A stretch of 64,000 nucleotides of DNA. Source: a bacterium. Its GTDB lineage: Bacteria > UBA8248 > JACPRG01 > G963555815. The notes below the pieces were generated by a model. It saw nothing but the letters and a program-made list of their open reading frames with translations. It had not been told where the DNA came from and searched no databases. The stretch lies in contig CBDHDG010000006.1 of the NCBI GenBank assembly GCA_965261595.1, positions 1,504,001 to 1,568,000 of the forward strand, written 5' to 3'. Below, in pieces: positions 1 through 64,000 of the stretch. A program made the position numbers and the translations under genes. Position 1 is the first letter of the stretch. Every line of letters starts with the position of its first letter.

Positions 1-687
1 ATCCTGGGTGAGAGCGGGTGCGGAAAAACCACCCTGCTGCGGATCGTCGCGGGCCTCGTTCCGCCTTCGCGGGGGGGCGTCGCCGTGGACGGGACGCCCG
101 TTCTGGCCCCCCGGCGCGATCTGGGGTTTGTTTTCCAACAGTCGGTGTTGCTCGATTGGCGCACGGTTCTCGATAACGTGCTTTTGCCCGTGGAGATTCA
201 CGGTCTTTCCCGCAAGGCCTACGAGGAGGAGGCCCGATCCCTCTTGCGCTTCGTTCGGCTGGAGGACTTCGAGACCTACTATCCGGTCCAGCTCTCGGGC
301 GGGATGCAGCAGCGCGTCTCCATTGTGAGGGCCCTCATCCTGAAACCCGCCGTCTTGCTCATGGATGAGCCCTTCGGCGCCCTGGACGCCATCACGCGTG
401 AACAACTCAATCTTGAGCTTCTCAAGATTTGGCGGCGCCACCGGAATACTTCCGTCTTCGTGACACACGACATCGCGGAGGCGGTTTTTCTCTCGGACCG
501 GGTTGTCCTCCTCTCTCCCCGGCCGGGAACGCTCCAGGCCGTTTACCCCATCGATCTTCCCCGGCCTCGATTGTTGGATCACCGGTATGACGAAGACTTT
601 GTTCGCATCTGCCGGGAGATCAAGGGCGCGATGGGTTGGGGGGCGCAAGGAACCGCCCGGCGGGGTTTCAGGAAGGGATGGCCGTGA
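1..687 (+). CDS. ABC transporter ATP-binding subunit, NitT/TauT family (5' end outside window)
   Basis: Frame open from base 1: Walker A GESGCGKT, LSGGMQQR signature, LLMDEPF Walker B, VTHD switch. Confidence 0.93.
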   Translation: MLGESGCGKTTLLRIVAGLVPPSRGGVAVDGTPVLAPRRDLGFVFQQSVLLDWRTVLDNVLLPVEIHGLSRKAYEEEARSLLRFVRLEDFETYYPVQLSGGMQQRVSIVRALILKPAVLLMDEPFGALDAITREQLNLELLKIWRRHRNTSVFVTHDIAEAVFLSDRVVLLSPRPGTLQAVYPIDLPRPRLLDHRYDEDFVRICREIKGAMGWGAQGTARRGFRKGWP

Positions 688-1490
688 AAACCAGGGATGA
701 GCCGGAGCGGAAAAGCCGATTTCAAAGCCGGTCGGGCGCGGCGATCCTGAGCGTTCTCGTTTTCGTTCTGTTCCTGTTCGGCTGGTGGGCGGTTGTCCGT
801 GTGTTGGACCTTTCGAAGCTGATTCTGCCCACCCCCTGGGATGTTTGGGAGTCGCTGATCGAGCACCTGATCAGCGGGTTGTTGTTGAAGCACCTCTGGA
901 TCACCTTGGTTGAAATCCTTCTGGGTTTTGGTTTGGGCGCAGTTTTTGGAATCGCTTTGGGCGCGCTCATCGCCCACTCCGGGTTCGCCAAACGGGTGCT
1001 CAATCCTTACATCGTTGCGTCCCAGGCCCTGCCCAAGTTGGCGCTCGCCCCGATTTTCATCATTTGGTTCGGCTACGGCATCCTCTCCAAGGTCGTGATC
1101 ACGGCCCTGATCTGCTTTTTCCCGCTTTTGGAGAACACCATCACCGGTCTGAACGAGATCGAGGAAAACAGGGTGGAGCTGTTCCGCTCCCTCACGGCCA
1201 ACCGATGGCAGATGTTTTACAAGCTTCGGGTTCCCCACGCCCTGCCGTACATCTTCACCGGTCTTCGGGTCTCCATTATCCTCTCCATCGTCGGGGCCAT
1301 CGTGGGCGAGTACGTCGGATCCAATCAGGGCCTCGGCGCCCTCATCATCGCGACGCAGGGGAATTTTGATACGCCGCTCATGTTTTCAGTCTTTGTCATC
1401 CTGACATTGGTCGGTGCCGCCCTGTACAAGGCGATGGAGCTGCTGGAGCGGGTTTGCTTCTCGTGGAGGCGCCTCAAGCGTGAGGGCTGA
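678..1490 (+). CDS. ABC transporter permease, NitT/TauT family
   Basis: Multiple hydrophobic segments; LPKLALAP, WFGYG and GAIVGEY motifs; overlaps the ATPase end; start uncertain (678 or 684). Confidence 0.9.
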   Translation: MAVKTRDEPERKSRFQSRSGAAILSVLVFVLFLFGWWAVVRVLDLSKLILPTPWDVWESLIEHLISGLLLKHLWITLVEILLGFGLGAVFGIALGALIAHSGFAKRVLNPYIVASQALPKLALAPIFIIWFGYGILSKVVITALICFFPLLENTITGLNEIEENRVELFRSLTANRWQMFYKLRVPHALPYIFTGLRVSIILSIVGAIVGEYVGSNQGLGALIIATQGNFDTPLMFSVFVILTLVGAALYKAMELLERVCFSWRRLKREG

Positions 1491-1566
1491 TGTTCCGCCG
1501 GCCCCTGGGAGGGCGCGGAGAAGATCCACTCAACTGAAGGGAAGGGCGGTTGTGAAAAAGCACGCG

Positions 1567-2429
1567 ATGAAATGGGGATTGCTTTTTGCCGGCGTGATCT
1601 TCATCCCCGGATCGGGACGGGCCGACGCGCAGCTCCCGCCGGATTTCAAGCCGTTCGAGACGACGAAAGTCGCGGACAACGTGTATTCCTTCCGGTCGTT
1701 CTTTCACAGGAGCTTTTTCGTCGTGACGCGGGACGGCGTTATCGTCGGCGACCCCATCTCGGTCAAGGGGGCGCAAATGATGAACGCCGCGATCAAGAAG
1801 CTCACCGACAAGCCCGTCAAGTACGTCCTTTACATCCACCCCCACTGGGATCATTCGAAGGGGGCGCGGGTGTTCAAGGCCCAGGGCGCGCGAATCGTGG
1901 CTCAGGCCCAGTGCATGAAATACTTCGACCGCGTCCCGAACCCCGACGTGATCCGGCCCGATGTGACGTTTAGGATCGGTACGAGGTGAAGCTCGGCGGC
2001 GAGACGGTCCGGATGCTCTATTTCGGCCCCAGCCACTCGGACTGCCTCAGCTTCGCGCACTTCCCCCGGCAGAGACTCCTGTTTCTCGTGGATCTGGTGA
2101 GCGGGAAAAGCCTTCCCTATCGAGGCATGCGGGACGTCGATCCGGCGGGCTCCATCCGGGCGCTCAAGAGTCTGGAAGCCTTGAAGGGATTCGACAAGTT
2201 CATCCCCGGCCACGGCCCGCCCATGCTTCCCCGTATGCTCATCGGGTTGAACCGGGAATACCTGGAAGACCTCATGGCCACCGTCAAAGGCGCGCTTCAA
2301 AAACGGATGAGCGTCGGCAAGGCCCGGAAAACCGTCAAGCTCCCCAAGTACAAAGCCTGGAGGGATTACAAGACCACCCTCCCGATGAACGTCGAGCGGG
2401 TGTACGACTACTTCAGACGGGGAATTTAA
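1567..2429 (+). pseudogene. Secreted MBL-fold metallo-hydrolase, split by a frameshift at about 1971
   Basis: Signal-peptide-like N-terminus, HPHWDH motif, later IPGHG; adding one base at about 1971 joins ORFs 1414-1989 and 1986-2429 (..VTF-DRYEVKLGG..). Confidence 0.8.
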
Positions 2430-2476
2430 CGGATTACTGAATGGCAATAGACAAGTCGAGGGGAGTCCTGCAAGAA

Positions 2477-2558
2477 GGAGCGGGCAAGATGCCCGCTCCA
2501 CCGAAGAGGGTTGATGGAAGATTTCACCCTGGGGGTAGGCCGGGCATCTTGCCCGGCC
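2477..2558. repeat. Inverted pair of REP-like GTRG-headed palindromes between convergent genes
   Basis: GTGG-AGCGGGCATCTTGCCCGCT on the minus strand and GTAG-GCCGGGCATCTTGCCCGGCC on the plus strand. Confidence 0.6.
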
Positions 2559-2586
2559 CGCAGTGTAAACCCGTTTGAATACGTGA

Positions 2587-4179
2587 CTAATACCCCAGCG
2601 CGCACCCGTCCTTCCGGGACTCCGAGGCCCCTGAATAGACGCCCGTCTCGGGGTCCCGGGCGATGACTTGCGCGCCGCCGAAGCCGAGGGGGCCGACGCG
2701 ATGGACGTTGTGCCCCCGCCGCGCCAGGTCTTCCGCCACGCCCGGCGGAATCCGGTCCTCCACCCAGACCTCATTCCCCGCGATAAAACGCACGCGCGGC
2801 GCCTCGATCGCTTCCTGGATGTTCATGCCGAATTCCAGGTGATTCAGCAAGAGCTGGATGTGACCTTGGGGCTGCATGTCCGCGCCCACGACCCCGAAAG
2901 CCATGACCGGTCCTCCGTCCTTCATCAGGAACCCCGGGATGATTGTATGGAATGGGCGCTTGCCCGGCGCGAGCCGGCGGGGGTGGTGTTCGTCCAAGAC
3001 ATACCCGGCCCCCCGGTTTTGCATCATGACGCCGGTGTCCCCGGCGCAGATCCCCGAGCCAAATCCGGAATAGATGCTGTTGATGAGGGAGACCATGTTG
3101 CCCTCGGCGTCGGCCGTGGCGAGGTAAACGGTGTCCCCGGATGGGACGCGGCCGGGAGAGGCGGCTGGAAGGGCCCGGTTCATGTCGATCAGCGCCCGCC
3201 GCTCCGCCGCGTATTCTTTCGACAGAAGGCGGCCGGTCGGCACGTCCTCGAATTCCGGATCGGCGATGTAACGGTCCCGGTCGGCGAAGGCCAGCTTCAG
3301 GGTTTCCAGGATCAGGTGGTAGATGTCGGCCGAGCCGGATCCCAGGCCGGACAGGTCGTCCTTCTCCAGGATGTTCAGCGCGAGAAGGGCCGTGAGGCCC
3401 TGTCCGCTCGGCGGAATCTCGTACACCTCGCAACCCCGGAACACCGTCCCGATGGGCTCGACCCAATCCGAGCGGTGCGCCCGGAGGTCCTCCATGGTCA
3501 GAAGACCTCCCTTTTCCCGGAGGGCCTTGACGACCCTCTCGCCCAGCTCCCCCTGGTAGAAGACGTCCTTCCCCCCTTCGGCGACGGTCCGGAACGTCCG
3601 GGCCAGGGCCGGATTCCGGAAAATATCGCCCGCGGCCGGGGCCCGGCCGGAGGTCAGAAAGCAGCGCGCAGCGTCGGCGTCCCGGGCGAGTTTCTCCCGC
3701 TCCACCCGCCAATCCCCGCTGATGACGGGGGAGACGGCGAAACCCTCCTCGGCGAGCCGGATGGCCGGGGCCAGGACCCGGGCGAGATCCATCCGGCCGT
3801 ATTCCTCCAGGAGTGTGGTCCAGCCGTCGAGGGTTCCCGGCGTGGTGATGGAGTGAATGTTTTCCACGGGCATCGTGCGGTGGCCGAGGCGGCGCAGGGC
3901 CTCGATGCTCGCGGCGCCGGGGGCGCGGCCGCTGCCGTTCAGGCCTTTGATCTCGCCGGTCTCCGCCCACCAGGAAAGCGCGAACACGTCCCCGCCGATT
4001 CCGGTGCTATGGGGCTCGACGACGTTCAGGACCGCCGCGGCGGCCACGACGGCGTCGAAGGCGTTTCCGCCCTCGCGCAGGATGTCCAGGGCGCTCAGGG
4101 TGGCGTACGGCTGGCTGGTCGCCGCCATTCCGTTCTTCGCGTAGACGACCGATCGTCCCGGTGGTGTGCGGGTTTCCAT
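2587..4179 (-). CDS. ggt: Gamma-glutamyltransferase family protein
   Basis: GGNAFDA, EPHSTGIGGD, GDTVY nucleophile Thr, QNRG, PGKRPFHTIIP, SESRKDG. Confidence 0.93.
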   Translation of the reverse strand: METRTPPGRSVVYAKNGMAATSQPYATLSALDILREGGNAFDAVVAAAAVLNVVEPHSTGIGGDVFALSWWAETGEIKGLNGSGRAPGAASIEALRRLGHRTMPVENIHSITTPGTLDGWTTLLEEYGRMDLARVLAPAIRLAEEGFAVSPVISGDWRVEREKLARDADAARCFLTSGRAPAAGDIFRNPALARTFRTVAEGGKDVFYQGELGERVVKALREKGGLLTMEDLRAHRSDWVEPIGTVFRGCEVYEIPPSGQGLTALLALNILEKDDLSGLGSGSADIYHLILETLKLAFADRDRYIADPEFEDVPTGRLLSKEYAAERRALIDMNRALPAASPGRVPSGDTVYLATADAEGNMVSLINSIYSGFGSGICAGDTGVMMQNRGAGYVLDEHHPRRLAPGKRPFHTIIPGFLMKDGGPVMAFGVVGADMQPQGHIQLLLNHLEFGMNIQEAIEAPRVRFIAGNEVWVEDRIPPGVAEDLARRGHNVHRVGPLGFGGAQVIARDPETGVYSGASESRKDGCALGY

Positions 4180-4867
4180 TCTTCTCCCCCGGCCTTGGAA
4201 TCGGGAATCAGCGGTCCGCTCATCCGAACGCCTATTCTAACCTGCCTCTCTGGGAATGTATCGGCATTAAAAAACCCTTTCAGGCCCAACCGGGATTGGG
4301 CGGAAAGTGGGCCGGGGAGGAGAAGTATCAGGGAAGGAGAAGGGCGAACCAGGAGCGACTCGGCAAGCCGCCCTTACGAATCAGTCGAGACGGAAGAAAG
4401 GAGAATCCCATCTCCAACACGTTGTTTCATCCGGACGGGAAAAACCACCCTAATTGAACGGCCCGTCCCTGTATCGGTGTCGTACCTGATGGTTCGGGGA
4501 GACAGACACCCTCTCAATGTGCCCTCATTCTCCCATCAGCTCAAAAACCTGCTAAAATTCCAGTCGTGAATCCAAAAAGACACAGACCCCGCCCACCCGA
4601 GGGGGGCACCTGAAGGATTTGTTTTACAATACGCAGGGCTAGCTCGATTCGAGAATCCTGTTTCTGATTGACGGTCAAAGGCCGGAGGCGCGAGAAGGGC
4701 TCGATACCCCGATTTCCGGCTACTAAGAAATCCAGATCGCCATGGGGATCCCCATGTCCGGTGGTGGACCCGGATTCCGGGTAGTCCACCCCCTCCCCCG
4801 ACATGCGCTTGCGGTGTGAGGGCGCTATGCTCCGATACGCACAAACCAGATATGGAGGTCAGCACAG

Positions 4868-5617
4868 ATGAGCGGAGACGTCGTGAATGATTTTCTGAAG
4901 ACCTTCGGCAGAACGCCGGATGAGCTTTTCGAGGGAGAAAAGGAGTTCATCGAAGATTGGCACAAGGACTACAACACCGACCGGCATCACGCTTTCGAGA
5001 TTCAGGAGGAAGAGTGCGCCCTCATTGTGGTCGACCTCCAAAATGACTTCGTCGCCCCGAACTCGCCCATCTGGGTCCCCGAGGCCCTGCGGCAGATTCC
5101 CCGAAACAAGAGGTTGATCGAAGCCGCCCGCCGGCTTGGCGTCCCGGTCATCTACACCGCCCACACCTTCAACGCCGACTGCTACGCCGATTTCCGAGAG
5201 TTTTCGGATGCGCACCGCGATGGCGCCCTCATTGAGGGTTCCAAGGGAACTCAAATTTATCCGGAAGTCTCCCCGGAGGAAGGGGAGCGCGTCATCGACA
5301 GCAAGCACAACTACGACGCCTTTGCCGGGACCGATCTGGATTATGTCTTGCGCGACCACGGAACGAAGACCTGCGTCGTCTGCGGAACGGTGACCAACTT
5401 CTGCTGTGAGTCAACGGCGCGCAGCGCATACTTCAAGAACTACCATGTCGTCTTCGTGGAGGACTGCGTCTCATCTGACAATCCCTACGCCCACGAGTCC
5501 ACCATCCGCACCTTGCGGCGTGGTTTCGCCCGGGTCTTGAAGAGCGACGAGTTAATCAACATCTGGACGGAAGGCGATGACCTTTACGCCAAGGCCCGGA
5601 AGGCTAGGGAGACCTGA
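4868..5617 (+). CDS. Isochorismatase-family cysteine hydrolase
   Basis: ALIVVDLQNDF, K-x-x-Y-D-AF, TNFCC triad; GGAGG RBS. Confidence 0.9.
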   Translation: MSGDVVNDFLKTFGRTPDELFEGEKEFIEDWHKDYNTDRHHAFEIQEEECALIVVDLQNDFVAPNSPIWVPEALRQIPRNKRLIEAARRLGVPVIYTAHTFNADCYADFREFSDAHRDGALIEGSKGTQIYPEVSPEEGERVIDSKHNYDAFAGTDLDYVLRDHGTKTCVVCGTVTNFCCESTARSAYFKNYHVVFVEDCVSSDNPYAHESTIRTLRRGFARVLKSDELINIWTEGDDLYAKARKARET

Positions 5618-5666
5618 TTTTTCGGCCGGGACCTTTCTGCGGATCCATGCATCCAACGCGTCTCCT

Positions 5667-6116
5667 CTAGGCCGGCCCTTCTTTTTCTCTAAGTCCCTTC
5701 AGGATTTTCTGAGGCGTGACAGGCAGGTCCTTCAAGCGGAGGCCGACAGCGTCGTAGACGGCGTTGGCAATCACGGCACCGCAAGCGTTCAAGGCGCATT
5801 CGGAGCAGCCTTTCGCGCCGAAGGGGCCGTTCGGGTCGTTGGACTCCACAAGGATGGAGGTGAAATTCGGCAGCCCCTCCGCCTTTGGCACGGTGTAATC
5901 GGCCAAGTTGCCATTGACAAACTGCCCGCCATCCAGCACGGGATGCTCGAATAGGGCCAATCCGAGTCCCTGAGCGATTTCTCCGTGAATTTGGCCCTCG
6001 ACAGTGAGCGGATTGATGGCTCGGCCGAGGTCGTCGGCCACGACAATGTCCACCAGCCGGACCCCTCCCGTTTCCGTATCCACCTCGACAACGGCGGCGA
6101 CGCACGCGAAGGAGCT
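5667..6116 (-). pseudogene. C-terminal fragment of a xanthine dehydrogenase/CoxL-family molybdopterin subunit
   Basis: VEVDTETG, AINP..EGQI.G, GPFGAKG.SE, ANAVYDA..LPVTP; 5' part replaced by IS3 remnant. Confidence 0.88.
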
Positions 6117-6277
6117 GGCGGCCGGTAGCACAAGGCTCTATGGGGCCTTACCCGGTTGTAGAGGTGTCGCCATCTCTGCACCAACACCTTGGCCTCTGTC
6201 AGGGTGTAGAAGATCTCCCCGTTGAGCAGCTCATCGCGCAGCTTGCCGATGAAGAACTCACCATAGCCGTTTTGCCA
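6117..6277 (-). mobile_element. IS3-family transposase 3' remnant, direct repeat of about 8678-8839
   Basis: Encodes ..GKLRDELLNGEIFYTLTEAKVL..YNRVRPH..; nearly identical to sequence at 8678-8839. Confidence 0.85.
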
Positions 6278-6292
6278 GGGACGGTCGGCTCA

Positions 6293-8470
6293 TCAGGCGG
6301 GTGCCAAAATCGCGTCGTAAAGTGGCGGGTCGCCCGGCTTCGCCACCTCTGCATCGAGAGACCGGCCGCACCCCGGGCAGAGGTATAGCCTCATCTCGAA
6401 ACGCCCGGACGGGGAACGCGCGGGGCCAGCGCGGGTGAGGGGTGACCGAATTACGACCGCATGATCCTTCCAGGGTTGTCCGTCTCGCGAGATACAGTGA
6501 TCACACCTCTGACATCGGATTTCGGGCCCATGGGAACTGGGAATAGCCCTCAGATTCTCGCTGAGGGGGTAGCCCTTTCGATCCCCAGCTTCGCCTGTCC
6601 CAGCAGTGGCCCTTTCTTCCGAGGCGCTGACGGAAGAATGCTCCTCCCAGCCCGACAACCTTTGATGAACCATCTCCTCCCGCAATGACTGTGTCGCATT
6701 CAGGTCCACGACGATGCGCCCGTCGAGGACCACTCCGTAGGCTTTCCGCGCCCATTCGGGCGAGACCAGCCCCCGGAGGACATCTTCCCGGATCCTCTCC
6801 GGATTGCGATCTAGAGGGTCGCCGTAGCCGCCGCCTCCCATGATCCACGCGTGGACGACCTCCCCTTCCTTCAGGTTAAACGTTCCCCAGCACACGGACT
6901 GGTGGGTTCCGCCCATCTCGTCCAGCCTTTCCGGCAGGTCGCGATTGCGAAGCTGGTCGATCCCGTCGATTCCTTGGATGAGAACGTAACCGCAATTGGA
7001 TCCTGGATATCCCCCGGAAAAGCCTTGGCACTGGGTAAACTCCGTCCCCCTTCCGTAAAGCACCACTTCGACCTGGCCCCGCCCGGCCTTATGCGGCGCG
7101 AACGCGTACTCGGCGGTCATGCCGCCCCGGAATCGACCGGGTCCTGCGGAGTCTTGGAGGAAACGCCGGAAGAGAAAGAGGATGGGCAGGCCTGCCTCCT
7201 CGCTCTCGATGTTGGGCGTCCTCGAGAGAGGGTTGGGGATTTCTCCACCGAAGTCGATGCCATCATTGAAGGTTCGCGCGCCGCCTGACCCACCGAACTC
7301 GTCGCTCACCTGCTCGATGACATATTGGTCCTCCCTATATCCGCCGACGGTGATAGGGGAGTGGGCCCCCAGCCAGACCGCAGTTGCCTCCTTGCGGTAC
7401 GTATCGCTGGCCACGAACATTTTGGAGATCGCCTCGAGAGAAACATTATTTACAATCTCGATGCCCGAGATGGTCGCTAGACAGTTGGGTGCCGGGCGTG
7501 TGCAGTTGATGAGGCTTCCCTTGGGCGCGTGGATCGTGACCGGCTTGAGGATCCCGTCGTTCCAGGAGATGTCGTAACCCAACAGGGGAAAGAGCGGGGC
7601 GAAGAGGGCGCCGAAGGTCCCCCAGTACGTGGAGTTAAAGCCGACGGGGGCCTGTTCGCTGGTGCCCGTGAAATCGTAATGGAGGTGATCGGCTTCCTTG
7701 GTCATCGCCAGGTTGACGGTGAAGATCCTCTCCGGAGTTTCCAGATATTGCCTCGTTTTCCAGGTTCCATCTGGGAGTTCTCGGAGCCTTTGCCGAAGGA
7801 GCGACTCGGATTGGTCGATGAGCCCTTGCGCAACGGTATCCACGGTCTCACGGCCGTATTTTTCCAACAGCTCCATCATGCGTTCTCTGGCGGTGATATT
7901 CGCGGCGATTTGCGAGTGAAGGTCGAGGGCGACGATCTCCGGCGTCCGAACCATGTTGAGGAGGGTCTTCCAGACGTCCTTTCGGAGCGTCCCCTTCTCG
8001 ACCAGCTTGATTCCAGGACACATGATCCCTTCGTGATAGATCTCCCTCGAATCCGGAGCGAACCCCCCCGGGTTGATCGCTCCTATGTCGCGCAGGTGAA
8101 CGAAGTTGGCGCTCCACGCCACCTGCTCTCCGTCGTAATGGATGGGGGAGAGCACATAGGTGTCCGAGCTGTGCAGGGCCGCAATGTAGGGGTCGTTCAG
8201 GAGGAAGACGTCGCCCTCATAGATCCCCGGGTTCTCCGAGTATTCCTGAATGATGTGTCGGCAGGCCTGTCCCGCCCCCGGCAGGGCGTGGAGGTAGCCG
8301 AAGGTACCCATGAGCAGGCTGCCGTCCTTTCGGTAGAGCCCAACCAGGAGGTCGTTGCCTTCGGTTGTCGCCGAGGAACCAGAGATATGCTTCAGCGTGA
8401 TTACCGCCTCGTCGATGATCCGGACGAACTTATGGCGGATGATTTCGAAGGTAAAGGGATCGATGCTCAT
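6293..8470 (-). CDS. Hydantoinase B/oxoprolinase family protein with C-terminal acetone-carboxylase-gamma-like Zn domain
   Basis: IDPFTFEII, GDVFLLNDPY..H..D, H..DIG...PGG, DSAGPGRFRGG, GGGGYGDP; C-terminal CQRC and CPGCG. Confidence 0.88.
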   Translation of the reverse strand: MSIDPFTFEIIRHKFVRIIDEAVITLKHISGSSATTEGNDLLVGLYRKDGSLLMGTFGYLHALPGAGQACRHIIQEYSENPGIYEGDVFLLNDPYIAALHSSDTYVLSPIHYDGEQVAWSANFVHLRDIGAINPGGFAPDSREIYHEGIMCPGIKLVEKGTLRKDVWKTLLNMVRTPEIVALDLHSQIAANITARERMMELLEKYGRETVDTVAQGLIDQSESLLRQRLRELPDGTWKTRQYLETPERIFTVNLAMTKEADHLHYDFTGTSEQAPVGFNSTYWGTFGALFAPLFPLLGYDISWNDGILKPVTIHAPKGSLINCTRPAPNCLATISGIEIVNNVSLEAISKMFVASDTYRKEATAVWLGAHSPITVGGYREDQYVIEQVSDEFGGSGGARTFNDGIDFGGEIPNPLSRTPNIESEEAGLPILFLFRRFLQDSAGPGRFRGGMTAEYAFAPHKAGRGQVEVVLYGRGTEFTQCQGFSGGYPGSNCGYVLIQGIDGIDQLRNRDLPERLDEMGGTHQSVCWGTFNLKEGEVVHAWIMGGGGYGDPLDRNPERIREDVLRGLVSPEWARKAYGVVLDGRIVVDLNATQSLREEMVHQRLSGWEEHSSVSASEERATAGTGEAGDRKGYPLSENLRAIPSSHGPEIRCQRCDHCISRDGQPWKDHAVVIRSPLTRAGPARSPSGRFEMRLYLCPGCGRSLDAEVAKPGDPPLYDAILAPA

Positions 8471-8572
8471 TTGTCTCCCTTTCTCAAGTCGATGGCCCAA
8501 ATTCCTTGAGGGCCCCCTATGGCCCTCACTCCTTAGCTCTCACGTCGATGATCCAGAGGAGGCCCCCCCTGC

Positions 8573-9660
8573 TGACCTGCCCCCTAAAGTTGTACCACTT
8601 TTTGAGTTAGTCTCTGCTCCCCGATGTCCAAAAGTTCAGGGATGCCCAGAGGCAGTGGTTCGATGGCCACCGGCACCGGCGGCCGGTAGCCCAAGGAACT
8701 ATGGGGTCTTACCCGGTTGTAGAGTTGTCGCCATCTCTGCACCAACACCTTGGCCTCTGTCAGGGTGTAGAAGATCTCCCCGTTGAGCAGCTCATCGCGC
8801 AGTTAGCCGATGAAGGACTCCACCTAGCCGTTCTCCCATGGACTGCCCCGCTCGATGTAAAGCGTTCTCACCTCAAGACGGGTGAGCCACCCTCTAACCT
8901 GCATTCGCCGTGAACTCCGCCCCGTTGTCCGATCGGATATAAGCCGGCAGGCCACGCCGGACGAACAACGTCGGTGAGGCGGTCCAGGACGTCCTCGGAG
9001 TTGAGTCTTCTCTCTACATCAAGGGCCAAGCACTCCCGGGTCAACTCATCCATCACAGCCAGCATCCGTAAAGGCCGCCCATCGTGCGTCCTCGCAGCCA
9101 GGAAGTCGTAGGACCACACATGATTCCGGTAAGACGGACGCTTGCGAACACAAGAGCCGTCGTTCAGCCATAAACGCCATCGCTTGGGCTGTCTCTTCGG
9201 CGCCTTCAGACCTTCCTGGCGCCAGATCCGTTCCACCCGCTTGTGATTCACTCGCCAGCCTTCCCTTTGCAACAGAGCCGTTATCCTCGGGCTCAGAAGT
9301 TTCCCGAGGCCGCCTCCTTCAGGATGGCGTTATCCAGGGCCTGCTCGGCCACCAGCTTATTCAACCGGGCTTTCTCCTTCTCCAACTCCTTCAGCCCCTT
9401 GGCTTGGGTCACACGAAGACCGCCGTATGCCCGGCGCCACCGACTAATAGGTCTACTCGGAGATCCCCAGCGTCTTGCAGACCTGAGCCATCCTCTGCCC
9501 ATTGGCCAACTCCACCTCGGCCTGACGAAGCTTGTGGATGATCTGCTCCGCGGTGAATCGCTTCCGACTCATCACTGCCCCCTTTCTAGGTCAATCCAGT
9601 CCGAAAACCGTGCGAAAATCCTAACTCTCAAAACTGGACCCGTTTCAGGGGGGCAGGTCA
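8573..9660 (-). mobile_element. Degenerate IS3-family insertion sequence
   Basis: Terminal IRs TGACCTGCCCCC.AAA at both ends; frameshifted orfA (LKELEKE..L.KLVAEQALD) and orfB (HVWSYDF, RPLRML.V.DE.TRECL). Confidence 0.88.
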
Positions 9661-9695
9661 GTATTCGTTGACAGAGTTGTAGAACTCCTGTTAAT

Positions 9696-10070
9696 CCCAG
9701 ATATCCCATATGGATCATAACTTTTGTCGGACCGGAGGACATTTTCTGGAGTAAAATCAATGCATGAGCCTCCCCGAGCCATCCTCTCGCGGGGTAATCC
9801 AATGGGTGAAGCGAAAAAGTGGGCGTTGAAGGTCCGTTTTGAGCGTCGGCTGAGGCTTGAGTTTCACGGAACCAGAATGACTTCGGATGCGGGATTGCTG
9901 GCCTGCCGAGAGGGATCAAGCACTGGTCGTTACGCGGCCTTCAGCTTAAGCTCCTCAAAATGGGCGGCCGGCTCGTGCGGTACGCCCGCCACATCACCTT
10001 CCAGTTGGCCGAGGTCGGTGTATCCAGGAAGACATTTGCCCTTATCTTGGAGAGAATCAAGCGATGATGC
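9696..10070 (+). mobile_element. Internally deleted IS1380-family remnant
   Basis: N-terminal MGE..FERRLRLEFHG..TSDAGLL..RE joined to C-terminal LLKMGGRLVRYARHITFQLAEV. Confidence 0.7.
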
Positions 10071-10544
10071 CCGGTGCCTGTCTAGCGACCCTAAGCGGAG
10101 TCCACACAAGGGCAAAATGACGAAGACTCCAAACCTGGTGGTCAAGCCCGTTTACACGCCGGCGCTGACATGGTTTTCCAATGGCGGATACCGCTCCGAT
10201 CAGGGTTTCAGGCGCCCGAAATGGTGTTGACAGCCCCGGTAAAGAGGGCTCTAATTGAGTTAAAGAGCAACGGGTGGTCAATACAAGAGTTGTCTTGATT
10301 TAAACCGGGATTTCCCAGATGACCACTCTTAGCCATCCTGCGGTCCTCCTGTGTCATCAAAGTACCCCATTTTACTACAGATTCAGGGTCTCTTTGCAGA
10401 ACCATCTGCTCAATCGAGGGGCAACGGCCGTCCTAAAGCCGCAATCCCTTGAAAACCCAGCTATACCGGCACACTCAGGGGAGTTCGGCACAGACTGATC
10501 CCCCGTCTCCACCACGTCACTAAGCTTCCGGGCCATCTGCTCCG

Positions 10545-11072
10545 TCATCCGGTATCTGGTACGGGAGGCGGTAACCACAACCGTCGAATTCGTTCAAGGA
10601 TTGCCCTGAACAGTTGACGCGGCACGGCCACCTCGGCCATCTGGAAGGTGGTGTGCCGGGCGTGGGTGACCACCTTGGCCCCAATCTTAATCAGCTTCTC
10701 GCGTAACGTCGTCAGCGACCAGTGCTTCACCGCTCTGGGCAACGCCAGCCGCCGCAGGAAGTTTGCCAGGTTGTACGCCAAGGCAAATAGTTGCAAGCGA
10801 ACCTGGTTCTCTTCAAAGCCGTGGCAGGACAGGCGCGTCCAGTTCAGGGCGTACTTGCCCTCCTTGATCCACTGCTCCGCCGTCCCACGCTGGTTGTAGA
10901 ACCTCACGACGTTCTCTTCCCGCCAGTGCAGGTTGGTCACGATGAAGCTGACTCTTGGAAACAACTCGCCCTGGTGCCACTCGACCGCCACCACCACCCG
11001 GCGAGGCTTCTCCCAACTAGCCGCCTGATAGGAGACGCTGTGGTAGAAGATAATGGGCCTTTTGGGCGGTCG
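10545..11072 (-). pseudogene. IS1380-family transposase, C-terminal part, truncated by the adjacent IS
   Basis: VEWHQGELFPR..FIVTNL, FYNQRGTAEQWIKEGK, NQVRLQLFALAYNL, TLREKLIKIGA. Confidence 0.9.
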
Positions 11073-12476
11073 TCCCCCGCTCTAGGGTTTTGTTGGACAC
11101 TCGATTGATCCATGATTCATGGAGAAAGGGGTGTCGCGATGAACGAACAAAAGCAAGAGGGGGCTTTGGCGGAGGGCGCCCGCAGGGCGAACGGAGCCAA
11201 GGCCCCAGGGCATCGCAGTGAGCGGGGTCGGTTCTCCTGCCAGCGCAAGCGGGAGGCGGTCCTGCGTCTTTTGCGGGGCGAGAGCCTGGAGACGCTCTGC
11301 CGCGAGTTGGGCACGACAGCGGCTCGGCTTTCCGCCTGGCGCGAGGCGTTCCTTCGCGGGGGCGAGGCGGCGCTCAAAGCCCGCCCGGCGGATGAGCGGG
11401 ACGAGGAGAACGCCCGGCTCAAGGCCAAGGTGGGCGAACTCACGATGGAGGGCGAGGTCCTGCGGGAGAAGATCGACCGCCTGGAGGCCGGCCGCCCTTT
11501 AGCCGGCAGGAGGTGGAGGCGATGAGTCAGGCCCGCTTCACCTCCACGGGCAGAGCCTACGGCCTGAAGCGGGTGTGCGCCCTTTGGGGCTTGGCGCGCT
11601 CCACGGTCTACGCGCAACGGCGGCGAGAGGCGGTCCCCGTTCATGAACGCCCCACGCCCAATAAGCGCGGCCCTGTGGGCCCGTGCACCGATGCGGAACT
11701 CCTCGGCCACATCCGGCAGGTCCTGGAGGACTCTCCCTTCCATGGCGAGGGCTACCGCAAGGTGTGGGCGAGGCTGCGCTTCGCGGGCATCCGAACCAGC
11801 AAGGAGCGGGTGCGTCGCCTGATGCGGGAGGCGGGGCTTCAGGCCCCTCACCGGGTGGGCAAACCCCGAGGTCCCAAGGCCCACAACGGGACCATCCGCA
11901 CCGAGCGGCCCGACCGAATGTGGGGCACGGACATGACGACGACGGTGACCACCGAGGAGGGGATGGCCTCGGTGTTCGTGGCGGTGGATCACTGCTCGGT
12001 GGACTGCGTGGGGATCCATGCGGCCAAGAGCGGCAACCGCTTCGAGGCCCTGGAGCCGATCCGGCAGGGGGTCGCCGAGCGCTTCGCCGGCTTGGAGGCG
12101 GACGTCGCCGAGGGGCTTAAAGTTCGTCACGACCACGGCCCCGCCTATCTGTCCGATGACTTTCAGCGGGAGATCGCCTACCTGGGCATGACCAGTTCGC
12201 CCAGCTTCGTGCGGGCGCCCGAGGGAAATGGCTACTGTGAGTGGTTCATCCGCATCTTGAAGGAGAATCTCCTGTGGGTGCGCTCTTTCGCCACCGTAGA
12301 GGAACTGCGGTGGGCGCTGCTTGAGTTCAAGAACCTGTATAACCATCATTGGATTCTCGAGGGCTACGGCTACCGAACGCCGGCCCAGGCAAGGCAGGAA
12401 AAACTCGCTCAAGTTGCGGAGGCCGCATGAGGTCGAATACCCTCACCCGAGTGTCCAATAACCCAGGGGCGGTCCA
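11073..12476 (+). mobile_element. IS3-family-like IS, copy 1 (orfA 11139-11525, orfB 11522-12430)
   Basis: Three near-identical copies in the window; ends TCCCCCGC..TTGGACACTC and GAGTGTCCAA..GGTCCA; rve motifs WGTD, RHDHG, NGYCE; no target duplication at this copy. Confidence 0.93.
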
Positions 12477-13104
12477 AACAGGCTAAAGCATGTGTTCAAT
12501 CAGGGCGAGTTCTCAAGATTCGCCACGAAAGGCAGAATTTAGGATCGTCTAAGGGATAGATCCCATATTTTATTACAATTGAGATGCAAGCGCAATATGC
12601 GGCCCGTGCGCTGTGGCGTTTTTTTTGGTTGGGGCGGGTTTGTGAGCGATGTTGGGCCATGATCGCGCTTTTTACGACCTGCCGGGTTGGAATAAATTGA
12701 GAAACCATCGGATTCTGAAGGGAGCCAGAGGACGCGGCGGACGAATCGGAAAGCACGCCTTCCCGTTCGTCGGCGTCCGGTCCTGTCGAGCAAGCGCGTG
12801 CCATCGCTGCGATCATGGCCCCGCTCCGCCCCTAGTCTCGTGAGCAGACGAAGAAAGCACGAGAAGTTCCAATGGTTCGGGATCGTGCGCGGCGCGCACC
12901 CTGCCACCGAGACGCTCAACCGTCCGATCGCGCGGTCCCAGTGTAGCTGGATTTACACCGTTTCGATGGACGGTTCAGGGCTTTCGCCACCAGCCTTGAG
13001 GTGGATGGAGCCCGGTCCCAGCCGGTTGTGGATGGCGTCGAAGGCCTCGACGAGCTTGTCGTCCTTTGGATCGGTCCTGGCCTCAGCGAGCGCAGACCTC
13101 GCTC

Positions 13105-16100
13105 TCAAAGGCCCAAGTCCATCTCGACCCGTTTCCCACGGTCCGGCGCACCCGGCTCCCGGTTCCTCACGACCGGCTCGGTCTCTTTCCCGGCCGCCTC
13201 GCTCCCGCAGCGGTCCGTGTCCCGGGTGGCTTCAGCCTCGCGACCCGCGATCCGTCCCGCGTTCGCAGCCGCTTCCATGCCCTTTGCCGGCGCGTCCCGC
13301 GCCGCCTCTCCGATCCCCTCCAGCGCCGAGACCCGCTCGCCCGTCGCGGTTTCGAGTTGCTCGCGCAGCCGCGCCGCATCGTCCGTCACCAACTCGGCCC
13401 GGTCCCGGGCGCGGCTTATCTCCACATAGAAGCTCTTCTGTGTGGTGAGGTGAGGGTGATTGGCCTCCATCGCCGCGATCACGTTGTCCACCGTCCGGCC
13501 CTGAAAGGCATGCACGGTCGAGGCCCAGGCGTGGTCGAGATGGCGCAGCTGGGGATCGCCCGCCTTCATGTCGAGCATGCGCCCATCCTCCAGACGGAAG
13601 GCCACACGACCGTCCTTCACGCTCGCGACCTCGGCGGTGCGGCTGTTGACGAGGCCAAGGCCCTTGTCGTTGCGGGTCCAGCGGATGCGGTCTCCGGCGC
13701 GAAGCTCGATGCCCTCGGCCCGAAAGACCTCGGCGCCGCCTGTCCGCCCGGCGATCCGGCCCGGCTTCCACGGAACGGTCCTGCCGTCCCCGCCTTCGAG
13801 CATCACCGTATGGCTCTTGTGATCCACGCCGGCGACCCGGCGCTCGTCGCCCTTGTCGACCCCAAGGGTCTTGTAGGAGCGGTGGAAGGCGACGATATCG
13901 CCCTCGGCGTAGTTGGCCGCGAGCGACTTCTCGGCGTTCGTGTAGCCGTGGGAGACCAGCCGCTCGCCCGTGAAGGCGGGGCCGTGGATCCTGCCGTCGC
14001 GCGCGAGGCGCTCCCGGATATGGCCGTTGATCTCCCGGCGAAGCTCATGGCTCGGGGCCATGACGCCGGTGTTCTCTCTCGCCTCGGGGGACAGCTTGAG
14101 CCAGCGCGCCGCCACCGCGCCCGCGATGTTGTCGGCCTGGACCTCGGCCACGTTGGGGCCGAGCTTCTCGAAGGCCTTGCCGATCTCGCCGGCGAGGCTC
14201 GCCTCCACGGCCGCCTTCAGCTCGGGGTCGCGCTGGCGCAGGATCTCGTCCATCACCGCCGTCTTCATGCCCGCCCGCTGCAACTGCGCAAAGGGTTTGC
14301 CGGCGTCGACCGCGTCGAGCTGTTTCTCGTCGCCGACCAGGACCACGCGGGGGACGCGGAGCGCGTTCGAGATCCTGAGCAGATCGCGGGCCTGGACGGT
14401 GGAGGCGAGCGAGCCCTCGTCCACCACCAGTATGGTCTTCCGCCAGGCGGCGCGCATCTCCCGCGCGCCCTTGGCCGTAAGACGGCCCTCGGCGATGCCG
14501 GCGTTCCGCGCGAGGAACAATTGCAACGTCTCGCTTTCGATCCCGGCTTCCGTCCCGAGCGTCTTGACCGCCGAGGCCGACGGCGCCAGTCCCATCATGC
14601 GGTAGCCGCTCTTGCCCGCGAGCGCGTTGGCGCGCCGCAGCATGGTGGTCTTGCCGGTCCCCGCGTAACCCTGGACTCCCACCACCCGGTCTTTTGCCGA
14701 CAGGATCAGCTTGACGGCCTGCCTCTGGCCCTCGGTCAGCGGTCCCTTGTGCAGCCGCGCACTCGCCATCCAGCTTCGCATCACCACCGGGCTTCTGTCC
14801 TGTCCGCCCCGCATCAGGGCGATCGTCTCGCGCTCGCCGGCGAGCGCCTTGTCGGTGGTCATGCCGTCGCCGCCCATGAGCGCCGGGGCGCAATGGAGCC
14901 GTCCTTCGCCTTCCAGGGCGCCGACGGCTTTTTCCGCGGCCTCGACGGACACGGCGCCGGGCCGCCACGCCAGCGCGGCCGCCAGCAGATCGGCGCGAGA
15001 GAACACCGCCTCGCGTTCGGCGAGATGCGCCATCGCCCATTCCGCGGCCTCGACCGCCGGCTCCTTCGTTGCCGGTTCCCGCCGCGCCGGGTCGGTTTCC
15101 GGGATGGAGGCGGGAGACCCGACGGCATGCGCCGAAGCGGGATCGACATCACGCGCGGGAGCGTTCTCCCGGCCGGAGTCCCTGCCGGCTTCCCTCGCCA
15201 TGGCCCCGGCGGCAAGCGCCCGCGCGTCGAACCCCAGCCCGGCGGCCTGCTTCTCCCAGCTTGCCTTGAGCGTCGCCTTGTCGACCTCGCGCTTGTGGGC
15301 CCGGGTCATCAGCGCCGCGCGCTCGGCGAGGCGCTGGTTCTCGGCGGTGCCGCTCATGCCCCGCTCGGCCACCGCCGCCTCGATCTCCGCCCGCCGGGTC
15401 GAGAACGCCTCGATGACCTTTCTCGGGACCCCGGCGATCTCGAAGCGCCCGTCGGCATGGCTCTTCTCGATGCCGTAACCGAGCTTGCCCAACTCCCGCG
15501 CGAGCTCGCTCCGGTAGATCATGCCAATCAGCTTCTGGCGTCGGTAGAGCGCCTCGTTGGCCATGGTCCGCCACTTGCCGTCCCCGCCCTGGACCATGTT
15601 GGCGAGGACCGCGTGGGTGTGGAGCTGGGGATCGAGATTGCGCGAGGCGTCGTGCCGGAAGGTCGCGGCCACCGTCTTCTGGTCCCCGGCCCGGACCATC
15701 CGTCCGGTCTCCGGATCCTTCAACCGGGTCTCGGCGGCGTTGCCCTCGATCCAGGCCAGCGAGCGCTTGACCGCCCGGTCATGGGCCTCGACCACGCGCC
15801 CTTCGCCGCCGATCAGCGCCGCCAGCGAGACGGATTTGGGGGCCGAGAAGGTGAGATCGCGCCCGGGCCGGTGCTGCAGGGCCCCATCGGGTCCCCCGCG
15901 TCCGAGTTGCCGTCCGGTCCCGTCGAGTACCTTGCCTTCCAGCACCGCCTTGAAGAGGTCCGGATCGACCGGGCCGGAGAGGCCGAGATCCTCCGCACCC
16001 CTGCCGGCCCAGGCGCTCGCTTCCCTGTGGGCCGGGTCGTCCCTGGCGTAGTAGCCGTCCCTCTCGTAATAGGAGATGCCCTGGGCCGAGGACGCGACGG

Positions 16101-16119
16101 CGCCGATCGAGACGACCAT
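13105..16119 (-). CDS. MOBF conjugative relaxase-helicase (TrwC/TraI-like)
   Basis: N-terminal SYYERDGYY, DLTFSAPKSVS, HDASRNLDPQLHTH; helicase QGYAGTGKT, VDEGS, HAFQG.T, YVEISR. Confidence 0.95.
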   Translation of the reverse strand: MVVSIGAVASSAQGISYYERDGYYARDDPAHREASAWAGRGAEDLGLSGPVDPDLFKAVLEGKVLDGTGRQLGRGGPDGALQHRPGRDLTFSAPKSVSLAALIGGEGRVVEAHDRAVKRSLAWIEGNAAETRLKDPETGRMVRAGDQKTVAATFRHDASRNLDPQLHTHAVLANMVQGGDGKWRTMANEALYRRQKLIGMIYRSELARELGKLGYGIEKSHADGRFEIAGVPRKVIEAFSTRRAEIEAAVAERGMSGTAENQRLAERAALMTRAHKREVDKATLKASWEKQAAGLGFDARALAAGAMAREAGRDSGRENAPARDVDPASAHAVGSPASIPETDPARREPATKEPAVEAAEWAMAHLAEREAVFSRADLLAAALAWRPGAVSVEAAEKAVGALEGEGRLHCAPALMGGDGMTTDKALAGERETIALMRGGQDRSPVVMRSWMASARLHKGPLTEGQRQAVKLILSAKDRVVGVQGYAGTGKTTMLRRANALAGKSGYRMMGLAPSASAVKTLGTEAGIESETLQLFLARNAGIAEGRLTAKGAREMRAAWRKTILVVDEGSLASTVQARDLLRISNALRVPRVVLVGDEKQLDAVDAGKPFAQLQRAGMKTAVMDEILRQRDPELKAAVEASLAGEIGKAFEKLGPNVAEVQADNIAGAVAARWLKLSPEARENTGVMAPSHELRREINGHIRERLARDGRIHGPAFTGERLVSHGYTNAEKSLAANYAEGDIVAFHRSYKTLGVDKGDERRVAGVDHKSHTVMLEGGDGRTVPWKPGRIAGRTGGAEVFRAEGIELRAGDRIRWTRNDKGLGLVNSRTAEVASVKDGRVAFRLEDGRMLDMKAGDPQLRHLDHAWASTVHAFQGRTVDNVIAAMEANHPHLTTQKSFYVEISRARDRAELVTDDAARLREQLETATGERVSALEGIGEAARDAPAKGMEAAANAGRIAGREAEATRDTDRCGSEAAGKETEPVVRNREPGAPDRGKRVEMDLGL

Positions 16120-18199
16120 CACAGCCAGTCGGGCGGACAGCGCCCTTCCGTGCCGCCGGCGCCGCTGTCCTCGGGTTCATCCGGATCGGCTGCGGGGTCT
16201 TCCCGTTGCCCGGAAAGGACGGAATCCCGGCCGCCGGAACCGGCAGCCGGGACCTCGGGCATTTCCGCGCCTTCCGCTTCGACCGCGCGGCATTCGGCCG
16301 GGGCCGGCTCGAGACCGAGCTCGGGTTGATCGCCGCGCCCGTATCGTTATGCTCGCTTTCGTTCCCGGCATTGCCCGGCGCCGGGACCTCGGTGTCGCGC
16401 CCGCTTCCGGAATCGGCCGCGGTCACATCGGAGACCCAACCGCCTTGCTCCGAAGGCCCTTCCTCCCTGGGCACGAAGCGCTCGGCCGCCTTGGGCCTCT
16501 TGACGTAGTCGAGCTTGATCCGGGCCACGGGCCAGGGTCCCGGGAACTTCAGATACCCCTGCAGGTTCTCGAGCCGCATGATCTCCGACGGCAGGGCCAG
16601 GGAACGCATCTCACGCCGCTGGGTCAGCGACACCCCGTCCCGCAGCACGCTCGCCCCGTAGCTCATGCCGTGGGCGTATTCCTCGACCTCGCCCCGCCCC
16701 AGGCTCTCGGCCGACCATCGGGCCGTCTCCTGGTCGGGTGCGGCCAGGACCACACGGGTCCCGCACAGCCCGGATATCGTCTCCGCCCCGTTCTTTCCGT
16801 AGAGGTCGCGCAGGGCCGAGATCACCTGGATCCCGAGCACGAAGCACCCGCCGAACTGGCGGGACTCGGCCAGCCCCGGCTGGAGGCTCGGCACCTGGTG
16901 GAGGGTGGGCAGCTCGTCCAGGACCACCCAGACCCTACGCGCATCGTCCTGATGGAGCGAGAGGAGCGCGTTGACCGCGATCTCGAGCCAGGTGGAGATG
17001 AGCCCTCTCAGGCTCGCGTGCTGGTCCCCCCGGGAGGTCAGGAACAGGAACCCGGTCCCGTCCTCTTGGCCCACCCAGTCCCGGATCGAGAAGGGCTCTC
17101 CCGTATCGGGCAGGAACTCGAGCGCTCCCAGGTGTGCGGTCAGCATGGCCCGGACGGAGAGGGCGGTCTTGGGGTTTTCGGGGTCCACGATGGACTGGGC
17201 CACCGTGCCCTCCATGGCCCGGGCCAGGGCCGTCAGGTCGGTCTTGAGCAGGTGGTCGACCAGCACCCGGTTCTCGGTCACCCCCTGCTTCCAGAGCACG
17301 CCCGCGCCGTTGGAGAACAGCTGCCTGGCGGCCGTGACCCAGAACGGGTCCACCGTGTCCTTCTGCTGGGGGATGAGGGCGGCGGCCATCATGTCGAAGT
17401 CCCGGGGGGTCTGGGCCTCGAAGAAGGGGGACCAGCGGGGCGCCCGGGCATCGAGGGGGTTCATGAGCACGTCCCGGGCGGGATCGAAGAAGGAGCGGGT
17501 ATAGCTTCCCATCTTGTCGTAGAGGATGCAGCGCTCGCCCCGGGCGCGGAGCCGGGCAACGAGGTCGGAGATCAGGACGGTCTTGCCCGAGCCGGTGGTG
17601 CCGGAGACGATGGTGTGCTGGGTCTCGGCGCGCCTGGGCCAGGGGATCCCGGCGATGCGGCAGGAGGCTCGGCGCGCGGCGGGGAACAGGGCCTCGGCCA
17701 GGCGCGCGGACACGGGCTGCACGCGCCTTCTCAGCTCCCGGGCCGTCGTCATTTCCGCGCCGCGGACCCGTTGGGCACGGTCCAGGCGCCTTCCCAGGAC
17801 CGAGAACAGGACCGTACAGAGGACCGCGCCCCCCACTCCGATCCAGAGGCCGAGCCACGCCCTGGCGTAGACGGTATGGAGCATGCGTTTCCGGATCCTT
17901 TCGATCCTGGGGTCCTGGGCGATATCCACGATTCTCAGGGCCGTTTTTTGGCCCTCTCGCCACTCGTACGCCTGGAGGGAATGACGTGGATACCCGAGCC
18001 CGAGCTTGACCTGGGCGAGGGTGCCCGTTCCGACGAGGCGCCATTCATGGGCGGTCGTGGTGCGGAACAAGGCAACGGCCGGGACCAGGACGACGGTCAG
18101 GGCGATGCCCAAAAGCCCCCAGCGGACCAGCTGGCCCCACATATGGACGTCGTGGGCCAGGGTCTGGCCGCCCCTGAGCGTTGCGTTGCCGAACATCAT
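16119..18199 (-). CDS. traD: Type IV coupling protein TraD/TrwB, probable frameshift at about 16330 in the C-terminal tail
   Basis: Two N-terminal TM segments, GTTGSGKT, LDELPTL, ESRQFGGCFVLGIQ; an alternate-frame acidic tail ends in TGA overlapping the relaxase ATG. Confidence 0.88.
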
Positions 18200-18365
18200 C
18201 GGGTCCTCCCGTTCAAGGTTGTGTGGATAGCGGCGGTCTTGGCGCCGTTCCGTTGCAATGCGCCGGGCGGGAGGCCGAGGAAGGCGGGGTCAAGGGCGCG
18301 GGCCGCCGGGACCGGAGAGGCTGGCGCCCGAGACGCCTTGAACCGCAACCCCGGAGGAACGACCC

Positions 18366-18734
18366 GTGTCCAATCCATCCGACCCATCCAACGGCTGGCG
18401 CGCCCGCGCCTTCGTCCTCGGCGGGCTCGCCCTCGCCCTCGCCGTCACCGTCTTTTCCGTGGCCACCGGGACCAATGTCCGCTTCCTGGGGGGCATCTGG
18501 TTCTGGGCAATGATCTGGACCGTCCTTGCCGCCCTCGCGTGCGCCCTGTGGCGGGGGCTCCGCCACGGGGAGTGGTCCGCCTTCGGCCGCTGCGAGCTCC
18601 CGGAAGAGGGCGGCGATCGGTTCGACTGGTCGACCAAAACCGGCCGCGACGCCTGGCTCCGCGATTTCGAGGACCGGGATCTGAACGACGACGAGCACCT
18701 TCGCGGTTATGGCCCGAGCACCCGGTCCCCGTAG
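18366..18734 (+). CDS. Hypothetical two-TM membrane protein
   Basis: GGAGG RBS before GTG; two hydrophobic helices. Confidence 0.55.
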   Translation: MSNPSDPSNGWRARAFVLGGLALALAVTVFSVATGTNVRFLGGIWFWAMIWTVLAALACALWRGLRHGEWSAFGRCELPEEGGDRFDWSTKTGRDAWLRDFEDRDLNDDEHLRGYGPSTRSP

Positions 18735-18959
18735 AAGGGACCGGCGCGGGCGCTCGTCCAGGGGCATGTCGAGTGGGCGCCGGGCGTTGTCATGGGAAGG
18801 AAGATAAGGGGAAGGTTCATGCTTGCCCACAGGTATCGATAGTGCATGACCTACACTTGGTTGACATTCCCGAGCACATCCGCGATGGGATGCGCGGGGG
18901 TGCGGCAAAAAACCGGAGACACGCCAAGTGGAAGGGATAAGGATGAGTTCAGAGGGAAA

Positions 18960-19110
18960 GACGGACGGAGGAGAGGCGATCAGGCGCGACCCGGTCCGGC
19001 TCAGGCTGCTCTCCGCCAACCTGGACTACGCCCCCTATACGTGCCTTGTCCAGGACGTACACATCCTCGGCAAGGTGTTGTGGGTGGTCAGAAAGGTGTG
19101 GCCAATTAAC
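18960..19110 (+). pseudogene. C-terminal remnant of an S24/LexA-like phage repressor
   Basis: RLLSAN.DY.PY...DVHILGKVLWVVRKV resembles the S24 domain end. Confidence 0.55.
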
Positions 19111-19609
19111 GGCCTTAAGGCCGTGAAGACGTATTCGCCATTACATAGGGATTGACGGGGAACCCTTGCGTCTGCGTCGGGTGTAAAGAAGCAGGGCTGA
19201 TCCGGTCGTTTCGGAATCGGGATGGACTGAAACCTTCACGAAAGGGATCTATAATATGAATGGTTCAGACGATACAAAAGAACATTCGGGTCATGCCCGG
19301 GCAATAGAAACGGAGCGAGAAAACGGCGGAGGAGCGGGTATTTCGCCAACCAACTCGTGGTCGAGCCCGCGATGGAGGCCTTAGAACGCAGAGAATGTCC
19401 CGCCCGCATGCGCGCTTTGGGGTGGAGGCGCGCTCGCGCGTGGAGGTGGGGCCCTTGGCCTCCGCTCCCGAGAGGCTCGAACCCGGCGTATCGGCAGCGC
19501 TTCGCTGCGCCGTCCAGACGCCCGAGTTCTGGCCGCTAGCGCACCCGAGCCGCTTCGTACGACCGAGTCCGGCGCTCGAGAAGTTCGTGGCGACGCACGA
19601 CATCGGGTT

Positions 19610-19895
19610 GGGGGACGTCCCGGTAGAGATCAAGAGAAGCTGTCATCGCGATCTTTGGAGCGCGATCAAGAAACAGTTGATCGCCAAGTACACCCGGGAC
19701 CCTGGTACGGACGGTTATGGAATCTATCTGGTATTCTGGTTCAGAGAGACGGAACGTTGCCGGCCAACGCCGGGGGAGGGAGTGCCGCCGAAGTGCGCCA
19801 CCGACATCGAAAAGCGTCTGCGCGACGCGCTCTCCGCCGCCGAGAGACTCAAGATTTCGATTTGCGTAATTGATGTCTCTGAGCCTTCAAGATGA
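19610..19895 (+). pseudogene. C-terminal fragment of a large protein with a nuclease-like (E-x-K) domain
   Basis: VPVEIKRS.HRDLWSAIKKQLIAKYTRDP...GYGIYLVFWF..VIDVS; no credible start. Confidence 0.5.
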
Positions 19896-20925
19896 GTCAT
19901 CATCGGGCTGGATCCCCGGGAGGCGGCGCGGGCGGAAAAGCGCCTGTTTCTCCTATCCCGACTTGGGCGGCGAACCGGAGGAGAGCCGCCACGTCGCCCT
20001 CTCTCCCTATTTATTCGACGCGGGCGGCCTCGCCGATCCGCATCTGACGGTGCGGGAAACCTCCAGACCGATGAATGGTTTACCGAAACTGATTATCGGG
20101 TCCAAACCCATTGATGGCGGCCACTACATATTTACGGCCCAGGAACGGGACGCTTTTCTCACCCTGGAGCCGGACGCCGCCCCTTTCCTGCGCCCCTATA
20201 TCGGTGCGCGCGAATATCTGCAAGGCGGCGGACGATGGATTCTCGCCCTGCACGACGCATCACCTGCGACGCTGGCGCGGTTGCCGTGCGTGCGGGAGCG
20301 CATCGCCGCCGTCCGCGTCTATCGGCAAGCCAGCAAAAGCGCGCCAACGCAAAAACTGGCGGAAACGCCGACGCTCTATCACGTGAACGTCATCCCAACC
20401 GCGCCGTTTTTGGTCGTCCCGGAGGTAAGCTCCGAGCGGCGAGAGTATGCGCCTATCGGCTGACTGGAGCCGCCCGTTATCCCGAGCAATCTTGTCCGTG
20501 TCCTCGAAAACACCAGCCTCGTCGATTTTACGCTGCTCACCTCAGCCATGCACATGGCGTGGCTGCGCTACATCGGCGGGCGGCTCAAGAGCGACTACCG
20601 CTATTCTATCGGCCTCGTCTACAACACTTATCCTCTGCCGCCGGGGGAGGGCGACCTCTCGAAACTGGAACCACTCGCCCAGGCCGTCCTGGACGCCCGC
20701 GCCGCGCATCCCGAAGCAACGCCGGCCGATCTCTACGACCCCGATCTCATGCCGCCAGATCTCCCCCGCGCCCACCAAGCCCTCGACCGCGCCGTGGATC
20801 GCCTCTATCGCCGGGGTGGCTTCGCTTCGGGAATTATGTAGGAAAGTGCCGAAGTCCCCTTAATCGTAGTTGACATCCTCGAATTTATGGATTACTTTTC
20901 AAACAGGTAATCTTACCAATGAGGG

Positions 20926-21135
20926 GTGGAAATGGAAGCCATTATAGACCTAGCCGGACTTGGCATAACCTTCGGAATGTGGATGACCGGGCTTTGGGGC
21001 CTCGTCCGCATGGACCGAAAGGCCGAGAAGCGTTACAAATATTGGGACGAGCAGAGCGAGAAATCCGACATCATCATGGAGGGACTCAGGGAAGCAATTG
21101 AGGAACTGAAATCCGTCAGAGAAAAAACCGCTTGA
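20926..21135 (+). CDS. Small membrane/coiled-coil passenger protein
   Basis: One TM helix plus charged tail; TTGACA-17-TACTTT promoter at 20870-20898. Confidence 0.5.
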   Translation: MEMEAIIDLAGLGITFGMWMTGLWGLVRMDRKAEKRYKYWDEQSEKSDIIMEGLREAIEELKSVREKTA

Positions 21136-21160
21136 CAATTTCGGCACTCTGTTGTATATT
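21132..21160 (+). promoter_or_regulatory. Sigma70-like promoter of the IS1595 transposase operon
   Basis: TTGACA, 17-nt spacer, TATATT; AGGAGG RBS before ATG 21185. Confidence 0.75.
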
Positions 21161-21184
21161 CTCCGCATGATAAGGAGGATATAC

Positions 21185-22162
21185 ATGAGGAAGAAAGGCC
21201 CAGGAAAATCCTACCGCAAGGGCATCCCGCTTACCGAGATTTTGAAACGATTCCCGGATGACAAAATGACGGAAGTCTGGTTCACCAAGAAACGTTGGCC
21301 GAATGGCATTGCTTGCCCGCGTTGCGGCTCATTGAATGTCAAGACCGGGGCGGCACACAAGACCATGCCGTATCGTTGCCGGGAAAAGGAATGCGCCAAG
21401 CGGTTCAGCCCGAAGACCGGAACGGTCATGGAAGGCTCGAAGATCGGGATGCAGAAGTGGATGATTGCTACGTATCTCCTTTCTACCAGCCTCAAGAGCG
21501 TGTCCAGCATGAAGCTGAGCCGCGACCTCGGAATCAATCAGAGAAGCGCGTGGTTCATGGCCCATCGGCTCCGCGCGGCCATATCCGTGAAGGACCGCCC
21601 GTATTCCGGCCCGGTGGAAGTGGATGAATCTTACTTCGGCGGGAAATTCCGCAATGCCACGAAAGCCAAGAAGAAGACACTCAAGGGCAGGGGGCCGGTC
21701 GGCAAGACGGCGGTCGTGGGCGCAAAGGACCGGGCAACGAATCGCGTCTCGGCCAAGGTTGTCCCCAATACGAGCAAAGAGACCCTCCACGGATTCGTTG
21801 ACGAACACGCTGACCCGTTGGCCTCCGTGTACACGGACGAGGCGACCGTCTACGAAAGCCTCCCCTTCAATCATTCCAGCGTGAAGCACTCTATCTCGGA
21901 ATACGTGAAGGGCGACGTGCACACCAACGGGATCGAATCTCTTTGGGCGACGATGAAACGCGCTCACAAGGGCACGTTTCACAAAATCTCGCCAAAGCAT
22001 CTGGACCGTTACGTCCAGGAATTCGCCGGACGGCACAACCTCCGGGAACGTGACACCATCGACATGATGACCGGAATTCTGTCCGGGATGGACGGAAAGC
22101 GGCTCAAGTACCGCGAACTCATTGCCGACAATGGACTGAGTTCGATGGCCCGGAGTGCGTGA
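21185..22162 (+). CDS. IS1595-family DDE transposase
   Basis: Zn finger CPRCGS..C...C, EVDESYFGG, YTDE, HTNGIESLW, YVQEF. Confidence 0.95.
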   Translation: MRKKGPGKSYRKGIPLTEILKRFPDDKMTEVWFTKKRWPNGIACPRCGSLNVKTGAAHKTMPYRCREKECAKRFSPKTGTVMEGSKIGMQKWMIATYLLSTSLKSVSSMKLSRDLGINQRSAWFMAHRLRAAISVKDRPYSGPVEVDESYFGGKFRNATKAKKKTLKGRGPVGKTAVVGAKDRATNRVSAKVVPNTSKETLHGFVDEHADPLASVYTDEATVYESLPFNHSSVKHSISEYVKGDVHTNGIESLWATMKRAHKGTFHKISPKHLDRYVQEFAGRHNLRERDTIDMMTGILSGMDGKRLKYRELIADNGLSSMARSA

Positions 22163-22896
22163 AGATGCGTTCGACTGCTGAGCATGAAGCAACGGCGAGA
22201 GAGAAGCGTCGGATGGTGCGGCGAGGAAAACCAACAAACGATCTGATCTTCAGTGCATGCGTCGGGGGAAATGAACACGTATTCCCTCAAATCCTGTCGA
22301 TATATGTCCCCGGGGGAAGCGTTATCGCAGATGTAACGTATGGCGAAGGTGTGTTCTGGCGCAATGTTCCGGATGACCGATATATCCTGCTCAATACGGA
22401 CATTCAAACAGGAACAGACTGTCGGGATTTACCGCATAGCGACGGCGAGATTGATTGCGTGGTTCTAGATCCGCCCTACATGCATACGCCCGGCGGAAGT
22501 GCTCATACGGCCCATTCTGCCTTCGAGCGACATTACCGCAACAACGGGACCGGTAACAAGACGACAAAGAAGTACCACGAAGCGGTTCTGTCCCTGTACG
22601 AAGATGCAGGCATGGAAGCGCGTCGGGTGCTTCGAGACCGTGGAGTCCTGATCGTGAAGTGCCAGGACGAGGTGTGCTCAAATAGACAACGCTTCACCCA
22701 CGTTGAAATCATGCAGGCATACGAACGGATTGGATTCATTGCCGAGGATCTATTTGTTGTTGTGCGTAAAAACCGACCGGGGGTGAGCCGAGCCATTCAG
22801 CAGGTGCATGCCAGAAAAAATCACTCGTACTTTCTTGTATTCTGGAAGCGCGGCGAGGGGCGCGGGGTGTGGGAACGGCTGAATGAATGCCGTTGA
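22159..22896 (+). CDS. Amino (m6A/m4C) DNA methyltransferase
   Basis: ADVTYGEGVFW SAM-binding motif, LDPPY, RVL...GVLIVKCQD; GTGA overlap with the transposase. Confidence 0.85.
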   Translation: MKMRSTAEHEATAREKRRMVRRGKPTNDLIFSACVGGNEHVFPQILSIYVPGGSVIADVTYGEGVFWRNVPDDRYILLNTDIQTGTDCRDLPHSDGEIDCVVLDPPYMHTPGGSAHTAHSAFERHYRNNGTGNKTTKKYHEAVLSLYEDAGMEARRVLRDRGVLIVKCQDEVCSNRQRFTHVEIMQAYERIGFIAEDLFVVVRKNRPGVSRAIQQVHARKNHSYFLVFWKRGEGRGVWERLNECR

Positions 22897-23377
22897 ATTA
22901 TTGGTGGCGATCATTCGTGAACATGCGCCGGAAGACATTTGGCAAGACTCGCCGCTGATCGGCTATCGGATGCTCGGAAATACTAATCGGGGGGAGATTG
23001 GAGAGGAATTCGTCCGGCGATACTTGTCAGCACACGATATAAAGATAGGCAACGGTGGCCGAACGTCAAGGACAGATCTTCGGATTGAGGATGCGCGATT
23101 GGAAGTGAAGACCGCCTCCCTCGGGGCGAACGGCACGTTCCAATTCAATCATGTCCGGCTTGATCGTCAGTATGATCATCTTTTGTGTTTGGGGATTTGT
23201 CCGAAGAAGGTTGTGTTCAACACGTGGAGAAAAGGCGAGATCGCGGAGAATCGGGCCGGGAGACTGGTTCGGATGGCGGAAGGCCAGGCAGTCACGTACA
23301 AGCTCACAAAGAGGCTGTCCGAAATGGAAGCAATCGATGGTTTTCCTGGGCGTGTTCGAAGCTGGGAGACCCAATGA
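22883..23377 (+). CDS. Putative type II restriction endonuclease, PD-(D/E)xK fold
   Basis: G.IGEEF helix, TD..IED.RLEVKTA catalytic motif; overlaps the methylase. Confidence 0.72.
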   Translation: MNAVELLVAIIREHAPEDIWQDSPLIGYRMLGNTNRGEIGEEFVRRYLSAHDIKIGNGGRTSRTDLRIEDARLEVKTASLGANGTFQFNHVRLDRQYDHLLCLGICPKKVVFNTWRKGEIAENRAGRLVRMAEGQAVTYKLTKRLSEMEAIDGFPGRVRSWETQ

Positions 23378-23562
23378 AAAGAGACAGAATCATGACAGAA
23401 AAACCGAAACCTGTAGAGGTGGAAATGGTCGATTCGTTCTACCAGCCCTCAAAGGCAGAGTTGGAGGAGGATCTGCGCGTTGACGTTGGAGTTAATGAAG
23501 CGGTCGATGCTTTGGCTCAGAGTGTGACGATTAGACATATTCCACGCCCGAAGAAGGATTGA
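23374..23562 (+). CDS. Small hypothetical protein at the IS1595 right end
   Basis: ATGA coupling to the endonuclease; 62 aa. Confidence 0.5.
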   Translation: MKRDRIMTEKPKPVEVEMVDSFYQPSKAELEEDLRVDVGVNEAVDALAQSVTIRHIPRPKKD

Positions 23563-23745
23563 CCCAACAGTTAATAATTTCCGGAACCTATTGAGATTAG
23601 CTATTGACTCCGCTTCGGCACTTTGCTACATAATTCCCTTCGCTTCGGAGCGCGAGCGCGTGGAGCATCTGTTCGCCCTGTACGAGAAAATGCGCGCGCC
23701 CCTGGAGGCAGGGGTGAGGAAAAAACCGAGACGGCGGAGGAGCAG

Positions 23746-24537
23746 GTGAAGGTGAACGATCTCCATGTAGCCGCATTGTTGTACCGCGTCGAGCATGGCG
23801 AATCGGTTTCTTACAAAGAGGCTGAGCCGCTCGTTCGCCATGAGCCCGCCTTTCGTCTGGAAGTCAAAGACAATCAAGCCCGTTTTGAATTGAAAGACCA
23901 TTACGCGGCGGAAGAGGATGCGCTGGAAGCAATTGAAGACTACATTTGCGCTTGGGAGTTCGAAGCTCGCCTTGAGAATGGGCCGGACTCATTTCGATTG
24001 AAATTCCAAAAAGCGGAGATTATAGACCGAAATCCGACGCCCGGTGAGATCCACATACGCGGCGCCTTAACAGGCGAACCCGCCAAACTTTCAGGCAGAC
24101 TCATCCTTGGGTTTCGTAATTATCCTTCACCTCCATCAGCCATCAGAATCGACGCCGATGTTCGGACGATGTTCGATCGATATATGAATTATCGGCGAAG
24201 GGTCGATCGACTTACGGAGGTGGCTAATTTTTGCCTGACCATGCTTGAATACATGACGGAACAAATAAAATGGAACAAAGAATCCAAACGAAAAGCCGCT
24301 TCCCGGTATTTTCAGATCGACATGAAAATTCTTGGGGAAATTGGCCGTCTTTCCTCAACAAGAGGCGGTCCCTCGGGGGCAAGAAAGGCGACTGGCGTCG
24401 CCACGGACCTGACACAGAATGAACGTCATTTTCTCAAAGAGGCGATCAAGAAAATGATTCGCCGCGCGGCTGAGAAGGCTCATCGTCCTGATGCGGATTT
24501 GCCCAAAATCTCATTGACTGATCTGCCGCCGATATGA
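23746..24537 (+). CDS. Hypothetical protein, possibly HEPN/MauJ-like
   Basis: GTGA coupling to the MmeI-like stop; beta-rich N-terminus and helical C-terminus; family assignment tentative. Confidence 0.55.
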   Translation: MKVNDLHVAALLYRVEHGESVSYKEAEPLVRHEPAFRLEVKDNQARFELKDHYAAEEDALEAIEDYICAWEFEARLENGPDSFRLKFQKAEIIDRNPTPGEIHIRGALTGEPAKLSGRLILGFRNYPSPPSAIRIDADVRTMFDRYMNYRRRVDRLTEVANFCLTMLEYMTEQIKWNKESKRKAASRYFQIDMKILGEIGRLSSTRGGPSGARKATGVATDLTQNERHFLKEAIKKMIRRAAEKAHRPDADLPKISLTDLPPI

Positions 24538-24871
24538 GCGATGACGCTCTGACTTTCGCCACAGGTCTGTAACGACGCCCCTTCCGCGTTCAACCGCACG
24601 TTTCGGAATCACTCCCCCCTTGAGGCTCAATCTCGACTGACTAGGGAGGGGTTGGTTCGTCATTCCGGCGCAGGCCGGAATCCATTTTTCTTCGGTCGTC
24701 CACAAGGGCCACAGATGCGGGATAGCGGCAGGGAAGGCCAGGCATGGCGGGAGTGAAAGGATTCGGCTGCTCTCAATGTGCTTGACGGAATCCGGTGCTT
24801 TTCAGATATGGTAGCAAGATTTTGATGAATGCTGTTTTGCAGGCACATAGAAATAATCAAGCAGAGGCACG

Positions 24872-26856
24872 GTGCCTGACCACAACTACTTCGCCAACCT
24901 GATCTGGCAGATCGCCGATCTGCTGCGCGGCCCCTATCGGCCGCCCCAGTACGAGCGCGTCATGCTGCCCATGACCGTATTGCGGCGCTTCGACTGCGTG
25001 CTAGGGCCGACGAAAGCCGATGTCCTGGCCGAATACGAGAGGCGTGGAAGCAGGCTCGTCGGCGAAGCCTTAGACTCACGACTGAACAGGGCCGCGGACC
25101 AGCGCTTTCACAACCGCTCGTCCCTTGACTTCGAGAAGTTGAAAGGCGATCCTGACAACGTCGACAAGCATCTCGTCAATTATATCGTGGGCTTTTCGAA
25201 CAACGTCCGCGATATCTTCGAGTTCTTCGAGTTCGAGAACGAGATCGAGCGGATGCGCGAGGCGAACATCCTCTACCTCGTGGTCTCGAAGTTCGCCGAT
25301 GTCGACCTGCACCCCGATACGGTCCCTAACGAGCAGATGGGGCTCATCTTCGAGAACCTGATCCGCCGCTTCAACGAGCTGGCCAACGAGACCGCCGGCG
25401 ACCATTTCACGCCGCGCGAGGTCATCCGCCTGATGGTGAGCATCCTGTTCATCGAAGATGATGAACTGCTCGCCACGCCCGGCGCCGTCCGCAAGCTGCT
25501 CGATCCGGCCTGCGGCACCGGCGGCATGCTGGCGGAGGCGCAGAACTATTTGCGCGATCACCACGGCGAGGCGAGGTTGTTCGTCTACGGCCAGGACTAC
25601 AACAAGCGCGCCTTCGCCACCGCCGCCTCCGACATGCTGATGAAGCAGGTGGATCACAACGGCGGCGGCAATAACGTCCGGTACGGCGACAGCTTCACGG
25701 AGGACAGGTTCGACGATCAGACCTTCGACTACTTCCTCACCAATCCGCCCTTCGGCGTGGACTGGAAGAAGCAGCAAAAGGAGATCAAGCAGGATCACGA
25801 CAAGCGCGGCTACGACGGCCCCTTCAGCGCCGGGCTGCCCCGCGTAAACGACGGCTCGCTGCTCTTCCTGCAGCACATGTGGCACAAGCGGGGGCCCGTG
25901 CGGCCGGCGGAACACAAGCACGGCTCGCGGCTCGCCATCGTCTTCAGCGGCTCGCCTCTCTTTACCGGCGGCGCGGGCTCGGGCGAGAGCAACATCCGCA
26001 AGTGGATCATCGAGAGCGACTGGCTCGAGGCCATCGTCGCCCTGTCTGAGCAGATGTTCTACAACACCGGCATCGGCACCTACGTTTGGATCCTTACTAA
26101 CCGCAAGGAGAAGCGGCGCAAGGGCAAAATCCAGCTCCTGGATGCGCGTAACGTGTGGACCGCAGGGGGAACGAGGACAACAGGCGCAGCTTGGGCGACA
26201 AGCGCCGGCACCTCTCCAGAGAGCAGATCGAGGAGATCGTGCGCCTGTACGGCCGCTTCGAGGAGAACGACCGCTCGAAGCTCTTCGACAACGCCGACTT
26301 CGGCTACACACGCGTCACCGTCGAGCGGCCCTTGCGCCTGCGCTACCGGATGACCCTGGAAGACAAGGCCCGTTTCCTCGATGCGTGTCCGCACCTGCTC
26401 GATGACGTGCAGGCCATCGACGAGACACTGGGACGCGAACCCATCTGCGACTGGAACGCCATGTGGCACCGCATCGAGGATTTGCTCCACGCACGCGGAT
26501 CCCGCTGGAAGGCGGCCGAGCGTAACCTTTTCCGCAGCGTCTTCACACAGAAGGATTCCGAAGCCGAGCCGGTCGCAAAGGGTCCGAGCGTCGAGGAGTA
26601 CGAACCCGACACCGACCTGCGCGACTTCGAGAACGTGTCGCTCAAGGACGACATCGACGCCTATTTCGAACGCGAGGTGCATCCCCACGTGCCCGACGCC
26701 TGGATGGACCGCAGCAAGGACAAGGTCGGCTACGAGATCAACTTCAACCGGCACTTCTACAAGTACACGCCGCCGCGGCCTCTGGAGGAGATCGATGCGG
26801 AGTTGAAGCAGGCCGAGGAAGAGATCATACGCCTGCTGCGGGAGGTGACGGAGTGA
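24872..26856 (+). pseudogene. hsdM: Type I RM methyltransferase subunit, frameshift at about 26165 in a G run
   Basis: IWQIADLLRG, GDHFTPREV, DPACGTGG, NPPF, MFYNTGI; second frame continues to VGYEINFNRHFY. Confidence 0.92.
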
Positions 26857-28082
26857 GGCCCGTGGCTGAGCAACTGGCACCAATATCTCCGGATGGCTGG
26901 GGGACGACGCAGCTCAGATATGCGTCAACTTGCCTTGATGGACGTCGGGTGCCGCTCAACGCGAACAGCGATCACGGCGGCAGGGAGAGTACCCGTATTG
27001 GGGTGCCAACGGAGTTGTTGATTCTATTGATGAATATCTTTTCGATGAACCGCTGGTCCTAATCGGAGAAGATGGTGCACCGTTTTTTGATTCGAACAGA
27101 CCGGTTGCCTTCTCGTAACCGAAAAGGTCTGGGTCAATAACCACATTCACGTCTTGAAGATCGGACGAAACTTCGACTCACGCTTTGTGACCAATTGTCT
27201 TATGTGACGGACTACGGTCCGCATATCGAGGGCAGCACCAGGGACAAGCTGACACAGGAAAAAATGGGAAGCATTAGGCTTCCGTCCCCGCCTCTGCCCC
27301 AGCAACGTGCCATCGCCGACTACCTCGACCGCGAGACGGCGCGGCTGGATGCGTTGGTGGCGGCGAAGGAGCGGGTACTCGCTCTATTGGCCGAGAAGCG
27401 CCGGGCGCTCATCACCAGAGCCGTCACCCGCGGCCTCGATCCCGACGTTCCGATGCGCGCCTCCGGCATCCCGTGGCTGGGAGAGATCCCGGCGCATTGG
27501 GAGACTGAACGCGCGCGATGGCTGTTCAGGGAGCGCGATGAACGCTCCGACACGGGAGAGGAGGAACTCCTCACGGTGTCGCACCTCACTGGCGTAACTC
27601 TTCGTTCAGAGAAGGCCGTCAACATGTTCGAGGCGGCCACGACAGAAGGATACAAAATCTGTCTCTCAGGCGATCTCGTAATCAACACACTGTGGGCATG
27701 GATGGGCGCGATGGGCGTGTCGCCGGTTGACGGTATCGTTAGTCCGGCCTACAACGTCTATGAGCCCGGAGCGCGTCTTGATCCGAGCTACATCGACGCC
27801 TTGGTGCGTTTGCCGGTCTTCGCTCAGGAGGTAACGCGATACTCAAAGGGTGTGTGGTCATCCCGGCTGCGCCTCTATCCGGAAGGCTTCTTCGCGGTCT
27901 CACTTCCTGTGCCCCCGCTCAGCGAGCAGCGCGAGATCGTTGCCTACATAGTGAAGGAGACTGGCAAGTTGGACGAGCTGCGTGCCGCGACGGAACGAAC
28001 CACGGTCTTACTCAAAGAGCGCCGCGTCGCCCTCACGGCTGCGGCCGTGACCGGGCAGATCGATGTGGGGAGCGCGACATGA
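26853..28082 (+). pseudogene. hsdS: Type I RM specificity subunit, about three frameshifts in TRD1
   Basis: YPYWGANG and WVNNH.HV in shifted frames; PPL..Q..I conserved regions, SGIPWLGEIP.HW, AAVTGQIDV. Confidence 0.9.
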
Positions 28083-28160
28083 TCGTCACGGGCCTTAAAC
28101 TCGCCAACCTCCGCGCGACCGAGATATCCGAGTTTCGATTCCAGCCGGGATTCAGGCTGA
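28079..28160 (+). pseudogene. N-terminal stub of an AAA/ABC-type ATPase
   Basis: MIVTGLKLANLRATEISEFRFQPGF, coupled to hsdS by ATGA; breaks off before the Walker A. Confidence 0.5.
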
Positions 28161-28226
28161 AAGCCATTCGCCTTGGCTCCGAAACGCTCGACATGAGTGC
28201 AGCTTCCAAAGCGGCGAAGAACAAGA

Positions 28227-30257
28227 ATGGCGTTCGAACCACGGAAGAGAACCGTAGCGACGACGGATGCGACAATGGCTGATATTGACAACCGAGTTCT
28301 CTTGCCCGGACGTACGGCGGACGAGCTTGTATTGACGGTTGCTGGGAATCTCGTCAAGCACCTCGGCGTGCAGATGTACGCGGGCCGGCCCGTCCCGGCA
28401 ATTGCGGAACTGATCTCAAACGCGTGGGACGCTGATGCAACGGAGGTTGACGTTCGTCTTCCGCTGGACGAAGGCTGGGATCCGGCCAACGAAGGTCAAT
28501 CCATCACGGTCTCAGACAACGGTAGTGGAATGACATGGGACATGGTGCGACACGCCTACCTGAACGTCGGCAGGGATCGACGAAAAACAGAGGGCAAGGA
28601 CAGGTCGCCGGCGGGCCGCCGCCTTCAGGGTCGAAAGGGCGTTGGAAAACTCGCGGGCTTCGGTATTGCCGACACGCTCGAAATACAGACCATCCACGAG
28701 GCGGAGGACCCAGATATAAAGAAACAGGTCCTCATTTGGTTCAGACTTGAGTTGTCTGACATTACGCAGATCGAGAGTGGGCCAGCGCCGGTACACGTAA
28801 TTTTTGCAGGACCAGTTAGTGAAGCTCGGCCCGAGGTCAGGAAGTCGAAGGGTACAACCGCCACTCTGCGCCATCTGCACGAACGTCGGGCGATTAACAG
28901 CGATCGTTTTCACGGCAGCATGGGCCGACGTTTCCTTCTTTTGAAGAACTTTCAAGTACAAATAAACGACCAGGAGCTACAGGAAGATGACGTGAATCTT
29001 CAACTACGAAAACCGGATAACGGTTGGAAGACGGACGAAGTTCAAGGATGTGGCCCCGTTGAATATTGGATCGGCTTCACGGAGCATCCGCGCCAGCAAA
29101 ATCAAGGAGAATCGAACGGCGTATTGGTCTACACCAGGGGGAAAATTTCCCAAGAGGAAACCTTCTTCGAGATTAGCGGAGGCGTCACGGGCCAACACGG
29201 CCTTCGATACCTTGTCGGCAAGGTACGGGCCGAATGGCTGGATGCGGGAGTAGATTCGCCGGATCACATCGCGACGCCAAGAGATTCAATCGCCTGGGAA
29301 AGCCCAGAGGGCACGGCCTTCAGAGATTGGGGGCAACGCCTCCTCAGAACGTGCCTGTCCGATTGGGCAAAGTTCCGATCATCTCTTCGAGAACGGCAGG
29401 TTAAGGAAATCGATTCGGATGTCTATAGACGTATCGAAAATCTAGCACCGACGTATAGGGACGCCGCGCTTCGGTTCGTGGAAAAGTTCAAGTCGGTCGA
29501 GATGGAGCCGTCGGAATTTCAAGACATTCTTTCCTGGTTCCTGGGCGCGCTCGAGAATGCAACGCTGCGAAGCATCCTTCAGAAACTTCGCGACACGGAC
29601 GTTGCGGATCTTCAACAACTTGACGACCTTCTCTCCAAGATGGAAGTGCGGATAGCAGTCACGCTCCTGCAGATCATCGAAGGTAATCTCACGGCCATCG
29701 AGACGTTGGAAAGAATGTACCATAAAGATGCAAAGGAACGAGGAGTCATTGCGAAACACTTGGAGAAAAACCCGTGGCTGATCGATCCGACATGGATGCT
29801 CAACAAGGCCGAGGGGCGCGTTGCAACGTGGATCGAAAGTGAATTCGGCCTCAAGAGGGAACTGCAGGCGGGAGACGATGATCGCGTCGACTTCTTTTGT
29901 GTCGCCGTGGGCGGGACACTGCACATCGTCGAAATCAAGCGTGGGGCTCATGTTGGCAAGGAAGAAGATATTCTCCAAGCGGAAAAATACCGTCGTTACG
30001 TTGAAGAGCGATTTCAGGAACTCACGGAACCGAACGCGATCAAGTATTCCCATGTGCAAGCTCACCTTATTGCATCCAAATTGCATGAGGATGCCCGGAA
30101 CTTGAAGCAGGCGTATGCAGACAAGGGATGGGTGTTCTTTGCTACTTGGGATGATCTGATCGAGCGTGCGAAGCAGAGCCACCATCAGTTTCGAGAAGCG
30201 CTCCAAAGGCGAGCACTCGAGAACGACCCCGATGGAACGACGGAAGGGGCTACATAG
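28227..30257 (+). CDS. MORC/GHKL ATPase with C-terminal PD-(D/E)xK nuclease
   Basis: [29 protein letters not shown]-terminal DRVD..IVEIKRG. Confidence 0.88.
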
Positions 30258-31360
30258 TGACCGACTTGAAGCCCATTGCAATTGACATTTTTGCCGGCTG
30301 CGGCGGCCTGACGACCGGTCTACGAGGTGCCGGGTTTCATGTCGCCGCAGCGGTGGAGATCGACCCCATTGCCGCAGAGTCGCACCGGCGCAATCATCGC
30401 CGCACGAAATTGATTGAGAAGGACATACGGGAAGTATCGGCCCGCGAGATTCTGCATGCCGTCGGTAGCAGCAACGTCTCGCTGCTGGCTGGATGCGCGC
30501 CCTGCCAGGGATTTTGTTCCCTCACGGCAAAATACAAAAGAGACGATCCACGCAATGAACTTGTCTTGGTAATGGCTGACCTGATTGAGGCGATTCAGCC
30601 CATGGCGGTCATGATGGAAAACGTCCCAGGCTTGGTAAATAGAGGAAGCGCGATATTCGAAAGATTCATCGATATGCTTCGGAGGAACGGATATCAAGAG
30701 GAGTGGCGGGTGGAGCAGATGGCGAACTTTGGTGTACCGCAATCTCGAAGACGATTGGTTCTCCTGGCTGGGCGAGGCTTCAAGATTAATCTCCCGGTGC
30801 CTTCGCGTGTCCGTTCCCCGAAGCAAGAAGTTGACCAGAGTCCTTGGGTGACCATACGGGAGGCGATTGGTCACATGGACAAGCCAGTGACCCTCAAGAC
30901 CGCGCTGCAGACCGGCGGGCCGTTGTCATATAACTGGCACGTAGTCCGTGACCTTCTGCCGAGGACGAAGGAGCGTTTACGCGCCGCCGAGCCTGGTAAG
31001 ACCTGGCGGACACTTGATGAATCGTTGCGGCCTCCCTGCCATCAAAATGGGTACAATGGCTTTACCAACGTGTACGGCAGAATGGCATGGGACCAAGCCT
31101 CCCCGACGATTACCGGTGGATGTACGACGCCGTGCAAGGGCAGATTTGGACATCCCGACAGTCGCAGATATACGATCTCCGTTAGGGAGGCTGCGCTGCT
31201 TCAAACCTTCCCGCAGAACTACCGGTTCATGACGGATCGAATGGACGCGGTGTGCGATATGATCGGAAACGCTGTTCCTCCGCTCTACGCGAAACTGGCT
31301 GCCAAACAGGTCTTGAACTCAATCAGGGGCCAGGGTGGCCGGAACTGCCTGACGGCATGA
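30257..31360 (+). CDS. dcm: DNA cytosine-5 methyltransferase
   Basis: [28 protein letters not shown]. Confidence 0.95.
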
Positions 31361-31833
31361 GCCGATGGCCGGGTAACGCCCAAAAAGAACATACGACGTT
31401 CGGAGGGTTGCGGCGTGACCAGCTTATGTCTCGCGTACGTGGCACGGGGAACCAAACGACTGAGAGACGTCTAGCGTCCCTGCTTCGCCAAGCTCATCTG
31501 GCCGGATGGCGCAGACATCAACCTCTTCCCGGGAAGCCGGATTTCGCTTGGCGATCCGCCATGGTCGCCGTTTTCGTAGATGGTTGCTTTTGGCACGGTC
31601 ACGACTGCGGCAAGAACGTCACACCGAAGACGAACGCTCGGGCGTGGCAGGAGAAAATCGAGCGCAACCAAGCCCGGGACCGGCGAGTCTCTCGCAAGCT
31701 GCGTCAGGCGGGTTGGACGGTGATCCGAATCTGGGAGTGCCACCTCAGAAAGAACCCGAAACGGTGCCTAGCAAGAATCAAGAGGGCAGTAATCAACCAT
31801 AATAGTGGGCGTGGGAGAGATGTTCTGCCATGA
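31357..31833 (+). CDS. vsr: Very short patch repair endonuclease
   Basis: [34 protein letters not shown] coupling to dcm. Confidence 0.93.
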
Positions 31834-31870
31834 ATACAAGATGGTACCAATTTCGTCTCACCGGCCTCCC

Positions 31871-33281
31871 TGGAGTTGACCCGTTTTTGTGGACACCTTC
31901 AGACTGTGCGGAGGAGGGGTTCAGATGCCGAAAACTCATTCACCCTACGCGCCGGAGTACCGGCGCCAGATGGTTGAGCTGGTTCGCTCGGGCCGCACAC
32001 CCGGGGAGCTGGTTCGCGAGTTCGAGTGTTCCGCTTCGGCGATTCGCAACTGGGTACGTCAGGCCGATCGGGACGAAGGCCGTCGTGAGGATGGTCTGAC
32101 AAGCGCCGAGCTTGAGGAGCTGCGACGGCTTCGTCGAGAGGTTCGTCAGCTTCGCGAAGAACGCGAGATACTGGCAAAAGCTACGGCTTGGTTCGCTCGG
32201 GAGACCGGCTCGGTCCGGGCGAAGTCCTCGAGCTCGTGAAGGCGAATCAGGCCCATCATCGGGTGGCCACGATGTGCCGGGTGCTGGGCGTCTCCCCCAG
32301 CGGGTACTACGCGTGGCGAGGCCGTGGGCGTTGTCCTCGTGCGAAGCGCGAGGAGGCGTTGCGTGGCACGATCCGGGCCATCCACGAGGTATCTGGTGGC
32401 ACCTACGGGGCGCCTCGGGTCCATGCCGAGCTGATGGCCGGCGGCTGCCGGGTGAGCCGCAAACGGGTGGCTCGTCTGATGTGCGAGGCAGGGTTGGCCG
32501 GGGTGAGCCGACGCCGAGGCATGCGCACTACGCGCGTGGACCAGAGCCATTGTGTGGTCCCGGACCGGGTCGAACGCCAGTTCCAGGCCGATGCGCCGGA
32601 TCGGCTTTGGGTGGCCGACGTGACCTACGTGCCGACCTGGACGGGGTTCGTGTACCTGGCCATCGTGCTCGACGTGTTCAGCCGCCGGGTGGTGGGATGG
32701 TCCATGACCCACCATCTTCGTACCGAACTGGTGCTCGGGGCGCTGAACATGGCGTTGGGACAGCGCCGGCCCGAAGGGGTCGTGCATCATTCCGACCAGG
32801 GCTCGCAGTACACCTCGCTCGCCTTTGGCAAACGGTGCCGGGAGATGGGGGTGGTTCCCTCGACCGGGTCGGCCGGGGATTGCTTCGACAACGCCATGGC
32901 CGAGAGCTTCTTTGCCACGCTGGAGTGTGAACTCATCGACCGGCGTTCGTTCCATACCCAGGCCCAGGCGCGCATGGCGATCTTCCAATTCATCGAAGGC
33001 TGGTACAACCCACGCCGCCGGCACTCCGCCCTGGGTTACCTCAGCCCCAACGACTTCGAACGCACCGCGGCGAAGGCAACGCCACGTGCGGTGCGCAACG
33101 CTCATCGTCCGGCTCGAGGCGTCCCCGGCGCTTCCCAGAGCGGCGAGCCAAAGGGAAAAACATACCCTCCGGGGGGACCCCATCGATCGGTCTTGGGTAA
33201 GACTGTACGTCCACCGGCTGTCGCTCACCTCAGGGCTGGGGACGACAGCCATAAACTGTCCACGAAAGCGGGGTAAATCCA
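31871..33281 (+). mobile_element. IS3-family IS, apparently intact (orfA 31925-32239, orfB 32236-33276)
   Basis: TG...CA ends with IRs, TCCC duplication on both sides, WVADVTY, HHSDQGSQY, DNAMAESFF. Confidence 0.95.
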
Positions 33282-33474
33282 TCCCAAGAAGACAAGGGAC
33301 AGATCAAGACGATTGGACGATCAATACTCTCTGGGCATGGATGGCCCTATGGGTTGTGTTCCCAACGGCATCATCAGGTCCGTCTACACCGTATACGAAA
33401 CGATCGAGCGGCTCGACCCAGCGCATGATCAGGGAAACTCACAGTGACGCCAAGTACAATTGGCCCACACCTAA

Positions 33475-33750
<276 letters not shown>

Positions 33751-33766
33751 CAGTAGGGAACTCGGC

Positions 33767-34120
33767 ATGCGGTTCAAACTGGACGAGAATCTGCCAGTCG
33801 AACTAGCGGATATGTTTCGCGAGGCCGGGCATGATGCGGTGACTGTGCTCGACCAAGATCTTAGGGGAGCGCGGGATCCTGATCTTGCATCGGCCTGCAT
33901 GCGCGAGGGCCGAGTTATTGTCACGTTCGATACGGATTTTGCGGACATCCGGACGTACCCGCCCGGTGCGTATCCCGGGTTTGTCATATTTCGGCTGGAC
34001 AGCCAAGCGCGCGGCCATGTATTGGAGATCGGAACGCGGTTGCTCAAGATACTGTCCAGCGCCACGATCGACGGTCAGCTCTGGATCGTGGAAGAATCGC
34101 GCGTTCGAGTGCGGCAGTGA
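33767..34120 (+). CDS. DUF5615 PIN-like toxin (VapC45-like)
   Basis: MRFKLDENLP, GHDA.TV, EGRVIVTFDTDF. Confidence 0.9.
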   Translation: MRFKLDENLPVELADMFREAGHDAVTVLDQDLRGARDPDLASACMREGRVIVTFDTDFADIRTYPPGAYPGFVIFRLDSQARGHVLEIGTRLLKILSSATIDGQLWIVEESRVRVRQ

Positions 34121-34121
34121 A

Positions 34122-37100
34122 ATGAAGCGCACGAGTGAGCAGGCATTCGAAACCGTGAACGAGGCGCATTTTCTGGCGAACGGCTATGTCTCCATCGTCG
34201 GAAACGGCTTCGACCGTGAGCGTGCGCTCTTTCCCGACACGATCCTCGCTTTCATCCGGGAGACCCAGCCGAAGGAGTGGGCCAAGCTGGAGTCGCTACA
34301 CGGCGACGGGACCGGTGAGCAGGTGCTCGGCGATCTCTGCAAGTGGATGGACATGCACGGCGCGCTCGCGACGCTCCGGCACGGGTTCAAGTGCTACGGC
34401 CGGACCCTCCGCGCGGCGTATTTCAAGCCGGCGCACGCGCTGAATCCCGAGCTTGAGGCCCGCTACGCCGCCAATCGCCAGGGATTCACCCGCCAACTCC
34501 ACTTCTCGCCGCGCTCCGAACAGTCGATCGACGTTACCCTGAGTCTGAACGGCATTCCGATGGTGACGCTGGAACTGAAGAATCTGCTGACGGGCCAGAC
34601 TGTCGAGGACGCGCGGCGGCAGTACCAGCGTGACCGCGATCCGCGCGAGCCCATCTTCGAGTTCAAGCGCCGCGCGTTGGTTCATTTCGCCGTGGACACC
34701 GAATCCGTTCTCATGACCACACGGCTGGCTGGCAAAGCGACGCATTTCCTGCCTTTCGACAAGGGATTCGAAGGCGCAGCCGGCAACCCGCCCGATCCGG
34801 CTGGCCGGACCTACCGAACGGCGTATCTGTGGGAAGAGGTCCTGCAGCGTGACAGCCTTCTCGACCTTCTCGCCCGCTTCATCCACTTGCAGATCGACGA
34901 GAAGTGCGACGATCAGGGCCGCAAAGTCAAGACGGAGACCATGATCTTCCCCCGTTACCATCAGCTTGAGGCAGTGCGGATGCTGGTGGACGCTGCGCGC
35001 AGCGACGGCGTGGGGCACAACTACCTCGTCGAGCATTCCGCCGGCAGCGGGAAGAGCAACACCATCGGATGGCTTGCCCATCGGCTTGCGTCCCTGCACG
35101 ATGCCGCCAACGAGCGCGTCTTCGACAGCGTGATCGTGGTCACCGACCGCGTCGTGCTCGATCAACAGCTCCAGGACACGATCTACCAGTTCGAGCACAA
35201 GCGCGGCGTCGTTCAGCGTATCGATCAAAGCTCGCGTCAGCTCGCCGAAGCGCTCGAGAATGCGGTGCCGGTGATCATCACGACGCTGCAGAAATTTCCC
35301 TTCGTCTCGCGCCATTTGCTCAAGTTGGCCGAGGAACGCGGGACGACCGGCACGGGAACGCTCACCACCCGCCGTTGCGCCGTCGTAGTCGACGAGGCCC
35401 ATAGCTCTCAGGGCGGCGAGACGGCAACGGATCTCAAGGAAGTGTTAGGCGGCGAGGAGCTTCACGAAGAAGCCAAGAGGCGCGCGGCCGAGGAAGGCCG
35501 GGAAGACATGGAAAAACTGTTCCGCAGCATGGCCAAGCGCGGCAAGCAGGCGAACCTGAGTTTCTTTGCCTTCACCGCCACCCCCAAGCACAAGACGCTC
35601 GCCGTGTTCGGCCGCGATGGGCGACCCGCGCACCGTTACACCATGCGGCAGGCGATCGAGGAGGAGTTCATTCTCGACGTGCTGAAGCACTACACCACGT
35701 ACGAGACGTACTTCAAGCTGCTCAAGGCGTGCGAGGACGATCCCAACGTCGAGCGCAAGAAGGCCGCACGGGCGCTGGCGCGGTTCATGAGTCTGCATCC
35801 GCACAACATCGCGCAGAAAACCGAGGTGATGGTCGAGCACTTCCAGGCCGTCACGCGGCACAAGATTGGCGGTCGGGCCAAGGCGATGGTCGTGACAGGA
35901 TCGCGCCTCGAAGCGGTTCGCTACAAGCAGAGCTTTGATCGCTACATTCAGGAGAAGGGCTACGCCATCAAGTCGCTGGTTGCCTTCTCGGGGAAGGTGC
36001 AGGACGACGAGATCGCGAACGTGACCTACACCGAGCCGGGCATGAACCAGGGCATCTCCGAGAAAGAGCTACCTGAGAAGTTCGCGACGCAGGAGTATCA
36101 AGTCCTGCTCGTCGCGGAGAAATACCAGACCGGATTCGACCAGCCGCTTCTCCACACGATGTACGTGGACAAACGGCTGGCGGGCATCCAGGCCGTGCAG
36201 GCGCTCTCGCGGCTGAACCGTGTGCATCCACGCAAGGAAGATACGTTCGTTCTCGACTTCGTCAACGACCGCGAGGAGATCCAGGAAGCCTTTAAGGCGT
36301 ACTACGAAGGCGCGAAGATGGGCGAGGAAGTAGACCCTGCACGCATGTACGCGATCAAGGCCGAGGTGGATGCGTCGGGTGTCTATCTCGATGAGGAGGT
36401 CGATCGGTTCTGCGCCGTTTACTTCAAGCCGAAGCGAAAGCAGAGCCCGTTGGACCACCAAACCATGAATGCCGCGCTCGATCCGGCGGTGTCACGCTTC
36501 ACCACCCGCCGTGACGACGATGAAGAAGAGGCGGAAGACTGGCGCGGCAAGGTTCGGGCATTCCTGAACTTGTACAGCTTCCTGAGCCAGGTGATTCCCT
36601 ACCAGGACTCCGACCTGGAGCGACTGTACGTGTTCTTACGCCATCTCGCGGCGAAATTGCCGCGTCGGAAGAGCGGACCTGCGTACCGCTTCGATGACGA
36701 CGTGCAGCTTGAGTACTACCGCCTGCAGAAGATCAGCGAAGGCTCCATTTCGCTCGAAGAGGGCGAGGTGCGGCCGCTCGATGGGCCAACGGAGGTCGGG
36801 ACCGGATTGGCGCGCCCGCAACCCATGCCGCTGTCGCAGCTTATCGACATCGTGAACGAGCGCTTCGGCACGGACTTCAATCAGGCCAATCAACTCTTCT
36901 TCGACCAGGTCGTTGAAGCGGCAATGGCCGACGACGGGGTACGACAGGCGGCAACGGTCAATCCCGGCGACAAGTTTAAGTTGGTGTTCAGGGGTTTGCT
37001 TGAGAATCTGTTCGCCGAACGCATGGATCAGAACGAAGACATCTTCGTGCGCTTCATGAACGACGAGCCATTTCGGAACGTGGTGACGGAATGGATGTCT

Positions 37101-37205
37101 TCGGAAGCATATCGGCGGCTGAGGGCTGAAGGTAGCAACAGGGGTTGTTCCGAATCGGACCTGCCTGAGGATCGTCGAACCCAAGCCGGTGGAACGGTAC
37201 GTTAA
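34122..37205 (+). CDS. hsdR: Type I restriction endonuclease subunit R
   Basis: [47 protein letters not shown]. Confidence 0.95.
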
Positions 37206-37656
37206 CTGCGTCCCTCTGGTCCCTCTCAGTGCCGTAGCTGACGCTTCCAGCGACATCCAGCACATCGACGACGATGATTTTGAGTGGGTGGCGGCAGAGT
37301 CCAGATATCGCCTCCGCCGAGGCATGTTCGTCGCCCAGGTGATTGGCAAGTCGATGATGGAATCGGCCATCCCCGACGGTGCGTACTGCCTTTTTCGAGC
37401 GCCGGTGGAGGGCACGCGCCAGGGCAAGACCGTGCTCGTCCAGATGCGAGACGATACTGACCCCGAAAGCGGCCAGCGTTACACGGTCAAGCGCTACCAG
37501 AGTGAGAAGGTGGCCGATGGAGACTCGTGGCGCCACTCGAAGATAACGCTGAACCCGTTCAATCCAGACTTCCAGCCGATCGTCCTGACCGGTGCGGACG
37601 AGGACCAGTTTCAGGTTATTGCCGAGGTCGTTGAGGTACTTGGGGACAGCAAGTGA
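37165..37656 (+). CDS. S24 (LexA/CI-like) peptidase domain, probably the frameshifted C-terminus of HsdR
   Basis: FVAQV.GKSM..IPDG and YTVKRY Ser-Lys dyad, L.PFNPDF.PI; overlaps the hsdR end. Confidence 0.8.
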
Positions 37657-37829
37657 TCTCCGAGGCCTGCGAATCTGATCTTGTCGTCGCCCCAACGAGC
37701 GGTGGCCCCGTCCGCCCTAAGATGAACGGTGTCCAAAACGACGATCTGAACAATACCTACTGCCGAACACCGCATCAGAACCGAGAAAGTATCACATCGC
37801 ACGCCGCAACGTGGAGATTACCCCGAAGC

Positions 37830-37990
37830 TTCGCGACGCGACAGTCGATCCGATTGGCGGGAGCCTTGAAGAGATCGTTGGCGAGGTGGGCATAGCGAAC
37901 CGTCGTCTGCATCTTCGAATCGATCCCCGCTTCGGCGAACCGCTTAATGTATCGGATCGACGGATACTGCACGCCACGATCGCTATGATA
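37830..37990 (-). pseudogene. Fused remnants of an IS3 transposase and a tyrosine integrase C-terminus
   Basis: VYHSDRGVQY followed by MQTTVRYAHLA. Confidence 0.6.
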
Positions 37991-38089
37991 GACCAAGTCT
38001 CCGGCGCCACGGTGGTCGTATAACTGACATCCGCCACCGTAGAGCTTGTTCGGACATCTACGGACAGGATTTTCGTCGTAAGTCGCCTA

Positions 38090-38680
38090 CGCAAATTTAA
38101 ATCTCGAGTTGACGCGAGCTCCAATCGACGACCATTCAGTGTGACGAGATATGGTCGTACATCTACGCCAAGACGAAGAACGTCAAAACCGCCAAGTCTC
38201 CCCCGTACTACGCCGGCGATTCGTGGACCTAGTTGGCGCTCGATGCGGACAGCCGGTTGGTCATCTCGTACTTGGTCGGCACCAGGGAGGTCTCCTGCGG
38301 GGTGGAGTTCACAACCGAAAACCCTCAACCAACGTGGACCTAAACCAGGGGGAAGGTCCAAGGACCTGGCGACGCGCCTAGCGCAGCGGGTCCAACTGAC
38401 CACGGACGGATACATTGCTTATCCCGAGGCGGTGTACGCCGCCTTCGGGAAGGAAGTGGACTTCGGGGTGTTGGTGAAGGAGTTCGAGAAGGGGGACCCC
38501 CACTACTTCCAGAACGTGGGGTACGGCCTCCCGGACCCCCCAAGGTTTCGACGTCATACGCCGAGCGGCAGAATTTCTCAATGAGGACGAGGATGCGCCA
38601 CTTCACCCGGAAGACGAACGGGTATTCGAAGAGCCTGACCCACCATGCCTCAAGGAGGCCACGCAGGTGGAATTCAAATT
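38090..38680 (+). pseudogene. IS1-family transposase remnant
   Basis: IQCDEIWSY, LALDADSRLVISYLVG, VQLTTDG, STSYAERQN, FTRKTNGYSK across several frames. Confidence 0.8.
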
Positions 38681-38839
38681 GGCGGCTTGAAAGGGGTAGC
38701 TGAAAGTGGTTGACACAACATGGCACAACCTCCAATTATTCCGGGTGGAACGTCGGAGGTCCTGCGAGGCTTCCCGGAAGGGAGATAGAATTGCAGTCCA
38801 TCGACCAGAAGCGGAATGGGTGAAGAAAGGAGATTCACA

Positions 38840-39220
38840 ATGGGCTTGTCAGTAGATTCAGCTATACGAATGGTCGTAGAGATCAACAGAAATGAAATAG
38901 AGAGGCGCTTTCGGAATGCTACAATGCTCCGTCGAAATTTCGAAAGAATTGCGGCTGAGCAGGAAAGTTTCACCAATCAAGTTTCGAGGGCTTTGGCTGA
39001 ACGGGAAAGACTCATCAATCAAGTTTCGAGCAGTATTGCGGCTGATGGGGAAAAGCTCAGGAAGCTGGCATTGTGTGTCAACTGGCAACCTGCTCTTCTC
39101 TTCACTTCATCCCCCACTCGAGCCAAAAAACTGCAGGAACCTCAAAAGATAAACAGAAACACTGCCGATCCGGTTCTTCATTTCATCCTGAATCCGGTCC
39201 GGAAGTTCCTGGCTGGTTGA
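38840..39220 (+). CDS. Hypothetical protein, low GC
   Basis: AAGGAG RBS before ATG; coiled-coil-like. Confidence 0.4.
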   Translation: MGLSVDSAIRMVVEINRNEIERRFRNATMLRRNFERIAAEQESFTNQVSRALAERERLINQVSSSIAADGEKLRKLALCVNWQPALLFTSSPTRAKKLQEPQKINRNTADPVLHFILNPVRKFLAG

Positions 39221-39777
39221 AAAAGGAGAAGAAATTGGAATACGTTCAGTTTTCACGTCCGATTACTACCCCAGGCGCGCAAGATCTTTTAGGGAAAATT
39301 GTGGAACTCAACAAGGTGAAAGGAGAGGAGAATTTCACGGTACTGATGAGCAGTCCAGGAGGGCAGGTGGCAACGGGGATAGAATGCTACCAAACCCTAA
39401 AGGCCCTACCTTTCAATATCACGATGCACAACACCAGCCAAGTTGATTCAGTCGCTAATATAATGTTTTTGGCCGCCGACAGACGGCTGGCTTGTGAATC
39501 CAGCACCTTTCTTTTCCACGGTGTTGGGATCGATTTTAATACGCCTACCAGGCTTGAAGAGAGAGCCGCTAAGGAAACGCTTGAAAGTCTTAGGCGAGAC
39601 AACTCCAATTTGGCTAATATCATCGCCGCTCGCACGAAGCTGAAGCCCGATATGGTTTCTAGGCTTTTTAGAGAACAACATGTTCATGACTCCGAATGGG
39701 CATTGGAAAATGGTCTAATTAACGGAATAGAGGACCCGAAAATTCAATCTGGAAGTGAAATACATCAACTCTTGTGA
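39217..39777 (+). CDS. ClpP-like (S14) peptidase
   Basis: MSSPGGQV, VDSVA (Ser), FLFHG (His), ALENGLI; start uncertain. Confidence 0.82.
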   Translation: MKKEKKLEYVQFSRPITTPGAQDLLGKIVELNKVKGEENFTVLMSSPGGQVATGIECYQTLKALPFNITMHNTSQVDSVANIMFLAADRRLACESSTFLFHGVGIDFNTPTRLEERAAKETLESLRRDNSNLANIIAARTKLKPDMVSRLFREQHVHDSEWALENGLINGIEDPKIQSGSEIHQLL

Positions 39778-39831
39778 TTGCTTTTTTGCTCCCTCCCCCC
39801 TCCAATTTCAAAATCAGTCAATACCCGCACA

Positions 39832-41100
39832 TCACCCCGTTGGCCGGAACTCCCGCGCCGCCGGTATTCCCGCCTGTATCAGTTCGTCGATGCGGTCGTC
39901 GATCCGCTGGGTGCTCTCGCGCAGCTGCTCCATGGTCCAGTCGGCGGCATAGCCCTCGGTCACGTCCGAGGGCCGTGCATGATTGACCAGCCGCTTCGTC
40001 AAACTGTTCGGCAGCATCAGCTCGCGGTCGGCCACCGTGATGAAACAGTTGCGGAAGGCATGGAACCAGAACCTAGCGCCGCCCGCCTCGCCGATCCGGG
40101 CATTGAGGTGCTGCATACTATTGAGCCTGCCCGACCTGCTCGTCTCAGACGGGAACACCCAGGACCTGGTGTGCTCGGGGAAGCGTTCGCGCTCGGACAG
40201 CCGGCGTTCGAGGATGGCGGCGAGTTGGCGGGTGACGGGCAGTTCCAGCGGCTCGCTGGTTTTGGTCTCCTCGACACGCAAGGTCATGGCCTCCAGGTTC
40301 ACCTGCTCCCATCGCAGGCCGAGCACCTCGTCGCGGCGCATGCCGGTGTAGAGGCCGAAGCGGAAGGCGTCGCGGCCCACGGGGTTGCGCACCGCCGTCT
40401 CGATGCCCTTGTGCCAGCGGGGCAGGACCTCGGCCGGGGGCGGGATACTGCGCCGGCGCACTCGGTTGGGTCGCCCGCCGGCGGCGCGCCACTGGTCCAC
40501 GGGGTTGTGCAGCCCCTCGAAGTCGATGCACTGGCGCCGGTAGAGAGCCCGCAGCATCTTGACCGCATTGTTGGCCTGGACCCATCCAGCCTCGCGGGTG
40601 AGGCGGTTGAAGCACTGCTCGACCTCCTTGCGGGAGATGGTGTCGAGGGGACGGTCGAGCCACGTACCGAGGTCGCGGTAGACGGTGTTGCGGTAGCAGT
40701 CGAGGGTGCTCTTCCTGCGCTCGGGACCGACGGCGAGATAGTCCTCGAAGGCCTCGCGCAGGGTGGGCATGGCGCGGGAGCGGGCGCGGTCTCCGGCCGG
40801 GTCCTCGCCGGCGGCGACGCGTCCGAGGATCTCCTGCGCGTTCCGCCTTGCCTGTTCGGGGGTGATGCGTCCATGCCGTCCGACGACGATGCGCCGGTTG
40901 GCGGCCTTTCGTCCGCCGTCTCCGGCGCGGTAGTTTACAATGTAGGATCTGGTTCCGGAGGGCTGGACCCGGACGCCGAAGCCCGTCAGCTTGTCGTCCC
41001 ACGCGATCCATGGCTTGTCGGCGGGCTTGAGGGCGTCGACCGCGCGTTTGCTGAGGGTGAGCTTGACGTTTGCGGTTCGCTTGGCGGACTGTGTTGACAT
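39832..41100 (-). CDS. Tyrosine recombinase/integrase with arm-binding domain
   Basis: WDDKLTGFGVRV arm domain; TGMRRDE, KT, HAFR, NH, Y catalytic set. Confidence 0.93.
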   Translation of the reverse strand: MSTQSAKRTANVKLTLSKRAVDALKPADKPWIAWDDKLTGFGVRVQPSGTRSYIVNYRAGDGGRKAANRRIVVGRHGRITPEQARRNAQEILGRVAAGEDPAGDRARSRAMPTLREAFEDYLAVGPERRKSTLDCYRNTVYRDLGTWLDRPLDTISRKEVEQCFNRLTREAGWVQANNAVKMLRALYRRQCIDFEGLHNPVDQWRAAGGRPNRVRRRSIPPPAEVLPRWHKGIETAVRNPVGRDAFRFGLYTGMRRDEVLGLRWEQVNLEAMTLRVEETKTSEPLELPVTRQLAAILERRLSERERFPEHTRSWVFPSETSRSGRLNSMQHLNARIGEAGGARFWFHAFRNCFITVADRELMLPNSLTKRLVNHARPSDVTEGYAADWTMEQLRESTQRIDDRIDELIQAGIPAAREFRPTG

Positions 41101-41291
41101 AATGATTTTCTCCCTGAAATGGCCTGAGAGTCATCATATCAATCAACACCAAAAAGTCAATACCAGCGTATATCTTCACGCCCGTGTCGCGGATGATTTT
41201 GACATGATCCGTATAATATTCTGAATTATATGTACCAATGACGTTCCTATCGCGTGCCCACGCAGCCGTGCGCAGTATTGCCATTTAAACA

Positions 41292-41711
41292 TTCGGACTC
41301 AATCGCGCTGAAGTGATCGGCCGCCTCGGCGCCGACGTCACCGTCAACCACCTCACCAGCGGCGGACGCGTCGCGAACCTGTCGATCGCCACCGACGAGG
41401 GCTACATCGACAAGCAGACCGGAGACCGGGTCGACAAGACCGAGTGGCACCGGGTCGTGACCTTCCAGCCCGGGCTGGTGGACATGTTCGAGAAGCACGC
41501 GACGAAGGGCCGGCTGGTCTATGTGGCGGGCAAGCTGCAGACCCGTCGCTGGAAGAAGGACGACGAGGACTCCGACCGGTTCTCGACCGAGATCCTGCTG
41601 GTTCCGGGCGGGCGCGTGCAGTTCCTCGACAAGCCCAACGGCAACGGCGCGCCGGTGTCGGATCCGGAGACGCCGTCCGCCGAAGCGCCCATGGACGACA
41701 TCCCGTTCTGA
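41292..41711 (+). CDS. ssb: Single-stranded DNA-binding protein (native start codon appears lost)
   Basis: LNRAEVIGRLGAD, TEWHRVV, KG.LVYV.GKLQTRRW, DDIPF tail. Confidence 0.92.
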   Translation, partial: FGLNRAEVIGRLGADVTVNHLTSGGRVANLSIATDEGYIDKQTGDRVDKTEWHRVVTFQPGLVDMFEKHATKGRLVYVAGKLQTRRWKKDDEDSDRFSTEILLVPGGRVQFLDKPNGNGAPVSDPETPSAEAPMDDIPF

Positions 41712-41905
41712 GCGCGCATTCCGTTTCCTCCCTCTACCTGGGCCGGCGCTTCGCGCGTCGGCCCTTTTTCTTGCTGCCCGTTCCGAGACAGCGCCCGTTC
41801 GCGCCTCGCGCCAGCGCTGCGCGCGGCGCTTCGTCCTCCGGCGCCGGCCGGAGGCGGAGACCGGCCGGTATCGGGCGTTCCCCGTTCATCCAGAGGAGGC
41901 CCGTC

Positions 41906-42937
41906 ATGCCGCCCCCATCGTCCCGTTCCGCATCTCCCGCCGCCGACATCGCCGCCGCGCTCGGCGCGTGCGCCGAGGCCGTCTGCCGGCGTTACCTGCC
42001 CCAGGGCAAAAAGCAAGGCCGGTACTGGGTCGCCGGCGATCTCGAAGGCGCTCGCGGCCGCTCGCTCTTCGTCCGCCTGCACGGTCCCGGCGTCCCCGGG
42101 AAGTGGACCGACGCGGCCACCGGAGAGCACGGCGACCTGCTCGATCTCGTCCGGCATCGCTCGGGCGCGCCGACGCTTCGCGCGGCGCTCGCCGAGGCCC
42201 GCGCCTTCCTCGCCCTGCCGGCTCCGCCGGCGTCGGGCGGGAGCTACGACGCAACAGAAGCGGCCCGCCGCCTCTGGCGGCGTTGCCGCGCCATCGACGG
42301 CACCCATGCCGAAGCCTACCTCCACGCCCGCGGACTCGCGCGCTGCCGGTTCCCGGCATTGCGCTTCCATCCCGAGCTTCGCTATCGCGAAGGCTCTTCC
42401 CTGCGCCGTTTTCCGGCGCTGGTCGCCGCCGTGACCGGCGACGACGGCGCCATCCACGGCGTGCAGCGCACCTGGCTCGATTCGCGCTTGCCCGCCAAGG
42501 CGGACGTCGCGGCCCCGCGCAAGGCGCTCGGCCGCATCCACGGACGCGCCGTGTGCTTCGGCAGGCCCGCCGACGGCGCTTCGCTGCTCGTCGGCGAAGG
42601 CATCGAGACGGTGCTGTCGATCGTCACCGCGGCGCCCGGGGTCATTTCGGCGGCCGCGCTCTCGGCCGGAAGCCTCGGCGCCTTCGTGCCGCCTGCCGGG
42701 CTCAAACAGCTCGTCATCGCCCGGGACAACGATTCCGAGGGGGAGCGGGCCGCCCAACGCCTCGCCCGGCGCTGCGCGCGGGCGGGCGTCGCCGCCCACG
42801 TCATCGTCTCCGAATACGGCGACTTCAACGACGACCTCGTTACTCTCGGACCCCGGGCCCTGGCCCTTCGGCTCGCCGCCCTGTTCCCCGCGCCGCAGCG
42901 GGTCGGAGAGAGGGAGGGAAGAGCGGGGGAGGGATGA
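41906..42937 (+). CDS. Toprim-domain primase-like protein of mobile elements
   Basis: GKWTDAATGEHGDLLDL, VGEGIET, ARDND, DFNDDL; GAGGAGG RBS. Confidence 0.85.
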   Translation: MPPPSSRSASPAADIAAALGACAEAVCRRYLPQGKKQGRYWVAGDLEGARGRSLFVRLHGPGVPGKWTDAATGEHGDLLDLVRHRSGAPTLRAALAEARAFLALPAPPASGGSYDATEAARRLWRRCRAIDGTHAEAYLHARGLARCRFPALRFHPELRYREGSSLRRFPALVAAVTGDDGAIHGVQRTWLDSRLPAKADVAAPRKALGRIHGRAVCFGRPADGASLLVGEGIETVLSIVTAAPGVISAAALSAGSLGAFVPPAGLKQLVIARDNDSEGERAAQRLARRCARAGVAAHVIVSEYGDFNDDLVTLGPRALALRLAALFPAPQRVGEREGRAGEG

Positions 42938-43485
42938 ACGGATCCAAAGGAGAAAGAGAGCATGGCGCACATCGTCAATCTCAGGCATGCGCCAGCCCTG
43001 CGGGCGGCGCTCGCGGCCCTTCACGGCAAGCCGCTGGCCTTCTGATGCGCGCCGCTGCCCTGCCATGGGCAGGTCCTCGCCCGCGCCGCGCGGCATGGGC
43101 GGCCTCCGTTCTGGCGGAACGGAGGGGAGAGTGAAGCGCGAGAGGGGCGAACGCCGCGAGGAGGGAGAGAGAGGGCCCCGGGCATCGGCAACACGGAAGG
43201 AGAACCGAAATGCAATCCGTTACCTTCAGGAGCATCGCCCGTACGAGTCGAGGGTCTACCACCATGGCAATCTCGCCGGCGAGGTTGCGGAGCCACTCGT
43301 CGATACGCGTCCGTTGCGGTGACGGGCCATGCCGTCTTCGGGCGATCCCTTCGGGCCGGGCTCTCCGCTGCAATCTCCGCTCCGCTCCGATTTTCGCTTC
43401 TATCCCTATCGCCTCCGCTCGCTGGCGCTCGCTGCGCGCTCCTGTACCTCTTATAAGTGACTCTGCGCTTCAATAGCACGGAATT

Positions 43486-43636
43486 GGGCAGGCCGCCGGG
43501 AGCAACCCTTGCGCGCTCAGTGCCATCAGCACCTCAAGCGGACAGGTGCCCCGGCGGTCCTGCCACGACGGATGCCCCGTGAGGAGTTAGCGCCTTGAGC
43601 GCCAAGTACAGGAGTCGGCAGGCGTCGTGGCAGGCC
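43486..43636 (+). ncRNA. Predicted IS110 bridge RNA (target-binding and donor-binding loops)
   Basis: Two stem-closed loops, each with an internal hairpin; four 8-9 nt segments match target and donor junctions; RNA ends approximate. Confidence 0.85.
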
Positions 43637-43671
43637 CAGCCACCATCGCACAGATTAGGGAGGGAGACGAA

Positions 43672-45042
43672 TTGGCAGATCTCAAGTGGTTTGTCGGAAT
43701 CGATTGGGGGTCCCGAATCCACCAGGCCTGCATCCTCGACGCGAACGGCGACGTTCGAGCCGAGCATGCGTTCGCCCACGGCGGCGCCGGTTTCGCCGCG
43801 TTGACGGACTGGATTCTGTCCGGCACCGAGGAGGCGCCGGCGGACCAGGTCGGCGTGGCCATCGAGACGCCTCGCGGACCCGTGGTCGAAACGCTCCTCG
43901 GATGCGGCTTCGCCGTTCACTCCATCAACCCCAGGCAACTGGACCGCTTCCGCGACCGTTACTCGCACGCCGGGGCGAAGGACGATCGTCGCGACGCCCT
44001 GGTGCTGGCGTCGGCGCTACGCACCGACCCGCACCGGCTGCTGCGGGTCAAACCAACGGCTCCCGCAATCGTCGAGCTGCGCGAGTGGTCCCGCATCGTC
44101 GAGAGCCTGACGCGCGAGCGGGTGCGCCTGTCCAATCGCATGTGCGACCAGCTCTGGCGTTACTACCCCGAGTTCATCAATGTCGTGGAGGACTTCAATG
44201 TTCACTGGGCACTGGCCCTTTGGAACCGCGTGCCGACGCCCGCGGCCGTGCGCGGCGTCCGGCTTTCCACGCTCGAGAAGCTTCTGAAAAAGCACCGCGT
44301 TCGACGTATCACCGCCGAGGAGCTCCGCGACCAGCTTACCGCGCGCGCCATCGACATCGACCCCAGCGCAATACGCGCCGCCGAGACCCACGCCCGCATC
44401 ATTGCGAAGCAGCTTGCGCTCGTGAACCAGCAGTTGACAGAGGCCAACTCACGTCTCGAGGCGCTCGTCACCCAGCTCGCCGAAGCCGCCCCCGATCCGG
44501 ACGAAAGTTCCGAACCGGGGCAACACAAAGAACAGCGTGACGTGGCTATCCTGCGTTCTCTGCCCGGAGTCGGCACGGTTATCCTCGCCACGCTGTTCGC
44601 AGAGGCCGATGACGCTCTGCAGCGCCGAGACTACCACGCGCTGCGCTGCTTGTGCGGCGTGGCGCCCGTCACCAAGCGCTCCGGCAAGAGCATGCGCGTC
44701 TCCCTCAGACGCGCCGCGCATCGTCGCCTGCGCAATGCCACCTACCATTGGGCACGCGTGGCCATGCAGAAGGACCCCGTCTGCAAAGCCAAGTACCAGG
44801 TGCTTCGCTCCCGAGGCCACGGCCACGCCCGTTCGCTGCGCTCCGTCGCAGACCGCCTCCTCAATGTCGCCTGCGCCATGCTTCGCGACCAGACACTGTT
44901 CGACCCGCAGCACGCCAGCGCTGCAGCAGGTTCACACCGCGAAGCGGTCAATGGAATCTCAATTGAATCATCTGTTGTTGGTCCTGTGGAGCTTGTGGGC
45001 GAGAGGGGCGAGAGTGTGGGCAACGCGGTGGGCAACGCGTAA
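43672..45042 (+). CDS. IS110 DEDD recombinase/transposase
   Basis: VGIDWG, AIE, KDDRRDA; C-terminal SLPGVG and APVTKRSGK (Ser); GGAGGGAG RBS before TTG. Confidence 0.95.
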   Translation: MADLKWFVGIDWGSRIHQACILDANGDVRAEHAFAHGGAGFAALTDWILSGTEEAPADQVGVAIETPRGPVVETLLGCGFAVHSINPRQLDRFRDRYSHAGAKDDRRDALVLASALRTDPHRLLRVKPTAPAIVELREWSRIVESLTRERVRLSNRMCDQLWRYYPEFINVVEDFNVHWALALWNRVPTPAAVRGVRLSTLEKLLKKHRVRRITAEELRDQLTARAIDIDPSAIRAAETHARIIAKQLALVNQQLTEANSRLEALVTQLAEAAPDPDESSEPGQHKEQRDVAILRSLPGVGTVILATLFAEADDALQRRDYHALRCLCGVAPVTKRSGKSMRVSLRRAAHRRLRNATYHWARVAMQKDPVCKAKYQVLRSRGHGHARSLRSVADRLLNVACAMLRDQTLFDPQHASAAAGSHREAVNGISIESSVVGPVELVGERGESVGNAVGNA

Positions 45043-45470
45043 GCGTTGTCCACGGACTTGTCCATACGGCCCGCAGGGCTCGCGCCGGTCCTCAGGACTC
45101 GTCCACAAATCCATAGGACTACCCCCTTGCAAGTTGGTGAGGAGTCCGCTTGCCGGGCCGGCGCCCGAGACCCGCGTCTCAATCCCGGAACCGCACAGGG
45201 CGTCCGGGACAGTGGCTAACAATATCCCTCTCGACGTGATGGCCCATTGTCCCACACGTGCTCGCTGCGCCAACCCCGCCTCCGGCGGGGTCCTCCTCTT
45301 CGTTCCGGCCCTGGCTTGCAAGGCTACGGCGCTGAAGCGCCTAGGCGCGCCAAGAACCGCGACGGTGGCTTTGCAGCGCGCGCGTGGGCCACTCAACCAT
45401 CACGTTCGGAGACTCTCTCCGCACAACGAACCATAACGGTTCTCTACACTCAATCCATAAGGAGAGCATC

Positions 45471-46394
45471 ATGCACGATATCGACAACATCTCAGAACAG
45501 AACCAGTCCGTCACCGCCACCGTCTGCGACCAGGCGGCTCTCTTCGGAGCAACCCCGGAGCGCGACGAATTCGACAACCGGGAGGTCTGGGACCCGGAGA
45601 ACGCCCTCTCCGCCGTCACGGAAGCCTTCCGCATCATGGCACACGGCGTCGCCCCCGACGGAACGCAACTCGCCGACGAGCGCGAGAGCCTGCTCTGGGG
45701 ATTCGTCAACATGCTCGACGCCCAGACCCAACGCCTCGACCGCGCGGCCGACAGGCTCCTCCCCGACATGCGCGACCTCCAGCGAGAGCAGGACGGCTCG
45801 GAGATCCGGTCCCGAGAGCTCGAACTCGTCACCGACCGAACCAAGAACCTCACGGACCGGCGGGACGCCTTCGAGCAACTCAGAGATGCAGCGGCCGAGG
45901 CCTACCGGGTCGAGACCGGAGACCTCTGGCGGCCCCGGCGCGGGTCCCACACCTCCCAGACCGGCAAGCTCACTTCGGCCATGATCGATGCCCGCGACTT
46001 CCAGCGTGCCCGCAGGGACCGCGAGAACAAGGCGCTCCTGCCCCAGGGAACGCTCGTCGCGGTGGCAGGCGGCAAGCACGCCGGCGACGCAGGCGCCATC
46101 ATCCGCACCCTCGAGAAGCTCAAGGCCAAGTACGACGACGTGGTCCTGGTCCACGGCGGTGGCCCCGGCGTCGAGAAGATCGCGGCCAAGTGGGCGGACC
46201 GCAACGGCGTCCACCAGATCGTCTGCAAGCCCAACTGGGACGCACACGGACGCGCGGCGCCCTTCCGGCGCAATGACGAGCTGCTCGATCTCCTCCCCAA
46301 GGGCGTCATCGCGTTCCCGGGTTCGGGCATCACCGACAATCTGGTCGACAAGGCGCGCAAGCTCGGCATCCCGGTCCAGTGCGTCGCCGCCTGA
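45471..46394 (+). CDS. DUF2493 / SLOG-family protein
   Basis: LVHGG.PG.EKIAA.WA, AAPFRRND, AFPGSGIT.NLVDKA; typical neighbour of Toprim genes. Confidence 0.85.
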   Translation: MHDIDNISEQNQSVTATVCDQAALFGATPERDEFDNREVWDPENALSAVTEAFRIMAHGVAPDGTQLADERESLLWGFVNMLDAQTQRLDRAADRLLPDMRDLQREQDGSEIRSRELELVTDRTKNLTDRRDAFEQLRDAAAEAYRVETGDLWRPRRGSHTSQTGKLTSAMIDARDFQRARRDRENKALLPQGTLVAVAGGKHAGDAGAIIRTLEKLKAKYDDVVLVHGGGPGVEKIAAKWADRNGVHQIVCKPNWDAHGRAAPFRRNDELLDLLPKGVIAFPGSGITDNLVDKARKLGIPVQCVAA

Positions 46395-46772
46395 GCCCAA
46401 CGACCTCGCGGGTCGCGTCGCCACCCGGCGGCGCGGCCCGTTCTTCTTCCGCGTTGCCCGCTGCCGCACCGCCCGCCGCTCTTCGCACCGCACCGGTGCG
46501 GACCCCACTGCTGACTCCGTCCCGCACTGCTCCATGCACCATGCTCCGCACGGCCGTCCGCTCAATCGCCGCGGCGGCTCCCCCGCGCGTCCCGCGCCCG
46601 CGGAGATCCCCCCTTCGCTCGTTCCTCACATTTTGGTCTGTCGGACGCCGGTCGGCGCTTTTACTCTCACACCTGACGCAGCGGGCTGCATGTGCGCTCC
46701 ATGCGCGCGCTTGTCCTGCATTCCTGTGCGCAGTCAACGACCTGCGGCGTCTCTGTGATGCCGGAAAAAGTC

Positions 46773-46899
46773 CTACCAATCTGGTAGCTCCCTGAATCGA
46801 GACCCAAGCTGCTGATATTGCGTCGTTTATCGGCGCCGCGCCCCAATGCGTGTTTGCCGTGCAATACGCCCCGAACACGGAGCTACCAAATTGGTAGCT
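46773..46899. promoter_or_regulatory. Two palindromic operator-like boxes; candidate oriT region
   Basis: CTACCAATCTGGTAG (46773-46787) and AGCTACCAAATTGGTAGCT (46881-46899) upstream of an RHH gene. Confidence 0.55.
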
Positions 46900-46975
46900 G
46901 TCAGTCCGCTGCCATTCGCCCTCGATTCGGCACCGATTCCGCCCCGAAACGGGCCAGACACTCGAAGAAACGACC

Positions 46976-47284
46976 ATGGTTCAGACCGTCCAGAAGAACA
47001 TCCGCGTCACCCCCGAGCAGTGGGAGCGCATCGAAAAGGCCGCCGACGAGCGCCGAGTCTCGGCCAATCAGCTCCTCGTCGAACTCGCCATGGAGGCGCT
47101 CGACCGCCGCCGGTGGCCACGCACCGAGGCGGAAATCCATCTCCTGCGCTCCGCAATGTTCACCGCCCAGGCCATGTCCCGCGACATGGCGGCGGCCGGG
47201 CGTGGCGACGAGATCGCCGAAATCGCCCGCAACATCTCCAAGGTCGCGCCGGAGTTTCCCGAAGAGCCGGGTAGAAAGGGCTGA
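46976..47284 (+). CDS. Ribbon-helix-helix protein, possible relaxosome accessory factor
   Basis: KNIRVT strand followed by two helices (EQWERIEKAA, SANQLLVELA). Confidence 0.7.
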   Translation: MVQTVQKNIRVTPEQWERIEKAADERRVSANQLLVELAMEALDRRRWPRTEAEIHLLRSAMFTAQAMSRDMAAAGRGDEIAEIARNISKVAPEFPEEPGRKG

Positions 47285-47409
47285 ACACGTAGCCCCAAAG
47301 AGCCGATACAGTCGCGCGAACCGGGAATTCTCGGACTGCTTTTCGACGCTCCGACCGTCGAGGACACGCGCATTCGGTCGTCGCTTCCGGACAGTAACGT
47401 GGTGAAGAA

Positions 47410-49613
47410 ATGGTCGATCAAACATCGTTGAACCAAGCGTGGGGCGCACTGCGCGTCGTGCTCAGGGAGGCCTTCTCGTTCTATGAGATCAAGGATCTCG
47501 CCGGATTGGCCGGCATCGACGTCACTCGGCTGGCCCGTCTTGAACAGAAGGCCGGCGGCGGCGCATCAAAGCGTCAACTCATGACCGCATTGGATCGCGA
47601 GATCGCCCAGCTCGGCCATGCAGACAAGGCGCGCGTGCTGAACCATTTCGCGGAAGAGGTCGTTCGCCAGCCGCACTACGAGAGCGAGCGCCTCGACGAC
47701 TATCTTGAACGATTGGGCTGGCAGTTCGCGGATGGGAAACTGGTTCCGATCAACGTGTTCGACGTCGCCGAACTCGCCAACCTGCCCGATGTATCGAAGA
47801 CCGATTTGCTGAAGGCGGCCACCCGCCTTCGCGACGGCGACTTGAGCGGTGCGCTGGGCGCAGCCTGCGCAGCCGTGGACTCGGCAACCAATGCCGTCTA
47901 TGCGGACCACCGCCTCGGCCCGGAACCTGCCATCGAAAGACAGCTTCCAGACGCGCTGCACGAAGGCGCTCAACGCCAAGAAAACCATTTCACGATTGCC
48001 CGGCGAGCTGACCGGCATGGGGTGGAGCGCAGCCGACGCCAAGATGCTCTCGGACAATCTGCGCGGCGCCCTGAACCAGGGCGCCTATCCCCCGCTCTAG
48101 GGTTTTGTTGGACACTCGATTGATCCATGATTCATGGAGAAAGGGGTGTCGCGATGAACGAACAAAAGCAAGAGGGGGCTTTGGCGGAGGGCGCCCGCAG
48201 GGCGAACGGAGCCAAGGCCCCAGGGCATCGCAGTGAGCGGGGTCGGTTCTCCTGCCAGCGCAAGCGGGAGGCGGTCCTGCGTCTTTTGCGGGGCGAGAGC
48301 CTGGAGACGCTCTGCCGCGAGTTGGGCACGACAGCGGTTCGGCTTTCCGCCTGGCGCGAGGCGTTCCTTCGCGGGGGCGAGGCGGCGCTCAAAGCCCGCC
48401 CGGCGGATGAGCGGGACGAGGAGAACGCCCGGCTCAAGGCCAAGGTGGGCGAACTCACGATGGAGGGCGAGGTCCTGCGGGAGAAGATCGACCGCCTGGA
48501 GGCCGGCCGCCCTTTAGCCGGCAGGAGGTGGAGGCGATGAGTCAGGCCCGCTTCACCTCCACGGGCAGAGCCTACGGCCTGAAGCGGGTGTGCGCCCTTT
48601 GGGGCTTGGCGCGCTCCACGGTCTACGCGCAACGGCGGCGAGAGGCGGTCCCCGTTCATGAACGCCCCACGCCCAATAAGCGCGGCCCTGTAGGCCCGTG
48701 CACCGATGCGGAACTCCTCGGCCACATCCGGCAGGTCCTGGAGGACTCTCCCTTCCATGGCGAGGGCTACCGCAAGGTGTGGGCGAGGCTGCGCTTCACG
48801 GGCATCCGCACCAGCAAGGAGCGGGTGCGTCGCCTGATGCGGGAGGCGGGGCTTCAGGCCCCCCACCGGGTGGGCAAACCCCGAGGTCCCAAGGCCCACA
48901 ACGGGACCATCCGCACCGAGCGGCCAGACCGAATGTGGGGCACGCACATGACGACGACGGTGACCACCGAGGAGGGGATGGCCTCGGTGTTCGTGGCGGT
49001 GGATCACTGCTCGGTGGACTGCGTGGGGATCCATGCGGCCAAGAGCGGCAACCGCTTCGAGGCCCTGGAGCCGATCCGGCAGGGGGTCGCCGAGCGCTTC
49101 GCCGGCTTGGAGGCGGACGTCGCCGAGGGGCTTAAAGTTCGTCACGACCACGGCCCCGCCTATCTGTCCGATGACTTTCAGCGGGAGATCGCCTACCTGG
49201 GCATGACCAGTTCGCCCAGCTTCGTGCGGGCGCCCGAGGGAAATGGCTACTGTGAGTGGTTTATCCGCATCTTGAAGGAGAATCTCCTGTGGGTGCGCTC
49301 TTTCGCCACCGTAGAGGAACTGCGGTGGGCGCTGCTTGAGTTCAAGAACCTGTACAACCATCATTGGATTCTCGAGGGCTACGGCTACCGAACGCCGGCC
49401 CAGGCAAGGCAGGAAAAACTCGCTCAAGTTGCGGAGGCCGCATGAGGTCGAATACCCTCACCCGAGTGTCCAATAACCCAGGGGCGGTCCACCTACGTCA
49501 TGCAAGCGCTCCGTTCGAGAATGAGCGACGTCCACGCTTCCAAACCCGTGCTGAACCCCCTGGTCTACGACTCTCTCAAGTGGGCAGCGCTCATCGTGCG
49601 CATGTTGAAATAG
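47410..49613 (+). pseudogene. Abi_C/HEPN-like abortive-infection protein, frameshifted and IS-interrupted
   Basis: Removing the IS and one CCTA restores NQGAYVMQALRSRMSDVH..; frameshift at about 47925. Confidence 0.65.
48088..49491 (+). mobile_element. IS3-family-like IS, copy 2, first catalytic Asp changed to His
   Basis: Near-identical to 11073-12476; CCTA target duplication; WGTH instead of WGTD. Confidence 0.95.
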
Positions 49614-49686
49614 CTCCGTGGGCGCAACGCCGTCTCGCGGCACCACCACCGCTCGACCGTGTCCACTCCATGAAAGGGAGCGCTCA

Positions 49687-50070
49687 ATGGCCGAGAACGC
49701 AACTCCCGACCAGCAACTGGCGTCCCTTCTCGTCAGGACCATAGCGCTCCGTTGCATGAGAAACACCATGATCGAGAACATCCATGCGGGCCTCGTGCCG
49801 GTCACCAGGACCGGGGACTACTCCGACGTCACGGTGATCGACGCAGATGCGCGGCGGATTCCATGGCCCGAGGTCTCGCATCTCGACGACGACGCGATGC
49901 GCGCCCTGATGCGCCAGGTCGTCGACCGCCTCTACATCTTCCAGGTCCGGGCCGAAGGACCGGGATTCCTGGATCAGATCGGCCGCTTGATGGAAGTCGC
50001 GAGCCTCTGGGACGAACCCAAGCTCGACGAGTCCCTCCTGCCCGGGACCGCCGCAAGGAGCGACCCATGA
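49687..50070 (+). CDS. Hypothetical protein
   Basis: GGGAG RBS; CMRNT.IE..HAG..P....GDYSDV..WDEPKLD looks like a conserved family. Confidence 0.65.
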   Translation: MAENATPDQQLASLLVRTIALRCMRNTMIENIHAGLVPVTRTGDYSDVTVIDADARRIPWPEVSHLDDDAMRALMRQVVDRLYIFQVRAEGPGFLDQIGRLMEVASLWDEPKLDESLLPGTAARSDP

Positions 50071-50345
50071 CGCAACCCACCACCACGGATGCCGGACGCC
50101 GCTACGCCTTCGCCCCGCATCCGGACCCGATAGAAGAGATTCTCTATCGCATTCACATCGTATTTGAAGAGCCCGATGGGCGCCTGTGGTCGGCGGGAAC
50201 CGACTTCATGGCGCCGACCATGGAAAGCGCGGAGGCGTTTGCCGAGGAATTGAACAGCAAGCTTGGACTCGACTACACCACCTGGGCGGAATTCGCCCGC
50301 AGAGTCTTCGCAGCGAGAGTGGCACCAAGTGACGTCCCAGACTGA
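50067..50345 (+). CDS. Hypothetical protein
   Basis: AAGGAG RBS and ATGA coupling. Confidence 0.6.
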   Translation: MTQPTTTDAGRRYAFAPHPDPIEEILYRIHIVFEEPDGRLWSAGTDFMAPTMESAEAFAEELNSKLGLDYTTWAEFARRVFAARVAPSDVPD

Positions 50346-50418
50346 CGCATCTCCGCAAGTCTCCCGCGTCCGTATCTCCAACGCCGATATGCGTCGTCCA
50401 CGCAAGGAGTAACACAAC

Positions 50419-50907
50419 ATGAGTTCGGTGCTTTGGGACGGAGACAACCTGATCCAGAAGGTCGGGCAGAACACTGAGGAACTGGGACATGTCAAGCTGG
50501 ACGAACACGCCGACGAATACGTTCTGTGGCTGAAGGACACCCGCGGCGTCTTCGCCCCCGGCAATACCTACATACGAGGTGACACCTTCCCATCGATGAA
50601 GGACGCGAAGCAGCGTGCGGCCTCGTCCGTGTCCGCCTGGCTATTCCATTACATGTGGCTGGTGGGTCTTCGTGACAGCGCAGAGCGGTCCGACAGCGCC
50701 ATTGCCCAAGCCATAGCGGATGCCCAAGACGGCAAGCCCCTGAAGGAATCCACGTTCAAGGAGGAAATGGAAAAGCTCACCAAACACCTGAACCGGGCCG
50801 AGGCCGACGCACGCGAGAGCGTAGGGAAAGCACGAACGCGGGAGAGGTGGTATTTCTTTGTGGGACTAGCCTTGGCCTTGATCGGAATTCTCGTCTCCGT
50901 CAACTGA
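50419..50907 (+). CDS. Hypothetical protein with C-terminal TM helix
   Basis: AAGGAG RBS; hydrophobic C-terminus. Confidence 0.6.
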   Translation: MSSVLWDGDNLIQKVGQNTEELGHVKLDEHADEYVLWLKDTRGVFAPGNTYIRGDTFPSMKDAKQRAASSVSAWLFHYMWLVGLRDSAERSDSAIAQAIADAQDGKPLKESTFKEEMEKLTKHLNRAEADARESVGKARTRERWYFFVGLALALIGILVSVN

Positions 50908-51128
50908 CCTAGCCGCTCCTTCGAATTTCCAGGACAAGGCGGCTAAAGCCTAAGATCGCGATCCACATTGCGGAGTTGCCGATCGCCGGCCTTCATTTCG
51001 AGCATGCGCCCCTCCCTCGACCGGGAAGGTAATCCGCCCCTCCGTGCCCTCCGTCACCACCGCGGAATATCGCGCGATCGGGGTGAACCCACAGATCTCA
51101 ACCATTCATACTCGTCTCTTCGGATATG

Positions 51129-51620
51129 TCAGAGGAGTCCCTTTACGGTGCCACGGCGTTCAATTACTTCGAAGATGAAGGCGAACGCGCATGGAACAAT
51201 AAACAGACATACGACGACCAGTTCCACACCAGCAGATGGCTCCCTCGCACCACCGAATGCGCCTGCAAGAATGACAAAACACGCGAGAAAAACGCTCACG
51301 ATCATTTTGACGCGGTGCGTTGATGGATGCCCATTGTAGTCGGTAGCCCAGCCAAGTGGGTCCAGTCCGCCCCAAGCAGGGCGTTTTCCTGCCTGCTGGA
51401 TTACGAAGCGAACCTCGGGAACGAATCCTCCTACAAGCAAAGGCAAAATTACTCCAGGCATTCCTAGCCATGGCTCATCTGTGAACGCATAGAGTAGTGT
51501 TCCGGCCCACGCGAGCATCATCAAGATCATGGACGAAAGTCTTTCAAAACACAGCTTGCCACTGGTGTTGAAAAAGTACGGGAGTACCCGTTCTTCGAAC
51601 TGTCCAACGCGGGTGGTCAT
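51129..51620 (-). CDS. Hypothetical four-TM membrane protein, lower GC
   Basis: Four hydrophobic segments; GAGGGG RBS before ATG. Confidence 0.5.
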   Translation of the reverse strand: MTTRVGQFEERVLPYFFNTSGKLCFERLSSMILMMLAWAGTLLYAFTDEPWLGMPGVILPLLVGGFVPEVRFVIQQAGKRPAWGGLDPLGWATDYNGHPSTHRVKMIVSVFLACFVILAGAFGGAREPSAGVELVVVCLFIVPCAFAFIFEVIERRGTVKGLL

Positions 51621-51929
51621 TCTACCCCTCCGTAGCAATTACAATTTCCGAAACCAGCGGTCGACTGAACGCCCACAACCTTGACCAAGAGCGAATTGTA
51701 ACTCCGACGCGAGTACAACCTGCACCCGATAACAAACCTGCACGCTGATCGCGCGGTCTGACCCCCAACACCGATACACTCATCCGAGCCGCCGATGCCG
51801 CCTGCTTCACGCGGATTTCCCGACGCTCGGCCGGTGAAGCAGCGCAACCGTTCCGTCGTATGGCCAGATGCCCCGCCTCGGCGACGACTCCCATTCAGAC
51901 ACCTATTCTGACTGCGCAGCCATCTCGCG

Positions 51930-54900
51930 CTACTGCAAGACCGCCGATCGTGCAGCGCCTTCCGACGCCGTCGTCACGCGTTTTTCGATTGCCTTCAATG
52001 CCGCAATCGCTCGCCAGCCGTGTTCCTGGCTCGAACCGTATTGGCGGAGCAGCGCACGGTCCGAGCCGTTTCCATAACTCTCGAGAACCCTGATGCCAAA
52101 CGCGAGGATGCGTTTCCTGTCGAAGCGCGACCAATGACGAAAGTATGCGACCTGGCTCGTGGGGTCGGCGAGCGCATCCCGGCTGATAGCAGCGGCTTCG
52201 GCTGGGAAGCGCCCGACGACCGAACGCATGACCGTCTCGTCTCCCGGCAGCAGATCCCATCCGTCTCGCGACACGTCCTCGCACTCGCGTAGGACGTCGA
52301 GTGCCGCTCCGTTCCCAGGCTGCATCAGAGCCGCGACTTCAGGCTTGCACGCCTCCAGCCTTTCTTCCTCGTCAAGATCGGCCCGGTTGCACCAGTACAG
52401 AATCGCGCCGCAAGCCTTCATCGCTATCGCCCACGGGGCCTCGCCCTCGGTTCGATCGGCCGGGAGCGTGCAGCCGAGCCTCCCCAGCGCGATGTGCGCC
52501 GCGACGAAGGCATAGATGTCACTCTGCGGCATGGTCCGATTGTCCGCCGGCGGCGGGCTCGTCCACCGCACAATGCTCTCCCCGACGTCCGGATCAGCGA
52601 ACGATCCGAGCTCCAGAAGCAGCGGCCCGAGAAAGAGCGCGCTCTCCTTCGCTCCCCGCGACGCCATCTCCAGCAGCGTCTTCTTGTCCCGGACCGCGAG
52701 ACCCGCCACCACCTCGCAAAACGCATCCGAATAGGGATGATCGAACTGCGCCAAGTAGATGCCCCATGCTTCCTCCTGAAATTCGCCGTCCGTCGGCTGC
52801 GCCAGGCACTTGCCAATGCGCTCAAGCACGACCGTCCGATGCTCGCGCGCACCCTCATCCAGCGCGCCCAGACTCTGAAGCGCCTCCATGATGATCGACG
52901 CGACCCAGGGATCGCACCCGCCGAGCAACTCTTCGATCCTCTCGATCAATTCCGCCCGCTCGGCCTCGTCCTCTGTATCACAACGAATGGCCGCCGCATC
53001 CATGAGCGCAAGGCGCAGGTGGTACGGCGCACTGTCCCAATTCGCCGATATTGCGCCGGGACAGGAACGACGCCGGAACTCCGTCCCACCGAGACAGCGT
53101 CAGGACGAGATGGAGCTGTCCCGGAGACATCTCCCGCGCCATCAGCTCCCGCAAGACGCCACCGCCTCCTGCCTCGCCAGGCCGTCCGAAGCGTCCGCTT
53201 CGCGCCATGAACACGCCGCTGCCCAGCTCGGCACAGATCCTGGAAATCCCTGGCGAGCCGTGTGACCGCTGCGGAAACACATAGCCGATCGCGAACAGGT
53301 GGCTTCGTAGCCTGGCTCTTCCAATCTCGGTTTCCTCGCCAATCCGAACAGACTCGTCCGCGATGCGCCGGTCCAGGATCCCGACGATGTTCAACGCATC
53401 CTCAAGATCCCGACCAGCCGCCATCCGTCCGGGAAACACTGCGAAGAACGCTCGATCGCACCGGCTCCACTGCACAAGGGAAGACTCCTCGAACTCGACG
53501 TGGTCGACACCCTCGCCGCCCACCCGGAAGCGGAGGGTACGTGCTTCCTCACGGAGCCCAATCCACAGTCGCCGGCACTGCGCCTCCGCCCAATCCTGCA
53601 CATCTCTCCCGCATTGCCCGTCCAAGCAGGCCCAGACCGATCCGGACTCCTCCAGCCTTGGCAGCAGCCGTTCGAGCATGCGCTCGTCGTCGACAGCCCC
53701 GATGATCAGGTCCTTTCGCCCGGCATGCAGCGGCGCGGCAAGCGCTCTCAGGATCGGTTCCGGCGACTCCCCGGCTTGCCGAACCACCGCCTCAGCCGCG
53801 AAGGCATCAAGCAACATCTCGTGCGGAAAACTCACCCTGTCCCCGCGCAGCGTCAGCAAACCCCTGTCGATGACGGAATGGCGAACCGGCACCGGCACGC
53901 CGCTCGCGTCCATCAGTCGATCAAATACGCGGATCGTCAGGCTGAACGCGAACCGCTCGCACAGCCAAGCGGCCACCTGCGAAAGAACGCGAATGCCATC
54001 GCTTGCCACCCCGCTCAACCGATTGCGGGCGAACGCATCGAACAAGGCATAGCGGCTGCTTCCCGGTGGGAGAGTGGCCCCCACTGCTCCGACGAGCGTT
54101 GCCTCCAGGCCTGTCGACACGGCGGCTAGGAGATGCTCGATCGCCTCCGGTCGCACCTTCCCTTCCGAAGCCGCCGCTGCAATGGCGACCTTGGTTTCCA
54201 TTGCCGGCGGCGGCACTTCGATCTCCCGCAGCTCCAGAAGATCGCCGCGCACCGGCGCCACCTGAGACGCCACCACGACCCCGCCTTTGTATCTGGCTGT
54301 CAGCGCGGCCATCCCCCGGGTGAACCGCCCCTGCAGATCCTCCGCGCACTCGTTGTACCCGTCGACAATGAACAGGATGGGCCGACCCAGCCGCCAAGCG
54401 TCGTTGAGGAGTTGCACTCCCGACCGCGCTCCCAGCAGTCCCGCCTCACGCTCCACCAGCTCCTTGACGCTGCCGCCGAAATCCTTGCCCTGCACGCTGA
54501 TCGCAACACCGTCCCGAGCATTGAACGCGACGCCCGATGCCTCGGCCAGCATCGACTTCCCGCACCCCGACGGCCCCTTCAGCAACACACCGCCGCGTCG
54601 CTCGAACACAAGACCGGCAACATCGCGCGACGAGATGGTCTCTCCACCCGATCGGCATGCGAACGGAACCAGTGCCTCGCCATTCCCATAGGTCCGGCAG
54701 AACATCGCCCTGTACTGCCGAAGACGGTCTTCCGCCTCCGCCAGCCCGGGATCACAAGCCGCACACACCGATGTTGCCAGCGTCAACCCAAGATGATCCG
54801 AAAATTGCTTCCACCGCTCGACCGACCACGCTCCTCGCGTCCGCTTGCCAAGCTCTCTCTCCAGCCCGTCCTGTCCAATGACCGAAACCTTGCTGTTACC

Positions 54901-55326
54901 TGGGAAGACCTGCGAACCCGATGCAATTCCGGGCGAGAACACGAGCCCCGCATTGATGAACGGCGGATCTGTCCCGGCGAAGGCGCCCGCGGCATTCTTT
55001 ACCTCTAACGCCGCATCGAGTGCCTGCCGATAAGGGTTCCGGAAGTCCTTCCAGTGTCCGGAGGCCAGATGGACTTGCCACGGCCCGTTCTCGCCGCCAC
55101 GCACCGGGCGGGCAAAGCCTTTCGCCTCGATGACCAGAGCAAGGCCGTCCAAGACAACCAGCAAGTCGATCTGCCGCGACCTGATCTCAAAATTCGCCAA
55201 CACGACCGCCCGCCGCCCGTCGGCGACAAGCAACCGCTCGATCTCCCGCAACGTGGAATGTTCCGACTCGTGCTCGATCAGGCCGCCAATGCGGATGTCT
55301 AGCGTCTTTGTATCTCTGTCGTTCAT
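51930..55326 (-). pseudogene. NERD nuclease, STAND/NACHT-like NTPase and helical repeats; frameshift at about 53050
   Basis: SE..QIDLLV..VIEAK..NPY.Q (NERD); GPSGCGKS; LFIVDGYNE; F.HE; the second frame continues as a HEAT-like region. Confidence 0.8.
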
Positions 55327-55390
55327 CGCCTCGGTCCCGATTTCAGGCCACCGACGGCGCGTCGCCGCAACTCCCATGCCGAGTTCAGCA

Positions 55391-55891
55391 TCACTCCGCC
55401 ATCACCACCTCGCCGAGGGTCCGCTCGTGCCACCGCCTCGTATACGCCTCGCGAAGAACGATTCCCGGCCGATGGCCGACCTCGTCGAGCAGTCCTGCCA
55501 TCGACACGAGCCTCTCGCGCAATCCGAGCATCACGCCGCAACGCAGACTCGCCTTGTCCGGGCCGCACAGGATCCAGTCATCGTCGCGGCCCAGGACGTG
55601 CGCCGAAAGCGAGGCTTCGCCCCTGTCGAGCGCGATTTCGCCCGCGCGGATCGCGAGCACGGCACGTTCCAGATCCCCGACCGCATGAATACCCGCCAGC
55701 CTGTCCCGGAGCCGCGCCTCGTCGATCCGCCGTTCGGGTCGTCGGTGCTGGAACCCCGTCTGGGTCTCCGTGATGCAATCCTCCACGGTCTCCACGCCGT
55801 AGCCCCCTGTCAGCGCCCGCCACAAACCCGTCCGGTGCGCCTCCTAGATCACATTCGTGTCCACGAGCACGGTACCGCGATGCCGAGCCAT
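55391..55891 (-). pseudogene. PIN-domain protein with in-frame TAG at 55844-55846
   Basis: MARHRGTVLVDTNVI*EAH.., LDRGE, CGPDKA acidic residues. Confidence 0.78.
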
Positions 55892-55897
55892 GACGCC

Positions 55898-56978
55898 TCA
55901 TATCTCGGCCGGTTGCGCAACGCCGTGCACCGCGAACAGATCAGAAAGATCGTCGACGCTGAGATCGAGCAACGCCGCGGCCCGGCGTACCGAGACAAGT
56001 CCGTCCCCGACGGCAAGCCCGATAATCTCCAGGAACGGTCTCGAGAACAGCACCGGTGACACACCCTCGACATCCTCGCGGCCGTTGTGCCGCAATGCCG
56101 CGTCCGGCACCGCGCTCGCCGTCTCCGAGGGCAGGGCTCCGAGTGCAACCAGGCGCCATTTCAACGCCGAGGCCGTCACATGCAACTCGTCCGCCGCCCC
56201 ATTCAGCCGCGCGATCAGCCCCGCCTGTCCAGGCTCCGACCAGTCACCGAAGCGCGCAACCGTACCGGCCGGCATCAGCACTGCCGCCGCAAAATTGTTG
56301 GCGAGCTGCTCGACGCGGTTGCCGCCCGTCTCTCTCGCCTCCTCCAGATACTCCGGCGGCATCGCGTCCCAGGTCAGGAGATGAAACAGCTCGTGCGCCA
56401 GATCGAAATGACGCCGTCCTGCGACCTCGTGGCGGGCAATCAGCACCGAGTCCAGCTCAGGCAGGCGGCATGCCGCGCCGGAGATCCCCCGATGCGCGTC
56501 CACCATGAGAGCGAGGATCCCCAACTCCCGTTCCATGACATCGGCAAGGCGCACCGCCGGCACGTCGCCGAGACTGAACTCGGCAACGAACCGTTCCCCG
56601 GCACGCATGGCCTCCTCGAAACTCGAGCGCCGCACAAGACCGAGCGCGCGGCGCATGAGCGGCGCCTCGCGCCCGACCTGAGGCGCCAGCGCGCGGAACG
56701 CACCGATCCAGCGCCCCGCCTTGCGTTCATACGCTTCCAGCTGCCGCACCTCGACACCGGACTGACGCCACGAGAATCGCCCTTCGCCGGCGAGCAGGAA
56801 GGGATCGGTGAAGTACTCGAGCGGCGTGCCGAGCCTCTCGACCGCCAGCACCAGCTCCTCCGCCGTGACCCGCCTAGCGCCGGTCGTTGAATCCGAACAT
56901 CTCCGCCAGACTCTCCTGGGAGAGCCCGCGTTCCTCTCGAAGCGCCCTGATCCGTTTGCCGATCTGTTGTCTCGTCAT
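55898..56978 (-). pseudogene. XRE-HTH fused to ImmA/IrrE metallopeptidase; small deletion and frameshift at about 56880
   Basis: IGKRIRALREERGLSQESLA; FDLAHELFH; E..AN.FAAAVLMP. Confidence 0.88.
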
Positions 56979-57141
56979 CGGCTCCTCCGCGCGTATTTCT
57001 TGCCCTTTTTATTATGCAACTTTTATATGCGATTTTTACTCTGCGCACAACACGTCAGAACCCAACGCCGCCGTTCCCCGGAGCCCGCCCTGTATCGGCG
57101 CGACACCCAACATCCCGATCCGGCGACGTCGACGCCGTTGT

Positions 57142-59185
57142 CTACAATCCCATCTCCATTCCGCGCGCGTCCCGATCCCTTGACGGCGATGCGGGACCGT
57201 CCCGCTCCTTGCCCGTTCCCGTACCGGCCCCCGGATCCCTCGTCACTTCCCAATCCCGACCGCCCGCCTTCGCGGCCTCCGGCGCCTTTGACTTCCCGTC
57301 TCCGAGCGCCTCCAGCGCCGCGATGCGCTCGCCGGTGAGTGCCTGTAGCTGCTCCCTGAGCGCCGACTTGTCGTCGGTCACGAGCTCGGCGCGGTCGCGC
57401 GCGCGGCTGATCTCGACATACAGCATCTTCTGATTGGTAAGGTTCGGATGGTTGGCCTCGATCGCGGCGATCACGGTATCGACCGTGCGCCCCTGGAACG
57501 CATGCACGGTCGAGGCCCAGGCGCGGTCGATATGGCTGAGCTGCGGGTCTCCGGCGTTCATGTCGAGCATGCGCCCGTCCTCGAGGCGGAAGCTGACCCG
57601 GCCATCGTTGACCGCCGCCACCTCCGCGGTCTCGCTGTTCACGAGCCCGAGGCCGGCATCGTTGCGGGTCCAGCGGATGCGGTCGCCGGCCCGGAGCTCC
57701 ATCGTCTCCCTCTTGTAGACCTCGACACCGCCCGCCCGAGCCGAGATCCGGCCCGGCTCCCAGGCGACCGTCCCGCCGTCCTTGCCTGCGAGCGTCACCG
57801 TCCCGGCCCCATGGTCCACTCCGGCGACCCGCAGCTCGTCGCCCTTCTCGACACCGAGGCGCTTGTAGGGGCGGTGGAACCCCACGACATCGCCGGCCAT
57901 GTAGTTCCGCGCGAGCGCCTTCTCGGCGTTGGTGTAGCCCCGTGACGCCAGCCGCTCGGTTTGCATCGCGGGGCCGTGGACGACGCCGTCGCGGGTCAGG
58001 CGCTCGCGGACGATCTCGTTGATCCCCTCGCGCAGCGCATGGCTCGGCGCCATCAGCCCCGTGCGCTCGTGCGCCTGTGGCGGGAGCGCGAGCCAGCGCG
58101 CGGCGGCGGCGCCCGCGAGGCTCGCCTCGACGGCCTCCTTCAGGGCCGGATCGCGCTGGCGCATGATCTGGTCCATCAGGGCGGTCTTCATCCCGGCGGC
58201 CTGGAGCTGCGCGAAGGGCTTGCCGGCGTCGACCGCGTCGAGCTGTTTCTCGTCGCCCACCAGCACCACGCGGGGGATGCGCAAGCGGTCGACGATCCTG
58301 AGCAGGTCGCGGGCCTGGACGGTGGAGGCGAGCGAGCCCTCGTCGACAATGAGCACGGTCTTCGCGAATGTCGCCCGCATCTCCTTTTCGCCCTTCGCGG
58401 TCATCCGGCCCGCTGCGACGCCGCCGTAGCGCGCGAGGAAGCGCTGCAGGGTCTCGGTCCCGATCCCGGCCTCGGCGCTGAGGGTGCGCGCGGCCGAAGC
58501 CGAGGGCGCGAGGCCCCGGACCTCCCAGCCGCGCTTTTCCATGAGCGCGCGGGCGCGGTTCAGCATCGTGGTCTTGCCGCTGCCCGCGTAGCCCTGGACG
58601 CCGACCGTGCGGTCCCTGTCAGAGAGGATCAGCTTCACCGCCGCCTTCTGGCCTTCCGTGAGGGGGCCTTTGCGGAGCGCCTTGTCGACGGCGCGGGCGC
58701 GCATCGGGGACGCGCCGCGGTCCCGGCCCGCTTCCATCAGCGCGATCGTCTCCTTCTCGTCGGCGACCGCCCGGTCGGTGGTCAAGAGCCCATCCATGCC
58801 GGGTAGCCTCGCGGCGTGCAGCGATCCGGCCCCCTCCAGCCGCGCCACCGCGGCCTCGGCCTCGCCGACCGTCACCTTTCCGGGGTTCCACGCGAGCGCC
58901 GCGGCCAGCAGATTCGGTGCGCGAGAACAACGCCTCGCGCTCGGAGAGATGCGCCACCGCCCAGTCCATCGCGGTCTGTGCGGGCGATTCCGGGGTGCTC
59001 TCCACCTCCGGACCGCGACCCGGCGGCGCCGTTTCAGGGGCGCTCTCCCTGTCCCGCCGCCCGGCCCCCGGCTCCTCCGCACCCGGAGGAGCCGTCTCCT
59101 TGCCGGCGCCCTCCCGCTCCGCGCCCTTCGCCGCTGCCTCGACCCCGAGCGCCCGCGCGTCGAAGCCGAGATCGGCGGCCGGGCG
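57142..59185 (-). pseudogene. Second MOBF relaxase-helicase, helicase half only
   Basis: Paralogue of 13105-16119 (QGYAGSGKT, VDEGS, HAFQG.T, MEMGL end); relaxase domain missing, frameshift at about 58915, internal deletion. Confidence 0.9.
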
Positions 59186-60172
59186 CCTGAGGACCTCTCG
59201 CCGTGGCTGCCCTGGTCGATGGGCGCGGACCGCAGGCGCGCCCTCATGACGCCGGGATGACCGGCGAGGTTGAGTGCCGCTATTACGGACGCGACTTCAC
59301 GATGCGAGAGATGGTGCTGCTGCACTCGCTGATCGCCGGCCCGCCGGCGCTGAACCGCCATGCGCTGTCGAAGGAGTTCTGCCGGCGCATCCGCTGGTTC
59401 AAGCCCGACGGCGGGCTCAAGGACATGATGGCCAGGGTGACCATGCTGGCCATGCAGAAAGACGGCCTGATCGCCCTGCCGACGCCGAAGTGGCGGCAGA
59501 ACCGGCCCGGGCCGATCGTCTTCGGGCCGGAGACCGAACCGCCGCTGATCCCGGCGCCGGCTACCCTTGAGGAGGCCCGCCCGCTCGACCTGCGGCTCGT
59601 CGTCCGCGGCACCCGCGAGGGCAAGCGGTGGAACGAGTTCGTCGCCCGCTACCACTATCTCGGCTACAAGACCCTCGTCGGCGCCCAGATGCGCTACGCC
59701 GTCCACGACCGAGGCGGCCGGCCCGTCGCCATGCTCGGCTTCAGCACTGCCGCGTGGAAGCTCGCCCCTCGAGACCGCTTCATCGGTTGGACGCCGCAAC
59801 TGCGCGAGAAGAACCTCTCCCTCGTGGTCGACAACCCGAGGTTCCTCATCCTGCCCTGGATCAAGATCCCCAACCTGGGCTCGCACATCCTCGCCATCGT
59901 CCGCCGGCGCCTGCCCGGGGACTGGACCGGGCGCTACAACACCACCCCCGTGCTCATCGAGACCTTCGTCGAGACCCCCCGCTACACCGGCGCCGTCTAC
60001 AGGGCATCGGGATGGACCCACGTCGGAACCACCCAGGGACGCGGACGCTACGACAGGTACACGAGACGCGCCCAACCGAAAAAGGATATCTGGCTCCGCC
60101 CCCTCAAAAAAAATTGGAAACGAACCCTCAACAGCTAAATTAACCCCCCATCACGGCCCGGCCGAACGTTTA
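59186..60172 (+). mobile_element. Right-end remnant of an IS66-like element with DUF4338 gene
   Basis: DLSPWLPWSM C-terminal stub coupled by ATGA to DUF4338; end resembles GAACG.TTA. Confidence 0.55.
59257..60138 (+). CDS. DUF4338 (DruA-like) protein
   Basis: WNEFVARYHYLGY, RDRFIGW, N.RFLILPW..NLGSH, P.LIETFVE, G.VYRA.GW..VG.TQGRGR.D. Confidence 0.88.
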   Translation: MTGEVECRYYGRDFTMREMVLLHSLIAGPPALNRHALSKEFCRRIRWFKPDGGLKDMMARVTMLAMQKDGLIALPTPKWRQNRPGPIVFGPETEPPLIPAPATLEEARPLDLRLVVRGTREGKRWNEFVARYHYLGYKTLVGAQMRYAVHDRGGRPVAMLGFSTAAWKLAPRDRFIGWTPQLREKNLSLVVDNPRFLILPWIKIPNLGSHILAIVRRRLPGDWTGRYNTTPVLIETFVETPRYTGAVYRASGWTHVGTTQGRGRYDRYTRRAQPKKDIWLRPLKKNWKRTLNS

Positions 60173-60349
60173 TCGCCAAGGACTCGCCTGTATGCGCGGG
60201 GCGTTTTAACGAATGCGCTTTCATTTTGATTACGGACTACGAAATGTGAGTTCCGGACAAGAACAGGAAGATTGTGGATTATCCAATAATATCAATAGGA
60301 TATTAGAGTTGCACGGCTGGAAAGAACGCCTACAAGCAACTATCCGGCC

Positions 60350-61260
60350 AGAAACTCTGGGCCGTTGTCGGATCGAATATGCTCCGGGACCCCTTGCCAC
60401 ACCATCACGTCCGACAACGTCTCGATCACCTCCGGGCTGCCTATCCTCCGCTCGACTCGGATGGCCAGGCATTCCCTCGTAACCTCGTCCAGCAGCGTCA
60501 GAAGCCGCAGCGTTCTTCCATCGTGCGTTCTGGCGCTGACAAAATCATAGCTCCAGACGTGGTTCCGATGCTCCGGCCGCAGTCGCACACAGGAACCGCC
60601 GTTCAGCCAGAGCCGTCTTCGGGGCCTTTGTTTCTGCGGCACTTTCAAACCTTCCCGCCGCCAGATTCGCTGCACCCGATCCTTCCCCACCGGCCAGCCC
60701 GAGCTCTGCAGCAACGCCGTGATTCGTCGAGTACCGTACCGCCCGTACTGCGCCGCCAGAGCCACCACCGCTCGTGTCAGCTCATCCTCGTCCAACCGAT
60801 CCATCGGCCGGTATCGTTGCGTTCCCCTCCATTGCCCTAGCAGCCGGCAGGCGCGCCGTTCCGACAGGCCATACTTCCACCGCGCACACTCCACCGCGCA
60901 ACGTCGCCGCTCAGGGCTCAGAAGTTTCCCTGGGCTACGTCCCGTAGCACTTGCTTCTCCAGCGACAACTCGGCCACCAGTCGCTCAACCGCGTATTTTC
61001 CTTCTTGAGCTCCTTCAGCCGTTTCGCCTGATCCAGCTTCAGCCCTCCATATTCCTTCCGCAGCGGTAATAAGTCTGGGTGTGGATGCCGGCTTCCTTGC
61101 AGGCTTCGGGAGCCGTCTTCCCGTTTGCCATCTGCACTTCGATCTGCCGCAGCAAGGTCACAATCTGCTCTGCTTTGTACTTTCGGATCGGCATGTCCAG
61201 CTTCCTCCTTCGTGAGATCCTCTCTCACTTCTGCTGGTACAAAAAACGCCGGGCAGGTCA
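60350..61260 (-). mobile_element. Degenerate, truncated IS3-family IS related to 8573-9660
   Basis: End TGACCTGCCC; HVWSYDF, TRECLAI, IRSDNGPEF; orfA frameshifted. Confidence 0.88.
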
Positions 61261-61334
61261 GTCAACTCCTGTAGTGAAGTGACCATGCATTACTGGATGC
61301 CTCTCGCTCCCACGCCGATGATTGAAGAACGTCA

Positions 61335-61378
61335 TTGACAAAGTAAGATAAATATAGCATATTTCTTACCAAGGTCAA
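61335..61378 (+). promoter_or_regulatory. abiE promoter with inverted-repeat operator
   Basis: TTGACA; arms TTGAC..GTAAGA and TCTTAC..GTCAA in an AT-rich stretch. Confidence 0.6.
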
Positions 61379-61407
61379 GAAGGGAATTCAGAAAGGGGTG
61401 TGATCCA

Positions 61408-62031
61408 ATGACGCGCATGGTCGACAAGATCATGGAGAAGGTGTCCGCGCACGGCAGGGGGAAGTGGGTGTGCACGCCCAAGGACTTTCTGGACCTCGGG
61501 AGCCGTGTGGCCGTTGATCAGGCTCTCTACCGCCTCGTCAAGGCCGGCCAGTTGCGCCGGGTCGGCCACGGCCTGTACGACAGGCCCAGGTTCAGCGAGG
61601 TGCTGAAGCGGCCCGCTCCGGCCGACCTGGATGCCGCCATCGCGGCCCTGGCGCGCCGGGATGGTGTCCGGATCATGCCGGACGGCTTGGCGGCCGCGAA
61701 CCGGCTGGGTCTCACCAACGCGGTTCCCGCCAAGGCGAGCTACGTGACGGACGGCCACACGAGGACCCTGAAGATCGACGGGAGAACGGTCCGGTTTCGC
61801 CATGCGGGTCCGAGGGTCATGCAGTGGGCGGGCAAACCCGCGGCCCCGGTGGTTCAGGCGCTGCGGTGGCTTGGACCCGGCGCCGCCGCGGACGCGCGCG
61901 TTGTTTCGACCTTGAAACGCCTTGTGCCCGACGCCGTGAAGCATGACCTGTTCCAGAACAGCCGGGACTTGCCCGGCTGGGCGCTGCCGCTGGCTCGGAG
62001 CATCGCGACCGGCCAGGCCGCTGCCGTATGA
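61408..62031 (+). CDS. AbiEi-like antitoxin (DUF6088)
   Basis: TPKDFLDLGSR.AVDQAL.RL...G.LRRVG.GLY; AANRLGLT..VPA...Y.TDG. Confidence 0.88.
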   Translation: MTRMVDKIMEKVSAHGRGKWVCTPKDFLDLGSRVAVDQALYRLVKAGQLRRVGHGLYDRPRFSEVLKRPAPADLDAAIAALARRDGVRIMPDGLAAANRLGLTNAVPAKASYVTDGHTRTLKIDGRTVRFRHAGPRVMQWAGKPAAPVVQALRWLGPGAAADARVVSTLKRLVPDAVKHDLFQNSRDLPGWALPLARSIATGQAAAV

Positions 62032-62997
62032 ATGAGGCCTTCGAGTCTTTTTTCTCTCTTCCGGAGCGTGGAAAGCGGGATGTGTTCGAGGCGGCCGCGA
62101 GCCGCCTCGATACGTTGCCCAGCTACGTAGAGAAGGACTTCTGGGGGTTGTCTTGTCCTCGATGCGCTCTACAACCGGCTGCCCGGCGGGCATCCGAAAT
62201 TGCTCTTCAAGGGTGGGACGTCACTTTCCAAAGCCTTCGGTCTCATTCGACGGTTCTCGGAAGATATCGATCTCGTCGTCCATCGTGACGACCTTGGTTT
62301 CGCAGGCGACCGCGATCCGGCCGTAGCATGCAATCTGTCGAACGGGAAGCGGGCCGCCCTGTTCAAGGAACTCGGCGCGGCGTGCAGCAGCTACATTCTT
62401 GGAGATCTGGCCACCGCTTTGGCGACGCTGTTCGGGGAGATGACGGAGGGGTGCCGCGTCGACCCGGATAGGGATGATGTCGACGGACAGACGATCTTCA
62501 TCGAGTACTCCACGCTGTATTCGAGGGACGATATGGCCTACGTGGTCCCGCGTGTGAGGATTGAGGCGGGAGCAAGGTCGGCGCTGGACCCCAATTTGAC
62601 CTGCTCGCTTGCTCCGTACGTCGCAGAGGAATTACCCAACTGGTCCTTTGACGTGGATGACGTCAGGGTTATGGCGCCGGAGCGCACCTATTGGGAGAAG
62701 CTGCTGATCCTGCACGGGGCGCACCATGGATACCTAGACACGCAACGTCTGCCGGCTGACAGGGACCGGATCTCGCGCCACTACTACGACGCCGCGATGA
62801 TCACGTCGACCGATCTCGGCAGGTCCGCCTTGTCGAACATCGACCTGCTGGACATGGTTCGGAACCACAACCTCGTCGCCTTCCGGCAGGCTTGGAAGCG
62901 GTTCGAAGAGGCCATTCCCGGATCGGTGAGACTGGTTCCGCAAGCGGAACTGCGTACGGTGATTGAACGGGATTACGGGGCCATGCAAAGCATGATC
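62028..62997 (+). pseudogene. AbiEii nucleotidyltransferase toxin; frameshift at about 62145 and truncated by IS
   Basis: VEKDFW, FKGGTSLSK..I.RFSEDID, ERT.WEK, SRHYYD. Confidence 0.9.
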
Positions 62998-64000
62998 TCC
63001 CCCGCTCTAGGGTTTTGTTGGACACTCGATTGATCCATGATTCATGGAGAAAGGGGTGTCGCGATGAACGAACAAAAGCAAGAGGGGGCTTTGGCGGAGG
63101 GCGCCCGTAGGGCGAACGGAGCCAAGGCCCCAGGGCATCGCAGTGAGCGGGGTCGGTTCTCCTGCCAGCGCAAGCGGGAGGCGGTCCTGCGTCTTTTGCG
63201 GGGCGAGAGCCTGGAGACGCTCTGCCGCGAGTTGGGCACGACAGCGGCTCGGCTTTCCGCCTGGCGCGAGGCGTTCCTTCGCGGGGGCGAGGCGGCGCTC
63301 AAAGCCCGCCCGGCGGATGAGCGGGACGAGGAGAACGCCCGGCTCAAGGCCAAGGTGGGCGAACTCACGATGGAGGGCGAGGTCCTGCGGGAGAAGATCG
63401 ACCGCCTGGAGGCCGGCCGCCCTTTAGCCGGCAGGAGGTGGAGGCGATGAGTCAGGCCCGCTTCACCTCCACGGGCAGAGCCTACGGCCTGAAGCGGGTG
63501 TGCGCCCTTTGGGGCTTGGCGCGCTCCACGGTCTACGCGCAACGGCGGCGAGAGGCGGTCCCCGTTCATGAACGCCCCACGCCCAATAAGCGCGGCCCTG
63601 TGGGCCCGTGCACCGATGCGGAACTCCTCGGCCACATCCGGCAGGTCCTGGAGGACTCTCCCTTCCATGGCGAGGGCTACCGCAAGGTGTGGGCGAGGCT
63701 GCGCTTCGCGGGCATCCGCACCAGCAAGGAGCGGGTGCGTCGCCTGATGCGGGAGGCGGGGCTTCAGGCCCCCCACCGGGTGGGCAAACCCCGAGGTCCC
63801 AAGGCCCACAACGGAACCATCCGCACCGAGCGGCCCGACCGAATGTGGGGCACGGACATGACGACGACGGTGACCACCGAGGAGGGGATGGCCTCGGTGT
63901 TCGTGGCGGTGGATCACTGCTCGGTGGACTGCGTGGGGATCCATGCGGCCAAGAGCGGCAACCGCTTCGAGGCCCTGGAGCCGATCCGGCAGGGGGTCGC
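62998..64000 (+). mobile_element. IS3-family-like IS, copy 3 (runs off the window)
   Basis: Near-identical to 11073 onward; WGTD intact. Confidence 0.95.

What the first reader, a model, noticed from the sequence alone, without database searches (positions are those of the whole stretch)
43433..45152. IS110 element with a fully readable bridge RNA: all four guides match its own target and donor junctions
Seen: TCC is repeated at 43440-43442 and 45145-45147. The reconstructed empty target is tgcgcgc-TCC-gcttg and the circle junction is gtgaggag-TCC-tgtac. Loop 1 of the 5' non-coding region holds TGCGCGCTC (43510-43518, identical to left target 43433-43441) and CAAGCGGA (43535-43542, reverse complement of TCCGCTTG at 45145-45152). 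These flank a GTGC/GCAC hairpin and are closed by GGCAGG.CCGCCGGG/CCCGGCGGTCCTGCC. Loop 2 holds GTGAGGAGT (43579-43587, identical to the right end 45137-45145) and GTACAGGA (43606-43613, reverse complement of the left end 43440-43447). These flank a GCGC/GCGC hairpin and are closed by a perfect 12-bp stem CCTGCCACGACG/CGTCGTGGCAGG. Known: IS110 members such as IS621 use a bispecific bridge RNA with this layout. Inference: this is a natively programmed RNA-guided recombinase with intact DEDD and Ser residues, a TC(C) core and symmetric 8-nt right guides, and is a candidate new programmable tool.
Basis: partly seen in the sequence, partly recalled or inferred. Interest (0 to 1): 0.88.

Follow-up and report, generated by a model that had tools for sequence, protein, structure and literature searches.

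The report
Intact IS110 element with bridge RNA
This is an apparently complete IS110-type jumping gene whose own small RNA carries the address of both its insertion site and its own ends; the reading is correct, but the kind has been well known since 2024, so this is one more member and not a new mechanism.

Summary
Every string and coordinate in the finding is in the sequence. None of 20000 dinucleotide shuffles of the 5' non-coding end contained two or more of the four guide words.

The element is about 1705 bp (43443-45147), flanked by TCC. It sits in the toprim/DUF2493 spacer of a conjugative element. Two IS-free plasmids align straight across the reconstructed empty site.

The ORF is an IS110-family RNA-guided transposase (Pfam PF01548 and PF02371, NCBIfam NF033542). 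The DEDD and Ser residues are present. Its predicted fold best matches the IS621 and ISCro4 synaptic complexes.

A covariance model built only from 32 relatives finds 43481-43639 at 138 bits. Sixteen of the 32 base pairs covary. Across 10 specificity classes the loop-1 guides track the flanks: 9-12 of 12 matches with the own flank against a mean of 6.8 with other flanks. Loop-2 guides track the element ends.

Three caveats apply. The core is ambiguous (TC or CC). Activity and usefulness as a tool are untested.

Verdict: a new member of a known kind, of moderate to low interest.

The parts
43433..43439 (+). Left target flank (LT), TGCGCGC. It is matched by the left target guide.
   Evidence: Identical to 43510-43516. 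The flank diverges among relatives exactly here.
43440..43442 (+). Left copy of the repeated TCC. It contains the 2-nt core, either TC (43440-41) or CC (43441-42).
   Evidence: In relatives the left junction reads LT-NC-CTGTAC and the right junction reads GAGT-CC-RT. A clean 2-nt CC duplication is seen in L073 and L019.
43443..43671 (+). Left non-coding end (LE), 229 nt. It holds the right-donor half site (TGTAC 43443-47), a -10-like hexamer, a 5' stem-loop and the bridge RNA.
   Evidence: The LE (229 nt) is longer than the RE (102 nt), as in the IS110 group (PMC11208160).
43452..43457 (+). -10-like hexamer TATAAG. It pairs with a -35-like hexamer in the RE only across the circle junction.
   Evidence: TTGGTG(45134-39)-17 nt-TATAAG, 8 of 12 to consensus. 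Nothing comparable is found in the integrated state. This is a consensus match only; function is inferred.
43462..43482 (+). Weak 5' stem-loop preceding the two guide-bearing stem-loops.
   Evidence: fold. Relatives have what looks by eye like a stronger stem of about 9 bp at the same place. A 5' stem-loop is part of the published consensus.
43481..43639 (+). Bridge RNA body: two stem-loops, each with a large internal loop.
   Evidence: Covariance model R1, built from 32 relatives without the window, scores 138.4 bits, E 4.5e-28. The consensus fold has 32 pairs, 16 of them with compensatory changes.
43491..43559 (+). Target-binding stem-loop. Closing helix 43491-43506 with 43546-43559; apical hairpin 43520-23 with 43529-32.
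   Evidence: helix 1 has 13 pairs, 8 with changes on both sides, and 98.6% of cells paired.
43510..43518 (+). Left target guide (LTG), TGCGCGCTC. It equals the top strand of LT plus TC, so it would pair with the bottom strand.
   Evidence: This column block varies and tracks the left flank in relatives.
43535..43542 (+). Right target guide (RTG), CAAGCGGA. It is the reverse complement of TCCGCTTG (45145-52), so it would pair with the top strand.
   Evidence: It tracks the right flank in relatives.
43559..43634 (+). Donor-binding stem-loop. 12-bp closing stem 43559-70 with 43623-34; inner helix 43574-76 with 43617-19; apical hairpin 43590-93 with 43599-602.
   Evidence: (I2), 23 and 27: helix 3 has 8 pairs, 5 of them with changes on both sides.
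43579..43587 (+). Left donor guide (LDG), GTGAGGAGT. It equals the last 9 nt of the element plus core (45137-45145).
   Evidence: Four LDG variants each match their own right end.
43606..43613 (+). Right donor guide (RDG), GTACAGGA. It is the reverse complement of TCCTGTAC (43440-47).
   Evidence: Relatives have GTACAGGGAC together with TCCCTGTAC. The window lacks one G in the guide and one C at the end, a matched indel.
43672..45042 (+). Recombinase CDS of 456 aa from TTG 43672. The longest ORF starts at GTG 43627 (471 aa) and would overlap stem 2.
   Evidence: The purine-rich run GGAGGGAG lies at 43658-43665. Homologues align only from residue 18-21 of the 471-aa ORF.
45043..45144 (+). Right non-coding end (RE), 102 nt. 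It contains the -35-like TTGGTG (45134-39) and the left-donor half site GTGAGGAG (45137-44).
45145..45147 (+). Right copy of TCC.
   Evidence: RE-TCC is found in 48 of 64 unique sequences.
45148..45152 (+). Right target flank (RT), GCTTG.
   Evidence: IS-free homologous spacers run straight from ...GCGCT(T/C)(C/G) into G(C/G)(T/C)TGC.

Best explanation
The region is one intact copy of an IS110-group insertion sequence, about 1.7 kb (43443-45147, flanked by a repeated TCC). It is inserted in the spacer between a toprim-domain gene and a DUF2493/YspA gene of a conjugative element.

The element encodes a DEDD(RuvC-like)/Ser recombinase. In its left non-coding end it encodes a bridge RNA of roughly 160-175 nt with two internal loops. 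Loop 1 (LTG 43510-18, RTG 43535-42) would base-pair with both strands of the 15-bp target TGCGCGC-TCC-GCTTG. Loop 2 (LDG 43579-87, RDG 43606-13) would pair with the joined element ends GTGAGGAG-TCC-TGTAC.

By analogy with IS621, the excised circle joins RE to LE. That junction may create a promoter (TTGGTG-17-TATAAG) that transcribes the RNA. A recombinase tetramer then holds target and donor on the two loops and exchanges strands at the core through 5'-phosphoserine intermediates.

Shown here: sequence identity of the guides, family membership of the protein, conservation and covariation of the RNA, covariation of guides with flanks and ends, and the insertion boundaries. Inferred: transcription, circle formation, catalysis and present-day activity.
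For: (1) All four guide matches are exact and at the stated positions. None of 20000 shuffles gave two or more of them.

(2) Protein family. Pfam PF01548 2.7e-33 and PF02371 4.2e-18. NCBIfam NF033542 169.4 bits, cut-off 140. A profile of 30 homologues hits only IS621 (8wt6, 3.7e-16) and ISCro4 (9t56, 2.4e-13) in the PDB. The AlphaFold model (pLDDT 79.1) has IS621 or ISCro4 chains as its 10 best Foldseek PDB matches (E 6e-12 to 6e-11, target-normalised TM 0.64-0.69).

(3) Catalytic residues. D26, E80, D120, D123 and S352 are invariant. In one search four of them align with IS621 D11, D102, D105 and S241; E60 lies two columns off E80 (residue numbers from PMC11208158).

(4) RNA. The 5' non-coding region is 72-82% identical in 75 of 78 related loci. 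The consensus fold is two stem-loops with internal loops. In it 97.4% of cells are paired, against 91.4% in shuffles and 32-41% when partners are slid. Sixteen pairs covary against 6.6 expected, with 0 of 500 shuffles as high. A model built without the window scores 138.4 bits on 43481-43639 and nothing else in the window scores above 10 bits. The same RNA is found in 4 of 4 plasmid loci from cultured alphaproteobacteria.

(5) Target guides track flanks. In 43 of 45 usable unique loci, at least 9 of 12 LT+RT bases match the locus's own loop 1. In a 10 x 10 matrix of specificity classes the diagonal is 9-12 (sum 110) and the off-diagonal mean is 6.84. None of 200000 permutations reached the observed sum.

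(6) Donor guides track ends. GTGGGGAG, GTGAACAG, GTGGGAAG and the window's GTGAGGAG are each found again at their own right end followed by TCC.

(7) Boundaries. Ten of the 25 listed plasmid records carry toprim and DUF2493 genes adjacent without an IS. Two fetched spacers (L079, L080) align contiguously across the reconstructed empty site (score 38 each, 0 of 300 shuffles).

(8) There are no terminal inverted repeats, and LE 229 nt exceeds RE 102 nt. Both are typical of the IS110 group.
Against: - Only one copy lies in the 64-kb window, and there is no second target-like site (5 hits at 3 mismatches against 6.1 expected). Recent mobility is therefore not shown.
- The junction promoter is weak: 8 of 12, with only TTG of the -35 hexamer. 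It was found with an E. coli-type consensus.
- No Rfam family matched, so the RNA assignment rests on my own model and on the literature.
- Under a CC-core reading, the LTG and the LDG each carry a non-pairing A at the second core position. Under a TC-core reading, the right end lacks the T that all relatives have.
- The handshake-guide positions give no consistent signal across relatives, judged by eye.
- Two of 45 relatives (L015, L021) sit in sites that do not match their own guides. One named plasmid copy (L083) does not visibly match its left flank (by eye).
- The protein is only 18-19% identical to IS621, so mechanistic details are extrapolated.
Confidence: 0.9

Rival explanations
2. The four matches are DNA-level features, namely sub-terminal repeats bound by the transposase, and not guides in an RNA.
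For: The RDG and LDG words are literally repeats of the element's own ends. IS1111-group relatives have sub-terminal inverted repeats (PMC11208160).
Against: Loop 1 matches the flanking host DNA, not the element. It changes with the flank across 10 specificity classes while the scaffold stays conserved. The words sit in internal loops of helices supported by 16 covarying pairs, which argues for selection on an RNA structure. For IS621 the RNA mechanism was shown experimentally and structurally.
Confidence: 0.015
3. The matches are chance matches in G+C-rich sequence.
For: The region is 69% G+C, and short G+C-rich words recur often.
Against: None of 20000 shuffles contained two or more of the four words. 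The positions coincide with the guide columns of a family alignment. Flank and guide covary across relatives.
Confidence: 0.005

Closest known systems
IS621 (E. coli) bridge recombinase and bridge RNA (Durrant et al. 2024, PMC11208160; Hiraizumi et al. 2024, PMC11208158; passages read)
   Same: - Protein with DEDD RuvC-like, coiled-coil and Tnp(Ser) domains.
[quoted passage not shown]
- Loop 1 addresses the target and is variable; loop 2 addresses the donor and is conserved.
[quoted passage not shown]
- A short core is repeated at both junctions, there are no terminal inverted repeats, and a promoter may be rebuilt across the circle junction.
(Searches compared.)
   Different: - Only 18-19% identical in structural alignment; sequence E-value 2e-7 for the single protein.
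- The recombinase is 456 aa against 326 aa. The stretch between the two Pfam domains is longer: helices 146-286 in the model against residues 123-188 in IS621.
- The core is TC or CC instead of CT.
- The right-hand guides are 8 nt including the core, against 4-7 nt in IS621. The target recognised is therefore 15 bp.
- Durrant et al. already note that some orthologues have longer RTGs.
ISCro4 transposase (PDB 9t56)
   Same: Second-best sequence and fold match in the PDB (2.4e-13; target-normalised TM up to 0.69). It was solved as a synaptic complex of target-binding loop, donor-binding loop, target DNA and donor DNA.
   Different: A distant relative at 18-19% identity. I read no paper about it; the name comes from the PDB entry title only.
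Unnamed IS110 copies in Vicinamibacterales metagenome-assembled genomes and alpha/gammaproteobacterial genomes (L001-L078), and on plasmids of Microvirga ossetica, Methylocystis bryophila, Sinorhizobium fredii NGR234 and Skermanella sp. TT6 (L081-L084)
   Same: Same subfamily. The recombinases are 51-65% identical. The bridge-RNA scaffold is 72-82% identical and scores 108-134 bits with model R1. The ends share ...GTGGGGAGT-CC-CTGTACC..., and the layout is the same.
   Different: - The window's element has its own target specificity (TGCGCGC/GCTTG), seen in none of the other 9 classes.
- Its left-donor half site GTGAGGAG is unique among the 64 unique sequences.
- It has one C fewer at the end-core boundary, with a matching loss in the RDG.
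- Its C-terminal tail is about 40 aa longer.
- Public records annotate these copies only as 'IS110 family transposase'.
IS1111 group of the IS110 family (seekRNA or bridge RNA encoded in the right end)
   Same: Same recombinase family and the same RNA-guided principle.
   Different: IS1111 elements have a long RE that carries the RNA, plus 7-17-bp sub-terminal inverted repeats. Here the RNA is in the LE, LE 229 nt exceeds RE 102 nt, and no terminal inverted repeat is present.

Membership tests
IS110 family (IS110 group) bridge-RNA insertion sequence | [quoted passage not shown] | tested here: met
   PF01548 at 2.7e-33 covers residues 23-181, the full profile. D26, E80, D120 and D123 are invariant in 30 homologues. 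D26, D120 and D123 align with IS621 D11, D102 and D105. E80 lies two alignment columns from IS621 E60 in the HMMER output; I take it as homologous from the shared I-E-(A/T) motif.
IS110 family (IS110 group) bridge-RNA insertion sequence | C-terminal Tnp domain (PF02371) with the conserved catalytic Ser followed by Gly | tested here: met
   PF02371 at 4.2e-18. S352-G353 are invariant and align with IS621 S241-G242.
IS110 family (IS110 group) bridge-RNA insertion sequence | Curated family model scored above its cut-off | tested here: met
   NCBIfam NF033542 'IS110 family RNA-guided transposase', 169.4 bits, cut-off 140.
IS110 family (IS110 group) bridge-RNA insertion sequence | Overall fold like the solved bridge recombinases | tested here: met
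   The 10 best Foldseek PDB matches are IS621 or ISCro4 chains, E 5.8e-12 to 5.8e-11, target-normalised TM 0.64-0.69. The model has pLDDT 79.1.
IS110 family (IS110 group) bridge-RNA insertion sequence | No terminal inverted repeats; a short core repeated at both junctions | tested here: met
   In 12 of the 13 offsets tried, at most 7 of 20 terminal positions match; one offset (+4) gives 10 of 20. The longest matching run is 4 nt. TCC lies at both junctions.
IS110 family (IS110 group) bridge-RNA insertion sequence | Non-coding RNA in the longer left end: a 5' stem-loop plus two stem-loops with internal loops, the first variable and the second conserved | tested here: met
   LE 229 nt against RE 102 nt. 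Fold and covariation. The loop-1 columns vary and the loop-2 columns are nearly invariant. Model R1 scores 138.4 bits.
IS110 family (IS110 group) bridge-RNA insertion sequence | Loop 1 complementary to both strands of the target and co-varying with it | tested here: met
   In the window, 9 nt and 8 nt match exactly. In relatives, 43 of 45 usable unique loci reach at least 9 of 12. Matrix test.
IS110 family (IS110 group) bridge-RNA insertion sequence | Loop 2 complementary to the joined element ends (the donor) | tested here: met
   9 nt and 8 nt match exactly. Four LDG variants each match their own right end. There is a matched indel in the RDG and the left end.
IS110 family (IS110 group) bridge-RNA insertion sequence | Promoter rebuilt across the RE-LE circle junction | tested here: inconclusive
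   TTGGTG-17-TATAAG appears across the junction only, 8 of 12 to consensus. None is found in the integrated state. This is a consensus match and not evidence of transcription.
IS110 family (IS110 group) bridge-RNA insertion sequence | RNA-dependent recombination of donor into target; circular intermediate | not testable with these tools
   Needs RNA-seq, junction PCR and a recombination assay.
IS1111 group | Guide RNA in a long right end; 7-17-bp sub-terminal inverted repeats | tested here: not met
   The RNA is in the LE, the RE is only 102 nt, and no inverted repeat is present. Definition taken from PMC11208160.

The most novel reading that the evidence does not exclude
The element may be an active bridge recombinase from a clade far from IS621, IS622 and ISCro4 (18-19% identity). 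It would naturally read a 15-bp target. Members of this clade share one donor code (…GTGGGGAGT-CC-CTGTAC…) but carry many different target loops. Co-resident copies could then be mobilised by each other's RNA in trans. This is suggested by L015 and L021, which carry one guide set but sit in sites that match the guides of a sibling element in the same genome. If so, the clade would offer a set of natural, target-orthogonal RNAs that all work with one recombinase and one donor.
Probability: 0.25. Interest if true: 0.5.

Novelty: new member of a known kind. Interest (0 to 1): 0.3.

Why it matters
The result shows that a bridge RNA can be read correctly from raw sequence alone, all four guides included. 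It documents a well-populated subfamily in soil Vicinamibacterales and in alphaproteobacterial plasmids, with at least 10 natural target specificities on one conserved scaffold.

For genome annotation, it marks the insertion as a mobile element inside a conjugative element and fixes its boundaries.

As a tool candidate it is incremental. Bridge RNAs were already predicted for 85.7% of ISfinder IS110-group elements, and covariation was analysed in thousands of elements (PMC11208160). Orthologue engineering for human cells is already in print or preprint (search listing and abstract beginnings only).

Tried and rejected
- Rfam 15 scan of 42900-45700 at E up to 1 gave only three sub-threshold chance hits (Flavo-1, snoU82P, mir-138). 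No bridge-RNA family matched.
- A second copy or a second target in the window: the 15-mer target allowing 3 mismatches gave 5 hits against 6.1 expected. Model R1 gave no second hit above 10 bits.
- A near-identical copy on plasmids: megablast of 42400-46400 found only a 122-nt DUF2493 match.
- A sigma-70 promoter in the integrated state: none found.
- Resolving the core to TC or CC. Relatives keep CTGTAC at the left end (56 of 63 unique relatives), which favours TC. They also keep GAGT before CC at the right end, which favours CC. The IS-free spacers have indels just upstream and do not decide. This is left open.
- Handshake guides (PMC11208158). In the window, the two bases after the RTG (AC) and after the RDG (AG) would pair with the non-cognate GT and CT under the CC-core reading. 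Across relatives the pattern is inconsistent, judged by eye, so I make no claim.
- Named plasmid copies. In L084 (Microvirga) the left flank TTTATGC-AC matches its LTG 9 of 9. L083 (Skermanella) does not visibly match. In L081 and L082, CTGTAC was not found within 90 nt upstream.
- Nineteen of the 64 unique sequences were dropped before the flank test. In 12 the right end was not found in the stretch held. In 7 the left end was non-canonical or truncated.
Full report
**Observation.** I read 43200-45400. Every string in the finding is at the stated coordinates.
- TCC lies at 43440-42 and 45145-47.
- TGCGCGCTC at 43510-18 equals 43433-41.
- CAAGCGGA at 43535-42 is the reverse complement of 45145-52.
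- GTGAGGAGT at 43579-87 equals 45137-45.
- GTACAGGA at 43606-13 is the reverse complement of 43440-47.

A script re-located all four words. In 20000 dinucleotide shuffles of the 184-nt 5' non-coding end, each word appeared alone in 15-121 shuffles, and no shuffle held two or more.

The 3' arm given for stem 1 (43550-64) and the 5' arm given for stem 2 (43559-70) share CCTGCC 43559-64, so they are mutually exclusive as written. The minimum-free-energy fold gives these bases to stem 2. The family consensus splits them: 43559 goes to helix 1 and 43562-64 to helix 3.

**The protein.** The ORF 43627-45042 (471 aa) carries PF01548 (DEDD_Tnp_IS110, 2.7e-33) and PF02371 (Transposase_20, 4.2e-18). It passes NCBIfam NF033542 'IS110 family RNA-guided transposase' at 169.4 bits against a cut-off of 140.

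The protein search returned 7761 homologues. The best non-self hits are 77-85% identical. In an alignment of 30 of them, D26, E80, D120, D123, S352 and G353 are invariant.

A profile of that alignment hits only two distinct PDB sequences: IS621 (8wt6, 3.7e-16) and ISCro4 (9t56, 2.4e-13). In that alignment D26, D120, D123 and S352-G353 sit opposite IS621 D11, D102, D105 and S241-G242 (residue numbers from Hiraizumi 2024, PMC11208158, passages read). HMMER places IS621 E60 two columns from E80. I take them as homologous from the shared I-E-(A/T) strand end.

An AlphaFold model (pLDDT 79.1, pTM 0.67; residues 1-14 and 435-471 disordered) has IS621 or ISCro4 chains as its ten best Foldseek PDB matches. 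These have E 5.8e-12 to 5.8e-11, target-normalised TM 0.64-0.69 and 18-19% identity. TasR and Nop5-type proteins follow.

The true start is probably TTG 43672, giving 456 aa. It is preceded by GGAGGGAG at 43658-65. Relatives align only from residue 18-21. The upstream GTG lies inside stem 2.

**The RNA.** The 198 nt after the left TCC fold into a small 5' hairpin and two long stem-loops with internal loops (-91.7 kcal/mol, z = -2.9). Rfam has no matching family.

One scan of genome contigs with the protein alignment gave 78 loci at 51-65% identity. Most are multi-copy elements in Vicinamibacterales metagenome-assembled genomes. Some are from alpha- and gammaproteobacteria. The non-coding region is 72-82% identical in 75 of these 78 loci, which gives 63 unique relatives.

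On 33 sequences the consensus fold is the same two stem-loops, with 32 pairs.
- 97.4% of cells are paired, against 91.4% in shuffles and 32-41% with slid partners.
- 16 pairs have changes on both sides, against 6.6 expected.
- 0 of 500 shuffles reach any of the five measures.

A covariance model built from the 32 relatives alone finds 43481-43639 at 138.4 bits (E 4.5e-28). Nothing else in the window scores above 10 bits. The same model finds the RNA upstream of 'IS110 family transposase' genes on plasmids of Microvirga ossetica, Methylocystis bryophila, Sinorhizobium fredii NGR234 and Skermanella sp. TT6, at 108-134 bits in 4 of 4 loci.

In the alignment the left end CTGTACC is conserved and similarity stops immediately upstream of it. 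The right end is ...GTGGGGAGT-CC followed by variable sequence.

Of the 64 unique sequences (window included), 48 carry their own 8-nt LDG word followed by TCC downstream of the CDS. One has TTC instead, and 15 have no match in the stretch held.

For the flank test I dropped 19 of the 64 sequences. In 12 the right end was not found, and in 7 the left end was non-canonical or truncated. Of the remaining 45, 43 have at least 9 of 12 flank bases (7 LT plus 5 RT, core excluded) matching their own loop 1.

I then took one representative for each of the ten distinct specificities, setting the other 35 aside. In the guides-by-flanks matrix the diagonal is 9-12 (sum 110) and the off-diagonal mean is 6.84 (maximum 10). 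None of 200000 random permutations reached the observed sum, and the diagonal is the unique column maximum in 10 of 10 cases.

Donor guides covary too. The LDG 9-mers are GTGGGGAGT (54), GTGAACAGT (5), GTGGGAAGT (3), GTGAGGAGT (the window, 1) and GTAGGAAGT (1). The first four are each found again at their own right end. Relatives have RDG GTACAGGGAC with the junction TCCCTGTAC. The window has GTACAGGA with TCCTGTAC, which is a matched one-base loss.

**Boundaries and context.** The element lies between a DUF7146/Toprim ORF (41444-42937) and a YspA/DUF2493 ORF (45384-46394). A distant blastn of 42000-46400 hit 380 plasmid records. In 10 of the 25 listed, toprim and DUF2493 genes are annotated adjacent under one match that skips the IS.

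In two fetched examples the spacer is 333 nt and 295 nt (L079 from Rhizobium sp. X9 p.1; L080 from a Geminicoccaceae plasmid). Both align contiguously across the reconstructed empty site (score 38 each, 0 of 300 shuffles). So the element is an insertion of 1705 bp (43443-45147, counting one TCC).

It has no terminal inverted repeats, and LE 229 nt exceeds RE 102 nt. The wider window is a conjugative element with TrwC, TrwB, restriction-modification genes and other insertion sequences.

**Core.** TCC is repeated, but the family core is a dinucleotide. In relatives the left junction is LT-NC-CTGTAC, where N is mostly C, G in the L001 group and A in L084. The right junction is GAGT-CC-RT.

The window fits either reading. 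It can be GCGCGC-TC-CTGTAC, which conserves the left end and gives a perfect LTG. Or it can be GAGGAGT-CC-GCTTG, which conserves the right end. I could not decide between them.

**Mechanism.** The layout is the one established for IS621 (Durrant 2024, PMC11208160, passages read).
- The first loop addresses the target and the second the donor.
- The 5' sides pair with the bottom strand over 8-9 nt, and the 3' sides pair with the top strand.
- The core is included in all four pairings.
- A promoter is rebuilt across RE-LE in the circle.

Here a -35-like TTGGTG (45134-39) and a -10-like TATAAG (43452-57) come to 17-nt spacing only across the junction (8 of 12 to consensus). No promoter is seen in the integrated state. 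Strand exchange through phosphoserine intermediates at the core is inferred from the conserved residues. So is excision by the same complex, or by donor half-site recognition (abstracts only: PMC13626964; bioRxiv 10.64898/2026.08.31.748434).

**Comparison and novelty.** All sequence-testable defining features of an IS110-group bridge-RNA element are met. The junction promoter is inconclusive, and activity cannot be tested here. IS1111-group features are not met.

Relative to IS621 the recombinase is about 130 aa longer and very divergent, the core differs, and the right-hand guides are longer, so the target is 15 bp. Longer RTGs in some orthologues are already noted in print.

Bridge RNAs had already been predicted in 85.7% of ISfinder IS110-group elements, and covariation had been analysed over 5511 target pairs. 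This is therefore a new member of a known kind.

Noticed in passing
L015 and L021 compared with L019 and L026 (all from contig OZ219745.1): Two copies are 99.7% identical to the L019 element and carry its guides, yet sit in sites that match those guides at only 6 of 12 bases. The guides of the co-resident L026-type element match the same sites at 9-10 of 12. Both element types share the same donor ends, so this may be insertion directed in trans by a sibling's bridge RNA.
   Followed up: partly
L001, L005, L009, L011: In this group the dinucleotide before CTGTAC at the left junction is GC, while the right junction has CC after GAGT. LTG and RDG read GC, whereas RTG reads CC. The two junction cores therefore differ at the first position.
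   Followed up: no
Alignment columns equivalent to window 43588-43589: The two LDG bases opposite the CC core are UU in 42 of 64 unique sequences, then CU in 10, CC in 5, UC in 4 and UA in 2 (including the window). The donor core would therefore mostly be read by G-U wobble pairs and not by Watson-Crick pairs.
   Followed up: partly
window 11064-12430, 48079-49445 and 62989 to the window end: Three direct copies (97-100% identical over the 300 nt compared) of another insertion sequence. One copy has a 305-aa ORF with HTH_21 and rve integrase-core matches, so it is IS3-like. The IS110 element lies between the first two copies.
   Followed up: partly
window 13105-18199 and 57142-60075: A TrwC relaxase and a TrwB coupling protein mark a conjugative element. 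A second ORF (57142-60075) shares the TrwC helicase domains but gave no TrwC relaxase-domain match. Two 300-nt stretches of its DNA are 76% and 81% identical to the first gene, which suggests two related transfer modules in one window.
   Followed up: no
window 22159-37205 and 52978-63033: A defence-type gene cluster. It includes type I restriction-modification genes (HsdM 24872-26353, an S fragment, HsdR-like 33885-37205), a Dcm-type methylase (30257-31360) and a HATPase_c_3 protein. It also holds an IS1595-like and an IS3-like transposase. Further on lie a NERD-domain protein, an IrrE-like peptidase and an AbiEii toxin-like ORF (62200-63033).
   Followed up: no
window 6117-6282 and 8678-8843: Two 166-nt direct repeats, 92% identical, flank the hydantoinase B/oxoprolinase ORF (6293-8500).
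   Followed up: no
window 45016-45039: A perfect 12-nt tandem duplication (GTGGGCAACGCG twice) lies at the 3' end of the recombinase CDS. It falls within a C-terminal tail (residues 435-471) that the model leaves disordered.
   Followed up: no
L084 (Microvirga ossetica plasmid): This IS110 copy of the same subfamily is interrupted by an IS3-family element. Its LTG still matches the left flank 9 of 9 (TTTATGC-AC), and its core reads AC.
   Followed up: partly
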